In this document: positions 1 through 64,000 of the stretch, one piece after another
Position numbering within the stretch: the stretch's first letter is position 1
Layout of the letters: each line of letters opens with the position of its first letter
DNA from: Candidatus Terrybacteria bacterium RIFCSPHIGHO2_01_FULL_43_35
Lineage (GTDB): Bacteria; Patescibacteriota; Minisyncoccia; Terrybacterales; GWB1-40-14
Length of the DNA: 64,000 bases
Direction of reading: 5' to 3'
Assembly (NCBI GenBank): GCA_001822815.1
Contig: MHSR01000013.1
Span: 85,093-149,092 of the forward strand
The notes under the pieces: generated by a model
The model's database searches: none
Told to the model about the DNA's origin: nothing
The model's input: only the letters and a program-made list of their open reading frames with translations
Position numbers and translations under genes: made by a program

Positions 1-207
1 GAAATCGAAGGCAATCCAGTAGCGCGTGTACTAATCAACAAGTTGGGGCCGGTTGGCGGATCGCTATTCTTGAAATCGTTTTTGATACCGCTTGTTTTCA
101 TAAATCTATATGTGGGATCGTCTTTGCTCCCTCTAGCTGCCTTGGCAATAGTCTTTGGGTTGGTGGCCACAAATAACTACCTCACTATTTGGCATCTCAA
201 ATTATAA
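1..207 (+). CDS. 3' end of a hydrophobic membrane protein (partial, start outside the window)
   Basis: Frame 1 is open from position 1 to a TAA near 205-207. It translates to a hydrophobic C-terminus (...FLKSFLIPLVFINLYVGSSLLPLAALAIVFGLVATNNYLTIWHLKL*). Confidence 0.3.
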   Translation, partial: EIEGNPVARVLINKLGPVGGSLFLKSFLIPLVFINLYVGSSLLPLAALAIVFGLVATNNYLTIWHLKL

Positions 208-280
208 TTATTTCCGTTGTGGTTATACTACAAATAGTCTTCTTCCCAAATTAATGGTGCTGTTTTAAATAAATGTGCAT

Positions 281-306
281 AAATGCGCTCAGAATGAGCG
301 CATTTT
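281..306. terminator. Hairpin AAATGCGCTCA-gaa-TGAGCGCATTT followed by a T-run, terminator-like
   Basis: Perfect 11-bp inverted repeat read directly from the sequence, followed by TTT. Confidence 0.4.
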
Positions 307-432
307 AGCTTACTGGGATTTCATTTAATCAACCGAATTAAATGCGGGGTTGCCATTTTTATTAAAACTGATAAGCTATCCTAAGATAAAAGGTGGCCGT
401 AACAACAAACCCCAAATTTTTTAGTTAAACTT

Positions 433-693
433 ATGCCCGTAACCACATCAGCAAAAAAGGCGCTTAGGCAATCAACCAAACGCCGGCAAGCAAACCAAAA
501 AAACAAACGCGCCGTAGATTCTGCCGAAAAACAAATCAAAAAGCTGGTTAAAACCGGCAAACGTCAAGAAGCCTTGCAATATCTGCCCAGGGCTTATAAG
601 GTTTTGGACAAGGCGGCCAAAAAAGGCGTTATCGAAAAAAATACAGCCGCACGAAAAAAATCACGGCTGGCCAAATTGATAAACCGCAGGTAG
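433..693 (+). CDS. rpsT: 30S ribosomal protein S20
   Basis: 86 aa, Lys/Arg-rich. The N-terminus AKKALRQSTKRRQANQKNK and the tail KGVIEKNTAARKKSRLAK are typical of S20. Confidence 0.9.
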   Translation: MPVTTSAKKALRQSTKRRQANQKNKRAVDSAEKQIKKLVKTGKRQEALQYLPRAYKVLDKAAKKGVIEKNTAARKKSRLAKLINRR

Positions 694-694
694 T

Positions 695-1642
695 TTAAGT
701 TGCCGCCACTAGCAGTGTTAAGGCCAGGCGCGCGTCAAACGCGCCTGTTTTTATAGCTAAATCATAATTAGCCAAGCGCTCAAAAACCGCCCCAATTTCT
801 GCTTGCGGCCATCTTTTAAGTTGCGCGGAGAGTTTATTGACTACGTATGGATGCGCTCCCAATATTTTTGCGGTGTTTAAGGGCAATCTTCCTGCTTGAT
901 TCAATGCGAAAAGCTGTGCAAGATATTCAAACTGTTTAACCAGTAAATAAAAAAGGCCGTTTACGTCTTCGCCTTTTGCCGCCAGCATTTCGAGTTCATA
1001 TAAAGCGCGCTGTTTGTTTTTCCCCAAGAAGTAATCTACGAACGGAAAAACACCGGAATCTATGCTAGCCGGAGTTATTTCTTCAACTATACTCAAGGTA
1101 ATTGTTTCTTTATTTGCACCGCTCCAAGAAGCCAACTTATGGCACTCGTTGCTTAGCATCCATAAATCTGGTCCGATCGTGTTGATTAAAAAAACCAAAG
1201 CTTCAGGGGTAATTTTTATGCCGCGAGCGGCAAAAAACTTTTTGATCCACAGTGTTATTTTATCCCGCTTCAAAAAGGCAAATTCCTGAACCTTACCGTG
1301 TGTTTTTAAAAGCGCTGGAAGCTGACTTTTGTTCTCGAGCTTTCCTTCATGGAAAACGACGATATTATCCGTAGACTTATCCAGTTTGAATTTGCCGATT
1401 AAACTTTCTAAATATTCATAAATATTCTTCTCGTTGCTGGCATTATTTACAACAATTAAACGGAACGGTGTAAATAATGACGGCGTCTCAAGCTCGTGCT
1501 CAATAACGCGTATATTGTCCTCGCCCGCATCAATACGCCGAAGATTCAACTGCTCTTTATAGAGACTGCGGGCGCGCGATATTATTTCATTAACCCTTGT
1601 CAGGCTACGAAATGTATCTTCACCGTATAAAAGATAAATCAT
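695..1642 (-). CDS. holA: DNA polymerase III delta subunit
   Basis: The N-terminus MIYLLYGEDTF is typical of HolA. Length (315 aa) fits, and the gene sits in the conserved rpsT-holA neighbourhood. Confidence 0.75.
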   Translation of the reverse strand: MIYLLYGEDTFRSLTRVNEIISRARSLYKEQLNLRRIDAGEDNIRVIEHELETPSLFTPFRLIVVNNASNEKNIYEYLESLIGKFKLDKSTDNIVVFHEGKLENKSQLPALLKTHGKVQEFAFLKRDKITLWIKKFFAARGIKITPEALVFLINTIGPDLWMLSNECHKLASWSGANKETITLSIVEEITPASIDSGVFPFVDYFLGKNKQRALYELEMLAAKGEDVNGLFYLLVKQFEYLAQLFALNQAGRLPLNTAKILGAHPYVVNKLSAQLKRWPQAEIGAVFERLANYDLAIKTGAFDARLALTLLVAAT

Positions 1643-1655
1643 ATTAGATTAGCAA

Positions 1656-2774
1656 TTAAGATACCGGCGTATAGGAGATGTTTGTTTTTTGATCGATGTA
1701 CTCCAGCCATATTTTACCTGGAACCAAAGGTATTTCTTGACCCTGCTCGTCCAGGAACAACAGACGGGCGGATAAATTATTGATGTCTTTATCCCAGGTC
1801 GCTTTAATCTCCTTTCCCGTGCGATAAATAATAGCCTCTCCCCTTCCGGTCACCTTGACATCATTATACTGCCCTTCAATTTGTCGTGACGTGGTCTTGA
1901 TAATAATTACGTTTGGGGACGCCACCTGCAAACCAGTATTTTTATCTACCTCTTTTGTTCCGCCTCTGAAACGAAGAAAGGTTTTTTTGTCAGGATCAAA
2001 AACCCATCTCACTGCAAATGTTCCGGGGTATTTAATATCTAGGTTAAACCACTGTTCTGCAAGTTCCGTTTGATCTTTATTGATCCTTTTATAACCATAA
2101 CCTGGATTTTGTAGAACCCGAAAGCTGGCACGCTGAGATGCGTCGCGAAGGCGCTGGAGGTTTGAAAATCCATTGTTGGGCGCTGCAATGCCCTTTTTCC
2201 TGTAATAAGCGCCAAATCGATTTTGGAGTGCGTCCAGATTATCTATAATTTTTTTCTTCAATTCATCAAGTGCGAAATGCGACCCGCCCCAATGAGCGAA
2301 AACAGCATCAAAAGCCGCTGCTAGAGGAATAAAATCATCCCTGGCGCTCCTAACAGATCCTATTTCTTTAGCATCGGTACATTGGAATAAAGCCAAAAAC
2401 CTATTAATGCCCCTGGTGATTACTGGCATTTCTATAACCACATCGGCTTGGCCTATACCGGATAGGGGCCTGGTCACGGCATCACCCGCCAGCATAACGC
2501 CAATTGGCCTCAAAAGATTTTTATTCTTATCTAAACCGTCTGGACAGTAGTCTCCGACCAGGGAATCATTTTTAACTTCTCCTATTGTCTGCCCCGCAGA
2601 CGCTGCTACGCCATACGTTTGTTCTAAACTATTATGTCTATTTAGTAGAGTATTCTCAAAAATTACATTGCGTTCAGTATTCGAAAGCATTATATATAAA
2701 TAAACAGCCGTAAGGCCAATTGTCAAAATGGCTATCAAAAACAGTGGTGCTGACTTTTTGATCCGCTTTGCCAT
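1656..2774 (-). CDS. DUF3048 (YerB-like) membrane-anchored protein
   Basis: N-terminal TM anchor. The segment RPIGVMLAGDAVTRPLSGIGQADVVIEMPVITRGINRFLALF matches the conserved DUF3048 core. Confidence 0.55.
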   Translation of the reverse strand: MAKRIKKSAPLFLIAILTIGLTAVYLYIMLSNTERNVIFENTLLNRHNSLEQTYGVAASAGQTIGEVKNDSLVGDYCPDGLDKNKNLLRPIGVMLAGDAVTRPLSGIGQADVVIEMPVITRGINRFLALFQCTDAKEIGSVRSARDDFIPLAAAFDAVFAHWGGSHFALDELKKKIIDNLDALQNRFGAYYRKKGIAAPNNGFSNLQRLRDASQRASFRVLQNPGYGYKRINKDQTELAEQWFNLDIKYPGTFAVRWVFDPDKKTFLRFRGGTKEVDKNTGLQVASPNVIIIKTTSRQIEGQYNDVKVTGRGEAIIYRTGKEIKATWDKDINNLSARLLFLDEQGQEIPLVPGKIWLEYIDQKTNISYTPVS

Positions 2775-2862
2775 AATGTAATGGGGTGGCTATTAAATAT
2801 CCTCGATCTTGCTCGACCGAGGATCTTATCTATTTTAACAAGAAAAAATAGTTTGCTTAAAA

Positions 2863-3279
2863 CTAACGCTTCGTGCTCAAAACATTCTTGATTTTTGTTA
2901 TTATTTCTCCAGGAGTAAAGTGAGCCTTAATTAGAAAATCCGTTGCCCCCAAGCTTAAACCTTTTTCAACATCTTCACGCTGCCCCAGGTTTGAAAGTAT
3001 GACCACGGGAATGGTTTGGCTGTCTGGCATTTCTCTTATTTTTTTCAAGACCTCAAAACCGCTCATGCCGGGGAGAATTAGATCAAGTAGAACAATGTCC
3101 GGTTTCTGTTCGGATAACTTGCGTAATCCGCTTTCGCCATCAACTGTCTGCATGACATCAAATTTTTCTTTCTCAAGTTTCTGGGCTATCAATTCGCGTA
3201 AAAAACGGTCATCTTCTATTAGCAAGACTTTAGCTATAGTAGCGTTGTCGTTTGCGTTAGTTGGTTGTTCATTGGCCAT
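2863..3279 (-). CDS. Single-domain response regulator (CheY-like receiver)
   Basis: Receiver motifs LLIEDD...DIVLLDLILPGMSGFEVLKKIR...PVVILSN...GATDFLIK with no output domain. It lies adjacent to a histidine kinase. Confidence 0.8.
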   Translation of the reverse strand: MANEQPTNANDNATIAKVLLIEDDRFLRELIAQKLEKEKFDVMQTVDGESGLRKLSEQKPDIVLLDLILPGMSGFEVLKKIREMPDSQTIPVVILSNLGQREDVEKGLSLGATDFLIKAHFTPGEIITKIKNVLSTKR

Positions 3280-3369
3280 AAGATTTTATTTTAAGTGAAT
3301 TATAACGCTTTTTTCATTATACAACAATTCTATAATCGCAGCAAACTCTGCAAATAAATTTGGGGTAGG

Positions 3370-4569
3370 CTATTCTATTTCGGGAACGAAACCGCTGTCT
3401 TTTTGTTTAAAGGGGATAGTGAAAGTAAACACCGACCCATGACCTTCTTGCGATTCCGCCCATATTTTACCGCCGTGTCGCTCTATTATATTTTTAACTA
3501 TGAAAAGTCCCAGTCCGGTCCCGGAACTTTGCATGCGAATAACGTTTGAAGCTCTGAAAAATTTAACGAATAATTTTTTGATCTCGTCTTTGGGTATGCC
3601 CACGCCAGTATCGGTTATTGAAACTCGAATTTCTTCTTCTAAGGCCTCGCTTTTAATCGTGATTTTCCCGCCGGCCAAAGTATAATTTATGGCGTTAGAC
3701 AGAAGATTATTAATTGCCAACCCAATTCTTTCTTCATCTATGGCAATTAGAGGAATGGGTGCGGGCGAGTGAATAAACTCTAGTTTAATGTTCTTGCCTA
3801 GAGCTATCAAATAAAATTCTTCCTTAACCGACTCAATGATTTTTTCTATGTATGCGCTCTTAAAGTTGTAGCCTATCCTGCCTTCCTCAATTCGAGAAAC
3901 ATCCAGAAGTTCATTAACTAAAGCAATCAATCTTTCGTTCGCGGTCGAGGCACGTTCTATGGCTTGCTTCTGTTCGGAAGTCATAGCCCCCCAATCCTCA
4001 TCCAAGAGCATCCTGAAGGTCCATTTTATTCCAGAAAGAGGGGCTCGGAGCTGGTGTGCGGCTATAGAAATAAATTCCGATTTGAGCTTATTCATTTTTT
4101 CTTCTTGCTCATTAGCCTTATCTATATATTCTGACATTTCATTAAAGTGCTGTGCCAGATCGCCGAATTCGTCGTGATTCCTTACCGGAACCCTTACGTT
4201 TCTTTTTCCTGCTGATAAATCTCCAAAAGCCTTACGCAAATCAAGTATGGGCTTGATAAAAGAGGTGCTTATTAAATAGGCAATTAGTATTAAACTGGAT
4301 GACGCCAGAAAAACAGCTAAAGTTATCAGTCCTACGAGCTCCAGGACTTTATCCAAATCGTCTTGGACCGAATGCCCTACCAACACGACACCTGAAAAAA
4401 TGATTGCTCGGAAAGCAGCCTCGTATGCTTGTATTGAGAAAAGCAGGGCAAAAATAAGTGGCAGTACGCCAAAAACCGTCACGGTAGCCAATATCTTTCC
4501 CGCTATTGAAAACCTGAATTTTTTGCTGTGCGTTTTTGGTTCTGGATATTTCGCTAGTTGTTCGTTCAT
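3370..4569 (-). CDS. Sensor histidine kinase (two TM segments, HAMP, HisKA, HATPase_c)
   Basis: H-box AAHQLRAPLSGIKW, N-box NLLSNAINYT, G-boxes DTGVGIP and GTGLGLFIVKNIIERHGGKIWAES. Confidence 0.85.
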   Translation of the reverse strand: MNEQLAKYPEPKTHSKKFRFSIAGKILATVTVFGVLPLIFALLFSIQAYEAAFRAIIFSGVVLVGHSVQDDLDKVLELVGLITLAVFLASSSLILIAYLISTSFIKPILDLRKAFGDLSAGKRNVRVPVRNHDEFGDLAQHFNEMSEYIDKANEQEEKMNKLKSEFISIAAHQLRAPLSGIKWTFRMLLDEDWGAMTSEQKQAIERASTANERLIALVNELLDVSRIEEGRIGYNFKSAYIEKIIESVKEEFYLIALGKNIKLEFIHSPAPIPLIAIDEERIGLAINNLLSNAINYTLAGGKITIKSEALEEEIRVSITDTGVGIPKDEIKKLFVKFFRASNVIRMQSSGTGLGLFIVKNIIERHGGKIWAESQEGHGSVFTFTIPFKQKDSGFVPEIE

Positions 4570-4576
4570 AAACTAA

Positions 4577-6790
4577 CTATTTCTTCCATAATAGCATGTC
4601 TCCCCAGCTTGACCCATACGAAACCGATACTTCAAGCGGCGCTTTCAGTTTAACTGCTTCTGTCATTGCCTTTATTATTTTGGGCGCCAAGTAATCCAAT
4701 GAATCCTGGTTAATTTCAAACAAAATCTCATCGTGAACTTGGAGCAGCATGTCCCCAGAATTTTCGTTTTCTTCAAGCGTCCTTGTACATTCCAAAAGGG
4801 CAAATTTCATAATGTCGGCAGCCGTGCCCTGAATGGGCATATTTACTGCGGCCCTCTCCCCTTGCGCGCGCATGACGGGGTTAGGCGACAAGGCTTCTGG
4901 TATAAACCGCTTGCGCCCAAACATTGTCTCAGCAAAACCCAGTTCCCGAGCTTTATTTTTGGTGTTTTGTATCCAAGTGGCTACATCCGGAAATTGACCG
5001 AAGTATTCGGCTATAAAATCCCGGGCTTCGTCATGGTTCATATCCGTTTCTTCTGCAAGCCTTTTGGAACCCATGCCGTAAAGAATTCCGAAATTCAACG
5101 TTTTAGCTCTACTCCGCATATCTGGTGTTACGTTTTCGATTTTCACATGGAATATTTTTGATGCGGTCAGTACGTGGATATCTTGGCCTAGAAGAAAGGT
5201 ATCAATCATTGTGCGGTCTCCGGAGAGATGCGCTATAACCCTAAGTTCTATTTGTGAGTAGTCAGCGGATAATAAAAAACGTCCTTTTGGCGCTATAAAA
5301 GCCTTACGTACGGCACGACCGTATTCCGATTTTATAGGAATATTCTGCAAATTTGGTTTCATGGAACTTATCCTGCCGGAAGATGTGCCCAACTGTAAAA
5401 AGGTGCTGTGTATCCTGCCGTCTGCAGGAGATATGGTCTTAGGTAAGGCATCTATATAAGTTGATAATAATTTTGCGATTTCTCGCCATGCCAGTATCTT
5501 TTCCACGAATGGATACCTGGTCTCTAGGCGTTTTAACTCACGGAAGGCTGTGGACGATTTGCCGCCTGTGGTTTTACGCAATATTCGCGCCTGGTTTCCG
5601 AGCATACCGACCAGGATATTTCTAACCTGATCGCTTGATGCGGGGTTAAATTCTTTTTTGGCTAATTCGAACAATTCTATTTCAATATCTTTCTTTTTCT
5701 TCTTGAATTCTTTGGAGATTTTTCTTAGATATTCTGGATCTATTAAAATACCTTTTTGGGTCATACGATCAAAAATTGGCACGAGGTCACGCTCCAATTT
5801 TGATATTGTACTTGAAAAAATTCCTGCCGCTTCAGCATTTTCAATCATCTCTAGTATTTCTTTTTTATTGTGACCGCTCTGTGTATTCTTATTATTGTTG
5901 TCTTGAAGCCTTTTTATAAGCGTAAGAAACCCCCATCTCGTGAACAGGTCTTTGGCCGCGGCGATTTCTGGCTCTTTCCACGCCAGATAGTCAAGAGAAA
6001 AAACTACGGGCGCGTCTTTTCTTATGGTAGCAAGGGTTCTTGCGGTTAAAATTTTACTTTTGTTGTTTAGCAGGGCATCTTTAAAACGTTTCAGTAATCT
6101 GATCCTCTTATCCTCACCTTTATCCATGGCGTCATATAAGCCTTCAAGTGAACCGAAATTTGACAGTAAAGAATGGGCGCTTTTATCACCCAACCCTCGG
6201 ATTCCAGCAATATTGTCTGATGAATCGCCGGCCAAAGCCTTGAAATCTGGTATGCGTTCAGGAATTGCACCAAATCTATTCAAAGCGTCTTGCGCCTGAA
6301 CACGCTGGAGCTCCGAAACTCCTTTCTTCAACGCCAAAACCGCGGTGCGATCGTTTATCAACTGCCATACGTCACGATCGCTGCTTAGAATAAGAATATT
6401 TAAATCTGGATAGTCTCTATATAGACTGGCGGCAACAGTACCAATTACGTCATCGGCTTCAAAACCTTCGGCGCTCAACATCGGAATTTTCAATGCAAAT
6501 AGCAAATCGGTTATTTTTGAAAACTGTTTTTTAAGATCGTCGGGCGGCTCGGGACGAGTAGCTTTGTATTCTGGGAATATTTCGTGTCTAAATGTCTTTA
6601 CCGGCGTATCAAGAGCGGCCAGGGCGTAATCTGGCTTAATCTCGGCAAGCACGCGTAGCAAAAGATTGGCTAATCCGTAAATAGCGCTTATGGGCTCGCC
6701 AGATGGTGTTGTCAACGGTGGCAGCGCATGCCAAGCTCGATGGAAAAGCGCGCTTATATCAATAATCAAAACTTGTTTTTTATTAGGCAT
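4577..6790 (-). CDS. polA: DNA polymerase I (5'-3' exonuclease plus polymerase domain; appears to lack a 3'-5' exonuclease domain)
   Basis: N-terminal FEN-like region (VLIIDISALFHRAWHA, EADDVIG). The polymerase motifs ADYSQIELRVIAHLS, KTLNFGILYGM and LLQVHDEILFE are present. Only 737 aa. Confidence 0.9.
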   Translation of the reverse strand: MPNKKQVLIIDISALFHRAWHALPPLTTPSGEPISAIYGLANLLLRVLAEIKPDYALAALDTPVKTFRHEIFPEYKATRPEPPDDLKKQFSKITDLLFALKIPMLSAEGFEADDVIGTVAASLYRDYPDLNILILSSDRDVWQLINDRTAVLALKKGVSELQRVQAQDALNRFGAIPERIPDFKALAGDSSDNIAGIRGLGDKSAHSLLSNFGSLEGLYDAMDKGEDKRIRLLKRFKDALLNNKSKILTARTLATIRKDAPVVFSLDYLAWKEPEIAAAKDLFTRWGFLTLIKRLQDNNNKNTQSGHNKKEILEMIENAEAAGIFSSTISKLERDLVPIFDRMTQKGILIDPEYLRKISKEFKKKKKDIEIELFELAKKEFNPASSDQVRNILVGMLGNQARILRKTTGGKSSTAFRELKRLETRYPFVEKILAWREIAKLLSTYIDALPKTISPADGRIHSTFLQLGTSSGRISSMKPNLQNIPIKSEYGRAVRKAFIAPKGRFLLSADYSQIELRVIAHLSGDRTMIDTFLLGQDIHVLTASKIFHVKIENVTPDMRSRAKTLNFGILYGMGSKRLAEETDMNHDEARDFIAEYFGQFPDVATWIQNTKNKARELGFAETMFGRKRFIPEALSPNPVMRAQGERAAVNMPIQGTAADIMKFALLECTRTLEENENSGDMLLQVHDEILFEINQDSLDYLAPKIIKAMTEAVKLKAPLEVSVSYGSSWGDMLLWKK

Positions 6791-6799
6791 AAAATACTG

Positions 6800-7264
6800 T
6801 TACTTATCAATGCCATCGATTGTTATAATCCTGGCGCTTGATTTTCTGACGTGTTCAAAATTTATATTTACTGCTTGGCTAGGTAGACTCCTACTAATTT
6901 TCTCAGCCCATTCTATTAAAATTACAGCGCTGGCATCATTAAATATATCTTTAAGGTCCAGATATTTAATTTCTTTTGAATTATGAATTCTATATAAATC
7001 TAAATGATAAAAAAATGCAAAAGTTTTTTTAGCCCGCGGTTTTATTCTATATCTACGCATCAAAACGAACGTTGGGCTCTGTATGCGACCCGTTATCCCC
7101 AAGCCGCGACCAAACCCTTGAGCAAAGATTGTTTTACCTGAACCAAGATTGCCGCGCAGGCATACTACCGTTGCATTTTTTGTCTCCGTGCGTTTGATCA
7201 ACTTTTGGGCGACGCGTTTTCCTATTGCGCGGGTTTTGATTTCACTTTTTGAAACAATACGCAT
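6800..7264 (-). CDS. tsaE: tRNA t6A biosynthesis ATPase TsaE (YjeE family)
   Basis: Walker A LRGNLGSGKTIFAQGF, then SPTFVLMRRY and LYRI motifs typical of TsaE. The ORF-track start at 7369 is probably an upstream extension; the internal Met (MRIVSK) at 7264 gives about 154 aa. Confidence 0.65.
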   Translation of the reverse strand: MRIVSKSEIKTRAIGKRVAQKLIKRTETKNATVVCLRGNLGSGKTIFAQGFGRGLGITGRIQSPTFVLMRRYRIKPRAKKTFAFFYHLDLYRIHNSKEIKYLDLKDIFNDASAVILIEWAEKISRSLPSQAVNINFEHVRKSSARIITIDGIDK

Positions 7265-7348
7265 GTTATTTATATAGTATACTGCCTGCATTGCGCCAAA
7301 TACACAAATACCTTGAGATAAAGGGCTGGGGGGCTTAATATAGAATAG

Positions 7349-9028
7349 ATGGTGAATGAATACCAACAAGATGATTTAAGTCGCGCGCGCGAGCAGAAAA
7401 TACATAAGTTACGGCGTCAGGAGGAGGAGCATTTAGCCCAAACGATAGCGTCTCAAGGTGGGTTGCCTTATAAGGATTTAACCTTAACGCCCGTTGATGG
7501 AACCGCCTTAACCATACTCTCTAAAGAAGAGGCTGAAAACGCCGGCGCAGTAATAATCTCAAGGAAAGATAGCGTTTTAACCGTGGCGGTAAAAAATCCT
7601 TCTTCGTTCGAGGTTAAAAACTTGCTGGAAAAGCTACGCAAAGAATCTTGGAGGCCGTCGGTTGTAGTTGTATCTCCATTTAGCTTTGAGCATGCTGTTT
7701 CATTTTTTGAACGTTTTGCTTATTTAAAGACAAATATAACCGGCGAAGTTACGGTTTCCTCTGACCTGATTAAAGAATTTCTATCTTCGATTACGGATAC
7801 GGAAACCTTGCGCAATAAAATCAATCAGGTTTCGCCCAAAGATACTTCTAAACTGTTAGAGTTAATTTTGGCCGGAGCAATGAAAGTTGATGCTTCGGAT
7901 ATACATATTGAGCCTCGTGACGCCGAAGCAATAATTAGACTACGCATAGATGGCATTCTTTATGATTTGTTTGGTATATTACCCGCGGCCTATCATTTTC
8001 TTCTTGAAAGAATAAAGCTGCTGTCTGGTTTAAAACTTAATATTACTGACAAAGGACAAGACGGTAGATTTTCCATTAACGCTGCTGACAATGAGGTTGA
8101 AATAAGAACGTCAACCTTGCCTGGGGAAAGGGGCGAATATGTTGTCATGAGGCTTTTAAACCCAACCAAACTCGTTTCGATTAACAAACTAGGACTCCGT
8201 AAAGATCTGCTCTTGGTTTTAAACAAAGAATTGAAGCGTCCCAACGGCATGATTTTGACCAGCGGTCCAACCGGTTCCGGGAAAACAACAGCTTTGGCAG
8301 CGTTCGTTAAATCAATATCCTCGGAACAAATAAAAATTATAACCATTGAAGATCCAATAGAATACCACCTAACCGGAGTTGAACAAACCCAGGTTGCTCC
8401 GGAAGATGGTTATGATTTTGCAAATGGCCTGCGCTCCATTGTCAGACAGGATCCAGATGTTATTCTGGTTGGAGAAATACGCGACAAAGAAACCGCTGAA
8501 ATAGCAGTTCAGGCAGCACTAACCGGGCATCTTGTATTTTCGACACTACATAGCAATGATGCCGCCGGCGCCATCCCGCGCCTTGTAGAATTAGGAGTAA
8601 ATCCAGAAAATATAGCTCCGGCTCTTAACCTAACAATGGCGCAAAGGTTAATACGAAAAATATGCAAAACTTGCGCTTCCGCAGAGAAGATCTCGTCCCA
8701 AGAACTAAAAAGTGTAAAGGTCGCTCTCGCCAATGTGCCCAAAGGCCTGGTAACCGTAGAAATTAATGAGCATTTGAAAATATTCAAGGCCAAGGGTTGT
8801 AAAGACTGCAACGGCACGGGTTATAAGGGACGAGTGGGAATTTTTGAACTTTTTTTACTTGATGAAACCATGAAGGCTTTTATAGCCAAAAACCCTGGCG
8901 TTTATGATATACATCTCAAGGCCCAAGAGCGTGGCATGGTGCCGATGCAACAAGATGGCATATTAAAAATCCTCGACGGCGTAACAACCTTAGAGGAAAT
9001 CGAGAGAATAACTGGCCCTATAGGTTGA
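7349..9028 (+). CDS. pilB: GspE/PilB-family secretion or type IV pilus assembly ATPase
   Basis: N-terminal T2SSE_N-like region. Walker A LTSGPTGSGKTT, Asp and His boxes, and a CXXC...CXXC zinc motif (CKTCAS...CKDCNGTG) are present. Confidence 0.85.
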   Translation: MVNEYQQDDLSRAREQKIHKLRRQEEEHLAQTIASQGGLPYKDLTLTPVDGTALTILSKEEAENAGAVIISRKDSVLTVAVKNPSSFEVKNLLEKLRKESWRPSVVVVSPFSFEHAVSFFERFAYLKTNITGEVTVSSDLIKEFLSSITDTETLRNKINQVSPKDTSKLLELILAGAMKVDASDIHIEPRDAEAIIRLRIDGILYDLFGILPAAYHFLLERIKLLSGLKLNITDKGQDGRFSINAADNEVEIRTSTLPGERGEYVVMRLLNPTKLVSINKLGLRKDLLLVLNKELKRPNGMILTSGPTGSGKTTALAAFVKSISSEQIKIITIEDPIEYHLTGVEQTQVAPEDGYDFANGLRSIVRQDPDVILVGEIRDKETAEIAVQAALTGHLVFSTLHSNDAAGAIPRLVELGVNPENIAPALNLTMAQRLIRKICKTCASAEKISSQELKSVKVALANVPKGLVTVEINEHLKIFKAKGCKDCNGTGYKGRVGIFELFLLDETMKAFIAKNPGVYDIHLKAQERGMVPMQQDGILKILDGVTTLEEIERITGPIG

Positions 9029-9137
9029 GATAAGAGCTGCCGGCGCAAAACTCTAGGCTTGGGAACCCAAGAGTAAAGAGTGTTCCCGTGGAGAAACTCA
9101 GTACGAAACCAAGCAACCCGACAAAAGAAAACCCCTA

Positions 9138-9188
9138 ACCCGTACCTACTAAATACCGACTACGCGTGCAGTATTTAGTAGGTACGGG
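9138..9188. promoter_or_regulatory. Perfect roughly 18-bp inverted repeat (CCGTACCTACTAAATAC ... GTATTTAGTAGGTACGG) in the pilB-ruvB intergenic region
   Basis: Read directly from the sequence. Loop CGACTACGCGTGC. No T-run follows, so it may be a terminator, an sRNA or a regulatory stem. Confidence 0.3.
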
Positions 9189-9264
9189 CTTCCAGCAGCT
9201 CGTAACTCAAACTATTTGTGGTATTTATAGTATATCAGAATAATTATAATTTGTCAAGCGCTTT

Positions 9265-10305
9265 ATGCCCTTACCCCCAGACGGACAACCCGTTGAAAAA
9301 GAAGAGGATTTTTTGGCCCAAACCCTCCGCCCGCAGACTTTTGTGGAGTATATAGGCCAACAAAAAACGAAAGATAATCTTTCGGTAGCTATCGGCGCTG
9401 CTCAAATAAGACGCGAGCCCCTAGAACATGTTTTAATTCACGGCCCGGCCGGTATCGGCAAAACAACTTTGGCGTATCTTATCGCTAAGGAAATGCGCTC
9501 CAGTTTAAGAGTAACCTCTGGACCGGCTATAGAAAAAGTGGGTGATCTTGCCGCGATACTAACGAATCTAGAAGCTGGAGACGTGCTTTTTATAGATGAA
9601 GTACATCGTCTCTCAAAACTAATTGAAGAGATACTTTACCCAGCTATGGAGTCACGGTCACTTGATATTGTGCTTGGTAAAGGCGGCGGAGCCAGAACTA
9701 TACAGTTGCCATTACCGCCGTTTACTTTGATTGCAGCGACAACGCGTATCGGTCTTCTATCCTCTCCCCTGCGTTCACGCTTTGGCTCTACTTTCCGTTT
9801 AGAGTTTTATTCCGAACAGGAAATAGAAGAGATTTTAAACCGTTCGGCGAAAATTCTTGGCGTGTCGCTGACGCCAGAAGCGAGCAAGAAATTAGCCGTC
9901 TCTTCGCGTTCAACGCCTCGCGTTGCCAATCGCTTACTGAAACGCTGTCGTGATCTGGCCCAAGTTGAGAAACACAATATCATAGATGAACAAATTGTCT
10001 CCCGGGCTTTGAAAATGCTGGAAATAGACGAGGTTGGTCTTGAATCTTCCGATCGGAAGATTTTACGTGTTTTAATAGAACATTTCAATGGTGGACCTGC
10101 CGGAATACAAGCCATAGCAGCTTCTTCTTCTGAAGAAGAAGAGACTATTTTAGAAGTCTTTGAGCCTTATCTTTTAAGAATAGGTTTCTTAACGCGCACG
10201 CCTCGCGGCAGAGCGGCTACCAAAGCCGCTTATAGGCATTTGGGTGTTAATTTTCCTAAAAAAATAGATGATGCCCGAGACCACAACAACGAATCTATGC
10301 TGTAA
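9265..10305 (+). CDS. ruvB: Holliday junction branch-migration helicase RuvB
   Basis: HVLIHGPAGIGKTTLA Walker A, IDEVHRL, the sensor arginine region, and a C-terminal winged helix. Confidence 0.9.
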   Translation: MPLPPDGQPVEKEEDFLAQTLRPQTFVEYIGQQKTKDNLSVAIGAAQIRREPLEHVLIHGPAGIGKTTLAYLIAKEMRSSLRVTSGPAIEKVGDLAAILTNLEAGDVLFIDEVHRLSKLIEEILYPAMESRSLDIVLGKGGGARTIQLPLPPFTLIAATTRIGLLSSPLRSRFGSTFRLEFYSEQEIEEILNRSAKILGVSLTPEASKKLAVSSRSTPRVANRLLKRCRDLAQVEKHNIIDEQIVSRALKMLEIDEVGLESSDRKILRVLIEHFNGGPAGIQAIAASSSEEEETILEVFEPYLLRIGFLTRTPRGRAATKAAYRHLGVNFPKKIDDARDHNNESML

Positions 10306-10310
10306 ACTAT

Positions 10311-10535
10311 ATGACAATTGGTGCATTTTTTATCTTTATTCTCTTTTCCGCAATCCTGTCTTTAGCCGCTATTATCATAGCATTACATTTTTGGCGCTAT
10401 GGCGTGCAGGGAGACAAATCCAAGCTTTTGAGCATGATTTTGATGCTTAGTTGTATTGTGTTTTTCGGTACGGCTCTGGTGATTTTTATTACGGTACCTT
10501 GGAACTTGCTTGAACAAATCGTAGGGGGAATATAA
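10311..10535 (+). CDS. Small two-TM membrane protein
   Basis: 74 aa with two hydrophobic helices, immediately upstream of the bPH gene. Confidence 0.4.
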   Translation: MTIGAFFIFILFSAILSLAAIIIALHFWRYGVQGDKSKLLSMILMLSCIVFFGTALVIFITVPWNLLEQIVGGI

Positions 10536-10540
10536 CCTGT

Positions 10541-11089
10541 ATGATATCTCTTCACGAAGGCGAAAAAATCTTATCCGTAAACAGAAAAGTATGGTTTGCC
10601 TTTGCGCCCATATATGGTTCTGCCATTGGCTTGATGACTATGCCTCTTATAGTATTGCCCTCAATCGGCGTTCTTCTTCCAATTAGCATAAATCAGCCGT
10701 TTCTTGGGGTGATGCTGCTGGTGGCGATATTTTGGATGTGGGCGGCGTGGATTTGGTTATTTTTGTCGCTACTTAATTACTATCTTGATATATTTATTTT
10801 AACTAATGAACGTATAATTCATATTGAGCAAAGGAGTCTTTTTAACCGGGTAGTTTCCGAAATACGTCTTTCGCGCGTTCAAGACATTACCATAACCATA
10901 CGAGGTTTTTTGCCCACGACGCTTAACTATGGAAATATACGCATACAAAGCGCAGCAGAAATACCAGAATTTGTGTTTACAGAGGTACGCTATCCAGAAA
11001 AACTGAAAGAATTGATAATGCAAGAACATCGCCACGCAGTTGCTCAAGAACATCTTTTGAGCAGACCGGTTAACCCTGCGACCAAATAA
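10541..11089 (+). CDS. Membrane protein with a bacterial PH domain (bPH_2/YdbT-like)
   Basis: Two to three TM helices, then ILTNERIIHIEQRSLFNRVVSEIRLSRVQDITI, which matches the bPH_2 pattern. Confidence 0.5.
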   Translation: MISLHEGEKILSVNRKVWFAFAPIYGSAIGLMTMPLIVLPSIGVLLPISINQPFLGVMLLVAIFWMWAAWIWLFLSLLNYYLDIFILTNERIIHIEQRSLFNRVVSEIRLSRVQDITITIRGFLPTTLNYGNIRIQSAAEIPEFVFTEVRYPEKLKELIMQEHRHAVAQEHLLSRPVNPATK

Positions 11090-11091
11090 GA

Positions 11092-11892
11092 ATGGCCCGC
11101 GCCGATTTTGCTTTCGTTTTTAAAAGCGGTTTTTCTTACAAGACTGTGGCTGCGTTTCTACTACCTGGTATGCGTAAGTCTACGCTTATTTTAATTTTTC
11201 TTTTGGTTGTGTTTCCGCTTTATGCCCTAGGCAATAGTGGTATTGTTATAACTGAAATAATGTATGATTTACCCGGGGCAGATACCGGACGTGAATGGAT
11301 AAAAATATTTAATACGAGCAACGTATCTTTAGATTTAACGGACTGGAAATTCGTAGACAGCAGTGGTTCCCATGGTATTAATTCCCCACCTATCAACGGA
11401 GGACAGGGATCAATAGTTATTAATGCGGGACAATTTGCGGTTTTGGCCGATAAGGCTGATTTGTTTCTCAAAGACCATCCTAGTTTTTCGGATACAGTCC
11501 TGGATACGGTATTACGTCTAAAGAATTCATCGGATGCAATAAGTTTAACCTTACCAGATGGCACAGTAGCTACAAGTGCATACTATACTTCAACCGGGGG
11601 CGCCGACGGAAACGGCAAAACCCTTATGTTAAATGCGGCTGGGGCATGGCAAGAGAATCCTACTGTGTACGCGACGCCCCTCCAAGACAACAGCATAAAA
11701 ATTGTGGACTATGCCAAACCTCCTGACACCGATGATGGTATTCACGCTCCGCATACCGCTTCTGCTACTGACGGGGCTATTTCCGGACAATCAAATTCTT
11801 GGCCCAAAGAAATTGCTGTATTTTTTGGCGCAGGGCTGCTGGGCTCACTTGGCGGTTTGATTATATTTATGTTAAGACGCTTCAGGCCTTAA
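11092..11892 (+). CDS. Lamin-tail-domain (LTD) surface protein with a C-terminal TM anchor
   Basis: GIVITEIMYDLPGADTGREWIKIFNTSNVSLDLTDWKF ... GQFAVLADKADLF is the LTD signature, and a C-terminal hydrophobic tail follows. The true start is probably MRKSTLILIF near 11170. Confidence 0.55.
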   Translation: MARADFAFVFKSGFSYKTVAAFLLPGMRKSTLILIFLLVVFPLYALGNSGIVITEIMYDLPGADTGREWIKIFNTSNVSLDLTDWKFVDSSGSHGINSPPINGGQGSIVINAGQFAVLADKADLFLKDHPSFSDTVLDTVLRLKNSSDAISLTLPDGTVATSAYYTSTGGADGNGKTLMLNAAGAWQENPTVYATPLQDNSIKIVDYAKPPDTDDGIHAPHTASATDGAISGQSNSWPKEIAVFFGAGLLGSLGGLIIFMLRRFRP

Positions 11893-11931
11893 TTTTAGAG
11901 TATAATAAAAATAATTATTAATATTACTTTT

Positions 11932-12657
11932 GTGTCGGGACATTCAAAGTGGTCGACAATCAAACATCAGAAAGAATCGCAGGATAAAAAACGCGGTCAA
12001 ATTTTCAGCAAGCTTGCTCGCGCAATTTCCATTGCCGCAAAAGACGGTGCAGACCCAGATAAAAACGCCAGGCTCCGCATGGAGATGGAGAAGGCACGAA
12101 AGTTCAACATGCCTAAAGACAATGTTACCAGGGCTATAGAACGCGGCAACGGCGCTACTGACGGAACAGCGCTTGAAAGTTTTACATACGATGCGTATGG
12201 GCCTGGCGGCGTTGCGCTTATTATCGAGGGGATATCGGATAACCGAAACAGGACCGCCGCTGAAATAAAGCGTATTTTAGCCGATCACGGAGGCAAAATG
12301 GCTGGAGAGGGTTCTGTAAATTGGATGTTTTCCCGTAGTGGAATTATCCGAACTTCTTTGCCAGAAGCCGCAAGCGCAAAAAAGGAAGCCTTATATTTAG
12401 ATATCATATCTGCTGGCGCAGAAGATATTATGGAAGCCGTCAACGGACTAAATATAATGGTGCCGGTCGAAAACATGGAGGCGGTGAAAAAAACTTTGTA
12501 TGATTACAATATTGAAATAGACGTTGTTTCTACAGAGTGGGTACCGAAGAACCGTGTTGTTGTGGCCGAAGACGATAAAAAACCCTTGGAAAGGCTTTTT
12601 GAGGCCCTGGATGAACACGATGATGTACAAGAGATATATTCTAATATGAAGGAATAA
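11932..12657 (+). CDS. yebC: YebC/PmpR family transcriptional regulator
   Basis: MSGHSKWSTIKHQK...KRGQIFSKLARAI is the canonical YebC N-terminus. Confidence 0.9.
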   Translation: MSGHSKWSTIKHQKESQDKKRGQIFSKLARAISIAAKDGADPDKNARLRMEMEKARKFNMPKDNVTRAIERGNGATDGTALESFTYDAYGPGGVALIIEGISDNRNRTAAEIKRILADHGGKMAGEGSVNWMFSRSGIIRTSLPEAASAKKEALYLDIISAGAEDIMEAVNGLNIMVPVENMEAVKKTLYDYNIEIDVVSTEWVPKNRVVVAEDDKKPLERLFEALDEHDDVQEIYSNMKE

Positions 12658-12801
12658 TTAATATGCCCAGTCATACAACTTCGACTGATCCGATTTCATC
12701 GAATCACAAACAACCGTTGAGGTTATAAAACTGGAAGTTATCTAATCAAATCAATTTCATAAAATTAGCCGAGTCTAATTGTCGAAGTTGATATACTGGG
12801 T

Positions 12802-13281
12802 ATGCGCATACTTGGCATTGATCCTGGAATAGCTACGACAGGGTGGGGTCTTATTGAAGTTGCCGATCATAAATTAAAGTGTCTTGATTTTGGCACCATA
12901 CAAACCTCCAAAAATCTCGGGTCCGCCGAAAGATTAAATACGATTGCTTTAGAGCTTAGTATTATTCTTGATAAATCTTCTCCGGACTTAGTTATTGTCG
13001 AGGAGATTTTTTTCGCTAAAAACCGAAAAACTGCTGTAGCGGTTGCACAGGCGCGCGGCGTAATTATGGCGGTCGCCCACGGACACGGAGAGGTGTTAGA
13101 AATGACACCGCTTCAGGTTAAACAATTTATCGCCTTTTCCGGAAAAGCTGGCAAGGAAAGGGTGGGTGTAATGGTTAAAAAATTTTTGGGTATGCGTAAT
13201 ATCCCCAAACCCGATGATGCGGCTGATGCCTTGGCCATAGCTGTGTGTGCGGCTTTTAACCGCAACAAAATACGTTTATAA
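12802..13281 (+). CDS. ruvC: Holliday junction resolvase RuvC
   Basis: MRILGIDPGIATTGWGLIE ... VEEIFF ... carries the catalytic D/E residues in RNase H-like fold positions. Confidence 0.9.
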   Translation: MRILGIDPGIATTGWGLIEVADHKLKCLDFGTIQTSKNLGSAERLNTIALELSIILDKSSPDLVIVEEIFFAKNRKTAVAVAQARGVIMAVAHGHGEVLEMTPLQVKQFIAFSGKAGKERVGVMVKKFLGMRNIPKPDDAADALAIAVCAAFNRNKIRL

Positions 13282-13285
13282 ACAT

Positions 13286-13318
13286 AAAAAGCCGCGCCAA
13301 AAGCGCGGTTTTTATTTT
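13286..13318 (+). terminator. Rho-independent terminator after ruvC
   Basis: GCCGCGCcaaaaGCGCGGT followed by TTTTTATTTT. Confidence 0.65.
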
Positions 13319-13346
13319 AGTTAAACAAATAATTCTACGGTTTGGG

Positions 13347-13508
13347 TTATTCGTCTCCGCCATCTGATTCTAGATCCTCTTCGTCGGACAGATCTTCATC
13401 TTCCGAATCCTCTTCCGTAGAATCGGCGTCGTCTACGGCCAAATCTCCCAAATCATCGTCTTCTGGAGCGTTGATGATTGTATTTTGATTAAAAATTTCT
13501 TCAAACAT
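13347..13508 (-). CDS. Small, highly acidic protein (53 aa)
   Basis: MFEEIFNQNTIINAPEDDDLGDLAVDDADSTEEDSEDEDLSDEEDLESDGGDE*. A strong SD (GGAGGTGA) sits 5 nt upstream of the ATG. It is not in the ORF track because it is under 60 aa. Confidence 0.4.
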   Translation of the reverse strand: MFEEIFNQNTIINAPEDDDLGDLAVDDADSTEEDSEDEDLSDEEDLESDGGDE

Positions 13509-13560
13509 ACTGCTCACCTCCCCTCAAAACAAAAGTTTAATGATGTTTTGATAAGATCAG

Positions 13561-13691
13561 CCTCGTTAGAAATTTACGGTAACTTTTCCGGTTAGAAAAG
13601 GTCGCGGCCTTTTCTAACTCCTTCTTGTTTTTTGCAAAGGCCAAAAAGTGTTCGCGGCCAAAATCCTTAATTTCTGTAAATTTCTAACGGG
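13561..13691. repeat. Family-B nested palindromic repeat (CGTTAGAAATTTAC ... GTAAATTTCTAACG outer IR; GTTAGAAAAGG-tcgcgg-CCTTTTCTAAC inner IR)
   Basis: Read from the sequence. It shares the CGTTAGAA/TTCTAACG core with elements at 52146, 53783, 57199 and 59737. Confidence 0.5.
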
Positions 13692-13729
13692 GTCAACGCC
13701 ATTATAAACAGGCAAGAGGCGGTGTCAAG

Positions 13730-14956
13730 TTATTTTTGGCTAGATCTAGGCTTTATTTTATAGGCTTTTTTCCCGTACTTCACAATATGTTCTTTTGTAA
13801 TATCAACTTGGGGGTAAGGATTATCTGTAGCGAGCTCTCCGTCTATATAAACCGCACGCTGGGAAATGAGACGCCTTGCTGCACTTGTTGTTGCCGTGGC
13901 TCCGCTGACAGAAAGAAAATGCGGTAAATCAAAAGTCTTCCCCTGATCTTCTGGGCCAATTTTTTCAGGGGTTCTTGTTGGTATCTTTTTTTCTTTGTTT
14001 ACTCGTATGAATTCGTCTTTAGACTTTTCTGCTTCTTCTTGACCCCATATCCATTCAACTATGGTATGTGCCAATAATTCTTTTTCGTCACGAGGATTTA
14101 TTTTTTTAGTCTTCATTGCGGCGCTAGCTCCATCTATTTCCTCCTGCGGTCTATCCGTCAGCAAGGTAAAATACGTAGATATCACATCGTCAGGGATAGA
14201 CATTATTTTACCGAATTGTTCCTGTGCCGCCTCGCTTAATCCTATCGTGTTGCCTAACGATTGCGACATTTTTTTCTTGCCGTCTGTTCCAGGAAGAACC
14301 TCGAGAGCGATAATACCTTGCGGTTCTTGGTTGTAAATTTTTTGCAGGTGTCTTCCGGCTAATTCATTGAAAATCTGGTCTGAACCAATCACGGTCAGGT
14401 CTGATTTAAGCATTACAGAATCATACCCCTGCAGGATCGGATATAAAAGCTCGTGTAGCGCCACCTCCTTGCCTTTTTTTATCCTTTCTTGGAACATGTC
14501 TCGTTCTAATATCTGCGCTGTAGTGAAATTAGCAAGAATAGAAAAAAGTTCTTCAAGCTTCATCGTATCGTACCATTCGCTATTGAAATGCACTTCTAGT
14601 TTTTCTGGATCGAGAATTCGTGAAATCTGCTCAACATATGAATCTGCAAGTTTTCTAACTTCGGCGGCGTTTCGCATGCCGCGTGATTCCATCCTGCCGG
14701 TCGGATCCCCGAAGCGCGCGGTAAAATCGCCCACAAGGAAAACTATCGTGTGGCCTAGATCCTGCAAGGCTTTCAGTTTACGGTATATAACTGCATAACC
14801 AAGATGAAGTTGGTTGCCGGTCGGATCAATACCGTGTTTTATGCGCAGTGGTCTGCCAGAAAGAATATTCTTTTCTATCTCATCCTCTTTGATCAGTTTT
14901 ACTACTCCCCTCTTCAAAATATCCTGCTGTTTTTTTCCCGTGATATTTTTGGTCAT
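13730..14956 (-). CDS. tyrS: Tyrosyl-tRNA synthetase
   Basis: Class I motifs HLGY (HIGH-like) and KMSQS (KMSKS). A C-terminal S4 RNA-binding domain is present (AARRLISQRAVYIDG). Confidence 0.85.
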   Translation of the reverse strand: MTKNITGKKQQDILKRGVVKLIKEDEIEKNILSGRPLRIKHGIDPTGNQLHLGYAVIYRKLKALQDLGHTIVFLVGDFTARFGDPTGRMESRGMRNAAEVRKLADSYVEQISRILDPEKLEVHFNSEWYDTMKLEELFSILANFTTAQILERDMFQERIKKGKEVALHELLYPILQGYDSVMLKSDLTVIGSDQIFNELAGRHLQKIYNQEPQGIIALEVLPGTDGKKKMSQSLGNTIGLSEAAQEQFGKIMSIPDDVISTYFTLLTDRPQEEIDGASAAMKTKKINPRDEKELLAHTIVEWIWGQEEAEKSKDEFIRVNKEKKIPTRTPEKIGPEDQGKTFDLPHFLSVSGATATTSAARRLISQRAVYIDGELATDNPYPQVDITKEHIVKYGKKAYKIKPRSSQK

Positions 14957-15097
14957 ATATACATAATATTAACACATTAATAACATTGCGGCGGTGTGTG
15001 CTTGGCCTGGTGGGACTTGTTAAATTTTGCTTTTTGACTGGCTGAGTATAATATTAATATGTCTAGATTTAAACCTTAGTGGGCTTGGCGGTGCGTT

Positions 15098-17635
15098 ATG
15101 AGAAAAACGGTTTATCTTAAAAGTTCGCGCAGGGCTTTATTGTTTTTATGGAGAAGGGCCGCGCTTTTGGTTAGAGGGTCAGTTTTATTATTGATTTTTG
15201 TCCTCATTATAACTGGTGGTATTTTTATATGGGCAGCGAGAAACCTTCCTCCGCCCGAAGCTTTTGCTTCGAGGCGTGTTAGCGAATCCACTAAAATTTA
15301 TGATCGCACGGGAACGGTGCTTCTTTATGACGTTCACGGAAACGAAAAAAGGACCGTTGTGCCGCTGGATCAAATACCTATTTTTGTACAGCAGGCGTTT
15401 GTAGTTACAGAAGATGACCAATTTTACAGCCATATAGGCATAGATATTCAAGGAATAGGTCGGTCTTTTATTAAAAATTTGACTAACCAAGACATTCAAC
15501 AGGGTGGTTCAACCATCACCCAACAGCTGATACGTAACGCGATTCTAACTCCTGAAAAAACGTTTGGCAGAAAAATTAAAGAGATAATTTTATCGTTTGA
15601 AATAGAAGCTAGATATTCTAAAGATGAAATTTTGGATTTTTATTTGAATCAGATACCATTTGGTTCAAATGTCTACGGGGTTGAAGCGGCCAGCGAGGTA
15701 TACTTGGGCAAGAAGGTAAACGATTTGTCTATAAGCGACAGCGCCATAATAGCCGCTCTGCCAAAAGCACCTACCTATTACTCTCCTTGGGGATCTAACA
15801 AAGAAAGGCTGTTGGAGAGAAGAGATTTTATATTGAAGCGCATGGCTGATAAAAATGTTATAAATCGGGACGAGCTTGCCGTAGCCTTAGCAGAAAAACC
15901 CACCTTTTTGCCACCTAAAAACAACATACGTGCTCCTCATTTTGTTTTTGAGGTTCGAGAACAACTAGAAAAACAGTTTGGTAAGGATGTCGTGGAGGAA
16001 GGAGGATTAAAAGTAATAACCAGTATAGATCTTAATCTACAGGATATAGCCGAGGAGATCGTTTCGCGCAATGCTTACCGGAATGAAAAACAGTGGCGCG
16101 CAACCAATGCGGCGCTTGTGGCCATCGATCCTTTATCTGGTGAGGTTTTGACGATGGTGGGCTCAAGAGATTATTTTGATCTAGCCCACGATGGCAATGT
16201 TAACGTTACGACAAGACTTAGACAACCTGGTTCTTCTTTTAAACCAATAGTTTATGCCTCGGCTTTTAAACGGGGCTTTACTCCAAATACTGTACTTTTC
16301 GATGTATCTACGGAATTTGCGGCAAGTGGAGCTACGTCCTATCGCCCCGATAACTATGACGGTGCATTTCGTGGACCTGTAACAATGCGCACCGCCTTAG
16401 CTAACTCCCTTAACATACCGTCCGTAAAAACGCTATATCTAGCAGGCATTGCAGAAAGCATAGAAACGGCTAAGGATCTTGGGATAACAACGTTAAGCGA
16501 TGCGGATACTTACGGCTTGGCTTTAGTTTTGGGCGGAGCAGAAGTAAAATTACTGGAAGAAACTTCTGCTTTTGGTGTTTTTGCTACAGAAGGAATGAAG
16601 GCTTCTCCTGCCATTATACTCCGCATCGAAGACAATCGTGGTAATACGTTGTTTGACTATAAGCCTCGCCCAGTAAGAGTTTTGGATCAACAAATAGCCA
16701 GAAATATTACTGATATTTTATCCGATAACCAAGCTCGATCTCTGGTTTTTGGATTATCGACTCCTTTAATACTTGGCGATAGACCGGTTGCCGCAAAAAC
16801 CGGCACAACACAAGACTTTAGGGACGGTTGGACGGTAGGTTATACCCCATCTTTGGTAGCTGGAGTTTGGGTAGGAAATAATGACAACACGCCTATGAAA
16901 AAAGGCGCCGATGGCGTTGTCGTTGCCGCACCAATATGGAACGACTTCATGACTAAGGCATTAAAAAATAAATCGACCGAATCTTTTAACAGGCCAGATC
17001 CGATTATCACCGGCAAACCAATATTAGATGGTAATTTTGTTGTAGAAACTCCGGTTAGAATAGATCGTGTTTCTGAGAAAAGAGCCACATCGGCAACGCC
17101 ACTAGAATTTGTTGAAGAGCGTTTATTCCGTGAGGTTCACTCGATACTTTTTTGGGTTGACAAAAACGATCCTCAGGACAATACTCCAAAATCACCATCG
17201 GATGATCCTCAATATGACAACTGGGAAACGGCTGTACAAAATTGGGTCGCGGCCAATAAAAACGCTTTGGGCGTTTTGGGTCCCCCTCCGAACGATTTCG
17301 ATGATACTCACACGCAAGAACGCGCTCCTAAAATATCTTTCCTCACCCCAAAGGAAAATTCGTCTGTAGCCAGCTATCAACGTTTGCCGGTAGAAATATC
17401 GGTTGATGCGCCTTTCGGAATAAACCAAGTTTTGGTATTAACAGATGGTTCTGTTGTGGGACGCCTTTTTGAAAGTTCTTTAGGGACAACTCTAAAAGGC
17501 AGTTTTTATCCGCAGTGGAAAAAAGACGATATCACGCCCGGAGATTTCCAAGAGAAAGAACACCTTGTCACTGTTAGGGCTTTTGATCGCGTCGGGAATG
17601 TGGGCGAGACAACGATTTCTGTTTATCTGCAATAG
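15098..17635 (+). CDS. Class A penicillin-binding protein (glycosyltransferase GT51 plus transpeptidase)
   Basis: GT51 motifs (QQAFVVTEDDQFYSHIGIDI, GGSTITQQL). Transpeptidase motifs SSFKP, SLN and KTGT are present. N-terminal TM anchor and a C-terminal extension. Confidence 0.85.
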   Translation: MRKTVYLKSSRRALLFLWRRAALLVRGSVLLLIFVLIITGGIFIWAARNLPPPEAFASRRVSESTKIYDRTGTVLLYDVHGNEKRTVVPLDQIPIFVQQAFVVTEDDQFYSHIGIDIQGIGRSFIKNLTNQDIQQGGSTITQQLIRNAILTPEKTFGRKIKEIILSFEIEARYSKDEILDFYLNQIPFGSNVYGVEAASEVYLGKKVNDLSISDSAIIAALPKAPTYYSPWGSNKERLLERRDFILKRMADKNVINRDELAVALAEKPTFLPPKNNIRAPHFVFEVREQLEKQFGKDVVEEGGLKVITSIDLNLQDIAEEIVSRNAYRNEKQWRATNAALVAIDPLSGEVLTMVGSRDYFDLAHDGNVNVTTRLRQPGSSFKPIVYASAFKRGFTPNTVLFDVSTEFAASGATSYRPDNYDGAFRGPVTMRTALANSLNIPSVKTLYLAGIAESIETAKDLGITTLSDADTYGLALVLGGAEVKLLEETSAFGVFATEGMKASPAIILRIEDNRGNTLFDYKPRPVRVLDQQIARNITDILSDNQARSLVFGLSTPLILGDRPVAAKTGTTQDFRDGWTVGYTPSLVAGVWVGNNDNTPMKKGADGVVVAAPIWNDFMTKALKNKSTESFNRPDPIITGKPILDGNFVVETPVRIDRVSEKRATSATPLEFVEERLFREVHSILFWVDKNDPQDNTPKSPSDDPQYDNWETAVQNWVAANKNALGVLGPPPNDFDDTHTQERAPKISFLTPKENSSVASYQRLPVEISVDAPFGINQVLVLTDGSVVGRLFESSLGTTLKGSFYPQWKKDDITPGDFQEKEHLVTVRAFDRVGNVGETTISVYLQ

Positions 17636-17927
17636 TTATTATAATTTCCTTTACTGGCGTTTTTGGAAAGCGCACCTCTAGCGCTTTTTTTATCTTATCG
17701 CTTAACAGGTAGACTTGCGCCGCCCACTGCGCATTCGGGGCGCTTATAATGAGTTTATGGTTTCGGAACTGTTTTATTGTTACGCTATATTTTATTTTTT
17801 TATTTTCGGAAAACTCCTTTTTTAAGATACTTGTAGCCGCCTCTTCAATATTTTTTTCGTTTAGTTTTTCTCGCACCCCCAAAGCTTCTACTCTTCTGGG
17901 TAGTAAGGTCTTGATGTTCGTAAACAT
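17574..17927 (-). CDS. DciA/DUF721-like small protein downstream of dnaN
   Basis: 117 aa basic protein immediately after dnaN. Called on position and size only; the sequence match is weak. Its 3' end overlaps the convergent PBP gene. Confidence 0.35.
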   Translation of the reverse strand: MFTNIKTLLPRRVEALGVREKLNEKNIEEAATSILKKEFSENKKIKYSVTIKQFRNHKLIISAPNAQWAAQVYLLSDKIKKALEVRFPKTPVKEIIITIADKQKSLSRPHSRRDQKP

Positions 17928-17952
17928 GATAATAACCTCTCGAAGCTTTATT

Positions 17953-19065
17953 TTATAGCTTAATCGGCATCAAAAGATAAAGTTGTTTGTTTTCTTCTTT
18001 TTCTGGTCTTATCATTCCTGGTTTGTTTTCTCCGCACAAGTAAAACGTGATGTTCTCGTCTTTAAAACCTTCTAGTCCGTCAATCAGATATTTTGAATTA
18101 AACACCGCGTTGACGCTTTCTCCTTTTGCGCTTTTGGTTTCTACTTTAGTTTCCAATACCCCTTTGTTTGGATCTTCACTTTTGATTTCTATTGTTTTTG
18201 CTTCGGTTTTAAAGGATAAATGGATATCATTTAAACGACTGGTTAATATATTAGCGGCTCGTACCTGATTTAAAAAAACTTCTCTAGCAACAACGAAAGT
18301 GGTTTTTGTTTCTTGGGGAATTATGTGTTTGTAATTAGGATAATTACCGTCTATAAGCCGTGAAACAAGGCTGGTTTTTCCAGCTCTAATTTCGATGTGG
18401 TTCTTATCCAACAAGAAATTTATTTTACTTTCTTGAACCGCTGAAAAAATTCTTATTATTTCTTGGGCGCATTGAAGGGGTATAATATACTGGCCCTCTT
18501 TCTGCTCCTTATTTATATCAATTTTTCTCTCCCCTAATCTAAACGTGTCCGTCGCCACAAGTGTTAAGTTCCCGTTAGAAAAATCTAAAAAAAGGCCGGA
18601 AATTTCGGGCCTAGATTCAGATACGGCAATAAGTGGCAGTAGAGATTGTAGATTAGACAAAAGAGAGCTTTTCTCTATTTCGTTTTGGTTCTCTTCGTTA
18701 ATTTTCGGAAGAAGTGGAAATTCGTCCCCGTCTTCGTGTTTAATCTTAAAGTTAAGTGCACCGTTTTCTATATACAGAAAAAGGGTCTGTTTTGTTGTGT
18801 AAAGATGTATTGGTTCGTTTGCGAATGTACTGGAAACGTCGCTTAAAATTTTTGCTGGAACGGCTACGCTACCCTTTGTTTTGATTTTTGCTGGAACGAT
18901 AGTAAAAGCCCCTAGTTCAAGATTAGTTGATTGAAAAGATAATCCAGAATCCTCCGTTTTTATTAGTATATTTTGTAAAATTGGTAGAGTAGCGTGTTTA
19001 TTCCAAATACGTTCAACAACACGAAGACCCTCCCTAAAATGTTCCGGTAAACACGTAATATCCAT
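17953..19065 (-). CDS. dnaN: DNA polymerase III beta sliding clamp
   Basis: 370 aa with a three-domain clamp-like pattern, located directly downstream of dnaA. Confidence 0.85.
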   Translation of the reverse strand: MDITCLPEHFREGLRVVERIWNKHATLPILQNILIKTEDSGLSFQSTNLELGAFTIVPAKIKTKGSVAVPAKILSDVSSTFANEPIHLYTTKQTLFLYIENGALNFKIKHEDGDEFPLLPKINEENQNEIEKSSLLSNLQSLLPLIAVSESRPEISGLFLDFSNGNLTLVATDTFRLGERKIDINKEQKEGQYIIPLQCAQEIIRIFSAVQESKINFLLDKNHIEIRAGKTSLVSRLIDGNYPNYKHIIPQETKTTFVVAREVFLNQVRAANILTSRLNDIHLSFKTEAKTIEIKSEDPNKGVLETKVETKSAKGESVNAVFNSKYLIDGLEGFKDENITFYLCGENKPGMIRPEKEENKQLYLLMPIKL

Positions 19066-19213
19066 AATTAGTTCTTCTATATAATTCTAACGATTATTAG
19101 TAGCCAGCTTTAAACAGGAAGTGATTAAATAGTTTAAAATATAAAGGAAATTTAAAAAAACATTCTGAATAACTTGCGGATAACCGGTTCTTCACCAGCT
19201 CCTTTAGATTGTA

Positions 19214-20590
19214 TTACTCGTGTAAACGTAATCTTTCTTTTATAGTATTAATTTCATCAAAAATTTGGCCGTTCGTCCTACGTTCCTCCTCGATCTTTTC
19301 GCAGGCATGCATGACCGTAGTGTGGTCACGGCCGCCGATTTTACGTCCGATAAAAGGATAAGAATTCCTAAGTTCTTCTCTTAGGATATACATGGTTACC
19401 TGACGAGGTCGAACAACCTCTTGACGGCGACTCTTCTCTAGAATCTCGCGCTCTTCTATGTCATAAAAATCAGCCACAACCCGGATAACATCACGCCATG
19501 AACACTTCTTTTGAACTTTTATTGTACCGGACAAAAGTTTGTGTATTTCGTTTGGCGATATGTCTACTTGTCCACTAGTAGCTGAAACTCCTTTAACCAT
19601 GGCAACTCTATTTAAGGCTCCTTCAAGCTCGCGTATATTTTTTTGTATTATGTTAGCGATAGCCGTAAGGGTTTGTTCCGACAGCAATAATCCCCTTTCT
19701 ACGGATTTTGTTTTCAAAATAGCCATTCGTGTTTCAAAATCCGGAGGGGTTATATCAGCTATCATCCCCCCTTCGAAACGCGATCTCAGCCTTTCCTCAA
19801 GAGTGGGAATGGCTTTAGGCGGTCTGTCTGAGCTGAAAACCACTTGTTTGTTTTCTGTTGATAAGGCGTTAAAAGTGTGGAAAAGTTCTTCTTGAGTCCG
19901 TTCCTTACCGGCTATGAATTGAATATCATCTATAATCAAAACATCTAATTGCCGATATTTTTCTTTAAATTCGTCTATAGTTCGGTTTTTAATCGAGGAA
20001 ACAAAATCGTTGGTGAATTTCTCACAGCTTATGTACCGTATTTTTAAACCAGCGCGTTTTTTCATGAGCGCATTACCAACAGCTTGTAAAAGATGCGTTT
20101 TCCCTAGCCCCACTCCGCCATAAATAAACAAAGGATTATAAACCATACCAGTTCTTTCAGTCACTGCTTTTGCTGCCGCGTGAGCCAACTCGTTGAATTG
20201 TCCGATAACAAAACCATCAAAAGTATAGCGCGGGTTCAAATTAGTTTCGCGGTCAACTTGAGAATGTTGCAGGGGCAGAGAAAGAATGCTGGGAGCAGAG
20301 GCTGGATTTTTGGCAGCATGCGATACCCCGTTTTCTCTGTGTTGAGTTTTGCCTACGACGAATTGAATATCTCTTATCTCATTATCTTTTGTGCGCAAAG
20401 ATTTTAATATAGGCTTTCTATATTTGGTTTCTAGCCATTCTTTGGCAAAGGCATTTGGTACGCTCACCACCGCCAAGCCATCTTTTTTGTCGTAAAGAAC
20501 CGTTTTTTGGAACCAGGTAATAAAATTAGCCCTTGAAAGAGATAATTCTAATTCTCCTAGCACAAGCTGCCATAGATCATCTTTGGTCAT
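19214..20590 (-). CDS. dnaA: Chromosomal replication initiator DnaA
   Basis: Walker A GGVGLGKTHLLQA, box VII, and a C-terminal DNA-binding helix. Confidence 0.9.
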   Translation of the reverse strand: MTKDDLWQLVLGELELSLSRANFITWFQKTVLYDKKDGLAVVSVPNAFAKEWLETKYRKPILKSLRTKDNEIRDIQFVVGKTQHRENGVSHAAKNPASAPSILSLPLQHSQVDRETNLNPRYTFDGFVIGQFNELAHAAAKAVTERTGMVYNPLFIYGGVGLGKTHLLQAVGNALMKKRAGLKIRYISCEKFTNDFVSSIKNRTIDEFKEKYRQLDVLIIDDIQFIAGKERTQEELFHTFNALSTENKQVVFSSDRPPKAIPTLEERLRSRFEGGMIADITPPDFETRMAILKTKSVERGLLLSEQTLTAIANIIQKNIRELEGALNRVAMVKGVSATSGQVDISPNEIHKLLSGTIKVQKKCSWRDVIRVVADFYDIEEREILEKSRRQEVVRPRQVTMYILREELRNSYPFIGRKIGGRDHTTVMHACEKIEEERRTNGQIFDEINTIKERLRLHE

Positions 20591-20866
20591 ACAAATAAAA
20601 TAATACTAATTATTGATTCTTGTTTGCAGAAACCATTATAGATCATCCGCAGAAAACCACGACAACCCCTCAAGAGCCTGTTTTTGTGCACACTCTGTGG
20701 ACAATATATGGAAAACCAAACCAGCGCTGTTATCTATAAATAAAGGTTATATCAAAAGCAAGAAAAAAGCCAGTTTTATAACAAGAAGTAAAATTAGTCC
20801 GGTTTGACCAACTCAAAACACGTGGTAGTATAAAAAAGTTTTATTGTTAACAAAGGAACTTAAAAT
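20591..20866. other. Putative oriC region between divergent dnaA and rpmH
   Basis: AT-rich. DnaA-box-like 9-mers TGTGGACAA (about 20694) and TTATCTATA (about 20730) are present. A further TGCGGATAA lies in the dnaN-dnaA spacer (about 19166). Confidence 0.4.
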
Positions 20867-21001
20867 ATGCTGACACGCTTTCCCAAAAAATCCAAAAAAA
20901 GAAAAAAACACGGTTTTCGTAAAAGAATGCGAACTCCCGGCGGCCGCAAAACCATATCCCGAAGAAGAGGCAAAAAAAGAGCTAAACTCACAGTTAAATA
21001 A
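20867..21001 (+). CDS. rpmH: 50S ribosomal protein L34
   Basis: MLTRFPKKSKKRKKHGFRKRMRTPGGRKTISRRRGKKRAKLTVK, 44 aa. Not in the ORF track because it is under 60 aa. Canonical rpmH-rnpA-yidD-yidC-jag order. Confidence 0.85.
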   Translation: MLTRFPKKSKKRKKHGFRKRMRTPGGRKTISRRRGKKRAKLTVK

Positions 21002-21024
21002 AAGCACGGCTTAGCAAATTTAGT

Positions 21025-21372
21025 ATGTTAGCTAAAAGATACCGCATTCCCAAAATAGATCTGAAGAAAGTCTTTGTAAGCAAAAATAAAGTTTTCTATA
21101 AAAACATAAACATTAATTTTGCAGCAAATAAACTTTCGCATCCCCGCTTTGCCGTATATGTTAATATGAACAAATCTATCAAAGGAGCTGTCGGGCGTAA
21201 TAGAGCAAGGCGAATTTTGTTTGACGAAATAGCCAAAAACCAGAAAATATTTGTTAGCGGGTTTGATGTTTTGGTTAAAGCGCGTATGGGAACTGCCAGA
21301 GAGCAAAAAGAAACCAGAACTAATCTAGATCACGCTCTAAAACTAATTACAAACAAAAACCCAAATGTTTAA
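21025..21372 (+). CDS. rnpA: RNase P protein component
   Basis: 115 aa basic protein following rpmH; [10 protein letters not shown] ... GRNRARRIL motif. Confidence 0.8.
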
Positions 21373-21616
21373 TTTTTTTGAGACCTTTTTTAAAACCACA
21401 ATTATTTCCGTGATAGTTTGGTATAGAGAATTCTTGGGCAATAGTAAAATTATCGGTGTTATCGCGCCATTCCCGTGCAGATTTTATCCAACATGCTCTC
21501 AATACGCGCAGGAAGCCATAACAAAAAAAGGTTTATTAAAAGGAGGTTTCATGTCCTTTAAACGTATTCTGCGTTGTCACCCTCTTGCTCGCGGGGGCTA
21601 TGATCCGGTAATTTAG
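21365..21616 (+). CDS. yidD: Membrane protein insertion efficiency factor YidD
   Basis: [12 protein letters not shown]...G ... RILRCHP motif. Confidence 0.8.
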
Positions 21617-21625
21617 ATTTTCAAA

Positions 21626-22366
21626 ATGGATCCAATATATTTATTCCACGAAATATTATATAAGCCCATATTTAATGCGTTAATAGGCTTATATGTTTTA
21701 TCTCCGATTAGGGATTTTGGCTTGGCCATAGTTATTTTAACCATATTGACCAGGTTGTTTTTCTATCCCATGTCCAAAAAGGCGGCTTATTCGCAAAAGT
21801 TAATGGCGCAGATACAGCCGCAGCTCAAAGAGATACAAGAAAGACATAAAGATAATAAGGAACGCCAAAGTAAGGCCATGATGGAGTTTTATCAGACAAA
21901 AAAATTCAATCCCTTTTCCGGTTGTGTGCCCATACTAATACAATTGCCGGTTTTATTCGCGCTTTTTGCGGTTTTTAAAAACGGTCTTGACCCCCAATCA
22001 TTTAAAGATCTTTATTCATTTATACCTAATCCAGGAAGCATAAATGATACAGCGTTTGGAATCTTAAAGCTAACAAGCCCCACGCCTTTCATTCTTGCTA
22101 TTGCGGCCGGATTCGCGCAGTATGTGCAGTCGGCTATGATGCTGGTTAAAACGCAAAATAAAACCGCAAAAAGCGGCGATAGCAAAATGGACATGAATCA
22201 GATTATTTCGATACAAGCCAAGTACATATTTCCCATCTTTACTGTATTTATCGCACTAAAATTTCCAGCTGGTCTGGGATTATACCTATTGGCCACAACT
22301 CTAGTCTCAATAGTACAGCAATATTTTATCAACAAAACGCTTGCCAAAGAACAAATCCCATCCTAA
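21626..22366 (+). CDS. yidC: Membrane insertase YidC/Oxa1 (short form)
   Basis: 246 aa, five TM helices. The LYPM-like and QQ...Q regions (YPMSKKAAYSQKLMAQIQPQLKEIQ) are present. Confidence 0.8.
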   Translation: MDPIYLFHEILYKPIFNALIGLYVLSPIRDFGLAIVILTILTRLFFYPMSKKAAYSQKLMAQIQPQLKEIQERHKDNKERQSKAMMEFYQTKKFNPFSGCVPILIQLPVLFALFAVFKNGLDPQSFKDLYSFIPNPGSINDTAFGILKLTSPTPFILAIAAGFAQYVQSAMMLVKTQNKTAKSGDSKMDMNQIISIQAKYIFPIFTVFIALKFPAGLGLYLLATTLVSIVQQYFINKTLAKEQIPS

Positions 22367-22403
22367 TATTTATAAGACCGGAGAAAAAGACTAAGCTAAA
22401 TAT

Positions 22404-22856
22404 ATGGATTTAACTTTGGATATAAAAAACAAAATAGAAAAACTTCTTAACGCCGGAGGTATTCCAGCGGAAGTTTCTGTTTCTCCCACCAACGAAACTG
22501 CGTTCTCGGTGTTTCTATCTATTAATGATGAAGCTGGTCAGTTTATCGGCCGCGGAGGAGAAAATTTAGACGCTATTGAGCATTTGATAAGACTGGTTGT
22601 GAACAAAAATGCGACAGAGCCAGCCAGAATTTTTGTTGATATAAACGGCTACAAAGAAAGACGAGCCTCTATTTTGCGTGAAAAAGCAAGGACCATTGCA
22701 GACGAAGTAAGATTGCGCGGCACTACCGAAAGTTTAGAACCCATGAGTTCCTTTGAGCGACGCATTATTCACCTGGAACTGGCCGGAAGAGGAGATATTG
22801 TAACAGAATCCGTTGGCGAAGAGCCATATCGGAAAGTCATAATTAAGCCAGCTTAA
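22404..22856 (+). CDS. jag: Jag/KhpB RNA-binding protein (KH plus R3H domains)
   Basis: GRGGENLDAIEHL (KH) and SFERRIIHLEL (R3H). Confidence 0.75.
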   Translation: MDLTLDIKNKIEKLLNAGGIPAEVSVSPTNETAFSVFLSINDEAGQFIGRGGENLDAIEHLIRLVVNKNATEPARIFVDINGYKERRASILREKARTIADEVRLRGTTESLEPMSSFERRIIHLELAGRGDIVTESVGEEPYRKVIIKPA

Positions 22857-22863
22857 AAAATAA

Positions 22864-22897
22864 GCCCAGCCCCAATTTTTAAAAAATGGGGCTGGGC
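22864..22897 (+). terminator. Terminator hairpin GCCCAGCCCCA-N-TGGGGCTGGGC
   Basis: Perfect 11-bp stem around an A/T loop. The same stem sequence recurs near 57062 and 57270. Confidence 0.6.
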
Positions 22898-22905
22898 AAG
22901 CGCAC

Positions 22906-24348
22906 ATGGTAAAAATTAATACCATAGCCAGTAATGTTTTTGTAGCAGGCGGCGGCCGAGTAATCGGCGGCCTTTTTGCTTTCGGTTCAATAGTTTTAAT
23001 AACAAGAGTTTTAGGACCGCAAAAATTTGGAGAATATTCCACTGTCCTGGCCTTCCTGTATATTTTCAACGCTTTAGCCGATTTCGGTCTGTACGCTTAT
23101 TTAATAAGGGAAATAGCCAGAAGAAACGATAGTGAAAAAGAGATTATCGGTCACGTTTTGTCGCTACGCATGGCTATTCTTGTTTTGTCGTTGGCAGCCG
23201 GTATTATAATCGGCCACCAAATACCCTATGACCATGCGATAAAAAACGGTTTTTTTGTCGGTGCCATTTCTTATTTTTTCTTATCCTCATCCCAGGTTTT
23301 GATGGGTGTTTTCCAGAAATATCTGGTTATTTGGCAGGTAGCCTGCGCAGAAATTACATCTCGCTTTATCCAGTTAGCGCTTTTTGTGTACCTATTTCTG
23401 AATAAAGATAGTAGTGTCATGCTATTTCTTTACGCCCTGGCTCTCGCATCTTTTACCAATTTTGTTTTAACCTGGTGGTTTGCGACAAGACACGTTAAAT
23501 TCATCTTGTCCATAGATATTCATAGATGGGGGGAAATAATAAAAGAAAGCCTCCCGATAGCCTTAGCTCTTATATTCACACTAATTTATTTCCGCCTAGA
23601 CACAGTTTTACTGTCTTTGTTTAAGCCGGCAGAAGATGTGGGTATATATAATATCGCCTATAAACTGCTGGAAAATATAATATTTTATCCCTCAATGTTG
23701 GTGGGTCTTATCATGCCCATTTTATCAAAAGAGGCCTTTGTAAATCCCGAGCGCTTCAAAACCGTCTTCCAGCGCACGGTAAAAATTTTGTTTATAGGAG
23801 CTCTTCCTATGCTGGTTGGCGGATGGCTGCTGGCGCCAGAAATAGTAGGACTTCTTGGCGGAAAACTTTTTATTGATGCGGCGGCTCCGTTTAAAATTCT
23901 TCTAGCCGCTACGTTTTTTATTTTCTTCGGCACCCTCCTAGGAGCTGCCGTGATAGCTTTGGGTAAACAAAAAGAAGCCATCCCGGTATATTTCGGTGCG
24001 ATGCTTTTCAATGTAACCGCCAACCTTTTGTTTATACCAAAATTTAGCTATATGGCCACTTCCATTACCACGCTTCTAACCGAGTTTTTTGTGGTTGCTG
24101 GGCTCGTTTTTTTGGTAAGAAAGACCGTTGTTTGGCCGCAAAAACTATTTGTGATCAAAGTGTTTGTGGCCGCTGTAATCATGGGCGGTTTAATATTTGT
24201 TTTGCGGGATGCAACAAAAAGTACGCCGAGTATTTATACGCTGGCCATTTTTATTCCGTTATCCTTTTTGATTTATGGCTTGAGCCTGTTGGTCCTCCGT
24301 GCACTCAACCGCGAAGAAATAAAATTTTTCTTCGGTAAAGCCGAATAG
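22906..24348 (+). CDS. Polysaccharide flippase (Wzx/MOP superfamily)
   Basis: 480 aa, about 12-14 TM helices, with a PST-family-like N-terminus. Confidence 0.7.
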   Translation: MVKINTIASNVFVAGGGRVIGGLFAFGSIVLITRVLGPQKFGEYSTVLAFLYIFNALADFGLYAYLIREIARRNDSEKEIIGHVLSLRMAILVLSLAAGIIIGHQIPYDHAIKNGFFVGAISYFFLSSSQVLMGVFQKYLVIWQVACAEITSRFIQLALFVYLFLNKDSSVMLFLYALALASFTNFVLTWWFATRHVKFILSIDIHRWGEIIKESLPIALALIFTLIYFRLDTVLLSLFKPAEDVGIYNIAYKLLENIIFYPSMLVGLIMPILSKEAFVNPERFKTVFQRTVKILFIGALPMLVGGWLLAPEIVGLLGGKLFIDAAAPFKILLAATFFIFFGTLLGAAVIALGKQKEAIPVYFGAMLFNVTANLLFIPKFSYMATSITTLLTEFFVVAGLVFLVRKTVVWPQKLFVIKVFVAAVIMGGLIFVLRDATKSTPSIYTLAIFIPLSFLIYGLSLLVLRALNREEIKFFFGKAE

Positions 24349-24352
24349 AAAT

Positions 24353-25648
24353 ATGATTATCGCAATTTTTTTACTATTTGCCATGCTCCCCTTTTTGCCA
24401 GCTTTAGCCGTAGACGTAATATATATACCTGTCATAAGAATATTGGCGCCACTCTTGGCCGCCATCTGGCTTATCAAGGGGCTTATAGACAAAAAAGTAA
24501 TCTTACCGTTTTCTCTTCCGGCAATATACCTGGTTTCATTTTTGGTATTTTCGGGCTTCTCAATTCTGTGGTCAGAAAACCCGCTTTTGGGCATTCGTAA
24601 ACTGGTTCTATGGATATCCATTTTCCCCTTAAGCGCGGTATTTTTTAGCGCCATAAGCCAAGGCGATAATAAGGAAAAACTAATAAAAGGGTTATCTTTT
24701 TCAGCAGCAGTTTTGAGCATTTTTGCCGTTATCCAATTTACGTTTCAGTTCGTAATAAACCCCGAAGTTATAAACGTTTTTTTGGCCGAAAAAATAACGC
24801 CTCTTTTCGTGGGCATGCCAACCGCAGAAGTAATAAGAAGCAATTCAAGTTGGTTCGTTGATATAGGCGGGAAAACCATTTTGAGAGCCGTAGCGAATTT
24901 CCCAGATCCGCATACTCTTGCCTTATTTTTGGGTTTAGCCTGGCCGTTTGTTGTTAGTCAAGCCATTTTTTCTAATGAAAGGAAAGAAAAAGCTACCTAT
25001 GCTATTTTTTCTGCTGCGATAACAGCGGCGATTATATTTACTTTTTCGCGCGGTGCCTACCTGGCATTGCTCATTTCGGCAGTAAGTCTAACGATTTTTG
25101 CCAGAGCGGCTATAGCCGCCTCTAGCAAAAAAACCAAAATCCTTACCTTTATAGTAGCGGTTCTCGCGCTCATGGTAGTTGGCCCGCTTGCTGGTCCGCG
25201 TTTGGCGAGTTCTTTTGATACCAGCGAAGGCTCAAACTACGCCAGGCTTTTAATTTGGCAGGGCGCGTTTGATGTTTTTGAGCAACATCTCTTATTTGGC
25301 GTAGGTTTGGGCAATTATGCTCTGACGCAAGACGAATTTGTTTCCAGTCGCTCCCCTATTAACGCGCACAATACCTATTTGGAAATAGCAAGCGAACTCG
25401 GGCTATTCGGTTTGTTGTTGTGGACCAGTATTTTCATATCCAGCTTTTTTATACTATTGAAGAAGCAAGACCCGCAAAATAATAAATATATTTACCCGGC
25501 TATAGCCGCCATGATTTTTTACCTGGCACACGGATTATTTGAAACGAATATTTATTCTCCGCAAGGACTTGTTCTATTGACGTTTATTTTATCCTTGGTG
25601 ATGTGGCTGCATGTGAAGCAGAAAGAAACAAGATTTTTTAACACGTAA
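24353..25648 (+). CDS. O-antigen ligase/polymerase-like (Wzy_C) membrane protein
   Basis: AHNTYLEIASELGLFGLL matches the Wzy_C motif; multi-TM. Confidence 0.7.
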   Translation: MIIAIFLLFAMLPFLPALAVDVIYIPVIRILAPLLAAIWLIKGLIDKKVILPFSLPAIYLVSFLVFSGFSILWSENPLLGIRKLVLWISIFPLSAVFFSAISQGDNKEKLIKGLSFSAAVLSIFAVIQFTFQFVINPEVINVFLAEKITPLFVGMPTAEVIRSNSSWFVDIGGKTILRAVANFPDPHTLALFLGLAWPFVVSQAIFSNERKEKATYAIFSAAITAAIIFTFSRGAYLALLISAVSLTIFARAAIAASSKKTKILTFIVAVLALMVVGPLAGPRLASSFDTSEGSNYARLLIWQGAFDVFEQHLLFGVGLGNYALTQDEFVSSRSPINAHNTYLEIASELGLFGLLLWTSIFISSFFILLKKQDPQNNKYIYPAIAAMIFYLAHGLFETNIYSPQGLVLLTFILSLVMWLHVKQKETRFFNT

Positions 25649-25649
25649 A

Positions 25650-26987
25650 ATGGATATCATCATAACTCAACCAATTTACACAACACTTATTTTTGTAGCT
25701 ATTGCTGCGGTGGGTTTTATCGCCGCCATTAAACCGGAGCGCGGTTTTACAGCGGTTATTTTTTTGACCCCGTTTTACATTCTGCGCGTAAGGAATTTAT
25801 CAATACCCACCAACGGCCTTGAGCTTTTAATTATTGCCGCAGTTATAGGCTGGGCATTTTATTGTTTACGCAACAAAAAGATGTTTTTTACTGCGGATAT
25901 AAAAATATTGGCATTAAGCGGTTTTATAATAGCTGGCGCGGTACTCTCGGCATTGGCAAGCGAGCCTGCCTTGCGTTTGCCGAGCTTAGCTATTTTCCGC
26001 GCATTTATTTTCGAGCCCATTATTTTTGCCTTGGCTCTGCAGGCGGCCATAAAACAAAAAATATTCTCAAGCTCATCAATCATTAGGGCCTATGTTTTTT
26101 CAGCCAGTTTTGTCGCTTTGCTTAGTTTGGCTGGCGCCTTGCTTAATCATTTCAACAACTCTTTATTCGAAGGATTTTTAACTTATGATGGCCGGCTCAA
26201 GGGGTTTTACCTATCCCCAAACCATCTGGCCATGTATTTGGCACCAGCAGTGCCATTGGTTATAGCACAAGCGGTAAGCCGTCTCATGTCTGCAAGGGAT
26301 CCCTCCACACGCATAAGCCGTTCCGGCAAGGGGTTCTTGACCTTAATGACACTCGCCGGCCTACCGCTCGCAGATATTTTTTTAGCAAGTATTATTTTAA
26401 GTGCTTTATTTTTAACCAAATCTTTCGGCGCTATCGCAGCCACCGCTATTGGTTTATGGTTCTTTGCCACCATCTATTTTAAAAATAGGCGTAAGTTATG
26501 GCTTGAAGTAAGCGCGGTGCTGGTTTTGCCGCTTTTGTTTTTAGTAGCAAAAGAAGCGCAGGTTCTTTTCGTGGATCCAGAGCGCTCATCTTTGGCCTCG
26601 CGTTTGATGATATGGCGTTCGGCTTTAACAATATTGCGCGATCACCATATTTTTGGAATAGGGCCAGGCAATTTCCAAGAATATTATCTGGCGTATCAAA
26701 AATATTTTTCGCCATATCTTGAATGGGCCGTCCCGCAACCGCACAATTTGCTTTTAGCTTTATGGTTGCAAACCGGCATTTTGGGCGTGATCGGCTTCGT
26801 GTGGCTTATATTTAATCGTTTTAAAAAATTAGTCAACCGGTTGAAGTCTGACCTCAACCAATCCGATAAAATAATAACCGCCGCAGTTGTTTCCGCGGTG
26901 GTTATAATACTTATGCACGGTTTGGTTGATACAACTATTTGGAAAAATGATTTGGCGACAATGTTTTTCGTACTGCTAAATTTATAA
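25650..26987 (+). CDS. Second O-antigen ligase/polymerase-like (Wzy_C) membrane protein
   Basis: PHNLLLALWLQTGILGVIGF matches the Wzy_C-type motif; multi-TM. It is a tandem paralog of the preceding gene. Confidence 0.65.
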   Translation: MDIIITQPIYTTLIFVAIAAVGFIAAIKPERGFTAVIFLTPFYILRVRNLSIPTNGLELLIIAAVIGWAFYCLRNKKMFFTADIKILALSGFIIAGAVLSALASEPALRLPSLAIFRAFIFEPIIFALALQAAIKQKIFSSSSIIRAYVFSASFVALLSLAGALLNHFNNSLFEGFLTYDGRLKGFYLSPNHLAMYLAPAVPLVIAQAVSRLMSARDPSTRISRSGKGFLTLMTLAGLPLADIFLASIILSALFLTKSFGAIAATAIGLWFFATIYFKNRRKLWLEVSAVLVLPLLFLVAKEAQVLFVDPERSSLASRLMIWRSALTILRDHHIFGIGPGNFQEYYLAYQKYFSPYLEWAVPQPHNLLLALWLQTGILGVIGFVWLIFNRFKKLVNRLKSDLNQSDKIITAAVVSAVVIILMHGLVDTTIWKNDLATMFFVLLNL

Positions 26988-26991
26988 GAAT

Positions 26992-27831
26992 TTAAGGCTG
27001 ACGGCAGAATGGCAAAACTAAGCCTTGAGCGCCGCCTTCCCATACGCAGCCAACGGCCTCACAAGCCGCCTTGCCTTGATTAGTGCAGGCGGTGCAACTG
27101 GATATAGAACAAGTGGGTGTAATTGCTCCGCCACCGCCGGAAGAAGTTCCTTGAGGAGCGCAACAATACACATCATGGAAGGCCTCTACGTATCCAGTTG
27201 TAGAATTGGTGGTATAGCTTCGTTCTATAGCGCATTCGGTGCGGATGCCACCGCATGTATTGGCGTTACATACGGAATTCGCCTCATCCACACTTACATT
27301 ATCCATAAGCTTACCGCATTCTGAACGCTGACTGGGACATTTGGCGCCATAAGCATTATCTGCTGTAGGCAGGGTTATTGTTGCAAAATTCACCAAGCTA
27401 CCATTTATGGCAGCTAAAATGATGTAGGAACTCAAAAGCAGGACCAGTCCAAGAATGGCGTTGGTTATCCTTTCCTTGGCTTCGTTTTGAGAAGTTGAAT
27501 TGCCCGCACCTGCGGCATATTGGATGCCTGCGACAACCATCATTACCAAAGCAAGGAAACCGGCAGAGCCTACGCCCAGCTTGAATACATAGACGATTAG
27601 ATCCGGAAGGCTGCCGGTGTTTGTGCCAATTGTTGGATTAAAAGAACCAATAATAGGCAAGCCAAGTCCTTTTTCAAACGGGATACCTTGGTTCGGGTCG
27701 TTTATGGTGCATATCGTGGCGGCATTGCTTGTTTGAGCAAAGTAAAAAACCGAAAAGAAAACAATTAAACCTAACATTAAAAGCGCGAATTGCGATCTAA
27801 TCCTCACATTTTTCAAGATAAATTTAACCAT
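26992..27831 (-). CDS. VirB2/TrbC-like pilin candidate with a Cys-rich C-terminal domain
   Basis: Signal peptide, then two hydrophobic helices separated by a short loop (FLALVMMVVAGIQYAAGAGN ... ILGLVLLLSSYIILAAI). The C-terminal roughly 120 aa carries more than 14 Cys. It is the last gene of the T4SS-like operon. Confidence 0.4.
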   Translation of the reverse strand: MVKFILKNVRIRSQFALLMLGLIVFFSVFYFAQTSNAATICTINDPNQGIPFEKGLGLPIIGSFNPTIGTNTGSLPDLIVYVFKLGVGSAGFLALVMMVVAGIQYAAGAGNSTSQNEAKERITNAILGLVLLLSSYIILAAINGSLVNFATITLPTADNAYGAKCPSQRSECGKLMDNVSVDEANSVCNANTCGGIRTECAIERSYTTNSTTGYVEAFHDVYCCAPQGTSSGGGGAITPTCSISSCTACTNQGKAACEAVGCVWEGGAQGLVLPFCRQP

Positions 27832-27854
27832 ATAAGTTTTATTGCAAGTTTGTA

Positions 27855-28409
27855 TTAAAAACCAAGCGCGTGGCCGATATTGGTCAAAGCATCGCCTATA
27901 AAACCGGCTACGCCGCCGACAGTCCCTACAACAAGCAGAATGATAATGATAAATGGAACAAACAGCATCATTATACCGAATACTAACCCTCCAATTATCA
28001 AAAACGGCACCAAGAAGCCTAAAGCCAGAGGATTACTTAAGAGGCGCTTAACCACGTGTCTTAAAACGAAGCCTTGCGGAGTGAATTGTTTTACGCCGGA
28101 AGTTGCGGCGTCTATTACTGCGCCAATACCCTGTTGACGCAGACTCTGTATGCGCGAGTGCCGCAGACCAGAACTTCTTTGATCTTCGTTGTCTTGAGGT
28201 GCCGTAGCCTTGGACGCAACGCGTTTGGCCACCTGCCTTAAGGCAAATCCTTGCGGAGTGAATTTTTTCACGCCCCCCGTTGCCGTATCTATAGCCTTAT
28301 TAATACCTTGCTGGCGCACGGCTTGAAGGCGCGCGCGGCGCAATTGTGCCTGGCGTTGCATTTCCACGTCTTGAGTTCCATCCATATTTAAAGCTGCTTC
28401 TTCGGCCAT
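27855..28409 (-). CDS. Membrane protein with two roughly 40-aa tandem repeats and a C-terminal double TM
   Basis: RRARLQAVRQQGINKAIDTATGGVKKFTPQGFALRQVAKR is repeated as RHSRIQSLRQQGIGAVIDAATSGVKQFTPQGFVLRHVVKR. Two TM helices follow. Confidence 0.5.
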   Translation of the reverse strand: MAEEAALNMDGTQDVEMQRQAQLRRARLQAVRQQGINKAIDTATGGVKKFTPQGFALRQVAKRVASKATAPQDNEDQRSSGLRHSRIQSLRQQGIGAVIDAATSGVKQFTPQGFVLRHVVKRLLSNPLALGFLVPFLIIGGLVFGIMMLFVPFIIIILLVVGTVGGVAGFIGDALTNIGHALGF

Positions 28410-28494
28410 ATGTACTAATTATAATATTTAAAACCTTTATAAGATATAGGACTTACACGTTTGCTTTTTTGAACGGATTAAGATAGCGATGTTT

Positions 28495-30306
28495 TTAACT
28501 GTTTGGGCTACGGCTTTGTTTTAACGCCACCAACTGCTCCGGATCCGATGTTATTATCTTATCTTCGGTATATGAAGCCACTACTTTTATGGCCACATGT
28601 TTCAAGCCGGCGAAAAACAGCCCCTCCCCCACCGCGGCTTCCAATAGAAGATATTTTTCTTCATCCGTCAGGTTAAAGGCTTGTTTTACCGCCTCAATTG
28701 TCGCGGGAGATTGTTTGAACAATATTTGCAGAGAGGAATTGGTAATTAAAGGCTGGCCGTATTTTGAATTCAGGAAATCGTTGACGTCCTGCGTTATTGT
28801 GGACAGGCCCAAGTAATATTTGCGCGCTCGCTTGGCTATGGAATAAAGGAAAGATCCGCCGTCTTCATGTTGCATTACCCACCAGGCCTCATCCACAACC
28901 AGCATGCGTTTCTTTAGAGATCCGCGCACCACGTTCCATATATGGTGCAAAATCATGTACATGGCTATAGGCCTTAAAGAATCCTCAAGATCGCGGATGT
29001 TGAAGACCACAAGATTATTGTTCAAATCGAGATTTGAAGGTTGATCAACGAACCCGGCGCTCGTGCCTTCAGTGAATTTTTTTAGCCGCGCGGCTAATTC
29101 GTCTCCGCCAACCAAACTTTCCAATACGGTAATGAAATCCTTTAAAACCGGTGGGTTAATGTTTTTAAAATCGCTCTCCGGAGTTATGTTGCGTGAGGCG
29201 TATGTTTCTTCCACTGCCGTGTCCATCAAGGCTTCTTGAGTTTCGTTTATGGTCCCAAGCATTATTCTTAGCAAGCCCGTAAGCTCAAGAAGATGCGAGC
29301 GGAAAATATCGGCTTGGGATTCGCCCTCAACAACCCGCGGCAAATCAAAGGGATTAATTTTATTCTGGCTGGTCAAAGAAATTTTAAAATAACTTCCGCC
29401 CACGGCCTCGGCTAAGCGTTCATACTCGTTTTCGGGATCAATAATAATTACGTCAACGCCCACCATAAGCGAGCGCAATATTTCTAGTTTCATGGCATAG
29501 GATTTTCCTCCGCCAGATTGGCCAAATATCACTGTATTGGCATTGGGCAGACTGAAACGATCAAAAATAACCAGAGAATTGTTATGCCGGTTAACGCCAT
29601 ACATTATCCCCTTATCCGTCGTTAAATCAAAAGAAACAAAAGGGAAAATTGTCGCCAGCGATTCAGAATCCAGGTTGTTTGTAATATTCAACCAATCCTC
29701 GTTGTAAGGGAATGCCGATTTTAAGGCCTCGCTCTGTTGAAATACGGCTGGCTTGGCATAAACCAATTTTCCTTCCAGGAGAGACCTTAAGACCGTTTCC
29801 TGTTTATCAAGCTCTTCGGGTGTTTTGCTCCACACTGTTATATAAAGCGAGAACTGAAAAAGATGACTTGAGGCTTGTTGTAATTTGTCCCTTAATTCTT
29901 CAACGTCTTCATAAGCCGTTTCCAGTATTGGATCACGCACGAGACCTTTTTCCTCTTCTATGGCTATCTGTGATTCTACCTCAGCAACTTTTTTGCGCAG
30001 TTTTTTAAGTATCATTCCGGTATCAATAGGATGTATGTGCATAGAAATATCCATGACCGCATCCATGTTTATTATCGGCGCAAACCAGTTAGTGGATAGA
30101 TACCGGGGATAGGTGAATATAAAAAACGTCCGGCAGTAGCGCTCCCCTACCTTAATAAAATTCTGACCAAATTCCAGAGCCGCTGGCGCCACCAGATCTT
30201 TTAGGGTGGTAATGCCGCGGGCAAAAACCTGACCGGCCTCGGCGAGAATGCGCTCGGTTTCTTGAGAAGACGGCGTTTTTTGTTTTTTAGAAGATAAAAT
30301 AGACAT
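28495..30306 (-). CDS. virB4: VirB4/TrbE-family T4SS ATPase, C-terminal roughly 600-aa fragment (ATPase domain)
   Basis: Walker A VIFGQSGGGKSY and Walker B VVDEAWWVM. The N-terminus (LKDLVAPAALEFGQNFIKVGERYCRTF...) continues the VirB4 fold after the N-domain encoded separately at 30701-31363. Confidence 0.85.
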   Translation of the reverse strand: MSILSSKKQKTPSSQETERILAEAGQVFARGITTLKDLVAPAALEFGQNFIKVGERYCRTFFIFTYPRYLSTNWFAPIINMDAVMDISMHIHPIDTGMILKKLRKKVAEVESQIAIEEEKGLVRDPILETAYEDVEELRDKLQQASSHLFQFSLYITVWSKTPEELDKQETVLRSLLEGKLVYAKPAVFQQSEALKSAFPYNEDWLNITNNLDSESLATIFPFVSFDLTTDKGIMYGVNRHNNSLVIFDRFSLPNANTVIFGQSGGGKSYAMKLEILRSLMVGVDVIIIDPENEYERLAEAVGGSYFKISLTSQNKINPFDLPRVVEGESQADIFRSHLLELTGLLRIMLGTINETQEALMDTAVEETYASRNITPESDFKNINPPVLKDFITVLESLVGGDELAARLKKFTEGTSAGFVDQPSNLDLNNNLVVFNIRDLEDSLRPIAMYMILHHIWNVVRGSLKKRMLVVDEAWWVMQHEDGGSFLYSIAKRARKYYLGLSTITQDVNDFLNSKYGQPLITNSSLQILFKQSPATIEAVKQAFNLTDEEKYLLLEAAVGEGLFFAGLKHVAIKVVASYTEDKIITSDPEQLVALKQSRSPNS

Positions 30307-30700
30307 TTAGCTAAAATTTCTAATTACTAATTTCTAATTGACCTAAGCAACTCTCAAGATACAAGATACAATAACCAGACAAATCACAATAATCAAAAGT
30401 TCAAATTCCAAAGCTCATCCTTCGACTCTACTCAGGATGACCCTGAACGGAAACGAATGGGTCAAATGACAATTCATGGATTCGACTTCGCTCACCATGA
30501 CCCTGAGTAGAGTCGAACGGGTCAATGCTTAAAATTCAAAGGCTTAAAACCGTTTTTGTGCCTTAGTCATTTAGGCTTGAATTGAAATTTAGATTTTGGC
30601 ATTTGGGTATTGTCTGTATCTTGGGTCTTGGTTATTCGCAACATTTTTGTCATTAGACATAGGGATTTGATTAGAAATTAAGAATTAGAAATTAGACATT
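30307..30700. mobile_element. Family-A MITE-like palindromic element (394 bp) inserted between the two halves of virB4
   Basis: Terminal inverted repeats AAATTTCTAATTACTAATTTCTAATTGACCTAAG (30314-30347) and its reverse complement at 30664-30700. Internal sub-palindromes are present (TCGACTCTACTCAGG / CCTGAGTAGAGTCGA). Related copies lie at 37451, 45858 and 56991. AT-rich, no ORF. Confidence 0.6.
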
Positions 30701-31363
30701 TTAAGCTTCTGCATTCAATGCGGCCATATCGGGTACTCCGCCAGTCTCTTCCTTCTCTGGATTATACAGGCCCCAAATTAGTTCTATTAGTTCTTCGGTG
30801 GTAAGCATGGTTGACCTAGAGCCCAAACCGCGCAAGCCTTGTTCAACAAATTCTACCCGTTGCACAAGTTGATTGCGAAACTCGTGGAATTTTGCGGCAT
30901 CTATAAAAAACTCTTTTCTGGACGCGGGCAGTAAGGTGGATTTAATACTGCCCAAGGGGCCGGTGTCTTTGGCCGCCGCGGCTTCAAGCGCAAAGGGCAC
31001 TATAACATAATAGGTTTTAGACATTATGGATACGGTTTCCACAAAAGAGCGTATGAATTCAATATATTCTTGGGTTTGGATCTTTAAGAGTTCATTTTCT
31101 TGGGCGGCCTCTAACTGCGAAAGAGTTGATAAATAGCCGGATATATTTAGGCGGCGCGAATGGACAAAAATCTGTAGATTAAAGTCCAGTGAGTTTAGAA
31201 AATTCTGGAAACCGTATATTATAGCCTCCTGTTCGTCTTGAGACTTCAGGCCAAAATTGGTTGCCGAAACCATTAAAATGGCTCGCAAAGAGCCGTCTTT
31301 TAACACAATGACATCGTCGCGTATTTGTTCAAATTGTAGGAAAGATTGAGTGGAAGAAGGCAT
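30701..31363 (-). CDS. virB4: VirB4 N-terminal domain encoded as a separate ORF
   Basis: FEQIRDDVIVLKDGSLRAILMVSATNFGLKSQDEQEAIIYGFQNFLNSLDFNLQIFVHSRR aligns position by position with the N-domain of A. tumefaciens VirB4 (...DHIVLLEDGSIMSIARIDGVAFELEEIEMRN...). 220 + 603 aa approximates one full-length VirB4. Confidence 0.7.
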   Translation of the reverse strand: MPSSTQSFLQFEQIRDDVIVLKDGSLRAILMVSATNFGLKSQDEQEAIIYGFQNFLNSLDFNLQIFVHSRRLNISGYLSTLSQLEAAQENELLKIQTQEYIEFIRSFVETVSIMSKTYYVIVPFALEAAAAKDTGPLGSIKSTLLPASRKEFFIDAAKFHEFRNQLVQRVEFVEQGLRGLGSRSTMLTTEELIELIWGLYNPEKEETGGVPDMAALNAEA

Positions 31364-31395
31364 ATGCCGTCGTTGCCCGCGAGCTCGCTCGCGGT

Positions 31396-31453
31396 TGCAA
31401 CGACGTGCATCCTAAGGAGCGAAGCGACGAGGGACTACCTTAATAAAAAATTC
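31396..31453 (-). repeat. 58-bp leader repeat, copy 1 (upstream of the VirB4-N gene)
   Basis: TGCAACGACGTGCATCCTAAGGAGCGAAGCGACGAGGGACTACCTTAATAAAAAATTC, versus copy 2 at 31926-31983 with 6 mismatches. An adjacent 38-bp hairpin (31368-31405) reaches to 5 nt from the start codon. Confidence 0.6.
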
Positions 31454-31479
31454 AAGTTTTTAGTTTTAATTTTAAAATT

Positions 31480-31899
31480 TTAGGATTTACGTACTTGAGT
31501 ATCTACATCTAGCGCCGTGGCCAACTCCTTTATTTTCTGCACGGTGAGTCCTTCGCCGCCAGCCCGCCTAGATGCGTCAAAAGGAGACTTTTTGTGTTCA
31601 CGTATCTTTATTCGCGGATTTTCTTTGTGCCATATATAGTTTTTTGGATTTACGGCAAATTTCAGCGCGGCAAATAAAAAAGTTCCGAAAGACCGCTCGT
31701 TGATTTTCACGAAAGCGAAGCAAACGCCAGCAACGACGCAAAAGAAAGCCAGCATTTTCCCAACAGGATTTTTTAACAAAACAAATAACAAAGCGGCAGA
31801 AATACCGGCCGTGCCCAAATCAATAGCCTGCCATAATGTCAGACCAGCCACAACCTTATCCTGCACGTCAATAAATTTTGGAACTTTAGCTTGCGCCAT
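31480..31899 (-). CDS. VirB3/PrgI-like small two-TM protein
   Basis: 139 aa with an N-terminal KVPKFIDVQDKVVAGLTLWQAI motif, then two TM helices. Sits directly upstream of virB4 (canonical VirB3-VirB4 order). Confidence 0.5.
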   Translation of the reverse strand: MAQAKVPKFIDVQDKVVAGLTLWQAIDLGTAGISAALLFVLLKNPVGKMLAFFCVVAGVCFAFVKINERSFGTFLFAALKFAVNPKNYIWHKENPRIKIREHKKSPFDASRRAGGEGLTVQKIKELATALDVDTQVRKS

Positions 31900-31925
31900 G
31901 GTTGCTCCCGAGCAACGCGAGGGAA

Positions 31926-31983
31926 TGCAACCATGTGCATCCCGAGGAGCGAAGCGACGAGGGACTACCTTAATAAAAAATTC
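31926..31983 (-). repeat. 58-bp leader repeat, copy 2 (upstream of the VirB3-like gene)
   Basis: TGCAACCATGTGCATCCCGAGGAGCGAAGCGACGAGGGACTACCTTAATAAAAAATTC. A CATGGTTGC...GCAACCATG hairpin (31897-31935) includes the start codon. Confidence 0.6.
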
Positions 31984-32651
31984 TATAAGCTCGGCTTGTT
32001 GCCCACATCTTTCAGATTAACCGTATTACCTTCTAACTGCGGTCCGGAGTTGTCAATTTGGGGAGGCGCGGGGGGCGTTAGAGTAACGTGCGGCACATCG
32101 GGCTGTGGAGAATAAAAGCTTTTTGTTGGGGGCGGTGCGCCGCTTATTTGTTCCGTGGGCGGCGATGATGGCTTCGTGTAAAGAGCGTCTATTGATGCGT
32201 TTGGCATTGGCGGCAACGGCACACCCGCAGGCCGTGTTGATGGTGGTGGGAGCGGAGGCGACACTGGCGCGGGTTTTGTTTGTTGGGTCCGCGCCTCAAC
32301 CGATGTTTTTTGAACTGACGACGCGCCTGACGAAGTTATGCCATATAAAGAGATCAACTCTGATTTTACCGGTTGGAAAACCGCGGACGATATCTCTAAA
32401 GCCAAGGCTTTAGCCATTTCAATATTAAGATGTTCGGTTTCAACTATATTTCTTACCAAAAGATTTGGATGCAGTTCGCCAAGTAATACCATGCCCACAA
32501 GTCCGGAATATACGTAAACACGTTCTTCAACACCATGCCTTTGACACGCCGCGTAAATATCGTCGCCGGTTTTTGGAGCAAGCAAAATATCTTTGACCCG
32601 TTTGGGCAAGCGATGATATAACAATTGAAATGATGTGGTTGAAGTTTCCAT
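31983..32651 (-). CDS. Hypothetical protein with a globular N-domain and a proline-rich tail
   Basis: The C-terminal half is PAPVSPPLPPPSTRPAGVPLPPMP...PPAPPQ low complexity. No recognizable domain. Confidence 0.5.
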   Translation of the reverse strand: METSTTSFQLLYHRLPKRVKDILLAPKTGDDIYAACQRHGVEERVYVYSGLVGMVLLGELHPNLLVRNIVETEHLNIEMAKALALEISSAVFQPVKSELISLYGITSSGASSVQKTSVEARTQQTKPAPVSPPLPPPSTRPAGVPLPPMPNASIDALYTKPSSPPTEQISGAPPPTKSFYSPQPDVPHVTLTPPAPPQIDNSGPQLEGNTVNLKDVGNKPSL

Positions 32652-32656
32652 AATTT

Positions 32657-34702
32657 TTATTTATTCTCTTCTTCCTGCCGTTTTGTCAGTCTTTCTAAAT
32701 GGTCAGCGGCCTCATTCGGCGTTCTGAGCTGTTTTACGGGTCCAGCTTTTACGGCCTCAACTATTCTGCCGCCAACTTTATTGAGTTGCGACTGCAATAA
32801 TTGCGTATCAAAACCGGCTCCGGCTATGGCGGGATTCCTAACTAGATAGTCAAATGTTGGCGCATTGGCTTTGTAGGCTCTGGCCAGGTATTCCTCGTTC
32901 TCTGAAAGCTTTTTTATGGCAGCGATTAGTTGTGGTGTAGCATGTCCTGCATCCACCATTTGGCCGATTCCATTGCCAGTTATTCTGGTCATTAACACCT
33001 CAGCAAATTCAGAAGCCCCAGTGATATTACCGGCTGCGTCTTTTTCAATGAGCGCATTTCCTGGGATTTGCCTTGCGTTAGCAGGAGCGGCCAGGTTATA
33101 ACTGCCAGGACGAGCCTCCATCATCTTTTCATAGGCGACCATGCGACTCTTTTTATCTGTGGTATCAACTCCATAAAACGGACTTGTTCTATCCTTACTT
33201 AAGAGTTCTAAAGCCAAAGCTGGGTTTGCCCCCACAATAGAGCCTTCTTTTCCAATCTTCCTCAGATAACCGAACGAATTCGTAAAGTCGTCACCCCTTA
33301 AGGGTCTTTTTTCGGCTAAGGCAATTAAGGCACCGGCTTTTTCGCGTCGGTCCGTCATACTGCTTAAGCGATTCTCGATACTCTGAACAGCGCGAGGTCC
33401 AAGAGAAGCCTCTTTTCTGTATTTTTCCGCATGTTCTCCCACGGCCGCTTCATCGGCTCGCATGCCGCCGCGCAATGGAGCAGAAATCGCTCCTCCAAAA
33501 ACCGGGATGCGCTCAATGCGTCCAGCGACGCCAGACCTTAGGCCATAAGTTCTATCCTTAATTTCTCTTCCCACTCCCCTACGCACAGCTCTTGCGCCGG
33601 CAATGGTCGGAGCGGCTACGAGGCCCGTGACCAAGCCTGCGGCAACTCCTCCGGCTTGGCCAGACATCTTTTTTGAAATAGCCATGCCTTGCGATAAGAA
33701 AATAAAGACCGTGATAAACTGCAATATATTTTTACCCACAAGCAGAAGCGGAGTTATGGCTTCATTGGTTAGGGTGTAATTGGTTGCGGCAACAAATATT
33801 TTGGTGTCGGGATCGTTCAGATAAGATACCAGCCATGTTGTAAGCCAAATAAAGAACGTGCCGAATACGCCAAACAGTGACCAGGTAATCAATTGATTCA
33901 TCCAATCTTGGAAGAAGCCCTTAGTTCTAGGCAGGACAAGTGAGATCATGGCTAAGGGCGAAACTATAAGAATGGTCCACAAGATGACAATGCGCATCAC
34001 AAAAAGTATGGCCAAAAACAATAGCAGGAAAAAGGTTGCGGCCGCAAATACTATTGAGAACATCAGGTTTGCTACTTTCAGCCAAGTGCCGGGTATCTGC
34101 GCCCCGGAAGGCGTATTTATTTGTAAATCCCCTACCCGCAAAGCGCTGGCCAATACCTCGCCGATGTTCTTGTTGGTGCCAAAGCCGTTGGCAATGAAAA
34201 AGCCCATGATGACGTTAGCGAAGTTTATAACCATCGCGCCCAAAAACAAACTGAAGTTTACCAATATGGCGGCTATCAGGAACTGCGGCATCAGCTTCCT
34301 TAAATTATAGTCCGGAAGACCAAGTATAGTGCCGAAAGCGATCACAACCAAAATAAACGCAAAAAACATGTTCACTAAATCTCTAACCACGCCCCAGCCA
34401 GTGCGCACCATGTCGTTGTCAAAGTAGCCCATGTAGCGGTTAACATCTACAACCACGAAAGTTAGCAGAGCGCCCGCAAGTGTTACAAACCAAATAAATA
34501 TTTCCAATATTAATCCTAAAATGAAAGCGATTATCTGGCCTATTAAATCGCAAAGGTCAACGCCGATAGGGCCTACGCCAATAAAACATTGGGCAGAAGC
34601 CGCTTGAGGGGCCAAAACACCGCCGGCAATAACCAAAATCAACAACATTACTGCCATTTTGCCCCTATTAAATTTTATTTTTTTAAATGACGTTGAGTGC
34701 AT
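32657..34702 (-). CDS. VirB6/TrbL-like polytopic membrane protein with a large C-terminal soluble domain
   Basis: Signal/TM, then at least six TM helices over about 350 aa, then a roughly 300-aa hydrophilic domain. Position relative to VirB3/VirB4 fits VirB6. Confidence 0.55.
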   Translation of the reverse strand: MHSTSFKKIKFNRGKMAVMLLILVIAGGVLAPQAASAQCFIGVGPIGVDLCDLIGQIIAFILGLILEIFIWFVTLAGALLTFVVVDVNRYMGYFDNDMVRTGWGVVRDLVNMFFAFILVVIAFGTILGLPDYNLRKLMPQFLIAAILVNFSLFLGAMVINFANVIMGFFIANGFGTNKNIGEVLASALRVGDLQINTPSGAQIPGTWLKVANLMFSIVFAAATFFLLLFLAILFVMRIVILWTILIVSPLAMISLVLPRTKGFFQDWMNQLITWSLFGVFGTFFIWLTTWLVSYLNDPDTKIFVAATNYTLTNEAITPLLLVGKNILQFITVFIFLSQGMAISKKMSGQAGGVAAGLVTGLVAAPTIAGARAVRRGVGREIKDRTYGLRSGVAGRIERIPVFGGAISAPLRGGMRADEAAVGEHAEKYRKEASLGPRAVQSIENRLSSMTDRREKAGALIALAEKRPLRGDDFTNSFGYLRKIGKEGSIVGANPALALELLSKDRTSPFYGVDTTDKKSRMVAYEKMMEARPGSYNLAAPANARQIPGNALIEKDAAGNITGASEFAEVLMTRITGNGIGQMVDAGHATPQLIAAIKKLSENEEYLARAYKANAPTFDYLVRNPAIAGAGFDTQLLQSQLNKVGGRIVEAVKAGPVKQLRTPNEAADHLERLTKRQEEENK

Positions 34703-34706
34703 ATTT

Positions 34707-36623
34707 TTATCGACAGGCGCTTATATCAAAAGGATTAAAGATGCCTGTATCGGTAGCCTTTTGGATCATCCAAATTTTAATCACACATTGCCAGTCGGAA
34801 ATATTTGGATAATAAGTACTCGGATTGTTTATATCGTATCTTTTCGACTCATATAGTTCCAAAACTCTGTCAAACCAATCATTGGTAGAGAAATCCACAC
34901 CAATTTTGGGGTCGCCCAAATTATCATAAACATCTCTTCTCGGCCTGGTTGGAGCAAAATAATTGTAATCTTGAAGTTTATAATTATAACCCAGAGAAAC
35001 GGTCGGACTATCATCTTCAAAGGGAGCCGGCAGACCAGATCCGACACGATCTTCAACCGGGGCGGTACTTGCGGCGTCTGGCGAAATTAATCGTTGATCT
35101 GGAGCAGAACGGAATTTAGCACTCGGTTTTAACCATGCGTCTATTAGTGTGCAGAAATTTGTTCCGTCAGGGTTGGTGTTGCAAACACCCCGCGTGTTAT
35201 TTGCATTAGCGGGATTGGTTTCGCCGCTATTGCTGGCAACTCGATATCTGTCCAAGATTGTTTTTGGTGTGCCTTGTGGTTCGGCTTGAGGATCCAAATA
35301 AACAAAACCCTGTCCAGCCAGATCAAATTGCGCCTGTGTGGCCGCCTGCATTTTTTGCAGCAAAATTACCGCCGGAGAAATAACATACTCTGTATTCATA
35401 GCAAAGGAATTTGTATTCCAAAAGAACAGTCCAGGATCAACAGATCCTTGAGTGTCTGTGACGTAGAGATATTCTGGACGGAGTCCCTGTCCGGCAAGAT
35501 ACTCCAATTGCCGTACTTGTTTGGCTTCGTTTACAATTCTGTCTATCTGCGTCTTTGCTCCTTCACGCACGCTTTCCAAAGAATTTGCCGGCAGGGTCAT
35601 TTTTTGTAGCTCTTCAAAGCGGACGTCGTTTCTATTTACCAAGCTTTTATCAAGCGTCGGCAAGTTCATTAGCTGGCGTATAAGGATTTGTCCTTGTGCA
35701 GAGTTTATGTCTATGTCGTGGAGCTCTACATCCTTGGTCGCTGTTTCGATATTTTCTCCGCGAGTTATTTCAAATACGCGTTCGCAAATTGGCTTGACAC
35801 GATTAAAATTTTGGTCATCAAAAAGGCCGGCTATAAAAGGATCTTCGTTTTCTATTCCACTGCCATATTGATACCAATGACCATAGTGGTTCAATACGCC
35901 CAGTTCCTTTTTAAGATTTCTTAAATTTTCTATGCTTTCTGATGTTGAGTAAGGATTCTTTACTGCATAAGTACTTTTAGGATCGGCGCCATTGTTGCCA
36001 AACAAAAAGTCTTGTTGATCCCATATCAAATAGTTTATGTAGCAAGCCGCAAAAGCCCGCCCCCTGTTTACCGGCTCACCAAAAATGAACTCAAACGGAT
36101 CGTGTATTATTCGAGGCCCTTTTAGCGGTGATATCGTGGGGGCCGCGCCATTGCTTCCTGCGCCCTCGGCACCAGCAAGTTTTTTATCGGCAATGTCATA
36201 AGCCAAACCAAAATCTTGCAATTCCTTTAGCGACTCTTGATAAAGTTTGTTCACGTCTTCGCGCGCTTTCTCAATTTTGGTTAGCTCAAAAGAAGCGGTA
36301 AAGTCTTCTTGGCGGTTGGCCAAGGTATTAAAAAGGTCGGCCATGAAACTTTCAAGGCTTGTTTCAAATTTTGTTCCGGCATCCTGATTTACCACGTAAA
36401 CTGGAACAGCGGCGAGAGCAGGTCCCACACTTTCAAAAATAAAAATAAATATAAGCGTGGATAAGCCAAAAACACGCGTCAGGCGCGCAAGAATTTTATG
36501 GACTGCAGATTTTTTCATGGGAACTGATTGGCGCGCAGAAATATTTTTCTGCGCGGCTCTGGAAATAAAAATTAAATTTATTTCTGCGAGACAGAGCAGC
36601 GGAGAAAAATTTGCCACCAACAT
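34707..36623 (-). CDS. Large secreted or surface protein of the T4SS-like operon, no recognizable domain
   Basis: A signal peptide begins at the internal Met (MKKSAVHK..., about 36518). Several Cys near the C-terminus. Confidence 0.5.
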   Translation of the reverse strand: MLVANFSPLLCLAEINLIFISRAAQKNISARQSVPMKKSAVHKILARLTRVFGLSTLIFIFIFESVGPALAAVPVYVVNQDAGTKFETSLESFMADLFNTLANRQEDFTASFELTKIEKAREDVNKLYQESLKELQDFGLAYDIADKKLAGAEGAGSNGAAPTISPLKGPRIIHDPFEFIFGEPVNRGRAFAACYINYLIWDQQDFLFGNNGADPKSTYAVKNPYSTSESIENLRNLKKELGVLNHYGHWYQYGSGIENEDPFIAGLFDDQNFNRVKPICERVFEITRGENIETATKDVELHDIDINSAQGQILIRQLMNLPTLDKSLVNRNDVRFEELQKMTLPANSLESVREGAKTQIDRIVNEAKQVRQLEYLAGQGLRPEYLYVTDTQGSVDPGLFFWNTNSFAMNTEYVISPAVILLQKMQAATQAQFDLAGQGFVYLDPQAEPQGTPKTILDRYRVASNSGETNPANANNTRGVCNTNPDGTNFCTLIDAWLKPSAKFRSAPDQRLISPDAASTAPVEDRVGSGLPAPFEDDSPTVSLGYNYKLQDYNYFAPTRPRRDVYDNLGDPKIGVDFSTNDWFDRVLELYESKRYDINNPSTYYPNISDWQCVIKIWMIQKATDTGIFNPFDISACR

Positions 36624-36631
36624 CCAAGATT

Positions 36632-37399
36632 TTACGGAAGAACATCCGGTGGCAGATAGAAATTATACGTGTTTTCAAGGTTCTTGATTTCCGCAATGAT
36701 ACCCTCGGATTCCACGGCTATTTTTGAGTGTTCACCAGAATTCCATAAATTCAGCACATCTTCTGAATTTGAACCGGCGATATTTTTTAAGAACAAAATA
36801 TATTGCTTAATAAGCGCGAGGCTGTGTTCGTGAACTGCGGCGGCCTGCGAAGGAGGCGTTATGGCGCGGAGGGCTTGCAGTTGTCTTTCGTATTCGGAGA
36901 TAACTTCATTTAACGCCTCTTTTTGGCCCTTGGCCGCAAGGGCCAACGCTATTTTTATGGTGTCGGGATTATTGCCGCCAAAATCTATGGCCGAAGAGGC
37001 AACGAAGTATTCATAAAGTGAGCGAGCCGGTTCAGTTTTAGGTATCGGACTTTGAGTTTGCGGTTCCTGGTCGCCGGTTTGGGCCGTACCGTTCAGTATA
37101 GCGTCATCACTTTTGTTTAGGGCGTCCAGAAGGCCAGCCATAAAAGGTCTATATGTTCCCGGTATCGTGTTTTGTGGGTGCGTAGCGTTTTGGTTTGGCG
37201 CGTCAAACACCGATGTCAAAAAACTTGAAATAGACAAACCACCTTTCGGCTTCATTATAACACCGCTAGGATTTTTTGCTGATGTGGATAAGTGGCTTAT
37301 GGGAAAACTATTTCCAAAAGCAAAAAATCCCGCAAGCAACGGGATAGTTATAACCAGCAGGAGCTTGAGAAACCGATATAAAAAGACGCCTTTTAGCAT
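36632..37399 (-). CDS. Secreted/anchored protein, paralog 1 of a three-gene tandem family
   Basis: N-terminal TM. The C-domain (ALALAAKGQKEALNEVISEYERQLQAL...) resembles the C-domains of the proteins at 37644 and 38792. Confidence 0.5.
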   Translation of the reverse strand: MLKGVFLYRFLKLLLVITIPLLAGFFAFGNSFPISHLSTSAKNPSGVIMKPKGGLSISSFLTSVFDAPNQNATHPQNTIPGTYRPFMAGLLDALNKSDDAILNGTAQTGDQEPQTQSPIPKTEPARSLYEYFVASSAIDFGGNNPDTIKIALALAAKGQKEALNEVISEYERQLQALRAITPPSQAAAVHEHSLALIKQYILFLKNIAGSNSEDVLNLWNSGEHSKIAVESEGIIAEIKNLENTYNFYLPPDVLP

Positions 37400-37450
37400 A
37401 TTAAGTACTTAGCGAAAAGCGTAAAGCGCAAAACGTAAAATGCGGTTTCA

Positions 37451-37581
37451 AATTGACCTAATTACTCTAATTGATCTAAACAACGTCTAATGCCAAAATT
37501 TCTAAACGCGCATTTTGGTCATTGGTGCTTGGATATTGGGGCTTGCTTAGGTCAATTAGAAATTAGAATAATTAGAAATTT
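37451..37581. repeat. Family-A short palindromic element (TIRs only)
   Basis: AATTGACCTAATTACTCTAATTGATC ... GCTTAGGTCAATTAGAAATTAGAATAATTAGAAATTT. The right arm is the reverse complement of the left TIR at 30314-30350. Confidence 0.5.
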
Positions 37582-37643
37582 ACAGCGGTTTTTAACTTTA
37601 CACTGTTATTTTACGTCTTTCGCTTTAAATTTTACATTTATTG

Positions 37644-38579
37644 TCATGGCGCCGGCTGTTGTTCTCCGCTGGTTGGGGGGTTTTGAACTGCTGGTGGATT
37701 ATATTTTTCCTCCAGGCCTAAACGTATTCTTTCCAAAGCATAACCTTGTTGGACCAAGTCCCCTCCCCAGCGCACGTCACGCATAAGTTTTACCGGATCG
37801 GTATTAATTTCATACAGGTCGGCGAAAAGCTCCCGCAGACCTTTGAACAAACCAAGATAGCCCTTTTGGAGATCAACGGCTTCCTTGGGCGTCTGCAGGT
37901 TGCGGATATGTTGTTCGGTTTCGTTTATGCCGGCCAACACTTTTTCTACCACGTCCGCTTTTTGTTCCTGCACCACGCTTTGGGCAATGTCAAAATAAGA
38001 CGCAGTTTCGGCAGGAAGCTGGATAGTTGAAAATTCTTTAAGGTAATTTTTTACCGCGTCGGTACCATCGGCCGCGGATATATTTATGTCGCGGTCGGAT
38101 ATTTCAGGCAGGATAAAAGCATCCATCTTTTTTTCAGTCAAGAATTTTTCTATCTGTTTTTCGTCAAGCCGCGGATCATTGTCTCCGGTTTTGGTCTGGA
38201 GCCAGGAAAAATATTGGACAGTTAAGTTAGAGGCAAGTTTTGTATTTTCATCGACGCGCGCACGGCCAGACAGTGTGGGGTCATAACCATTTTTAACCTC
38301 ATCACCATCTTTGTATCTGTCGCCGTCGGTGTCTGGATTATTGGGATTCGTTCCGTAAATTAATTCCTTGGCGTCGGATAAGCCATCGCCATCTTCATCG
38401 TGTAAAAAAGAAGCCGCCGAACCAATGGCCGGCTGGTTTACGGGCGAGTTTGAAAATATGGAGGCTTTGAGATTGCGCACAAAATTGCCGTGCCAAAAAG
38501 CCGAGCCGCCATATATGGCCAAGCCCAACATTAAGAGATAAAAACCAGGTTTTATTAATTTACGAAAAAAGCGGCGCAT
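37644..38579 (-). CDS. Secreted protein, paralog 2, with DxDGDG calcium-binding-type (thrombospondin type-3-like) repeats
   Basis: HDEDGDGLSDAKELIYGTNPNNPDTDGDRYKDGDEVKNGYDP, with an N-terminal TM. Confidence 0.6.
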   Translation of the reverse strand: MRRFFRKLIKPGFYLLMLGLAIYGGSAFWHGNFVRNLKASIFSNSPVNQPAIGSAASFLHDEDGDGLSDAKELIYGTNPNNPDTDGDRYKDGDEVKNGYDPTLSGRARVDENTKLASNLTVQYFSWLQTKTGDNDPRLDEKQIEKFLTEKKMDAFILPEISDRDINISAADGTDAVKNYLKEFSTIQLPAETASYFDIAQSVVQEQKADVVEKVLAGINETEQHIRNLQTPKEAVDLQKGYLGLFKGLRELFADLYEINTDPVKLMRDVRWGGDLVQQGYALERIRLGLEEKYNPPAVQNPPTSGEQQPAP

Positions 38580-38791
38580 ATTCTGTTTTAAGTATGGACC
38601 GCTTTAAATGTTTAGGCAAGCCGGGTAGTGATCCCGCCGTTGCGGGATTGATAACCTGACACGAGACTATTTTTGATTTTGGGCAAATAGGACAGCGTTT
38701 ATTTACAAAACAATAAATTTTGAGATAAAAAATCAGCAGTTTTTAAAAGCCGCCGCCTAACGCCACGGTATTTAAACTTTATATTCGTTGT

Positions 38792-39754
38792 TTAGAAAAG
38801 AGGCTTGGAAAAGTGGGGTGGATAAATATACATGTAAATAACATCCTCGTATTTTTCAAGAAATTCTTTGAGCCATTCGGCCTCTTTTACTAACATAACC
38901 GGATCATTTTGGCTAGCGTTGATTTCACTTAGTATGTCGTGCACGGTTTTGATGTAAGCAAGATCCCGTTCTTGGGTCATTCTTGCATAGCCTCGGGTAT
39001 TCTGCAGTGCGTTAAATGTCGCCTGCGCCGTAGTTATCATTTGTTCCAGTTGATACCGCTTATTTAGGTCTTCAAGGGAAATAATAAATAGATTTACATC
39101 GCCGCCGGCCTCATCGAGTTTTGTATTTGCCTCATAAATATAATTAACCAATTCCTCTGGCAGAGGCGCAGATGAATAGCGTTTTTCTAGATATTGGAAC
39201 AGCTCTTCATCTGACGGCGTAGTATTCTGTAATATTACCTTGGCGGACTCTTCAGCGCTTAGCTCTTGTAATATAACATGGTCAAGCCCTTTTTCCTTCA
39301 GAAAATCATCTACTTCTGTTTTGGTCAGGGTCAGATTATTCAAGGATGATTTTTGGCGTTTCCAGTCGTAAAACTGCACGGTTAAATTTGTAATCAATTT
39401 TGCATTATCTGATATGTTTCCGCCCTTAACCGCAGGATCTTTTCCTTGCGTTATGTCTTCGTAATCAGATATGCCATTTTGGTTAGTATCTTTATTTTCC
39501 GGATTGGTGCCATAAATTGATTCTTGATAATTCGTTAAACCATCGCCATCATCATCGCGGAACAAATCTGAGGATTGAAAACCCGCAGGTTTTTCCAGCT
39601 TCGGAGTTGGCGGCGCGGGTTGGTTATACGATGTTTGTTGTTGCGGGGCTTGATGTTTGTAATTAGGACTTAAAATAAAACTCACGGCAAAAACGCCTAA
39701 TAATATAAATATACTTATTAAGCCAATCTTTAATTTTTCAGGAAGTTGGAGCAT
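38792..39754 (-). CDS. Secreted protein, paralog 3, with DxDGDG calcium-binding-type repeats
   Basis: FRDDDGDGLTNYQESIYGTNPENKDTNQNGISDYEDITQGKDP. Same architecture as 37644-38579. Confidence 0.6.
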   Translation of the reverse strand: MLQLPEKLKIGLISIFILLGVFAVSFILSPNYKHQAPQQQTSYNQPAPPTPKLEKPAGFQSSDLFRDDDGDGLTNYQESIYGTNPENKDTNQNGISDYEDITQGKDPAVKGGNISDNAKLITNLTVQFYDWKRQKSSLNNLTLTKTEVDDFLKEKGLDHVILQELSAEESAKVILQNTTPSDEELFQYLEKRYSSAPLPEELVNYIYEANTKLDEAGGDVNLFIISLEDLNKRYQLEQMITTAQATFNALQNTRGYARMTQERDLAYIKTVHDILSEINASQNDPVMLVKEAEWLKEFLEKYEDVIYMYIYPPHFSKPLF

Positions 39755-39767
39755 GGATTTTTCAGAA

Positions 39768-41057
39768 CTATAAACAGCTTTTGCCGTTGCAGTTTCTAAG
39801 AGCCTTAATCATTTCTATCGAGTTAGTATTCGGCCATATGACACTGTAGTACTTAGTATGATTCATTATGGTTTTGCCCAAAGAGTCGGGCTCTTCGCGA
39901 TCAGTTAGACCAAGAGCATGGCCGACTTCGTGGTTGATAAGCCACCTTGAGCAGCCGTTTAAATAACGAAAACAGCTTCCTCCGCCAGCAAAGGCAATTC
40001 TGTTCCAATCGTAATCGCGGTGCGTAATTTCCGTGCTGCCGCATATATTATTGTACGTACCCATCTTTTGGGAAAATGATATACATCCGCCAACGACTTG
40101 GTAAGCCAACGTACAATTAGGGTCGTTAATCAACGCAATATCTGTCGCAGATGACTTGTACGTGTCAAAACTAAAGTTTACGCCGCTTTTTTCCCAGCCG
40201 CGTGAATCAGTCAGTGTATCTATCACAAAATTCCTTTGAGTCGTAGTCATGTTAATCAATGACACGCGGATGTCGTTGCCGTGTATGGCTCGTATGTGCG
40301 TACTGCCGCGAGTTTTGCCGCCCTTGGGATCGTTGATACAGCTATTGGAAGTATAATTAGGATAATAAGGATTAAACACTTTTTCATAGCCCGAAAATAC
40401 GAACTGGTAATAATCATTATGTGGCGAGCCAAAAGACGGGAAACGTCCGTCCGTATACCTGTCCAGAGTGTCAAATTCGCATTGGCTACTTTGGCACGTG
40501 GCCACACTGCATGATTGTCCTTGGCTAGTGCACCCATCTTGATTTGTGCAGGTATTTGTGGCGTTTGGTATTAACGCACAGGTGCCAGATACGCAGCCCA
40601 AGTAATTTCCGACCACCGGATTATATTGGCAAATACCAGATATGCACGTGCCTAGTGAACAGCTAGAATTGACGCAGTCTGCGTCTATTGTGCAGGTGGT
40701 TGTAGGCGGCGGACTTATATCTGGGCTTGATTGTCCGCAACCACAGGTTTGGGTGATTGAATCCCACAGATAAGCCGTTCCGAATCCGCCAACAGCCGCA
40801 CAAGCATCTCTACATGTGTCACAGCTGTCGGCAGGGAATTCTGGGCCGAGAAAAGGTTCGGTAGATAAAGTTAAGTCGCCGCATTCTTCGCCCAGCGTAG
40901 TGTCGACAGCTTGAACAGAGAATTTAGTTTCAACCGCCTTTCTTAAAGAAAAAGGCGAGTTATAAGACTGCAACGCAAAGGCCGCGGCTATGATTAGCAT
41001 GGAAAGCAATCCAAATATCCACCATTTTTTTATTATTCTGCCCCTTATTTTAATCAT
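39768..41057 (-). CDS. Membrane-anchored Cys-rich zinc metalloprotease (metzincin/snapalysin-like, HEXXHXXGXXD)
   Basis: N-terminal TM. An EGF-like Cys-rich middle region (about 30 Cys). C-terminal HEVGHALGLTD followed by a Met-turn-like TIMNH. Confidence 0.6.
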   Translation of the reverse strand: MIKIRGRIIKKWWIFGLLSMLIIAAAFALQSYNSPFSLRKAVETKFSVQAVDTTLGEECGDLTLSTEPFLGPEFPADSCDTCRDACAAVGGFGTAYLWDSITQTCGCGQSSPDISPPPTTTCTIDADCVNSSCSLGTCISGICQYNPVVGNYLGCVSGTCALIPNATNTCTNQDGCTSQGQSCSVATCQSSQCEFDTLDRYTDGRFPSFGSPHNDYYQFVFSGYEKVFNPYYPNYTSNSCINDPKGGKTRGSTHIRAIHGNDIRVSLINMTTTQRNFVIDTLTDSRGWEKSGVNFSFDTYKSSATDIALINDPNCTLAYQVVGGCISFSQKMGTYNNICGSTEITHRDYDWNRIAFAGGGSCFRYLNGCSRWLINHEVGHALGLTDREEPDSLGKTIMNHTKYYSVIWPNTNSIEMIKALRNCNGKSCL

Positions 41058-41086
41058 TTATAGCGGTTAAGCTTCTGATATTACTA

Positions 41087-41890
41087 TTATAGCTTAATTT
41101 CCGCGGCAAGACATTCCCAGTTTCGCACCGAAAGTTCTTGGGCGCGGGCAGTGGTTTTTATACCGTAATGCGTAAAACAATCATCTATTGTTTGACTATC
41201 CAATTTTAAAGCCCGTTTTAAATTTGCGCGCAGTTGTTTTCTGGGATGCGCAAAGCCGGCACGCACAACGGTAAAAAATTTTGCAGATCCTTTTTTTGGC
41301 GGAATTGACTCACCAACCTTTATTTTTATTATGGCAGAATCAACCCCAGAAGGCGGCCAAAAATTATCCGGTAGGATATTATTAATTAGTATTTCGGGTG
41401 TGCCATAGTATTGGACCGATACAGCAAGTAGACTCATGCGTGGCGGTTGAGCGCAAATTCTTTCAGCAATCTCTTTTTGCAGCATCAAGAGTATTTCGGT
41501 GGGCGGATTTTTGCTTTCCAAGGCATGTCGTAGAAATCGTCCAGTTATCCAATAGGGTATATTTGATACTATGCGCCAAGGCGCTTTGCTTTGAGAATAC
41601 GGCAAAGCGTCAAGTTTAAGAACGTCCCCCTCAACAATTTTTACGTTTTTAAAGCCTCTTAGTGCATCCTTTAAAACCAGCACTAATTCAGGATCTTTTT
41701 CGATAACCGTCACCTCTTTTGCTCTTCGCGCAAGTTCTTGAGTGAGCGTGCCCGCTCCCCCGCCGACCTCTAATATACGGTCGGTTTTTTTAATGTCAGC
41801 GGCCTCAATTATTTTTTCGAGAATTGTTGATGAAACCAAAAAATTCTGCCCCCAGCCCTGGCGCGGAGTTATGCCGTGTTTGGCAAACAA
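41087..41890 (-). CDS. rsmA: 16S rRNA adenine dimethyltransferase RsmA/KsgA
   Basis: QNFL...ILEVGGGAGTLT SAM motif and NIPY motif. Confidence 0.85.
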   Translation of the reverse strand: MFAKHGITPRQGWGQNFLVSSTILEKIIEAADIKKTDRILEVGGGAGTLTQELARRAKEVTVIEKDPELVLVLKDALRGFKNVKIVEGDVLKLDALPYSQSKAPWRIVSNIPYWITGRFLRHALESKNPPTEILLMLQKEIAERICAQPPRMSLLAVSVQYYGTPEILINNILPDNFWPPSGVDSAIIKIKVGESIPPKKGSAKFFTVVRAGFAHPRKQLRANLKRALKLDSQTIDDCFTHYGIKTTARAQELSVRNWECLAAEIKL

Positions 41891-41987
41891 CCGTTTAAGT
41901 ATTTTAATGTCGGTTAAATCCAGAAGTTTAGGTTTTAGCGTAGAGGGTTTAGGGTTTAGTTACTATACCCCCAACCCTAACCGCTAA

Positions 41988-42995
41988 CTAAAGTAGTTGT
42001 TCCACTCTCACCGGTATAATCCCTCTATAAAGAGGAGAAAGCATTTTGAAAGCCGTGGCTTCAAGATCAATTATGCGGCCCGGGATAGTTGGTCCGTAAT
42101 CGTTTATTTTCACTATCACTGATTTGTTATTATTCAAATTGGTCACGCGTACAAAAGATTTTCTTGGGTATGTTGTGCTGGCAGCGTATAATCCCGGGAA
42201 TGCGTTATACCAACTGCCCAAAGCCTCGTCTACCCTGCCTATTACTATTTTTGTGCCGCGCAATTCTTCTTGCGTTTGAGGTTTTTCCAAAACAGTCGAG
42301 CTAAGCATTTTTTTCTTGATTATTCGCCCGTCCTCTTTTAATATTTCGAAAGCCGCACTCTTTTTGCCAAGCACCCCCGGTTTTATTATTGTAATTTTGC
42401 CGTAGGAGTTTTGGGGATCATCCGAGGCAATATGGTCAAAGGGTATGTCTAAAATTTCCGTAGTAGTTTCTAAAGAACGCCTTTTTATTTTTACGGTTAA
42501 TTTTTGTTTTATACTCGTTTCTTCTGCGGGCGTTATAATATCAAGCTCTCCAAGTTTGATTCCCTGTTCTGTTATGAATCCGCCTACAGTGTTTGCGTGT
42601 GTGAGGGCTTCGCGCTTTACGTCGTCATCTATGATGCTAATTACCGTTGCGTGATCAATAAAAATATTTTCGTTTGCGGAGATTTCCGCGTCGGGAGACT
42701 GGCTGATGATGTCGCCATCTTGTGCCGACAAACCCAAGACTGCTAGGGCATCGCGCACCGAAGAATCAGTTGGTACGTCAATCCTGTAGTTTATTCCTTC
42801 CTCTATTATGTTGATCTGAACAGTGTCGGATCCCGACTCTTTACTCTGATTAGCCAAACCAATCCCATCTTGGGCCCTGGCTTGGGATCCGGTTTGGCCT
42901 ATAAGCAGCTGCAGGCCAGTAAACATTCCGGCAAGAAAGAGAGCTAAACGCATAAAAACACTTATATAATAAGAAATATCTAATAATTCCGCCAA
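41988..42995 (-). CDS. Cell-wall-binding protein with G5 and RlpA-like double-psi beta-barrel domains (YabE-like)
   Basis: The C-terminus SWYNAF...VRVTNLNNNKSVIVKINDYGP...GRIIDLEATAF matches the RlpA/3D DPBB motif. The preceding segment is G5-like. Confidence 0.6.
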   Translation of the reverse strand: MAELLDISYYISVFMRLALFLAGMFTGLQLLIGQTGSQARAQDGIGLANQSKESGSDTVQINIIEEGINYRIDVPTDSSVRDALAVLGLSAQDGDIISQSPDAEISANENIFIDHATVISIIDDDVKREALTHANTVGGFITEQGIKLGELDIITPAEETSIKQKLTVKIKRRSLETTTEILDIPFDHIASDDPQNSYGKITIIKPGVLGKKSAAFEILKEDGRIIKKKMLSSTVLEKPQTQEELRGTKIVIGRVDEALGSWYNAFPGLYAASTTYPRKSFVRVTNLNNNKSVIVKINDYGPTIPGRIIDLEATAFKMLSPLYRGIIPVRVEQLL

Positions 42996-43076
42996 TATTT
43001 ATCTTACCCTATCTGTTGACAGACCGCTACTTGCGGAGTTAGGCTGGTTGGTAGCGGCCTTAAGTGGCCTTTTTTC

Positions 43077-44270
43077 ATGAGTGATACCGAAAAACAAGGC
43101 AATCTTCTAAATCTAGGCAACATAAACACCCCCAGCAAATCAAAAACCCGCATGGCTTTCTTGCCAAAGCTGTTTTTGAGGTGGTTGGGCAGACGTATTT
43201 CCGGCGGTGCATTAGTTTCGTTGGTTGCCCTTGGTTTATTTGGCGGCAGTTATCTTGCACCCAACGGCCAAAGTTTTTTGTTTGCATCGGATATTGATAC
43301 TTCGGGCGGTTCTTATATTGAGGAAGTAGATGTGGATGCCTTAACTGTTTCGCTAGAGCCCTACCCATTTATGCTGCCAGGGCCGGCTTTTTCAGATGAA
43401 TTCGGCTTGTTAGATTATGATGATGAGCTTGATGAAACCTACGTTCAGGATTTTCTCGTCGCCTACCTTTCGCCGTCTAACTTTCCGACTATTGGTTCAG
43501 ATCGGCGAACAATAGTCCAGCATACGATTCGTGATGGAGAGACTCTATCATTTATAGCCGCGTCTTGGGGCGTTAGTATAGATACGCTTAAATGGGCAAA
43601 TAAAATTTCCGATCCAAACTTATTGCAACCAGGAGCGGTGTTAGATATTCTTCCGGTTTCTGGAGTCGCCCATGTCGTGAGAAGCGGAGATACCGCCTCG
43701 GGCGTAGCGACAAAATATAAAGCCGATCAAGCAGCCATAATAGCGTTTAATGCCCTTCTGGCAGACGGCGCTCTTCGTGTCGGAGATGTAATCATTGTTC
43801 CCAACGGACTAATGCCTCAAGCACCGCGTCCTATTGTGCCAAACATTACTGCTCCTCGTTTTGCGGGAAATATACAAACAGCAGGTTATTTCATTGCGCC
43901 GACAACAGGAAGAAATTTTGGGCGTCGACACGCAAACAACGGCGTTGATATTGCAAATCAGTGCGGCACACCTATCTATGCCGCGGCCGCGGGCAAAGTT
44001 ATAAAAGTCGCCTTTACGGACAGCGCAAAAAGGAACGCCAATGGAGGTTATGGCAGCAATGTGGTGATTAGCCATCCAAACGGTACACAAACTCTTTATG
44101 CCCACCTACTTAAAGGTAGCGGTCAGATAACAGTCGGACAGGAAGTTGTCCAAGGACAATTGATATCTCTAATCGGTGGTAGGCCTGGCTTGCCGGGTGC
44201 CGGAAGGTCTACGGGCTGCCATTTGCATTTTGAAGTTCACGGCGGCACCAACCCATTTATAAGACGCTAA
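43077..44270 (+). CDS. LysM-domain M23 family peptidase
   Basis: Two LysM-like segments. M23 motifs HANNGVDIA...GYG..V.ISHPNGTQTLYAHL and HLHFEVH. Confidence 0.8.
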   Translation: MSDTEKQGNLLNLGNINTPSKSKTRMAFLPKLFLRWLGRRISGGALVSLVALGLFGGSYLAPNGQSFLFASDIDTSGGSYIEEVDVDALTVSLEPYPFMLPGPAFSDEFGLLDYDDELDETYVQDFLVAYLSPSNFPTIGSDRRTIVQHTIRDGETLSFIAASWGVSIDTLKWANKISDPNLLQPGAVLDILPVSGVAHVVRSGDTASGVATKYKADQAAIIAFNALLADGALRVGDVIIVPNGLMPQAPRPIVPNITAPRFAGNIQTAGYFIAPTTGRNFGRRHANNGVDIANQCGTPIYAAAAGKVIKVAFTDSAKRNANGGYGSNVVISHPNGTQTLYAHLLKGSGQITVGQEVVQGQLISLIGGRPGLPGAGRSTGCHLHFEVHGGTNPFIRR

Positions 44271-44327
44271 CCATTGCGCAAAAACAATTCGTAAAAGCGC
44301 CCCGAAACTGTGGGGCGTTTTTGTTGC

Positions 44328-45857
44328 TTAATCAGTGTCATTGTGTCTATAGTGTACGGCTTCGGCTATATGTCCAGGGCCTATATTCTCTTCGCCAGCC
44401 AGGTCAGAGATGGTGCGCGCCACCTTCAATATTCTGTTGTGACCGCGCGGCGAAAGATGAAACTTATCGTGAGCTCTTTTTAATATTTGCTCGCTTTCAC
44501 GATTTAATTTACAAAAGGAGTTTATTTGTCTGGTGCTCATCTCGGCATTGGTGTGTATTTTTGAAGCTGAAAATCTTTCTTCCTGAAGTTTCCGCGCCAC
44601 AATGACGCGCAAGCGTATATCTTGAGAAGATTCGCTGTCGCTTCCACGCAGTTTTTCAAAAGAAACGCGCGGTACCGAAACATTAATATCAATTCGGTCC
44701 AGTATTGGCCCGGAAATTTTCCTTTTGTACTTCATTATGTCGCCCGAGCTGCAAACACACGGAACTTCTTGATCGCCCAAATTTCCGCATGGGCATGGGT
44801 TTTGAGCCGCAACCAAAGAAAAGCGAGCTGGAAACAAAACCGTTTCCTTGGCTCGGGCCACCGTGACCTCGCCGTCCTCAAGAGGTTGTCTTAGGGCTTC
44901 TAAAATAGAACGAGGGAATTCAGGAAATTCATCCAGAAATAAAACTCCGCGGTGCGCTAAACTTATTTCTCCTGGCCTCGGGCTTGTTCCGCCGCCGATT
45001 ATAGACACTAATGACGCCGAGTGATGAGGAGTTCTAAATGGTCTCTCCAGTATCAAAGGGCGTTCTGCGTGCAGTAGCCCAGCAACACTCCATATCTTAG
45101 TGACTTCAAGTGTTTCGTCTTCTGACATGGGCGGCAAGATAGTCGGCATAGCCCTGGACAGTATTGTTTTTCCTGAACCGGGAGAGCCGTGTAATAGAAT
45201 ATGGTGGCCGCCCGCGGCAGCAATTTCCAGCGCCCGTTTGGCCTGCTCCTGTCCGCGTATAAAACCCATATCAAAATCTGATTTTAATACTCCAGCAAAG
45301 TTCTTGGGTATGCCGTCCCCTACTTCAACTGCCGCAGCAGTATTTTTTTCTAACTTTAAAACTAAATCTTTAAGAGAATCAGAAGCAATTATTTTTAAGT
45401 CTTTAACTAGAGAGGCTTCAGCTTTATTTTCTTTGGGTATAACAAGGATCAAATCGTGCCTTTGTGCATATATGGCCATAGCTAATACTCCTTGCACGGA
45501 ACATAAAGAACCGTCCAAAGCCAATTCTCCGGCAAAAACAAGATCGGGTCTGGCTTTAAAATTAATTTGGTCGGATGCAATCAAAAAGGCCACGGCTATG
45601 GGCAAATCAAAAGCCGGTCCTTGTTTTTTGAGGTCTGCCGGCGCCAAATTAACTATTATTTTTCGGTTAAATCTTTGCGGCGGCTTAGCCCCGCTGGCCT
45701 TTACGGCCGCGCCAACTCTTTCGCGAGACTCTTCAACGGCCTTATCCGCCAGGCCAACAATACGGAAATTATGCAACCCCGGATCCAAATCGATTTCTAC
45801 CCTCACGGGTTTGACGTTAAGCCCAACCACGCTTAAGCTTGATACTTTATTCGCCAT
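44328..45857 (-). CDS. comM: YifB/ComM Mg-chelatase-like AAA+ ATPase
   Basis: HILLHGSPGSGKT Walker A, a C-terminal ChlI-like domain, and an N-terminal Lon-like domain. True start at MANKV (45857); the ORF-track extension to 45935 runs into the repeat element. Confidence 0.85.
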   Translation of the reverse strand: MANKVSSLSVVGLNVKPVRVEIDLDPGLHNFRIVGLADKAVEESRERVGAAVKASGAKPPQRFNRKIIVNLAPADLKKQGPAFDLPIAVAFLIASDQINFKARPDLVFAGELALDGSLCSVQGVLAMAIYAQRHDLILVIPKENKAEASLVKDLKIIASDSLKDLVLKLEKNTAAAVEVGDGIPKNFAGVLKSDFDMGFIRGQEQAKRALEIAAAGGHHILLHGSPGSGKTILSRAMPTILPPMSEDETLEVTKIWSVAGLLHAERPLILERPFRTPHHSASLVSIIGGGTSPRPGEISLAHRGVLFLDEFPEFPRSILEALRQPLEDGEVTVARAKETVLFPARFSLVAAQNPCPCGNLGDQEVPCVCSSGDIMKYKRKISGPILDRIDINVSVPRVSFEKLRGSDSESSQDIRLRVIVARKLQEERFSASKIHTNAEMSTRQINSFCKLNRESEQILKRAHDKFHLSPRGHNRILKVARTISDLAGEENIGPGHIAEAVHYRHNDTD

Positions 45858-46058
45858 AGCATAAATTAAAAAGTAAAATGCTAATTGAAAATTTAAGAAA
45901 CAATTACCAAGAAACAAGATACAGACAATTTCCAATATTCAATAACCAATAATCAACTTTATGTTTGAATTTTGGAATTTGGGTATTGTAATTTGTCTGG
46001 TTATTGTTTCTTGTGTCTTGGTTATTATGACTTTTAATATTTAATTTTTGATCTGCGC
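45858..46058. repeat. Family-A-related palindromic element (inner arms)
   Basis: CAAGAAACAAGATACAGACAA...AATAACCAATAATCAA / TTTGGGTATTGT...TGTCTGGTTATTGTTTCTTG. Shares inner-arm words with 30350-30420 and 30570-30640. Confidence 0.45.
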
Positions 46059-46421
46059 CTATTTACAGTTCCCGCAAAGTTCCGCCTCCGGAGAAGCATT
46101 AAGACGCTTTATCGGAATGTCCTTTTTGCAATTCAAACATTTCCCGTACGCGTTCTTTTGGATGCGCGTTAGGGCACGTCTTATCGCGCGCAATCTTTCT
46201 TCTAAAATGGTTTCGGCTGAAAGCCTCGTACCGTATTCTTCAACGGCCGAGACTTGCGCGTCTTCATCCTGCCCGTCGCCAAAGTTCGGAAAACGCGAGG
46301 TAAACTCTCCCGAGCCACCCTTGTTTTTTGTGGCAAAAGAAGCCAGCGTTTCGGAAATGCGCCTTTCTTCAGAAAGCAGTTTATTCTTGAAGTTTTCTAT
46401 ATCCTGTTTAGCTAGAGGCAT
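46059..46421 (-). CDS. dksA: DksA/TraR-family C4 zinc-finger protein
   Basis: Coiled-coil N-terminus. The four-Cys finger CLNCKKDI...CGNCK is at the C-terminus. Confidence 0.7.
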   Translation of the reverse strand: MPLAKQDIENFKNKLLSEERRISETLASFATKNKGGSGEFTSRFPNFGDGQDEDAQVSAVEEYGTRLSAETILEERLRAIRRALTRIQKNAYGKCLNCKKDIPIKRLNASPEAELCGNCK

Positions 46422-46439
46422 ACCAGGTAGTAGAAGTTC

Positions 46440-46960
46440 GACTATAATATGTTGCCGAATTTCTAGTTAATGATTAGTGTTATAACGAATTAATGGTTAG
46501 AATTAAGTATCACGAAATCGATTGTTCGCCTTCGGCGAACGGTCGAACTTTCACTACCTGGCATAAGAAGCAAAACACTTTGAATATAGTTATTATTACC
46601 ATACAAAAAAAGCTCCGCAAGGGAGCCGAAGGTACTGAAGATATTGAAGTACCGAAGGTGCTGAGCTCATCGAAGCATTACCGAAAAGTTTCTTAGGGGC
46701 GCTAGACGCCCCAGTTTAATTTGGGCGGAGCGCCCCTAATGGAGTTGGCCTTTTCCTCGATTATGGAGGAAATTTCCGCGATTATAGCGGGGTTTGGCTC
46801 GAATGAGCCGAAGGCCTATGTGCAGGCAAGTCCGCAGACTTTTCTGCGAGTGTTTTTAGCCCTTCGAAAAATCTCAGGGTCAAGACCTGGCCGATTGCCG
46901 GGTTTTAAGGTCCTAAACTGCGGAGCAATCCGCTAGGCGTTAACACCTATTATACCACGC
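46440..46960 (+). ncRNA. Candidate structured non-coding RNA of unknown identity
   Basis: About 570 bp with no credible ORF. Contains a UUCG-tetraloop hairpin (GTTCGCcttcgGCGAAC, about 46534), a GNRA-type hairpin (GCTCCgcaaGGGAGC, about 46611), GGGGCGctaGACGCCCC and GGGCGgagCGCCC. It contains AAGTCCG and CGGAGCAA segments reminiscent of RNase P RNA P4/P15 regions, but the order does not fit the RNase P consensus. Confidence 0.3.
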
Positions 46961-47014
46961 TATGAACCCGCGCCAAATGGCTAGATGTGGATAATTGAAA
47001 GCGCGTAATCCTGG

Positions 47015-48511
47015 TTATTTGCCAAGTAGATCTAACAGAGCGAACATTGATATTCGTGATGTTCCAAAAAGAAACATGGTGTCGCTGAACGCATAGTCTA
47101 TGGTGAGATTAGGATCGGGCAAATTTAAATATCTTATAGGTATGCTGCGCGAGTCGTTTTGTAAGAATGGCGCTGATTCTTGCTGTGCGGGTGAGCCCAT
47201 AGCCGATAAAAGAGGCCTAGTATCTTGATACATTGTTGATTCCCAATTTTGCGCGGCATGCAACGCATCGTTTTTATTTTTAATCGGGATAGCAAAGCCC
47301 AATCTTTTACCTTCGCTTTGGGTATAAGTGAATATAGTAAATTTGTTCTCATCCAAGGCACTTTCTAAAGTATCTGGTATGGTTACGCCCAAAGCGGAAC
47401 TATATTCCGAAAAGGTTAAATAACGCTTTTCGGTGTCGTTTTCCACCTTAACCAGCAGTCTGGTGAAAATTCCTTGCGTGCCTGGAGCCTGTAGCGTATT
47501 AAGGATAGTGCTGTTGGCTTCGCTTAATTGTCTTATGGTTAAAGTAATATCCGAAGATACCGGTATAATGCTTTCCGGGATTGGTGGGTTGGGTATTTCT
47601 TGTTGCGGGGGTGGGGTGACGACGATTGAACCCGTCTTTTGGGATCCGTTTGAAACAAAGATAAAATATAAGGCAACTGCGGCAACGGCAATAAAAACAA
47701 TAAACCCAACGATTATGATTATTTTTGCCGGAATTTTGCGGCCGGTTTTTAGCGCAGATTCAGACTGATTTGCTGGTTCGGCCATCTGCATCGCCACTTC
47801 TTGTCCCAAGCTCAATATATCGTGCTCCTTTACTGGATGCGGCGCCGGTATAGGCCTTGTTCTTGGCAGTACTTCTTTTCGTGTCGGCCCACTCATTTCC
47901 GGTGGAATGGCACTCGTTAAAATAGAAGGCGTTTCTTTATAATCTTTTTTTATGGTTTTTTCTTCAACGGTGCCGGCATCTTTTTTAATTTCCGCAAGTT
48001 CGGTGAGCTTTTCTGTTTCGGGTAAGCTTGTCTGCATCCTTCCAGACGATTCAAGTCCAAGTACGTCAAACTCTGGGATATTTTTCAATTCCGATATTGA
48101 AATTGGTGGCGACGTTTCTTTTTTGAATGGCACTGCTGGCTCTTCTTGCGGTTTGGATTTCTCGGCCAAAGCTCCTTGTAAGTCTGCCCGCGGCTCGGTT
48201 GTTTGGCCTAAACTTAAACTAAGATCAGCCAATGAATGAGCCTTTTCACCTTCAAGTCCCGGGCCCTGTTCCTCTTTGGTTGTTTGGGGTTTATTAAACT
48301 CCAGAGACTCAATTCTTTCCCCTGGTTTTGAAACGCCTTCTTCCCTTTGCCAAATATTAGCCGGTTCTTGAGGAGCTACCTTGGGCGCATAAAATTGTCG
48401 CGGTTTATATTCTCCGCGTTGGATCATAGCAATATCTTTCTGCATTGTGCGTATAGGATCTTCTTCTCTTTCTTCAACCGTATTTTTCGCTGGAACGGCG
48501 GCAGGGTTCAT
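47015..48511 (-). CDS. Hypothetical single-pass membrane protein with a long disordered N-terminal region
   Basis: Central TM IIIIVGFIVFIAVAAVALYFIFV. No recognizable domain. Confidence 0.5.
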   Translation of the reverse strand: MNPAAVPAKNTVEEREEDPIRTMQKDIAMIQRGEYKPRQFYAPKVAPQEPANIWQREEGVSKPGERIESLEFNKPQTTKEEQGPGLEGEKAHSLADLSLSLGQTTEPRADLQGALAEKSKPQEEPAVPFKKETSPPISISELKNIPEFDVLGLESSGRMQTSLPETEKLTELAEIKKDAGTVEEKTIKKDYKETPSILTSAIPPEMSGPTRKEVLPRTRPIPAPHPVKEHDILSLGQEVAMQMAEPANQSESALKTGRKIPAKIIIIVGFIVFIAVAAVALYFIFVSNGSQKTGSIVVTPPPQQEIPNPPIPESIIPVSSDITLTIRQLSEANSTILNTLQAPGTQGIFTRLLVKVENDTEKRYLTFSEYSSALGVTIPDTLESALDENKFTIFTYTQSEGKRLGFAIPIKNKNDALHAAQNWESTMYQDTRPLLSAMGSPAQQESAPFLQNDSRSIPIRYLNLPDPNLTIDYAFSDTMFLFGTSRISMFALLDLLGK

Positions 48512-48664
48512 ATTGTTTAGTATATCACGGAATTTATGGGTATAACCATTAAGTTATATAGTATGATTCTTGGTTCAAAGTCCGATAAAATACCGCCCGA
48601 CTTCTAAGATATTAGAAGCCAGGCGTACACCATAAACTTTAGCCTTTAATTTTTTAATATTTTT

Positions 48665-50902
48665 CTAGTGTCTTTGGAAACGATGCGGTCCTCTGCCACG
48701 TCGGTCGTCCCGACCACGGTTTTGCCCTTGGGGGTTGCGCGGGCGGAAGCGATCAGCTTCTTGTGTAAAGGCCCCGCTTAATTTTCTTTCCGGCATAAAA
48801 GAGTCCTGCGGTTTCAGGTTAACCCTTCCCTGGCTATCTATTTCTTCTACTTCCACGGGCATTTTATCCCCTGTTTTAACCAGCTCTTCGGCGCTGCGGA
48901 CACCCCAGGCGGCTATTTTTGAATTGTGCACTAAGCCTTCTTGGCCCGGAGCTATTTCAACCATGATTCCAAAGGGGAACATTCTCGTTACCGTGCCATC
49001 GAATTTTTCACCCGGCATGATTTCTCTGGTTAAGTCATTTATCCAGTTTAATGCTTTTTCCGCCGAAACTGGATCTTTGCCGGTTATGTAAATTTTCCCG
49101 GTTTGTTCTATATCTATCTGCGTGCCGGTTTGTTCCGTGATAGTATTTATCATTTTACCGCCAGGTCCTATTACATCGCGGATCTTATCCGGATTTATCA
49201 TAAGCGTGAGTATTCTCGGAGCGTAAGCGGATAAGCTTGGACGCGGCTCCGGCAATGCTTGAGACATAACATCCAATATTTTTAGACGCGCCTCTTTGGC
49301 TTGCGCAAAGGCGGCTTCAAGCATTTCTAACGTGGCTCCTTCAATTTTTACATCCATTTGCACTGCGGTTATGCCATCCCGGGTTCCGGCCACCTTGAAA
49401 TCCATATCACCGTAGTGGTCTTCCGGGCCCTGTATATCAGTAAGCACCTTCCAGTGGCCTTGGCTATCGGTCATCAGGCCCATGGCTATACCCGCGGCCA
49501 TTTTTTTGATGGGCACGCCGCCGTCCATTAAAGCAAGACAGCCGGCGCATACCGAAGCCATAGAGGAAGATCCGTTTGATGACAATATTTCTGAAACTAT
49601 CCTTATAGTATAAGGGAAATCATCTTTATCCGGAATAAGGGGCGCTAAAGCTTTTTCGGCCAGCATGCCGTGGCCGATTTCTCTTCGGCCTGGGCCGCGG
49701 AAAAAACCAGTCTCGCCCACAGAAAACGGCGGAAAATTGTAGTGGAGCATAAAGCGCTTCTTGCGTTCGCCCTCCATAGTTTCTATCAGCAGTTCGTCGG
49801 AAGGTGCGCCTAAAGTTAGCGCGGCCAGCGACTTGGTGTTACCGCGCGTAAATAATGCCGATCCGTGTATGCGAGGCAAGATTCCCACCGAAGATGAAAG
49901 TTCGCGCAATTCGTCTAAAGCGCGGCCATCCGGCCTCTGGTTGCCATTAATAATTTTTTCATGGACGATTTTATCAGTTTCTTCTTCCAGAACCGCCAAA
50001 GCGCTGCGTATATCAATATTTTCTTCAGAAACTTTTTGCAAAAGCGCCTTTTTTAATTCATCCATTTTTCTCGCGCGTTCAAGCTTATCTATTGAAGTGT
50101 CAAACATGACCTCCCCAAGTTTTTTACCCAAAAAAGACAATACAAAATCTTTGGTTTTTTCGTCTGGTTCGGCGAGAATAACCGAGGCCTTATTCGGTTT
50201 GACGGTTTTAACTATTTCTTCCTGTAAGGTAAATAGTTCTTGCATCGCTTTCTGCGCGACAGTTATGGCTTCTACGGCTTCCTTTTCGCTTAATTCGTAA
50301 AGGCCACCCTCAAGCATGTTTATGCGCTCGCGCGTTCCGGCAACGACCAAATCCAGGGAACTTGAGCTTCTTTCTGCCGTTGTTGGAAACATTATCCAAT
50401 TACTTTCGCTGTCTCGGCCTATGCGTATTCCGGCTATTGGACCACCCCACGGAATATCAGAGGTGCTTAAAGCCAAAGAAGCGCCTATTATGCCCAACAC
50501 ATCAGGATCATTTTCGTAATCGTAAGAAAGGGTTGTGGCCACAACCTGCACTTCATTGCGCATGAATGCTGGGAAAAGAGGTCTGATTGTTCGATCAACA
50601 AGACGAGCCGATAACACGGCTTCATCTGACGGGCGGCCCTCGCGTTTCATAAAACGCGAGCTTTTTATTTCACCGGCGGCGTAATATTTTTCTTCAAACT
50701 CCACCATAAGCGGGAAAAAATCAATGCCCTCGCGGGGGGTTTTGCCCATGACTGCGGTGACCAAAACTATCGTGTCTCCGCACTGTATTAGAGCCTCGCC
50801 GCTGGCTTGTTCGGCAAGATGAGGTAGGGATACTTTTATTTCTTTTCCGCCGATATTCGCGCGGAAAGTTTTTATTTCCTTCATGAAATTGAGCTCTGGC
50901 AA
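48665..50902 (-). CDS. pnp: Polyribonucleotide nucleotidyltransferase (PNPase)
   Basis: Two RNase PH domains, a KH domain (GPGGKMINTITE) and an S1 domain, downstream of rpsO. The true start may be the internal MKEIK. Confidence 0.9.
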   Translation of the reverse strand: MPELNFMKEIKTFRANIGGKEIKVSLPHLAEQASGEALIQCGDTIVLVTAVMGKTPREGIDFFPLMVEFEEKYYAAGEIKSSRFMKREGRPSDEAVLSARLVDRTIRPLFPAFMRNEVQVVATTLSYDYENDPDVLGIIGASLALSTSDIPWGGPIAGIRIGRDSESNWIMFPTTAERSSSSLDLVVAGTRERINMLEGGLYELSEKEAVEAITVAQKAMQELFTLQEEIVKTVKPNKASVILAEPDEKTKDFVLSFLGKKLGEVMFDTSIDKLERARKMDELKKALLQKVSEENIDIRSALAVLEEETDKIVHEKIINGNQRPDGRALDELRELSSSVGILPRIHGSALFTRGNTKSLAALTLGAPSDELLIETMEGERKKRFMLHYNFPPFSVGETGFFRGPGRREIGHGMLAEKALAPLIPDKDDFPYTIRIVSEILSSNGSSSMASVCAGCLALMDGGVPIKKMAAGIAMGLMTDSQGHWKVLTDIQGPEDHYGDMDFKVAGTRDGITAVQMDVKIEGATLEMLEAAFAQAKEARLKILDVMSQALPEPRPSLSAYAPRILTLMINPDKIRDVIGPGGKMINTITEQTGTQIDIEQTGKIYITGKDPVSAEKALNWINDLTREIMPGEKFDGTVTRMFPFGIMVEIAPGQEGLVHNSKIAAWGVRSAEELVKTGDKMPVEVEEIDSQGRVNLKPQDSFMPERKLSGAFTQEADRFRPRNPQGQNRGRDDRRGRGPHRFQRH

Positions 50903-51070
50903 CCGTCACCCACAAAGGAGTTCGTGAAAACCAAGTGCGCTTGTAGTAAAGACGACATGGTCATCTTTTTCTCAAGCATTGGCAGGGAATAAGAGTAAAA
51001 GGCACTTTTAAGTATTTGAATGCGCTTTACTCCAATTCCCTCGCGTTCACGGGCTTAGTTAATTTGAGCC

Positions 51071-51619
51071 CTAGATCCTATTGCGATTGGCAATGCGCTT
51101 AGAGCGATTACTAATAGATATTAAGAACTTTGAATTTTGTCCAAGATCCAAGAAATCATCAGCCGCCTCCTTTAGTTTTGCTGAAGCCGAGCGGCCAAAG
51201 GCAGCAACTTCTACCTGTACTCCCTTTTGCATTTTTAGAAATTCAACCAACGGGATAAAATCTCCGTCCCCTGTAATCAGTATTATCGCGTCAACCAAAT
51301 TTGATAAACGTATAGCATCCACCGCTAGCCCAACGTCCCAGTCGGCCTTCTTCATTCCGCCGGCAAAAATCTGTAAATCCTTACTCTTGACCTCAAAGCC
51401 AGCCTTGACCAATGCGTCAAAAAAGGCCTGTTCTTCGTCCATTTCGCCAGCCTTGACTACATAGGCCAGTGAACGTACCAAAAGACGGCCGGCAACGGCT
51501 TCTTCCAGGAGAGCTTTAAAATTAACTCTCGAAGAGAAAAGGTGCTTGGCAGAATGATATAAGTTCTGTACATCGACAAGTACGGCAACCCGCTGGTTTG
51601 GATGTTTAATTACAGTCAT
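51071..51619 (-). CDS. NYN-domain (LabA/DUF88-like) protein
   Basis: VAVLVDVQNLYHS...ILITGDGDFIPLV matches the NYN/PIN-like pattern. Confidence 0.7.
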   Translation of the reverse strand: MTVIKHPNQRVAVLVDVQNLYHSAKHLFSSRVNFKALLEEAVAGRLLVRSLAYVVKAGEMDEEQAFFDALVKAGFEVKSKDLQIFAGGMKKADWDVGLAVDAIRLSNLVDAIILITGDGDFIPLVEFLKMQKGVQVEVAAFGRSASAKLKEAADDFLDLGQNSKFLISISNRSKRIANRNRI

Positions 51620-51883
51620 TTATTTTAGGCCCAATTTCTTAACCAACGAATTGTAACGCTTCTCATCCTCGTCTTTTAGATAGTTAAGAAGGCGTCTTCT
51701 TTTTGCAACCATCTTCAACAATCCGCGGCGAGAATGATTATCCTTTACGTGGTTTTTTAAGTGGCTACTTAGCCGATCTATTTCTTCGCTCAAAATAGCA
51801 ATTTGTACCTCGCTTGAGCCGGTGTCGGTATCATGTATTTTAAATTTTTTGATAATATTATCTTTTTGTCTAGTAGTTAACAT
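51620..51883 (-). CDS. rpsO: 30S ribosomal protein S15
   Basis: 87 aa; [29 protein letters not shown] is canonical for S15. Confidence 0.9.
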
Positions 51884-51973
51884 ATCGAATGAAGCATAGC
51901 ATAAATATTGCGTATTGAAAACCCCGCGAAAAAGCTTTTGTACAAGGATAAATTATGTCGTACAATATAACCA

Positions 51974-53032
51974 ATGATTAACCGCGGCCCCATAAGCGAA
52001 TTAAAAAAACAGTTTCTTGAATATATAGAAGTAGAAAAAGGCCGTTCAGCCAAAACCGTAGAGAATTATGACCATTATTTGGAGCGGTTTTTCACTTGGC
52101 TTGTTGAAAATGTGAAGCCCCGTACCGAACGAAGTTCTGGTACTGGGGTTTCACGTGAAACCCCGTTAGAGGTCTCGCCCGCGCTTGCGCGCCCGCGAGA
52201 GTCTGCGGGGCGGGCCGCCTCTAACGAGGTGGAACCCCCTGTAGAAAAGCCTACTCTTTCAGATCTAACAGAAGAAAAGGTTAGAGCGTTTCGTGTGTGG
52301 CTCAACCGGAAATCGTTATCCAAACAGACACAGAATTATCACGTAATCGCACTGCGCATGTTCCTTAAGTTTCTTGCCCATAAAGGCATTGATGCTTTGT
52401 CCGCGGAACGTTTGGAGCTTGCTAAAACAGGCGCAAGGGAGGTTGATTTTCTTGAAGGTGAGGATTTGGAACGCATGCTTAGTGCGCCAAAAGGCAATGA
52501 TTTGCGCGCGTTGCGCGACCGAGCGATATTAGAAACCCTTTTCTCCACCGGCATGCGTGTTTCAGAGCTATGCGCCTTGGACATAGATCACATCAATATT
52601 GAAAAAGGAGAATTTGCTGTACGCGGGAAGGGCGATAAAATTAGGCCGGTTTTTCTATCGTATCACAGCAGAGAAACAATAAGGGATTACATGAACGCCC
52701 GCGCCGTAATAGTGGAAAAAGCCTTGTTTGTAAGGGTACCTCGTGGTAAGAATTCATTAAATAATGGTAATAATTTTACGCGCTTGACACCAAGATCGGT
52801 TCAGCGGTTGGTTCAACACTACGCGCAAAAAGCCGGCATAGTTGGTAAACACGTAAGCCCGCACACATTAAGACACTCTTTTGCCACCGATCTTTTGAGA
52901 AACGGCGCCGATTTGCGTTCGGTACAAGAAATGTTGGGACATTCTTCCATAACGACTACGCAAATATATACGCACGTCACAAACCCACAGCTAAAAAAAG
53001 TGCACGAAAAGTTCCACAAAGATCCTGAATAG
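51974..53032 (+). CDS. xerC: Tyrosine recombinase XerC/XerD family, with a roughly 40-aa repeat-derived insertion in the N-terminal core-binding domain
   Basis: C-terminal catalytic RHSFATDLLRNGADLRSVQEMLGHSSITTTQIYTHV. The N-domain is interrupted by a GC-rich segment encoding ...GTGVSRETPLEVSPALARPRESAGRAASNEVEPP... Confidence 0.85.
   Translation: MINRGPISELKKQFLEYIEVEKGRSAKTVENYDHYLERFFTWLVENVKPRTERSSGTGVSRETPLEVSPALARPRESAGRAASNEVEPPVEKPTLSDLTEEKVRAFRVWLNRKSLSKQTQNYHVIALRMFLKFLAHKGIDALSAERLELAKTGAREVDFLEGEDLERMLSAPKGNDLRALRDRAILETLFSTGMRVSELCALDIDHINIEKGEFAVRGKGDKIRPVFLSYHSRETIRDYMNARAVIVEKALFVRVPRGKNSLNNGNNFTRLTPRSVQRLVQHYAQKAGIVGKHVSPHTLRHSFATDLLRNGADLRSVQEMLGHSSITTTQIYTHVTNPQLKKVHEKFHKDPE
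52146..52230. repeat. Family-B GC-rich palindromic element inserted in-frame within xerC
   Basis: GGTTTCACGTGAAACCCCGTTAGAGG-(GC-rich core)-CCTCTAACGAGG. The first 45 bp are near-identical to 53783-53827. GC content is sharply higher than in flanking coding DNA. Confidence 0.55.
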
Positions 53033-53107
53033 AACAAGTAATTAAGATGTGTTCTACTAACCCGTAAGCAAAAAATGTTTCACGTGAAACATAAGCACTC
53101 TATATTA

Positions 53108-53128
53108 TAGTAAAACCCCGCAAGCTAT
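53108..53128. terminator. Bidirectional terminator hairpin CCCCGCAagctatgTGCGGGG between xerC and the Nudix gene
   Basis: 7-bp GC stem with a T-run on the minus strand (downstream of the Nudix stop). Confidence 0.5.
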
Positions 53129-53142
53129 GTGCGGGGTAATTC

Positions 53143-53718
53143 TTAAAGGCCTTGCTCAAGGAACATTTTGGCTCTTACGTAGGCGACAAAGAGATCGCTT
53201 TTGTACACTGGGTACATCCTACTGTCTTCTTTGGCCGCTATCCGAGCCTCTTTTCCGCTCTCGTATAGAGCGACTATTTCCTCTACCGGTACTACAACAG
53301 CTTGTTCTACCGGAACAGGATCGAAGTCCTTATCGCGCGAGTGGTCAACCCAGCCGCTTTGGTTTGTGGCCTTTGCGTCTCTGCCGTTGTAATAGATCTT
53401 GGCGTGGTTATCGCCAGAAAGTATTACGTGGAGCAGATCTCGATCTTCTACTGTGATAGCTAAGCCGGTTTCGTGGCCAACTTCGCGAATGGCTCCTTCA
53501 GTCGGCAATTCATTGTCGTGCATTTTGCCGCCCGGCAGGCCAAAACCACGACGTTTTGTGCCCACGAATTGGCCAGTGCTTGCAGAGATGATCGGCTCTT
53601 CCTGGTTGAGAACAAAAACGATTCCTGGTTCCTTGATCTTCTTCAAGAGTATAACCGTTTTCACGGTTATTTCGTAGCCAGAGCGCACCAGATTTTCTGC
53701 TTGCGCCTGAAGACTCAC
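53143..53718 (-). CDS. NUDIX hydrolase
   Basis: Nudix box GKMHDNELPTEGAIREVGHETGL (GX5EX7REUXEEXGU). Confidence 0.8.
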   Translation of the reverse strand: MSLQAQAENLVRSGYEITVKTVILLKKIKEPGIVFVLNQEEPIISASTGQFVGTKRRGFGLPGGKMHDNELPTEGAIREVGHETGLAITVEDRDLLHVILSGDNHAKIYYNGRDAKATNQSGWVDHSRDKDFDPVPVEQAVVVPVEEIVALYESGKEARIAAKEDSRMYPVYKSDLFVAYVRAKMFLEQGL

Positions 53719-53782
53719 AGCGTTCTCCTTTAAGTTTGAGGAACGATATTCATACTATAGCACATCTCTTACAAAAAAGCAA

Positions 53783-53930
53783 GGTTTCACGTGAAACCCC
53801 GTTAGAAATCTCGCCCGCACTTGCCCCGTTAGAGGCCCTCTTTTGGGAGGCAGTCACCCTTGACGATTTGCCTCTAACGGGGCTTGCGCGCCAGCGAGGA
53901 CCTTTGGGGCAGGCTGTTTCTAACGGAGTG
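53783..53930. repeat. Family-B nested palindromic element
   Basis: GGTTTCACGTGAAACCCCGTTAGAAATCTCGCCCGC ... CCCCGTTAGAGG-36 bp-CCTCTAACGGGG ... TTTCTAACGGAG. The 104-aa ORF called across it (53736-54050) is probably spurious. Confidence 0.5.
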
Positions 53931-54022
53931 AGACCATATCGTTTCCACCTTTCGCTTAATGACTTTACAACAAAATATAAAATGCTATGCTATACAAAAA
54001 TTAAAGAAGGAGGCACCTTAAA

Positions 54023-54271
54023 GTGCCGATGTGGATGTCTGCAGCCGTAAAGGCATTTATCGCCGCCAATGCCGCTGGTGATGAGGAGTTAAAGCGAGAT
54101 ATTCAGGCAGAACGATCTCGCATCGAACAGCAACTACAGATCGCGCAGGGTTATCGAAATACGCTCGAAGTAACGGAGCGTGACCTAGATGAATTTATGA
54201 GAAGGGTTGAATGGGTGATGGAACACCCAAATTGTCTTGGATTTTCAAGCTGGATCAGTCACCAATGGTGA
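54023..54271 (+). CDS. Small hypothetical protein (82 aa)
   Basis: GTG start 9 nt after a strong SD (AAGGAGG). Predicted helical; no recognizable family. Confidence 0.45.
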   Translation: MPMWMSAAVKAFIAANAAGDEELKRDIQAERSRIEQQLQIAQGYRNTLEVTERDLDEFMRRVEWVMEHPNCLGFSSWISHQW

Positions 54272-54283
54272 GTGAATCCGATA

Positions 54284-54359
54284 TGGTGCGCCCGGAAGGA
54301 TTCGAACCCTCGACAGTCTCCTTAAGAGGGAGCTGCTCTACCAACTGAGCTACGGGCGC
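54284..54359 (-). tRNA. tRNA-Lys (anticodon CTT), CCA encoded
   Basis: Folded by hand: acceptor GCGCCCG/CGGGCGC, D-arm TAGCTCAGTTGGTAGAGC, anticodon loop CTCTTAA, T-arm GAGGGTTCGAATCCTTC, 3' ACCA. Confidence 0.75.
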
Positions 54360-54396
54360 ATATAAGCCGCTTTCGTTTTTGGCGAATGAGCGGCGT

Positions 54397-55065
54397 TTAA
54401 CTATATCCCGGGCCTGTTTCAAGCAGGTCGACGTTTATCCTGTTTATCCAGATGTTATGCAGTTTATGTTTGAATTGCCACAAGTCGCCGTTATTTGCGA
54501 TTAGGCAGTCGGGCGAGACTTCTTTCAGGCAATCATTAACACGTTGCCCGTTTTCGTCTTGGCCGTACCCTTTGTCACGCCGGTCCAACTGGCGGAAATC
54601 TTTAAGTGCTATTGCCCCGCCGTCGCGTTCTTCTTCGCGCTTTTTAAAACGTTTGAAGCGTATCAGCTGGTTGGCCGTGACACCAATGAACACACACCGA
54701 TTGTCGGTAGCGCGTCTTATCTCTTGCATTTCGCCAGGGTTTCTCACGCCATCAATAATGACAAAATTGTTGTAGTCTTGACCGTTTTCGAGAGCCATTT
54801 CCAAAACCATTTTCGCCAAGGCGCCGGAGCCGTGAGTAGCGCGTAATTCATCCCCGATGTCTTGAAGAAGATTGGTGGTCGGATTTTCAACGCCGCGTTG
54901 GCGGGCAATTTCCCGCAACGGATCAGATAATCTGAAAATTTGGAATTCAAAACTGCCGGCAAATGGATTAGTTGCTATTTGTTGAAAATATCTGGCAGCC
55001 TCGCTTTTTCCAGCCGCCTTTTGGCCTATTAGGGCTATTGCAAAGCCAATCTGTTTTCCTGACAT
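54397..55065 (-). CDS. P-loop nucleotide kinase-like protein (CoaE/AAA_17-like)
   Basis: Walker A IALIGQKAAGKSE near the N-terminus and NMP-binding-like IIDGVRNPGE. Family assignment is uncertain. Confidence 0.5.
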   Translation of the reverse strand: MSGKQIGFAIALIGQKAAGKSEAARYFQQIATNPFAGSFEFQIFRLSDPLREIARQRGVENPTTNLLQDIGDELRATHGSGALAKMVLEMALENGQDYNNFVIIDGVRNPGEMQEIRRATDNRCVFIGVTANQLIRFKRFKKREEERDGGAIALKDFRQLDRRDKGYGQDENGQRVNDCLKEVSPDCLIANNGDLWQFKHKLHNIWINRINVDLLETGPGYS

Positions 55066-55307
55066 GGACTCACCCCAAATTTAAAAAGAACTTATCCTTA
55101 ATTTAAGGATAAATTGTGCATATTGCAATAGCAAAATTTTATACTGCGTCCCCACGAGGATTCTCCCGACGTTTCAGTCGGGATCCTCCGATGGAGTCCG
55201 ATACTCGGCCTTATGCGGAGTCATCGGACCGACTTCTAGCTTTAAAATTTATAAAATAGTGCGTCGGGAGAACCCATAACCTTCTGGTCCGACCCAGCCA
55301 CTTCCAG

Positions 55308-55379
55308 TGCCCCCGGGAGGATTCGAACCCCCAACAACAGTTCCGAAGACTGTTGTGATATCCATTTCACCACAGGGGC
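55308..55379 (-). tRNA. tRNA-Arg (anticodon TCG), no encoded CCA
   Basis: Hand fold: acceptor GCCCCTG/CGGGGGC, D-arm GTGA...TCAC, anticodon stem ACAGT/ACTGT with loop CTTCGGA, T-arm GGGGGTTCGAATCCTCC. Confidence 0.75.
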
Positions 55380-55483
55380 AGAGGAAGGAGCTGGGCTATC
55401 CATTGAGCTAAGGGCGCATATTATATACCTTTAAAATACTTGTGCCGTATACAAAAGTCAAAATTTGTTAAAAGTATCAGAAC

Positions 55484-56992
55484 ATGATTAAGTATAATTG
55501 TATGCGAGAAAATAAAACAGTTTTGGAAGAAATAAAAGTGCCGGATAAGATTCAGCTGCCAAAAGAAGTTAAAGAGACGATGCAAAAGCTGGATAAAGGC
55601 GGCTTTAAGGCTTTTGTTGTGGGCGGGTGTCTGCGCGATATATTATTGAGCCGCGATCCCAAGGATTGGGATATAGCCACCAATGCCGAGCCAGAACAGA
55701 TTCAAGAGATTTTTCCGGATTCATTTTACGAAAATACTTTCGGCACAGTCGGCATAAAAACAGATTCAAAAAAAGAAGAGCTGAAAGTAATTGAAGTCAC
55801 TACTTTCCGCATCGAAAGTGATTATACCGACAAGCGCCATCCCGATTCGGTGCATTTTGCGAAAACCATTGAGGAGGATTTATCGCGCCGCGATTTTACC
55901 ATTAACGCCATGGCTTGGGATGGCAAAACGCTTATTGACCCTTATGGCGGACAAAAAGATCTTAAAAAAAGGACTATAAGGACTGTTGGCGATGCCGATC
56001 GGCGTTTTCAAGAGGACGCCCTAAGGCTTATGCGCGCTATACGCTTTGGCTCCGAGCTCAATTTTGTTTTGGATAGCAGGACAGCCGAATCCATGCACGA
56101 TCATGCCGGCTTGCTGGAGTTTATTTCTAAGGAGCGCATAGGAGACGAATTCCGCAAATTAATCATGACTACGCACGCGGCACGCGGCATAGAACTTTTG
56201 CGCGATTTAAAAATGCTAAAGTTTGTTTTGCCTGAACTTGAAGAAGGTTGGGATGTTGATCAGAATAAGCATCATATTTATACGGTGTGGGAGCATAATG
56301 TACGTGCCTTGCAATATGCTACCGAACAAGGATATTCTTTTGACGTGCGCTTGGCGGCGTTGCTTCACGATGTGGGCAAACCAAGAAGTAAGCGCGGCAC
56401 CGGTCCGGATTCAACTTTCTACGGCCATGAAGTTATCGGTGCCAAGCTTGCCGCGCGGGCCCTGGAGCGTCTGCACTTTTCTAAAAAAGAAATAGAAAAA
56501 ATATCTTTGCTGGTGCGCGCACATATGTTTAATTATGATCCAAATGTTGTCACCGACGCTTCAGTAAGAAGGCTTATAGCCAAAGTAGGGGAGGAGAACA
56601 TAAAAGATCTGGTTCAAGTGCGTGAAGCTGACCGCATAGGCTCAGGCGTCAAAAAAGCCGTGCCTTATAAGCTTAGGCACTTTATGTTCAGGATTGAGAA
56701 AGTTCTGGCCAAACCGGTTTCGCGCAAGACCATGAAGCTTGATGGAAATGAGCTTATGACTGTCTTGAAACTTGAGGCAGGACCGCGCGTGGGCGCAATT
56801 TTGGAAGCATTATTTGAAGAAATTTTAGATGATCCAGGGCGCAATAAGAAAGATTACCTTGTTGCGCGGGCAAAAGAATTAAATGAGATGTCAGATAAAG
56901 AACTTGGGGCCTTGCGCAAAAAAGCACAGGATAAGTACGCCTCAGTTCTTGAATACGAGGAAGGATTGATGAAAGACAAATATGGCGTATAA
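55484..56992 (+). CDS. cca: CCA-adding tRNA nucleotidyltransferase with HD domain
   Basis: Pol-beta NT motif FVVGGCLRDILL...DWDIAT. HD domain LLHDVGK...H...D. Confidence 0.85.
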   Translation: MIKYNCMRENKTVLEEIKVPDKIQLPKEVKETMQKLDKGGFKAFVVGGCLRDILLSRDPKDWDIATNAEPEQIQEIFPDSFYENTFGTVGIKTDSKKEELKVIEVTTFRIESDYTDKRHPDSVHFAKTIEEDLSRRDFTINAMAWDGKTLIDPYGGQKDLKKRTIRTVGDADRRFQEDALRLMRAIRFGSELNFVLDSRTAESMHDHAGLLEFISKERIGDEFRKLIMTTHAARGIELLRDLKMLKFVLPELEEGWDVDQNKHHIYTVWEHNVRALQYATEQGYSFDVRLAALLHDVGKPRSKRGTGPDSTFYGHEVIGAKLAARALERLHFSKKEIEKISLLVRAHMFNYDPNVVTDASVRRLIAKVGEENIKDLVQVREADRIGSGVKKAVPYKLRHFMFRIEKVLAKPVSRKTMKLDGNELMTVLKLEAGPRVGAILEALFEEILDDPGRNKKDYLVARAKELNEMSDKELGALRKKAQDKYASVLEYEEGLMKDKYGV

Positions 56993-57121
56993 ATTTCTAA
57001 TTTTTAATTTCCAATTTCTAATTATTCTTAAAAATAAATTGAAGACTGTGTCATGGTGTACCCAGCCCCAATTCTTAATTAGAGCTGGGCAGCAGTATGT
57101 CCTGGCACGCATTAAAAAACT

Positions 57122-57192
57122 CGGAGATTAGTATACCGGTAGTACGCACGCTTCGGGTGCGTGAAGACCGGGTTCGATTCCCGGATCTCCGA
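57122..57192 (+). tRNA. tRNA-Pro (anticodon CGG), no encoded CCA
   Basis: Hand fold: acceptor CGGAGAT/ATCTCCG (C1:G72 as in tRNA-Pro), anticodon stem CACGC/GCGTG with loop TTCGGGT, T-arm CCGGGTTCGATTCCCGG. Confidence 0.85.
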
Positions 57193-57336
57193 CTAAAAAT
57201 TTCTAACGAGGCAAGGGTGCGCTTGTCCTGAGCATATTGAAGGATAAAGACCGAGTTCTTCCGCCCAGCCCCAGTTTGAAAAAATAACAAACTGGGGCTG
57301 GGCGGGATTGCTGTTTGTTTCCAATCGTTCCGACGA

Positions 57337-57365
57337 GACTTCGGAACTTTTGGACAAACATGGAA
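57337..57365 (+). terminator. Hairpin GTTCCGAcgagactTCGGAAC plus TTTT
   Basis: 7-bp stem followed by a T-run. A second long hairpin (GCCCAGCCCCAGTTT...AAACTGGGGCTGGGC) lies at about 57270-57310. Confidence 0.45.
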
Positions 57366-57467
57366 GATTCTCGGCGCCCCGACCCAGTTTTTAATCAAGA
57401 CCGATTTCTACTTAGGCGAATGCAGTTAAAACAAGTGTGTCCAAGCCATTGAACCATTACGGTGATA

Positions 57468-57495
57468 TTGACAAAATAATTAGGCATGTTATAAT
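57468..57495 (+). promoter_or_regulatory. Consensus sigma70-type promoter (TTGACA-16 nt-TATAAT)
   Basis: -35 TTGACA at 57468-57473 and -10 TATAAT at 57490-57495, read from the sequence. A roughly 195-nt GC-rich structured leader follows before the Fic-like gene. Confidence 0.55.
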
Positions 57496-57690
57496 GTAAT
57501 AGCGCTACCAACCCCCATGGGCGAGTCGTGGTCACCGTAAGGGTTGAGCGCCGTGAAATAGGGGGGGGCGGCAAGAAATATAAAATGTCGCCCCCTCCAC
57601 CTTCTTTGAATATCGGTTGGGCGCTCCGTAGTTGCGGGGCGCTTTGTTATTGGTATTGAACGCTTTTTCATAACAGGGTAATCTTGGGTT

Positions 57691-58242
57691 ATGGAGGACG
57701 AGCAAAGACATTACGACCCAAAGGAGGTCACGGAATCAAAGATTCACGAAATAAACTTTCCCGAAGGTCTTTCAGAAAAGGACATTGAATTGATCGTTGC
57801 GCAATGCAAACATCAGGGCGCCACGAGCTCCGAACAAGTTAAGGGCTTTGCCGAGGCCTATAAAGAAGCAAAGGAAACCGCTTTTGATTCTGAGAGGTTG
57901 GAATCTATAACCGCTGAAGAGGTAAGAGAGCTTATTTTGCGGTTTGGCGAGCTGACAGAAAATATTAAAAACAAAAACGGGTTCCGTACTGTTCCCGCCA
58001 GGTTCAAAGATTTTTCTTTTGCTTTGCCGCCGGATCTCATAGAAAGAGCGATAAGCAATTTTTCTCAAGCGTATGCCGAAGGACTTTTAGCATCGGAAGA
58101 ATACTATCTAATTTTTGAAGAGATACATCCGATGCTCGATGGTAACGGAAGGATAGGGGATCTACTTTGGAAAATAGATGTTACCCGCAAGACTAAACAT
58201 TGGCCGCAAGAATTGCCACCGGATGTTTTTGGCCCAAAATAA
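57691..58242 (+). CDS. Fic/Doc-family-like protein (HPxxDGNGRxG motif)
   Basis: HPMLDGNGRIGDLLW resembles the Fic active-site motif HPFx(D/E)GNGRxxR. 183 aa. Confidence 0.45.
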   Translation: MEDEQRHYDPKEVTESKIHEINFPEGLSEKDIELIVAQCKHQGATSSEQVKGFAEAYKEAKETAFDSERLESITAEEVRELILRFGELTENIKNKNGFRTVPARFKDFSFALPPDLIERAISNFSQAYAEGLLASEEYYLIFEEIHPMLDGNGRIGDLLWKIDVTRKTKHWPQELPPDVFGPK

Positions 58243-58394
58243 TACCAACAAAGGTGATTTTGATGGATAACCGTATTCGTCCCGCAGGATTTCCGGGCCT
58301 ATAGTAAAGTGTATGGGTAGTCTCGCTATCGCGGGATTGCGTCCAGCCCCAAGCTTTGGAGCTGGACGGGAACATTCGCCCCGCATAAGTTTTT

Positions 58395-58468
58395 GGGGAT
58401 ATAGTAAAGTGGTATTACGGCGCATTCGCATTGCGCAGGCCCGGGTTCGATTCCCGGTATCTCCACCA
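58395..58468 (+). tRNA. tRNA-Ala (anticodon CGC), CCA encoded
   Basis: Hand fold: acceptor GGGGATA/TATCTCC with the G3:U70 Ala identity pair, anticodon stem GCGCA/TGCGC with loop TTCGCAT, T-arm CCGGGTTCGATTCCCGG, 3' ACCA. Confidence 0.85.
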
Positions 58469-58506
58469 ACAGATCCCGCGTATATCAAATATGTTATATT
58501 TAAATT

Positions 58507-59085
58507 GTGGCCAACCCAGAACTCATTAAATATTTAAAAGATAACGCGAGTTTGCCGCGAGAACAAATTTGGGCGCAATTGCGCAAGGCAGAATGGCCGG
58601 ATAGTGAAATTCAGGCCGCCGAAGACGTAATTGCTTCGGAGGGAGGTAATGTGCCAAACAAGGTTTTAAAAGCGGCGACGGCGGGTGCCAAAACATCAAA
58701 ATCGCACCGATTGCCAAGAATAATATTTGTGTTGCTGGGACTGACGGTTATACTCCTTTCGGCTGTTTTCGCGACTATGCCTCTGCAACGTTCTGCGGCG
58801 CAAAAAGCGCAAAGAGACGCGCAACGTGAACGTGACATGTCTACTATTAAACTTGCTATAGAATCTTATTACAGCAAAAATGGCGTTTACCCAGCTACGT
58901 TAGAAGAACTATTAAAAGAGCATATTATAGGTTTTATACCCAACGATCCTTTAGCCAGCACTAATTACACTAATTACATGTATGATGTCACTGCGGATGA
59001 GAAACATTATAGTCTTTGTGCTGTTTTTGAAACTGCACATAAGGGCACAAATTGTTTGTGGACCGATGCAATAATTATAAATTAG
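58507..59085 (+). CDS. Pilin-fold (type IV pilin/pseudopilin-like) membrane protein with a non-canonical N-terminus
   Basis: After a single TM, RDAQRERDMSTIKLAIESYYSKNGVYPATLEEL...IPNDP matches the pilin alpha1-C/αβ-loop pattern. A roughly 60-aa cytoplasmic N-domain replaces the G-FTLIE prepilin leader. Confidence 0.5.
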   Translation: MANPELIKYLKDNASLPREQIWAQLRKAEWPDSEIQAAEDVIASEGGNVPNKVLKAATAGAKTSKSHRLPRIIFVLLGLTVILLSAVFATMPLQRSAAQKAQRDAQRERDMSTIKLAIESYYSKNGVYPATLEELLKEHIIGFIPNDPLASTNYTNYMYDVTADEKHYSLCAVFETAHKGTNCLWTDAIIIN

Positions 59086-59126
59086 TTTAAATGCGCTACC
59101 GCTAGTATGTATACAAAAAGAAACCC

Positions 59127-59151
59127 CTAGATATCAGGGGTTTTTATAACA
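59127..59151 (+). terminator. Rho-independent terminator AAACCCCTagatatcAGGGGTTTTT
   Basis: GC stem plus T-run downstream of the pilin-like gene. Confidence 0.55.
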
Positions 59152-59178
59152 CCTCTATCTATTTGTGGAAGCTAGTCG

Positions 59179-59745
59179 ATGAGCTATGCTTTAATGGGTA
59201 AGAAAGGACAGGTCAAAACGTCATATATGACAAAGAAAATAAGTAAAAAGGAACAGGATTTTATGCGCTCGTATGACGCTCATGCGGACGCGTTATTTCG
59301 GCACTGCTATTTTCGCGTATATGACCGTGAGCGAGCTAAAGAGCTAGTGCAGGAAACATTTATGCGTGCCTGGGAGTATGTGGTCAAAGGGCATAAAGTA
59401 CAAAATCTTCGCGCTTTCCTCTATCGAGTCGCAATAAACCTTATTATTGACGAATCGCGAAAGAATAAACCAGTCTCTTTGGATGAACTAGCTCAAAGTG
59501 GATTTGATGTAGCAAGCGAAGAGTATGAAATGCTGCACACGAAAATAGATGCCTCTAGCGCCGCAGCATTGTTTAAAAACTTGGACGACAAACATCGCGA
59601 GGTTATAATTTTACGTTATTTAGACGGGTTTAAGCCCAAAGAAATAGCCCGGATGCTTAATGAATCTGAAAACGTGGTTTCGGTGCGCCTGCACAGGGCC
59701 ATTAAACAAATTTCAGGCACGTTTACCGCACATGAATCCCGTTAG
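59179..59745 (+). CDS. ECF-type RNA polymerase sigma-70 factor
   Basis: Region 2 (ALFRHCYFRVYDRERAKELVQETFMRAWEY) and region 4 HTH (ILRYLDGFKPKEIARMLNESENVVSVRLHRAIKQI). Confidence 0.8.
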   Translation: MSYALMGKKGQVKTSYMTKKISKKEQDFMRSYDAHADALFRHCYFRVYDRERAKELVQETFMRAWEYVVKGHKVQNLRAFLYRVAINLIIDESRKNKPVSLDELAQSGFDVASEEYEMLHTKIDASSAAALFKNLDDKHREVIILRYLDGFKPKEIARMLNESENVVSVRLHRAIKQISGTFTAHESR

Positions 59746-59940
59746 AAGCCGCGATCGCAAAGGATTAGCAATAAACCCCGTTAGAAAGTTATTTTTGAAA
59801 CTTTTATAGGGAATATTATAATTGATGTGTTTGTGATGCGAGCTTTCTAACGGGGTAAAAATATCTATGTCATATATATAGTATCCATACAAATAATTTT
59901 GCAGATTGAGATCATTGATCGCGATCTGCTTCTAACGGGA
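59737..59940. repeat. Family-B nested palindromic element spanning exactly from the sigma-factor stop codon to the next start codon
   Basis: Outer IR TCCCGTTAGAAGC (59737-59749, containing the TAG stop) and GCTTCTAACGGGA (59928-59940, abutting the ATG). Inner IR CCCCGTTAGAAAG (59777-59789) and CTTTCTAACGGGG (59843-59855). Also GCGATCGC...GATCGCGATC sub-palindromes. Confidence 0.55.
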
Positions 59941-61157
59941 TGAATAACAATCTCCAAAAATTAATAAACGAAGCTAAGCTTTGGGGCTTAACCGTCGAAG
60001 AGCGAAACGGCATTCGCCGAAACCTACTTGCTTTTATGGAGAGCAATCCGCAAGGCGTTCACGGTTTTGGCGCCGAAGCCAGGGTTTCAAACTGGCACGT
60101 CTTATTTACTGCCAAGCCCGTAGCGCTGTTTTTGAGTATTATTTTAATACTGACTGGTAGTACTAGCTTGTCTTTTGCCGCCGAAAACTCTTTACCAGGA
60201 GAAATACTTTATCCAGTCAAGGTAAACATAATCGAAGAAGTACGTTCTGCCCTGGCCTCATCGACTGAAACAAAGGCCAAGTGGGAAAGTGAGCGTATGG
60301 CCGTAAGGCTTGAAGAAGCTGAAGCATTGGCTAACAATGGCCAATTAACCCCCAAGCTCAGAGCAGAGATAGAATATAATTTTGAAAAACACGCTCAGCG
60401 GGTTGATGAGCATGTGGCCAAGCTTGAGGATGAAGGTAACGTTCGGGCCGTAGCCCAGGTTTCATCAAATCTTGAAGTGTCGCTGGAAGTGCACCAAGCT
60501 ATTTTAGAGAACCTTGCCGACCAGGAAAGCGCGGCAGAAGAAATTGATAACGGCGTCATAGGGCAGAGCGAAGAGCTTCTTATCAAAATAGAAGAGAAGA
60601 AAGATTTTGCTTCCTTAGATAGACAGGACAGCGAAGAAAAGGTTTACGAACAACCAACGGACGCCGCTGAAGCTACCGCCCAGGCTGGCTTGCAAGAAGC
60701 CGAGAAGCGAATAGTTCAAGTGCAGGATTTTATATACAATGATAATAAAAGTTCAAAATCCAGCGCAGATTTTTCTTTGATGGAACGCTCGCGAGCCCGT
60801 CTCCTTTCAGCCAAACAAATTTTAGATGACGGTAAGGTTAAGCTGGAGGCCAAAGATTACGCCGAAGCCTTCGTTTTGTTCCAAGCCGCAGACAGGGCAG
60901 CTAGACGAGCCCAATTAATAATGGAGACAAAAAACAATCTTGATATAGAAATTGAGTTGGATGACGATCCAACGGTTTTAGATGAGAATGAATCAAACGC
61001 AAAGACTGAAACCGATAACAACAGTGAAGTAAATGCCGTTGTCGGAGATCCGCCATCTTCGGAAGAGTCCTCAGGGAGCATTTCTAATCAAGACGCCACG
61101 GCGAATAATGAAGATCAACCAGTCGAAGAAGCGTCGCCGGTAATCAGTCTTCCGTAA
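59940..61157 (+). CDS. Single-pass membrane protein downstream of the ECF sigma gene; putative anti-sigma/DUF5667-like partner
   Basis: About 55-aa cytoplasmic N-domain, a TM (VALFLSIILILTG), then a helical extracytoplasmic domain and an acidic tail. Assignment is by genomic context. Confidence 0.4.
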   Translation: MNNNLQKLINEAKLWGLTVEERNGIRRNLLAFMESNPQGVHGFGAEARVSNWHVLFTAKPVALFLSIILILTGSTSLSFAAENSLPGEILYPVKVNIIEEVRSALASSTETKAKWESERMAVRLEEAEALANNGQLTPKLRAEIEYNFEKHAQRVDEHVAKLEDEGNVRAVAQVSSNLEVSLEVHQAILENLADQESAAEEIDNGVIGQSEELLIKIEEKKDFASLDRQDSEEKVYEQPTDAAEATAQAGLQEAEKRIVQVQDFIYNDNKSSKSSADFSLMERSRARLLSAKQILDDGKVKLEAKDYAEAFVLFQAADRAARRAQLIMETKNNLDIEIELDDDPTVLDENESNAKTETDNNSEVNAVVGDPPSSEESSGSISNQDATANNEDQPVEEASPVISLP

Positions 61158-61356
61158 CCGGATTTGAATTTACAGCTAAACACGGAAGAACCAGCGAATT
61201 AAATAATAATAGTAAGGCGGATGCAATAACCCGTGTTAAGGCGAGGGGTTTTTGTTTATCCGTCCTACTTTAATTAAGATCCAGGCTTGGTGAGCCAACC
61301 TTTCGCAGCTTATTAGAGCGCTATAGTGTTATAATATAGTAGATGTAAATTGAACG

Positions 61357-62949
61357 ATGATTGCAATACTCAAAAATAAAATCTTTTTTATCGCCGGCGG
61401 TATTGTGCTGTTGGGTTTTATCGTGTTTTTGGGCATGGGTAGCAAGAAGGAAACGCCGTATGTTTTTACAAACGTGCAGCGCGGGACTTTAGTTGAGCGC
61501 GTTTTTGCTTCCGGCGAAGTTAAATCTTCAGAAGAACTGTTCCTCTCTTTTGTGGCCGGCGGGAAAGTTAAATCTGTCACCGTTAATGTGGGGGACCATG
61601 TAGAGGAAGAACAAGAGCTGGCGCGTCTTGATACGACCTCTCTTGAGGCGCAGGTGAGACAGACCAGCTCCGCACTGGCTAGCGCGCAGGCCAATCTTAA
61701 TAAGGCAATAGCCGGTCCGTCTAAAGAAGAGATAGCTGTAGCGCAAAGCGCTGTTGATTCTGTCCAAACCGCGCTTTCAAATGCCCAGAAAAGCGCTGAT
61801 GACGCGCTTGTCAAGACGTATAGCGACGCCGTTGATATCCTGCAGAATGTGCGCCTAAAAAGCGATGCGGCAAATCAGGCCATGAATAATTTTTATGACC
61901 TGGTCTGCGACTATAAATGTTTCAAGAAATTTAGCGTTTTTATAGTTTCTGATGCAGCACGCCTTAAAGCCGAAGATCAAAAAATAATATCCGACAGCGC
62001 ATTGAACGATATTAAAACAGCCATAAACTTTATCACCCACGCGTCTACACAAGAGCAGATAGATACAGCCATCGCCGATGTTAAAACAAGTCTTGAGTCC
62101 ATTCGTTTAGCCTGTAGTTATACGTATGACGCCTTGCAGACAGACGCCGACAAAACCACAGTAAAAACAGCTTGGACGGATCTGAATACCGTCATCGCCC
62201 AAATCAACTCGCAGGAACAACTTATTATTTCTACCAAGAATACAAATTATGCCAGTATAACCAGCGCCCAAGCTCAACTTGCCACGGCCAAGGCAGAATT
62301 AGATCTGAAAACGGCACCGGCGCGTGACGTCGATTTAGCCGCCTTACGTGCCCAAGTTTCTCAAGCTCAAGCGAATTTAGATTCCGCTAAATATAATTTA
62401 GATAACGCCATACTTGTTGCGCCGGCCCAAGGCGTCATTACTAAAGCCAACATTAAAAAAGGTGAGACGGTTGTAGCCGGCAGCGTGGGCATATCCATGC
62501 TGACCGACGCGCCATTTGCCGTTGAAGCCGACGTTCCTGAAGCCGATATTGCCAAGATTTCTATAGGCGATCCCTTAAAAATAACTCTGGACGCTTTGCC
62601 TGTAGTAAATCTCAGCGGGAAAGTTTTTTCTATAGACCCGGGCCCCAAAATAATCGGCGGGGTCGTGACTTACAGGATTAAGGCCAGCATAGATAATGCC
62701 GAGCAAAGGGTAAGAGCTGGCATGACCGCAAATTTGGATATTGAGACGGCGCGGATCGACAATGTTCTGTTCGTTCCTCAAAGGGCCGTCATAGAAAAAG
62801 ACGCCAAGTCTCAAGTGCGTGTCTTGGTAGGTGGTCAAATAAAAAATATAGAAGTAAAGACCGGTATACGTTCTTCCGAAGGTACGATTGAAATAAAATC
62901 TGGTTTGGAAGAAAGCCAGGAAATTATAAATTATATCAAACAGAAATAG
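61357..62949 (+). CDS. HlyD/MacA-family periplasmic adaptor (membrane fusion protein) with a long coiled coil
   Basis: N-terminal TM, biotinyl-lipoyl-like GEVKSSEELFLSFVAGGKVKSVTVNVGDHVEEEQELARLD, long helical hairpin, beta-barrel and MP domains. Confidence 0.7.
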   Translation: MIAILKNKIFFIAGGIVLLGFIVFLGMGSKKETPYVFTNVQRGTLVERVFASGEVKSSEELFLSFVAGGKVKSVTVNVGDHVEEEQELARLDTTSLEAQVRQTSSALASAQANLNKAIAGPSKEEIAVAQSAVDSVQTALSNAQKSADDALVKTYSDAVDILQNVRLKSDAANQAMNNFYDLVCDYKCFKKFSVFIVSDAARLKAEDQKIISDSALNDIKTAINFITHASTQEQIDTAIADVKTSLESIRLACSYTYDALQTDADKTTVKTAWTDLNTVIAQINSQEQLIISTKNTNYASITSAQAQLATAKAELDLKTAPARDVDLAALRAQVSQAQANLDSAKYNLDNAILVAPAQGVITKANIKKGETVVAGSVGISMLTDAPFAVEADVPEADIAKISIGDPLKITLDALPVVNLSGKVFSIDPGPKIIGGVVTYRIKASIDNAEQRVRAGMTANLDIETARIDNVLFVPQRAVIEKDAKSQVRVLVGGQIKNIEVKTGIRSSEGTIEIKSGLEESQEIINYIKQK

Positions 62950-62998
62950 GTCAGCGCCATCGCCGACGAATTTAGTATCAGCTAATACGATTTGCGGT

Positions 62999-63679
62999 AT
63001 GCTTATCGATGTAAGAAACCTAATCAAGGTTTATGGTTTAGAAGATAGCAAAACACACGCCTTACACGGCGTTTCTTTCACCATTGATAACGGCGATTTC
63101 GTTGCCATTATGGGGCCTTCGGGTTCGGGCAAATCAACTCTTTTGCACATCTTGAGTTTTCTGGACAGGCCCAGCGGAGGCCAATATTTTTTTGAGGGTA
63201 AGGCTATTGAAGACCTTTCGGATGAGGATCTTGCGCGTGTGCGTAATAAAAAAATGGGTTTTGTTTTTCAGTCGTTTAACCTTTTACCCAGAAGGAGCGT
63301 TTTAGACAATGTGGTTTTGCCGCTTATATATGCCAACGTGGGGCAAAGAGAACGTGAAAACAGAGCCCGGAGTTTAATTAAAGACGTGGGTCTGGAGCAT
63401 AGAATATTTCATTTATCCAATCAGCTGTCGGGAGGGGAGGGTCAGCGAGTTGCAATTGCCAGAGCTCTGGTTAATGAACCAACGGTAATTTTTGCCGATG
63501 AGCCGACCGGTAACCTCGATTCGATTTCCGGCAGACAGGTGATGACTTTACTCGAGCAATTACATGATCGCGGTCACACCGTTGTCTTTGTTACCCATGA
63601 TCAAATGATAGCCGATCATGCAAAAAGAATAATACGTTTGAGGGATGGGAGAATAGAAAGCGACTCGATAATAAAATAA
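62999..63679 (+). CDS. ABC transporter ATP-binding protein (MacB/LolD/FtsE-like)
   Basis: Walker A GPSGSGKST, signature LSGGEGQRVAIARAL, Walker B VIFADEPTGNLD, H-loop. Confidence 0.85.
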   Translation: MLIDVRNLIKVYGLEDSKTHALHGVSFTIDNGDFVAIMGPSGSGKSTLLHILSFLDRPSGGQYFFEGKAIEDLSDEDLARVRNKKMGFVFQSFNLLPRRSVLDNVVLPLIYANVGQRERENRARSLIKDVGLEHRIFHLSNQLSGGEGQRVAIARALVNEPTVIFADEPTGNLDSISGRQVMTLLEQLHDRGHTVVFVTHDQMIADHAKRIIRLRDGRIESDSIIK

Positions 63680-63684
63680 AAATT

Positions 63685-64000
63685 ATGCTTATACGCGATC
63701 TCGCACGCATTGCTATGGGTGGCCTGACGGTAAATATAGGCCGCTCTATGTTGACGATTTTAGGTATTGTGATAGGCGTGGCCTCGATAATCCTTATAGT
63801 TTCTGTCGGGAACGGGGCGCAACGGCTTATATTAAGCCAGTTTGAGGGTATAGGTTCCAGAGTTCTAGTTATACAGCCCGGAAGACAGCCCCAAGGGCCA
63901 TCCGATTTTTTTGAATTTTTCACCGATTCTTTAAAAGAGCGGGATGTAAAAGCATTAACTGTTCGTGGGAGCGTCCCAGGCATAGTTGATGTGGCGCCTG
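63685..64000 (+). CDS. ABC transporter permease (MacB/FtsX-like), 5' partial at the window edge
   Basis: MLIRDLARIAMGGLTVNIGRSMLTILGIVIGVASIILIVSVGNG... is the typical MacB N-terminal TM1 plus periplasmic-domain start. It continues beyond the window. Confidence 0.6.
   Translation, partial: MLIRDLARIAMGGLTVNIGRSMLTILGIVIGVASIILIVSVGNGAQRLILSQFEGIGSRVLVIQPGRQPQGPSDFFEFFTDSLKERDVKALTVRGSVPGIVDVAP

Follow-up and report, generated by a model that had tools for sequence, protein, structure and literature searches.

A probable MITE-like hairpin element in a putative parS site within the xerC reading frame of a Terrybacteria genome

Palindromic repeats that insert into genes in frame are known chiefly from Rickettsia and a small number of REP families. 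The Rickettsia palindromic elements (RPEs) are outlined in PMC10969869, an account that refers to Ogata et al. (2000), as short palindromic repeats of ~100-150 bp that are also found in frame within genes. REP units are stem-loops of 20-40 bp, one end of which bears an unpaired tag, GTAG or CGTC (PMC3733652), and intragenic REPs have been reported in uvrA, uvrB and dnaE (Di Nocera et al. 2013, PMC3733652). Here, we describe a GC-rich segment in a xerC gene of a Candidatus Terrybacteria bacterium, which is located in a 64-kb stretch of DNA that was analysed as a whole (hereafter the window). The segment is probably an old and partly eroded MITE-like element that landed in the right half-site of a putative parS lying in the xerC frame. 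Its family is MITE-like, is comparable to the RPEs and apparently represents a large, new and undescribed family of a known sort. A literature search retrieved the end sequence of the family in no paper with relevant context and yielded no paper linking MITEs to CPR bacteria or to parS.

The host gene (51974-53032, plus strand) encodes a Xer-family tyrosine recombinase of 352 aa that matches the Pfam models Phage_integrase and Phage_int_SAM_1. The NCBIfam models XerD, XerC and XerA all match the product, with a score above the model's cut-off in the case of the XerA type alone. The alignment of orthologues (A1) revealed invariant columns at R195, K219/K222, H297, R300, H323 and Y332, which we take to be the catalytic positions R-K-H-R-H-Y expected of tyrosine recombinases, and the combination of a Phage_integrase catalytic domain bearing these residues with an N-terminal SAM-like domain is that of a Xer-type protein. 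The closest orthologues are 65-69% identical and keep the PNPase-NYN-S15-xerC-NUDIX synteny. All seven of them (307-311 aa) lack the extra segment, which amounts to 123 nt or 41 codons according to the codon accounting. The original prediction of about 40 additional residues in the N-terminal domain was right in number, but it treated as one piece what the comparison with the relatives L002, L004 and L007 resolves into three blocks on both sides of a parS palindrome. The GC-rich character of the segment was borne out: the GC content is 63% for positions 52112-52255 and 75% for the element at 52161-52229, as compared to 44% for the remainder of xerC. As had also been claimed, the reading frame is open throughout the insert, and from the open frame and the conservation of the gene we infer that the insert is translated. 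Moreover, an identical xerC sequence is present in 22 contigs from several projects, and its being assembled independently 22 times argues against an assembly artefact. Within the species, no empty-site allele was found among these 22 contigs, which are all effectively identical and represent a clonal population, and the nearest insert-free relative is ~69% identical.

The insert is located in the connector joining helix 2 and helix 3 of the N-terminal DNA-binding domain. In the AlphaFold model, residues 49-89 have pLDDT values <50 and no secondary structure, and the structure of XerA aligns with XerC solely on the two flanks of the insert. Modelling, which had been proposed as a check for a surface loop, predicts a disordered connector between two confident helices. 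The 41 inserted residues would thus form a disordered loop that is tolerated by the fold and, since all catalytic residues are intact as well, the recombinase is probably still functional. The length of the helix 2-helix 3 connector differs among Xer proteins. In the protein P0012, an unrelated insert of 33 residues, which lies outside the hairpin family, is found at the same position after a degenerate parS.

The palindromes next to the insert and downstream of the gene match what we take to be the canonical parS sequence, a 16-bp palindrome (TGTTNCACGTGAAACA). The exact parS core occurs three times in the 64-kb window, as compared to 0.28 expected occurrences. The intragenic site (52147-52162, GGTTTCACGTGAAACC), which encodes VSRET and was recognised as the insertion target by the comparison with orthologues, and the site upstream of the NUDIX gene (53783-53798, GGTTTCACGTGAAACC), which is the target of a sister copy, both have the exact 14-nt core. 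A perfect 16-mer (TGTTTCACGTGAAACA) at 53076-53091, just 3' of the xerC stop codon, is unoccupied. These three putative parS sites lie within 1.7 kb, at the switch of GC skew and gene strand. No dnaA, parA or parB gene was identified within the 64-kb window, and matches to the DnaA box do not cluster at the parS sites. In L009 and L014, the same parS 16-mer is located directly upstream of parA-parB.

The xerC genes of the relatives L002, L004 and L007 also have the perfect 16-mer TGTTTCACGTGAAACA, at the codons that correspond to the intragenic site. As judged from these sequences, the putative parS inside the xerC frame is ancestral and conserved among the three relatives, which by itself is a curiosity. 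The original prediction had counted the first 14-16 nt of the repeat (GTTTCACGTGAAAC, VSRET) as inserted DNA; this part did not hold, as the insert-free orthologues have the 16-mer at exactly these codons. Its view of the segment as an insertion and not an ancestral linker is upheld, because the segment is missing from the orthologues, whose corresponding codons hold a clean parS, and because the segment is a gapless 69-nt homologue of the intergenic element. The site orthologous to the parS at 53783 is empty in L004, which has the perfect 16-mer, and holds a different family member of 125 nt in L002.

The inserted element proper (52161-52229, 69 nt) was delimited by its arms, its fold and its homology to the intergenic copy. 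It consists of a terminal C followed by CCCGTTAGAGG (52162-52172), the interior, CCTCTAACGAG (52218-52228) and a terminal G, and the inverted pair that had been reported is thus present. The element has the ends CCCCGTTAGAG/CTCTAACGAGG, encodes (T)PLEVSPALARPRESAGRAASNE and has a DNA fold with z = -4.2. It is flanked by a 5-bp target duplication, whose left copy, TGAAA (52156-52160), belongs to the right half-site of parS and whose right copy, TGGAA (52230-52234), has one mismatch. A solitary degenerate fragment resembling a left end (CCCCTGTAGAAAAG, 52236-52249, plus strand), which on reading by eye differs from CCCCGTTAGAAAAG at two positions, follows downstream; together with CCTACT it substitutes for seven ancestral nucleotides, giving a net gain of 13 nt that restores the reading frame. 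Since the element and its duplication (74 nt) would shift the frame by themselves, the open frame through the xerC copy is composite according to the codon accounting. The left extra block (52112-52147, plus strand), which is absent from L002, L004 and L007, comprises 36 nt or 12 codons (VKPRTERSSGTG) and is in frame by itself. It is made up of GTGAAGC, which resembles the parS half-site GTGAAAC, and a 29-nt hairpin (CCCGTACC...GGTACTGGG); a hairpin with the same ends also occurs at 9139-9188. This block has no target duplication and is a poor fit to a simple insertion, which counts against our explanation. The ancestral parS target, the target-site duplications and the composite in-frame state of the xerC copy had escaped the original prediction.

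The intergenic parS 1.6 kb from the xerC copy is occupied by a sister element of 132 nt (53797-53928), which is flanked by TGAAA (53792-53796) and TGAGA (53929-53933). The near-identity to an intergenic repeat that had been noticed extends over 42 nt (52147-52188 vs 53783-53824, 93%), and the intergenic copy is indeed stop-free in one frame (ORF 53736-54050, translating to ...SRETPLEISPALA...). In the sister element, 63 of the 132 nt are accounted for by a nested copy and one copy of the nested duplication, and 69 nt are left once these are removed. The nested family member (53824-53882, 59 nt) has a perfect 4-bp duplication, CTTG/CTTG, and a fold with z = -7.5. Without its nested copy, the sister has exactly the 69 nt of the xerC element and is identical to it at 54 of 69 gapless positions (78%), with compensatory differences in the stem (GG/CC vs AA/TT). 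Another family member (59737-59940), with TGAA duplicated, is located between an ECF sigma-factor gene and a DUF5667 gene, which possibly encodes the anti-sigma factor. Here, CCCGTTAG provides the TAG stop of the sigma gene, and the terminal A and the duplicated TG re-create the downstream ATG; a further member with TAAA duplicated is nested within it (59776-59855). An older degenerate member (CTCGTTAGAAATTT...AAATTTCTAACGGG, 13562-13691) with a nested mini-hairpin (13588-13621) lies between convergent genes. A relaxed census of the window gave nine arm pairs that correspond to six elements, and Markov shuffles of the window gave none in eight of ten cases and one and three in the other two. 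A solitary CCCGTTAGAAA at 18571, which is located in a 370-aa ORF and has no partner, was treated as a chance occurrence.

An unbiased metagenome scan, which was restricted to elements of 41-71 nt, uncovered at least 135 family members with the consensus ends C-CCCGTTAGAR...YTCTAACGGG-G. Among the matches listed, 88 of 134 have a perfect 4-bp direct repeat (TNNA/CNNG), as compared to 13 expected with shuffled partners, and the length of 87 of 135 (64%) is divisible by three (p = 3e-13). Open frames are enriched in the family (z = 3.9). Each end can be read without a stop in two of the three frames (PVR...SNG and PLE...LTG), and TAG/TAA is encountered in the third. The proposed likeness to RPEs, i.e. 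in-frame insertion without gene disruption, is backed by the xerC orthologues that lack the segment and by the 21 of 135 members (16%) that are read through in frame among the matches listed. Nine of the read-through copies were checked with Pfam: in four cases a single continuous domain match spans the copy (GyrA, MurG, CCA-adding enzyme and CinA), and the remaining five are located elsewhere in proteins that can be recognised (UvrA, trigger factor, ComEC and two PMT_2 glycosyltransferases). Stem positions 10-12 co-vary and are paired in 19-20 of 20 sequences, with compensatory changes. Moreover, identical 59-nt copies with different flanks are present in L022, L025 and L041, and both nested and tandem copies occur. 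The copies seen have lengths of 41-204 nt and contain no gene. Thus, the family shows several features of MITEs: a size below ~300 bp, no coding capacity, terminal inverted repeats, target-site duplication and dispersed copies. In per-sequence folding against shuffles, it is mainly the GC-rich subfamilies that are structured. Many elements have an interior of two GC-rich stem-loops; AT-rich members have no internal stem-loops. MAFFT could not align the interiors, and the alignment-based covariation recovered the closing stem only. Hosts comprise CPR/Patescibacteria, Omnitrophota, Ratteibacteria, one gammaproteobacterial MAG and viral contigs. The genes between neighbouring copies of the fetched loci are ordinary (pilins, toxin-antitoxin pairs, regulators and similar), with no transposase and no Y1 (RAYT) among them.

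The layout of a parS site plus an element was found in ten genomes of several phyla, and in two of them it is located directly upstream of parAB. All ten loci with a right-hand end (11 junctions) show 12/12 arm pairing and an exact GTGAAAC repeat; this count leaves out L015, which is cut off before the right-hand end. The duplication G/TGAAA/C is found at all parS-resident copies, and their interiors (41-153 nt) have unrelated sequences. In the window, two of six parS half-sites are occupied, as compared to none of the 123 other GTNNNAC heptamers (Fisher p = 0.002). The 5-bp duplication of the parS-resident copies is rare elsewhere (1 of 134 among the matches listed), which counts against our explanation.

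The sequence comparisons show that the element entered the right half-site of a putative parS that already lay within the xerC frame, in the helix 2-helix 3 connector. The staggered target G/TGAAA/C was duplicated on insertion, so that a complete parS core survives on one side. In ~0.9 Mb of fetched DNA, no pairs of orphan ends 0.6-3.5 kb apart, as expected for an autonomous parent, and no transposase gene bounded by CCCCGTTAGA ends were found; the mobilising enzyme and its chemistry are therefore inferred, and movement is presumed to involve a staggered cut of the transposase type. Given how gene-dense CPR genomes are, copies may persist there only where they are harmless, i.e. where stop or start codons or parS half-sites are regenerated by the duplication, inside other copies or in in-frame surface loops. 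In the case of xerC, at least one further event at the regenerated target would have been needed for an open frame, because the 74-nt insertion shifts the frame and the solitary end-like fragment adds 13 nt, and selection may have retained the in-frame survivor.

Other explanations are less compatible with these observations. It is unlikely that a REP- or REPIN-type repeat was moved as a single-stranded hairpin by a RAYT, i.e. an IS200/IS605-like Y1 transposase. The elements are hairpins, many interiors resemble inverted REP dimers, the family end contains GTTAG, which is close to the GTAG tag, and no IS partner was found among the fetched loci (~0.9 Mb); furthermore, TAG stops are provided by the ends and copies lie in replication/repair genes such as uvrA, as in REPs (PMC3733652). 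However, GTTAG lies in the paired stem instead of forming an unpaired tag, internal stem-loops are missing from AT-rich members, and no bracketed transposase gene was seen in the fetched loci. Moreover, the target-site duplications are clear (88 of 134 among the matches listed), and to our knowledge such duplication is not a feature of IS200/IS605 or REP mobility. The xerC copy could also have arisen by ectopic recombination or gene conversion with the neighbouring parS-plus-element locus 1.6 kb away, in either direction, anchored on the shared parS. An overall identity of just 78% with compensatory stem differences (GG/CC vs AA/TT) and a right-side homology of at most 7 bp make this quite unlikely, although within the window this GC-rich subfamily is represented by the xerC and sister copies alone, which lie 1.6 kb apart, are equal in length (69 nt), have an unusual 5-bp flank in common and share 39 of 42 positions over parS and the left end. 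In addition, at least five clearly unrelated elements (41-153 nt) with the identical parS-element-half-site layout in other phyla argue for repeated de novo insertion at parS.

The recurrence of the parS-plus-hairpin layout in several phyla, twice immediately upstream of parAB, the conservation of one arrangement across several Nomurabacteria and Saccharibacteria genomes and the maintenance of stems by compensatory change would suit hairpins that are selected centromere parts, or regulatory RNA or terminator hairpins, with the xerC copy as a by-product. This is very unlikely, as none of the 135 members among the matches listed is located at parS (the 706 kb of metagenome loci contain 0 parS cores), the interiors at parS vary from 41 to 153 nt with unrelated sequences, and orthologous putative parS sites in relatives have no hairpin and presumably work without it. 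Nesting, tandem arrays, coding insertions and target duplications are rather typical of selfish DNA, and no Rfam family matches: the gathering scan of the whole window returned four tRNAs only and left the element unmatched. Finally, the segment could be an ancestral lineage-specific linker or an assembly artefact. The connector is variable in length and the unrelated insert of P0012 (33 residues) occupies this very position, but with orthologues that lack the segment, its homology to dispersed repeats, a GC content of 63% vs 44% and 22 independent assemblies, this is hardly credible.

Two other candidates were rejected. A folded integron attC site starts with the inverse core RYYYAAC (5' end) and finishes with the core GTTRRRY (3' end); the family has these heptamers too, but on either strand their order is reversed, GTTAGAA coming first and TTCTAAC last. 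An intein or self-splicing insert was dismissed by inspection, as 41 residues are too short and the insert is homologous to non-coding repeats.

The family extends in-frame palindromic insertion to CPR/Patescibacteria, Omnitrophota and other uncultivated lineages with tiny, gene-dense genomes. The family adds 15-45 residues to essential proteins (GyrA, UvrA, MurG and XerC), which affects annotation, alignment and structure prediction of CPR proteomes. The signals of the family are unusually clean (exact ends, target duplications, a bias of lengths to multiples of three and the occurrence of one and the same copy at several loci) and could aid in finding the mobilising enzyme of RPE-type elements. 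Furthermore, the insertion into parS with regeneration of the site would exemplify a mobile element that survives within a putative functional DNA site. A more speculative idea, to which we give a low likelihood, is that of a cross-phylum, coding-compatible lineage, whose near-invariant 10-12-nt ends would be read by a conserved and possibly host-encoded enzyme and for which parS half-sites would be a preferred landing pad; they would be safe because the 5-bp duplication rebuilds the centromere. If true, an occupied parS could alter ParB loading or the local DNA structure, and a selfish element would be tied to chromosome segregation in ultra-small bacteria.

The putative parS sites are like known ones in matching the canonical 16-bp palindrome and in being clustered, and the same sequence is located upstream of parAB in other genomes; they differ in that one is part of the xerC coding sequence, where relatives conserve it, and in that a mobile element has invaded two of the three. 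Like the bacterial MITEs Correia/NEMIS, ERIC, RUP and Nezha, the elements are small and non-coding, with terminal inverted repeats and target-site duplication, and they share many dispersed copies, nested or tandem insertions and occasional in-frame fusions (PMC10969869). However, classical families usually have a parent insertion sequence and do not extend beyond one genus or family (PMC10969869), whereas for this family no parent was found in ~0.9 Mb and the 10-nt ends are identical across phyla. In our literature search, neither a preference for lengths divisible by three nor insertion into parS half-sites was described for classical MITEs. As to REPs, both are hairpin repeats that often abut genes, supply a TAG stop and sometimes lie wholly in ORFs, both hit replication/repair genes (GyrA, UvrA and XerC in this family), and REP dimers with structured spacers resemble the Y-shaped interiors (PMC3733652). 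In contrast to REPs, the unit CCCGTTAGAAAT is not self-complementary and its GTTAG pairs with the opposite end. Conservation is confined to two inverted ends that base-pair with one another, whereas each REP unit forms a tagged stem-loop of its own, and most elements of this family have target duplications, of which none are reported in the REP survey (PMC3733652). To the extent that RPEs are covered in PMC10969869, both RPEs and this family have no known transposase, occur between genes and in frame in unrelated housekeeping genes, and add a peptide that is tolerated. According to the same account, RPEs have ~100-150 bp and are found in one genus, whereas this family is smaller (41-153 nt in the copies considered, with the unbiased scan limited to 41-71 nt), has sharply defined inverted ends of 10-12 nt, shows clear target duplications of 4 bp (TNNA) and is present in several phyla and viral contigs. 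Thus, the relation to RPEs that we suggest is one of analogy and not of sequence membership.

The region 52141-52250 lies in the 5' part of a 352-codon open reading frame (51974-53032, + strand) whose product is assigned by Pfam and NCBIfam to the Xer-family tyrosine recombinases. The GC content peaks at 66% at the xerC insert versus about 43% in the background (100-nt sliding window), and the extra block (52112-52255) contains 63% GC and the core element 75%, as compared to 44% in the remaining gene. The inverted pair CCCGTTAGAGG / CCTCTAACGAG proposed to bound the GC-rich palindromic repeat in xerC is present; the segment between the two arms folds far better than shuffled sequences (z = -4.2). 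A protein database search returned the identical protein (352 aa), followed by orthologues of 307-311 aa with 65-69% identity, one of which is named Candidatus Terrybacteria. The gene order PNPase, NYN, S15, xerC and NUDIX is common to their loci and the window, and these orthologues lack the segment, which argues for an insertion rather than an ancestral linker. The protein alignment confines the extra residues to the connector after the second N-terminal helix. At the codon level, 144 nt separate the conserved anchors in the window xerC versus 21 nt in three orthologous DNAs, corresponding to a gain of 123 nt or 41 codons, in agreement with the roughly 40 residues that had been proposed.

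An AlphaFold prediction using the orthologue alignment places confident helices at residues 26-47 and 100-112 of XerC, while residues 49-89 between them have a pLDDT <50 and are predicted to lack secondary structure. The archaeal XerA structure 4a8e aligns to the window Xer only on either side of the insert, and the positions expected for the catalytic residues R, K, H, R, H and Y are invariant across the alignment. The identical xerC was found in 22 contigs from JGI, ENA and Logan assemblies, at loci that are 100% identical to the window; this rules out an assembly artefact, and the insert appears to be fixed in a clonal population. The finding in xerC is real and its original interpretation is essentially right. 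In the Xer protein P0012 of another relative (L006, 300-390), an unrelated insert of 33 residues occupies the same position directly after a degenerate parS (GTTTTACGTGGAAC), which indicates that the connector is a recurrent insertion point.

The similarity of the insert to an intergenic repeat holds (93% match between 52147-52188 and 53783-53824), but what had been taken as the start of the repeat has a different origin. The relatives without the insert (loci L002, L004 and L007) still encode VSRET at this position, and the underlying DNA, AATGTTTCACGTGAAACA, agrees at every position with the 16-bp parS centromere consensus, TGTTNCACGTGAAACA. Since the palindrome is present in insert-less relatives, it is, as judged from the sequence comparison, an ancestral, presumably functional parS that was kept within the reading frame and is flanked by the inserted DNA. 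The 14-nt parS core occurs three times in the window versus 0.28 times expected, and all three palindromes lie within 1.7 kb: at 52148 inside xerC (site 52147-52162; encoding VSRET, a perfect 16-mer in the three relatives), at 53077 just after the xerC stop codon (site 53076-53091; a perfect 16-mer) and at 53784 upstream of the NUDIX gene (site 53783-53798; a core match). Because the trio coincides with the turn of the GC skew from negative to positive and with a switch in gene orientation from mostly minus to mostly plus, the region is suggested to be origin-proximal. In the window, dnaA, parA and parB genes were not identified, and the DnaA-box matches there do not cluster at the trio.

The xerC element proper comprises 69 nt (52161-52229) with the layout C-CCCGTTAGAGG...CCTCTAACGAG-G, located immediately 3' of the parS core and flanked by TGAAA and, with one mismatch, TGGAA. 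The intergenic sister element (53797-53928) has the same layout (TGAAA ... TGAGA) and holds a nested 59-nt family member with a perfect CTTG/CTTG duplication. Without the nested member and one CTTG, the sister measures exactly 69 nt and shows a gapless 54/69 identity to the xerC copy, with compensatory differences in the stem. Another nested pair, with an outer element at 59737-59940 (site 59733-59944; TGAA duplicated) and an inner one at 59776-59855, lies between an ECF sigma-factor gene and the following DUF5667 gene, which possibly encodes the anti-sigma factor. Here, the TAG stop of the sigma gene (...HESR*) comes from CCCGTTAG of the element, and the ATG of the DUF5667 gene downstream is rebuilt by the duplicated TGAA; the two genes probably overlapped originally (ATGAATAA). 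Loci L031, L070 and L123 show the same arrangement at a start codon (ATGAAT / element / ATGAA). A degenerate nested pair is present at 13562-13691. A relaxed census detected no further family copies in the window, and shuffled window sequence gave zero arm pairs in 8/10 trials.

The window also contains other repeats. AT-rich repeats of about 55 nt (TTGGAATTTGGGTATTGT...CTTGGTTATT; families D1 and I1-I3) are found at several intergenic sites (30327-30636, 37516-37566 and 45902-46026), both as direct and as inverted copies, and are unrelated to the CCCGTTAGA family. A 58-nt direct repeat with 93% identity (TGCAAC...GAGCGAAGCGACGAGGGACTACCTTAATAAAAAATTC; D5) at 31396-31453 and 31926-31983 adjoins two neighbouring minus-strand ORFs. 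Three of the four GCCCAGCCCCAATTTTTAAAAA-like 22-mers (D4; 22864, 57060, 57263 and 57376) are clustered around the tRNA-Pro gene region. In the Terrybacteria relative L002 (6590-6930), two further copies of a tRNA 5' end (GCGCCCATAGCTCAAC) lie upstream of the tRNA gene itself. In each of them a GC-rich hairpin (TCCGACG...CGTCGGAG) interrupts the copy past the D-arm, and the copy is then truncated; this resembles the insertion of hairpins into fragments of a tRNA gene.

Two of the six parS half-sites in the window are occupied versus 0/123 other GTNNNAC heptamers (Fisher p = 0.002), and the chance that at least two of six window insertions fall into parS is 6e-6, rising to 6e-4 on the assumption that insertion is tolerated at only a tenth of sites. 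The half-site G-TGAAA-C is similar to favoured family targets such as G-TGAA-C; the duplication has a constant length of 5 bp at parS versus 4 bp elsewhere. In the relatives, the parS in xerC is empty in all three loci, and the NUDIX-upstream parS is empty in L004 and filled in L002 by an unrelated AT-rich member of 125 nt whose ends and half-site duplication are the same. Insertion into parS would probably be harmless, since the duplication restores a full core, and this could favour survival of the elements in a genome with little neutral space.

Together with its 5-bp duplication, the xerC element adds 74 nt and would by itself shift the frame by two. The insert peptide enters in the PLE frame and exits in the SN(E) frame, which fits a 67-nt body. 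Downstream, CCCCTGTAGAAAAG (52236-52249) resembles a degenerate left end without a partner; it and CCTACT stand in place of 7 ancestral nt, and this net gain of 13 nt restores the frame. The upstream 36-nt block (GTGAAGC plus a 29-nt hairpin, 52119-52147) is in frame by itself and has no duplication. The ends of its hairpin match those of an intergenic hairpin with an 18-bp stem at 9139-9188 (CCCGTACCTACTAAATAC...GTATTTAGTAGGTACGGG), and the two may represent a second small hairpin family. We envisage repeated events at a target that each insertion would regenerate, followed by deletion, with selection keeping the in-frame survivor.

To explore the family at large, one genome per species was scanned with the 19-nt parS-element junction, which retrieved 10 loci from Nomurabacteria, Saccharibacteria, Parcubacteria, Omnitrophota, Ratteibacteria and one gammaproteobacterial MAG. 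All right-hand ends that are present show 12/12 pairing with their partner and precede an exact GTGAAAC repeat; the search had demanded neither feature. The parS-resident elements at these loci are 41-153 nt long and have unrelated interiors. In L009, parA-parB directly follows the parS-plus-element, and in L014 the latter lies between mnmG/gidA and parA-parB; this location marks both, on genomic context, as presumably genuine centromere sites. In three Nomurabacteria MAGs and one Saccharibacteria MAG (L010, L011, L016 and L018), the parS-element-half-site unit precedes a conserved gene with a product that starts with MPKVFTSE. The element interior there holds a second near-parS (e.g. GTTTCACGAGAAAC) and a third degenerate palindrome (ATGTTTCTTATGAAACA) follows, giving an array of parS-like sites around one element.

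Metagenomes were also searched with the two element ends alone to remove the parS bias, yielding at least 120 loci with at least 135 elements. Among the matches listed, none of the elements is located at parS, and the parS core is absent from the 706 kb of these loci. Their flanks, again among the matches listed, bound the element as C-CCCG...CGGG-G in 105/134 cases and as T...A in 21, and a 4-bp TNNA or CNNG duplication is perfect in 88/134 versus 13 expected upon random re-pairing of left and right flanks. The listed matches include identical copies at different loci with different flanks, tandem arrays sharing duplicated bases and frequent nesting, all signs of recent activity. Two arrays (L119, 12-117; L060, 2307-2380) share a 6-bp junction (...CGGG-GCTTGC-CCCG...). 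In L066 and L128, the recurrence of a copy together with its flanks, unchanged, about 1-1.2 kb away suggests segmental duplications carrying the element. The closing stem is 12 bp or longer and varies in a compensatory manner at positions 10-12. GC-rich subfamilies have one to three stem-loops in their interior and fold better than shuffled sequence, unlike the AT-rich subfamilies. Six IMG/VR viral contigs (L139-L144) carry elements with the same ends, and viral carriage is a possible route of spread between phyla. Neither an autonomous copy nor a transposase bracketed by paired copies was found in the approximately 0.9 Mb of loci examined.

The elements are compatible with coding sequences. 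At the left end, two of three frames are open (CCC GTT AGA, PVR; C CCG TTA GA, PLE); at the right end these read SNG and LTG, and the third frame has TAG or TAA. Several flanking ORFs end with ...PR*, the stop being the element's TAG. Among the matches listed, the element length is divisible by three in 87/135 cases (p = 3e-13), a bias that persists for copies outside long open frames (67/114), and frames free of stops are more common than in composition-matched shuffles (z = 3.9). In 21 of the 135 listed, a frame runs without a stop through the element and for 60 codons or more on each side. Four read-through copies lie within one continuous Pfam match, namely DNA_topoisoIV of GyrA, MurG, the PolyA_pol head domain of a CCA-adding enzyme and MoCF_biosynth of CinA; further copies were placed by Pfam in UvrA, trigger factor, ComEC and two PMT_2 glycosyltransferases.

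These in-frame copies in GyrA, MurG, UvrA and other proteins bear out the proposed likeness to Rickettsia palindromic elements, the textbook case of in-frame palindromic insertions (PMC10969869). The elements constitute a new family of a known kind; less expected are the conserved intragenic parS as landing site and the identical ends across phyla. Open-access text yielded no paper that gives the element end sequence in a pertinent setting, and none that deals with MITEs of CPR bacteria or with mobile elements in parS. A survey of GTAG- and CGTC-tagged REPs described REPs inside uvrA, uvrB, dnaE and other replication and repair genes as well as REP ends that supply TAG stops (PMC3733652). The family heptamers are similar to integron attC cores but have the opposite order. 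The present family behaves like the Rickettsia elements and intragenic REPs; it departs from REPs in two of their criteria, however, and structurally it resembles MITEs, with inverted ends and a target duplication.

Follow-up and report, generated by a model that had tools for sequence, protein, structure and literature searches.

Nested MITE-like copies as the probable origin of the spacer between an ECF sigma-factor gene and its partner in a Terrybacteria genome

Short mobile repeats of bacteria and the present family

Rickettsia palindromic elements (RPEs) are short, palindromic, non-coding repeats found in frame in unrelated housekeeping genes and translated together with the protein, and bacterial MITEs such as Correia/NEMIS, RUP, ERIC and Nezha are small elements that insert at gene boundaries and have effects on neighbouring genes (PMC10969869). 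Both groups resemble in part a family of short repeats present in the 64,000-nt stretch of Candidatus Terrybacteria DNA analysed here (the window), two copies of which probably make up the spacer between an ECF sigma-factor gene and its partner. As in RPEs, copies lying within open reading frames are in frame and translated, and 28/29 of these have a length that is a multiple of 3 (against 56% of all copies), a likeness that concerns the family and not the sigma-spacer copy. Compared with RPEs by description only, the present elements differ in their hosts (Patescibacteria, Planctomycetota and Omnitrophota), in the much shorter simple copies (50-80 nt, against about 150 bp), in the conservation of nothing but the 13-nt ends where RPEs have a conserved peptide, in having clear target duplications, and in a further preference for sites precisely at start codons. 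With bacterial MITEs they share the small size, the lack of an ORF, terminal inverted repeats, target-site duplication, dispersed copies, hairpin potential and insertion at gene boundaries; in contrast to those, the family here has no known parent insertion sequence, its interiors are largely unrelated, its identical ends extend over several phyla, and within 64 kb one copy was seen nested in another at least twice (in the sigma spacer and near 53 kb).

The ends themselves recall a different group. The left end of piggyBac has been published as CCCTAGAAAGATAG, with TTAA as the target and TAAA and TCAA as rare variants, and IS1380 serves as its prokaryotic outgroup. In the IS1380 family, duplications are 4-5 bp long and the ends begin with CC. 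The present family has tips of the form YCCC...GGGR, a 13-nt repeat starting with CCC, (Y)CCCGTTAGAAAG, and a 4-bp T-N-N-A duplication, a likeness to piggyBac that is a match between short sequences and could be coincidence. Unlike in piggyBac, the two central target bases are free rather than restricted to TA, and the target is not limited to TTAA. Searches of the window and of about 1 Mb of related loci yielded no piggyBac- or IS1380-like transposase with such ends. The MIRUs are small repeats found between operon genes whose stop and start codons overlap or abut, as at the sigma spacer; unlike the elements here, they are direct repeats in tandem, lack terminal inverted repeats and hairpins, and are known only from mycobacteria. 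No earlier description of the family was found in the literature searched, which covered the motif itself and MITEs or RPEs in CPR/Patescibacteria, Planctomycetes and Omnitrophota.

Anatomy and reconstruction of the sigma/partner spacer

The ECF sigma-factor gene (59179-59745, + strand; Pfam Sigma70_r2, Sigma70_r4_2 and Sigma70_ECF) is followed by a gene for a DUF5667 membrane protein, a putative anti-sigma factor (59940-61157, + strand; Pfam DUF5667). The interval that begins at the stop codon of the sigma gene and ends at the partner ATG consists of two nested, perfect 14-nt inverted repeats with the common core CCCGTTAGAA. The outer one is formed by ATCCCGTTAGAAGC (59736-59749) and GCTTCTAACGGGAT (59928-59941) and the inner one by ACCCCGTTAGAAAG (59775-59788) and CTTTCTAACGGGGT (59843-59856), each complementary at 14/14 positions. 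The sequence-only reading had described this layout correctly: the outer repeat includes the sigma TAG stop (59743-59745, inside the left arm), the spacer is filled from stop to start, with the right outer repeat ending at the partner ATG (59940-59942), and a second inverted repeat is nested inside together with the sub-palindromes GCGATCGC (59751-59758) and GATCGCGATC (59917-59926). It had overlooked the ATGAAT flanks of the outer arms, the TAAA flanks of the inner arms, and the recurrence of the nested architecture elsewhere in the window.

The sequence ATGAAT is found on both sides of the outer arms (59732-59737 and 59940-59945). The outer target-site duplication is the TGAA within it, as a direct repeat on the + strand. 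Its left copy (59733-59736, or ATGAAT at 59732-59737 when counted as 6 nt) includes the codon at which the partner gene originally started and stands in the register of the family-wide duplication, and its right copy (59941-59944) gives the TG of the present ATG and the bases with which codon 2 begins. Between these copies lies the outer element, 204 nt long including the inner one, with ORFs of at most 59 aa that look spurious. Its left terminal inverted repeat TCCCGTTAGAAGC (59737-59749, + strand), recognised from the inverted-repeat anatomy and the family profile, supplies the final codons TCC CGT and the TAG stop of the sigma gene, while the right one, GCTTCTAACGGGA (59928-59940, + strand), recognised from the anatomy, has as its final base the A of the partner ATG (59940). 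The inner element comprises 80 nt with an AT-rich interior (59776-59855), is bounded by the terminal repeats CCCCGTTAGAAAG (59776-59788) and CTTTCTAACGGGG (59843-59855), and is flanked by the direct repeat TAAA (59772-59775 and 59856-59859, + strand). The terminal repeats of both copies are perfect at 13/13 positions, or 14/14 counting the flank base.

Removal in silico of 208 nt brings back an 8-nt stop/start overlap, ATGAATAA, in the junction ...GCA CAT GAA TAA / ATG AAT AAC.... The sigma ORF then ends in ...TAHE* (186 aa), where at present it ends in ...TAHESR* (188 aa) at the new TAG, two codons later, that comes from the left terminal repeat; the partner N-terminus MNNNLQKLINEA is the same with or without the insertion and aligns with MNDFLTKKLIQNA of a relative. 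For a chance boundary match, the sequence-only reading had looked to relatives with a short unrelated spacer and identical coding termini; the two closest relatives checked have no spacer at all. Their genes overlap by 14 nt (L001) and 8 nt (L004), at 59-64% identity, and their junction matches the reconstructed empty site; that of L004, ATGAATGA (GCG TAT GAA TGA / ATG AAT GAT), is homologous to the reconstructed overlap. A third relative (L006) has a 155-nt spacer of unrelated sequence. In the ancestral locus, the sigma stop and the partner start overlapped by 8 nt.

The spacer is most probably, at a probability of about 0.85, two nested copies of a non-autonomous miniature element of the cut-and-paste type (MITE-like). 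The elements are below about 500 bp and have no transposase coding, they possess terminal inverted repeats and target duplications, and copies are dispersed at non-homologous sites. The proposed history begins with a 120-nt element of sub-family c entering A-TGAA-T and duplicating TGAA, after which an 80-nt AT-rich element would have entered TAAA inside the outer one. As read from the sequence, the sigma frame runs into the left repeat, gains Ser-Arg and stops at the TAG within the core. At the other end, the terminal A of the right repeat and the duplicated TG rebuild the partner ATG, so that the partner protein stays as it was. Where an overlap normally couples the two genes, there is now a 194-nt spacer. 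The mobilising enzyme would be a DDE-type transposase making staggered cuts of about 4 bp, possibly an IS1380/piggyBac-like one.

The sequence-only reading had also offered a recent insertion that created both termini. Insertion is borne out by the flanking duplications, the dispersed family and the overlapping genes of relatives. As for the termini, the sigma stop does come from the element, and the partner ATG was rebuilt from the terminal A and the duplicated TG. A recent date is not supported: every population contig (at least seven, assembled independently) carries the identical element, which is fixed, and no empty-site allele is found in the metagenome collection. Exact scans of that collection with the empty junction (TTTACCGCACATGAATAACAATCTCC) and the outer-only junction (GGATTAGCAATAAAAATATCTATGTC) gave 0 matches each, and no near-identical empty allele was found among the members of the sigma, partner and xerC-like protein clusters, which differ only in their start-codon calls. 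Since the source population shows no variation in the element, mobility at the sigma locus is inferred and not observed. The family also breaks assemblies, and three contigs end or diverge inside the sigma-spacer copy.

A dispersed family with conserved ends

A scan of a genome collection with a two-arm pattern, which required two exact arms and did not include the flank bases, detected the same architecture in 120 genomes or more, the majority from Patescibacteria, Planctomycetota and Omnitrophota. Among 80 of the matches listed, 42 are from Patescibacteria, 19 from Planctomycetota and 7 from Omnitrophota; only 6 viral contigs carry the architecture, and they give no lead on a vector. The family has a 13-nt terminal repeat, YCCCGTTAGARRN (signature Y-CCCGTTAGA-R-R-N). 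Its interior, about 25-180 nt long, is unconstrained, and its target duplication of about 4 bp is usually T-N-N-A, with T at position -4 in 73% of copies, A at -1 in 76% and Y at 0 in 98%. Perfect 4/4 flanking duplications occur in 67/130 copies, where 7.8 +/- 2.5 are expected from re-paired flanks (maximum 16), none of the 67 being TTAA; about half of the 130 copies have no perfect duplication. The central flank positions match as a direct repeat in 66-67% of copies and as an inverted repeat in 13-21%, while the identity of the two arms within an element is kept up to position 12 (94% at 11 and 85% at 12) and reaches the chance level of 23% at position 13. An alternative register, with a 2-bp duplication and a 15-nt repeat, may apply, and copies whose flank bases are atypical do not discriminate between it and the 4-bp one.

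Once the inner element is peeled away, the two ends of the outer element of the sigma spacer align with sub-family c copies that adjoin unrelated genes, the internal ends of this sub-family being GCCGCGRTCGCA...GCGAYCTGC. Other genomes have these arms, and indeed this sub-family, next to rsmH, ftsL-like, lexA-like, trigger-factor-like and dnaA-like genes. Three near-identical copies are carried by a Jorgensenbacteria genome (L032). Most copies have interiors unrelated to one another. This is seldom so in MITEs that descend from one parent element, and it counts against the MITE model.

Within the window, the 10-nt core at up to one mismatch occurs 17 times, against 3.9 +/- 1.9 in shuffled sequences, and 0/100 shuffles reach 17. 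Four loci with at least six elements are present, three of these loci being distinct from the sigma spacer. The first lies between ruvC and tyrS (13561-13692), with TCAG and TCAA flanks, a short degenerate inner palindrome and a fold z of -5.8. The second is a sub-family a copy with degenerate arms (52161-52229) inside the ORF of an xerC-like tyrosine recombinase (51974-53032), which is open throughout; the Pfam SAM-like domain of this protein is split between residues 47 and 95. The third is a second nested pair whose outer copy, by alignment with the one at 52 kb, belongs to sub-family a (53797-53928; fold z = -4.6). It equals the 52-kb copy plus a clean insertion of 63 nt that has arms of its own and a duplicated CTTG, the inner copy occupying 53824-53882 between CTTG flanks (53820-53823 and 53883-53886), and it is best read from this alignment as an independent nested insertion.

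The family has two preferred positions relative to genes. A start codon is adjoined by 29/124 copies (23%), against 0.5% of random positions, an excess that can be explained by a target preference for A-TGAA together with purifying selection in compact genomes. The other position is within genes, in frame: 23% of the 124 copies are placed in this way, in secA, dnaE and uvrA among others; the sigma-spacer copy, unlike these, is intergenic. RsmH, SecA, DnaE, GatB and UvrA were confirmed as host proteins, with Pfam domains interrupted at the element, which is translated in them as PVR...SNG or PLE...LT.

No transposase with these ends was found among the 50 window proteins searched with Pfam. The inward ORFs next to unpaired exact arms are not transposases, only housekeeping genes lie between arms that have matching flanks and are spaced 250-5000 bp apart, and a phmmer search of 3342 ORF pieces from about 1 Mb of related loci, with an approximate piggyBac sequence as query, found no piggyBac-like ORF. 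A more far-reaching form of the MITE-like reading, which we regard as tentative and rather unlikely, would make the elements non-autonomous partners of an unrecognised prokaryotic transposon lineage with piggyBac/IS1380-like ends. Such a lineage would have been transferred horizontally among ultra-small or host-associated bacteria (Patescibacteria and Omnitrophota) and Planctomycetota, and the design of its ends would let very compact genomes tolerate insertions. Each arm lacks stop codons in two of its three reading frames, and the terminal A would rebuild an ATG at A-TGAA sites. Read from the retained upstream ATG, the right end would give an in-frame fusion, a stop at the TAA of the arm, 4 nt ahead of the ATG, or a stop at an overlapping ATGA. 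Were excision footprint-free, as in piggyBac, insertions in essential genes would also be reversible.

Other explanations and consequences for the organisms

The intergenic RNA, for which the sequence-only reading had suggested a large cruciform or stem-loop, is predicted to fold strongly: the region 59725-59955 folds with -71.1 kcal/mol (z = -6.1), the outer stem taking in 59940-59941, and the inner element alone folds with -29.4 kcal/mol (z = -5.4). The element may have a secondary effect on expression, or a regulatory role through hairpin coupling or an internal promoter. Expression of the partner may need readthrough of this strongly folding RNA, its melting, or the promoter-like site of the inner element (59795-59822, + strand), a TTGAAA-16 nt-TATAAT match to the sigma-70 type at 11/12 consensus positions that is oriented toward the partner gene and would place a transcription start near 59829. 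Melting could be achieved by ribosomes on the sigma ORF or on a 25-codon ORF that begins at the retained left ATG (59732).

Among the alternatives, the one that fares best supplements rather than replaces the insertion model, and holds that DNA of selfish origin now controls the sigma/partner ratio. The outer stem would hide the A and U of the partner AUG until the stems are melted, and the start freed, by ribosomes that finish the sigma ORF or translate the short ORF; instead of this, or along with it, the promoter-like site would drive transcription of the partner independently of the sigma gene. The strength and extent of the fold, the sigma stop inside the 5' arm, the promoter-like match, the invariance of the element in the population contigs and the share of family members adjoining start codons are all consistent with such a role. 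Nevertheless we hold it doubtful, as a strong fold is generic to every copy, also to intergenic copies that lie between convergent genes, promoter-like sites are no commoner in the region than in shuffles, the start-codon excess can be explained as above, and, judging from the sequence, no Shine-Dalgarno-like motif stands at a functional distance from the partner ATG.

That the palindrome arose for this gene pair, as a dedicated stem-loop, cruciform or attenuator, had been the other proposal of the sequence-only reading and is very improbable despite the exact fit between stop and start and the strong fold. The genes of L001 and L004 overlap without a spacer and that of L006 is unrelated, target duplications flank the element, and no match at E <= 1 was found in 59650-60000 with Rfam 15, which at gathering score finds only tRNAs in the window. 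A conserved sigma-specific regulator is rejected because look-alike copies flank unrelated genes. An intrinsic terminator or attenuator, a GC-rich hairpin with a U-run, was likewise looked for, and no terminator-like site was found on the + strand within 59737-59940; the sequence 3' of the outer stem is ATGAATAAC.

Still less probable is a REP/REPIN-type repeat mobilised by a RAYT (an IS200/IS605-like Y1 transposase), or a BIME-like mosaic. These repeats too are short, dispersed and palindromic and occur as inverted pairs forming hairpins, but to our knowledge REPs and REPINs make no target duplications, which are perfect over 4 nt in 52% of copies here; moreover, the individual arms are not palindromes, and no Y1 transposase is found in the window. 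The host lineages are thought to depend on DNA uptake, and motifs like DNA-uptake sequences that pair as terminators, or sites bound by a host protein, would need no mobility and would account for an over-represented core that is often paired in inverted orientation; this is the least probable reading, rejected for uptake sequences because of the duplications, which are variable, and the in-frame copies in essential genes with lengths biased to multiples of 3, and opposed also by the clean nested insertions, the identical motif in three phyla and the pairing of nearly all exact arms, few being solitary. Sites of the integron attC type have the consensus order R'' (RYYYAAC) ... R' (GTTRRRY) and lie in arrays between cassettes; the order here, GTTAGAA ... 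TTCTAAC, is the reverse on both strands, and there is no cassette array.

Under the MITE-like reading, what looks like a designed regulatory palindrome would be a by-product of transposition, in which mobile DNA supplied a stop codon and rebuilt a start codon. The two genes, whose junction normally relies on a stop/start overlap, are now 194 nt apart, which should change the ratio of sigma factor to partner. In uncultured lineages, 17-26 residues are added within domains of SecA, DnaE, UvrA, GatB and RsmH, so that protein-family alignments and structure predictions are affected, and the family probably misleads gene callers as well, as with a public xerC-like protein lacking its N-terminus. 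The family is spread across ultra-small bacteria, and its copies are often placed at start codons or in frame within essential genes. Their identical 13-nt ends in three phyla would imply a shared transposase, and may serve as a marker of DNA exchange among these organisms.

The nested element at the sigma/partner junction

The spacer between the ECF-type sigma factor ORF (59179-59745) and the downstream ORF of its partner, a DUF5667 protein and putative anti-sigma (59940-61157), is filled by two inverted repeats, one inside the other. The sequence-only reading had described these nested repeats and tied both gene boundaries to them, and both points hold exactly: the outer arms, ATCCCGTTAGAAGC (59736-59749) and GCTTCTAACGGGAT (59928-59941), and the inner arms, ACCCCGTTAGAAAG (59775-59788) and CTTTCTAACGGGGT (59843-59856), are each 14/14 complementary, the sigma TAG stop (59743-59745) falls within the left outer arm, and the partner ATG takes its first base from the end of the right outer arm. 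Folding of the spacer RNA, proposed there as a check, gives a strong structure (-71.1 kcal/mol versus -44.8 +/- 4.3 for shuffles; z = -6.1). Three further points were absent from that reading: the outer arms are immediately bordered on either side by ATGAAT, the inner arms are bordered by TAAA, and the core common to all four arms, CCCGTTAGAA, is enriched throughout the window, with 17 matches at one mismatch or fewer versus 3.9 expected and none of 100 shuffles reaching 17.

The source genome is a Candidatus Terrybacteria (Patescibacteria) from the Rifle aquifer, and its next-closest sigma homolog is 64% identical. Comparison with relatives, another check proposed, shows overlapping sigma and DUF5667 genes in the two nearest relatives examined, with overlaps of 14 nt at locus L001 and 8 nt at L004; in a third (L006), the genes are separated by an unrelated spacer of 155 nt. 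Excision in silico of 59738-59945 (208 nt, the element plus one duplication copy) yields an 8-nt gene overlap, in which the sigma gene ends ...ACC GCA CAT GAA TAA (...TAHE*) and the partner gene starts ATG AAT AAC, with the partner protein unaltered. The L004 junction, ...GCG TAT GAA TGA (...LAYE*) with ATG AAT GAT and a partner N-terminus of MNDFLTKKLIQNA versus MNNNLQKLINEA in the window, matches the excised one, and the reconstructed empty site is thus homologous to a real one. Read from these junctions, the insertion added Ser-Arg and an arm-derived new stop to the sigma C-terminus, and rebuilt the partner ATG from the terminal A of the arm and the duplicated TG.

The proposal that a recent insertion created both termini therefore stands as regards insertion, given the duplications, the overlaps in relatives and the reconstructed junction, but its recency is unproven and the element is fixed. 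Every full-length population contig carries the element, all identical save for a single substitution downstream of it in one contig, and exact scans of the metagenome collection gave no match to an empty site or to an outer-only intermediate. The perfect arms and duplications suggest, short of proof, that the insertion is not ancient. Three independent assemblies from the source population (L011, L012 and L013) end or diverge within the element, ending at window positions 59832, 59786 and 59886, respectively, the last being divergent from 59872 on; the inverted repeats of the element break short-read assemblies.

The insertion would remove the overlap through which the two genes are normally coupled. 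In the outer stem, the partner AUG has its A and U base-paired, and no Shine-Dalgarno-like sequence is found at a useful distance from the partner ATG. The left ATG that was kept (59732) starts a 25-codon ORF running across both left arms to 59809, and the stems would be melted by ribosomes on this ORF or by those that terminate at the sigma stop, within the 5' arm. A promoter-like TTGAAA-16 nt-TATAAT, with 11/12 positions matching, is also present in the inner element, directed toward the partner gene; any of these could sustain partner expression.

A dispersed family with 13-nt terminal repeats

When one genome per species was scanned with the pattern CCCGTTAGAR-N30-60-YTCTAACGGG, at least 120 loci matched. 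Among the 80 matches listed, 42 are in Patescibacteria (many classes), 19 in Planctomycetota, 7 in Omnitrophota and 5 in other named phyla, with 7 unclassified. Certain phyla dominate genome collections, and none of these is represented among the 80. Outside the search pattern, T at -4 (73%), A or G at -1 and Y at 0 (98%) are conserved. Arm identity within an element is 94% at position 11 and 85% at position 12, and falls to chance (23%) at position 13, while the central flank positions agree as direct repeats in 66-67% and as inverted repeats in 13-21%, which defines a sharply bounded terminal repeat of 13 nt, Y-CCCGTTAGA-R-R-N, with an unconstrained interior. A perfect 4/4 flanking duplication is present in 67/130 copies versus 7.8 +/- 2.5 (max 16) after re-pairing of the flanks, and the duplicated tetramers are mainly T-N-N-A (TTTA 13, TTGA 8, TTCA 8, TGAA 7, TAAA 7), of which TGAA and TAAA at the sigma spacer are typical. 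The duplication may be of 4 bp beside a 13-nt repeat or of 2 bp beside a 15-nt repeat.

A small number of interior sub-families reappear in lineages far apart, and the two ends of the window's outer element (120 nt after removal of the inner element and of one TAAA) align with copies of sub-family c in L017, L047, L097 and L132. Six copies from different genomes (L047, L064, L068, L074, L097 and L113), unlike the rest of the family, have A(A/C)CYTGT in common on the left and a flank starting ATG on the right, without duplication.

Some copies adjoin start codons and others lie in frame within genes. Of 124 copies, 56% have a length divisible by 3; 29 lie within ORFs that stay open for 150 nt or more to each side, 28 of them being multiples of 3, and 29 adjoin the start codon of an ORF with 60 or more codons, versus 0.5% of random positions. 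The in-ORF copies are translated as PVR...SNG (22 of the 28 listed) or PLE...LT (6 of 28), corresponding to the two frames in which the arms have no stop, and by Pfam their host genes include RsmH, SecA, DnaE, GatB and UvrA, with the added residues in or beside conserved domains. By eye, L129 has copies at 4799-4856 and about 7700-7737, at ribosomal-protein gene junctions (L22/S3 ... L5) of a conserved ribosomal operon.

Look-alikes of the window copy adjoin unrelated genes, one in frame in rsmH and others upstream of ftsL-like, lexA-like, trigger-factor-like and dnaA-like genes, so the element is not a conserved sigma regulator. The suggested cruciform or stem-loop coupling or attenuating the sigma/anti-sigma pair is not supported as the origin of the spacer, since the same type of element is dispersed beside unrelated genes elsewhere. 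The sigma-spacer copy is an ordinary member of the start-codon class: A|TGAA| is a good T-N-N-A target and the commonest type of gene start in these AT-rich genomes, and insertions at gene starts are among the few tolerated in compact genomes.

Other copies in the window

The nested + + - - arm arrangement of the sigma spacer recurs at 53797-53928 and, in degenerate form, at 13561-13692; a single arm pair lies at 52161-52229. Alignment shows the 53797-53928 copy, between a NUDIX gene and a tRNA gene, to be the 52161-52229 type plus a 63-nt insert, which has its own ends CCCGTTAGAGG...CCTCTAACGGG bordered by duplicated CTTG(C), the inserted element being 53824-53882. This locus is a second, independent instance of insertion of element into element. 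The 52161-52229 copy, with degenerate arms, lies inside an xerC-like tyrosine recombinase ORF (51974-53032) whose frame is open throughout, and in Pfam the N-terminal SAM-like domain is broken exactly at the copy, between residues 47 and 95. The public NCBI protein (306 aa) begins downstream of that domain, the annotation having probably been misled by the insert.

Both sub-family a copies in the window are preceded by an identical perfect 16-nt palindrome, GGTTTCACGTGAAACC (52147-52162 and 53783-53798), overlapping the left arm, and their flanks form a 7-nt direct repeat GTGAAAC / GTGRRAC outside the usual register. A lone right arm, TTTCTAACGAGG (57199-57210), with no visible left arm, lies 7 nt past the 3' end of a tRNA gene (57122-57192). 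An exact core (18571-18580) lies within the dnaN ORF (17953-19065, minus strand), where no partner arm can be recognised and a small GGCCGGAAATTTCGGGCC hairpin comes after the core; the dnaA-dnaN-rnpA-yidC region (17953-22366) suggests a replication origin close by. At about 26992-31900 there is a type IV secretion-like cluster (T4SS pilin, TraG-like ATPase, PrgI-family protein), neighboured by several large ORFs without Pfam match.

Mode of insertion and relation to known elements

Terminal inverted repeats, variable target duplications, dispersed non-homologous copies, clean nesting and an empty-site-like junction in homologs are together the hallmark of cut-and-paste insertion at a target cut in staggered fashion, and from these sequence features the family is read as a non-autonomous MITE-like element. 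Among other readings, the REP/REPIN one is contradicted by the target duplications, the attC one by inverted core order, and an intrinsic terminator by the lack of a terminator-like site on the + strand of the sigma-spacer element; no Rfam family fits that element.

In behaviour, the closest systems are Rickettsia palindromic elements, whose insertions in housekeeping genes keep the reading frame (PMC10969869), and also bacterial MITEs generally. The present family differs from them in host range and size; in addition, its conservation is confined to 13 terminal bases, its T-N-N-A duplication is clear and it has a start-codon class. Its ends resemble those of piggyBac, a lead from short end sequences and not a classification: piggyBac has a 13-bp terminal repeat with conserved CCC tips (left end CCCTAGAAAGATAG) and a 4-bp TTAA target duplication, with TAAA and TCAA as rare variants, and IS1380 serves as its prokaryotic outgroup. 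No transposase was found by protein domain search of the 64-kb window, nor between or beside arms across related loci totalling about 1 Mb, and a sequence search of the related-loci ORFs found no piggyBac-like ORF.

A full-text literature search, of incomplete coverage, returned no earlier description of the motif or of MITEs in these phyla. A Jorgensenbacteria contig (L032) carries three near-identical 78-nt copies (2943-3020, 3027-3104 and 6122-6199), the first two adjacent, a likeness that suggests recent activity, and its genome is a promising source for the transposase of the family. The palindrome first noticed at the sigma spacer is explained and ordinary in kind, and the family behind it, apparently undescribed, is moderately interesting.
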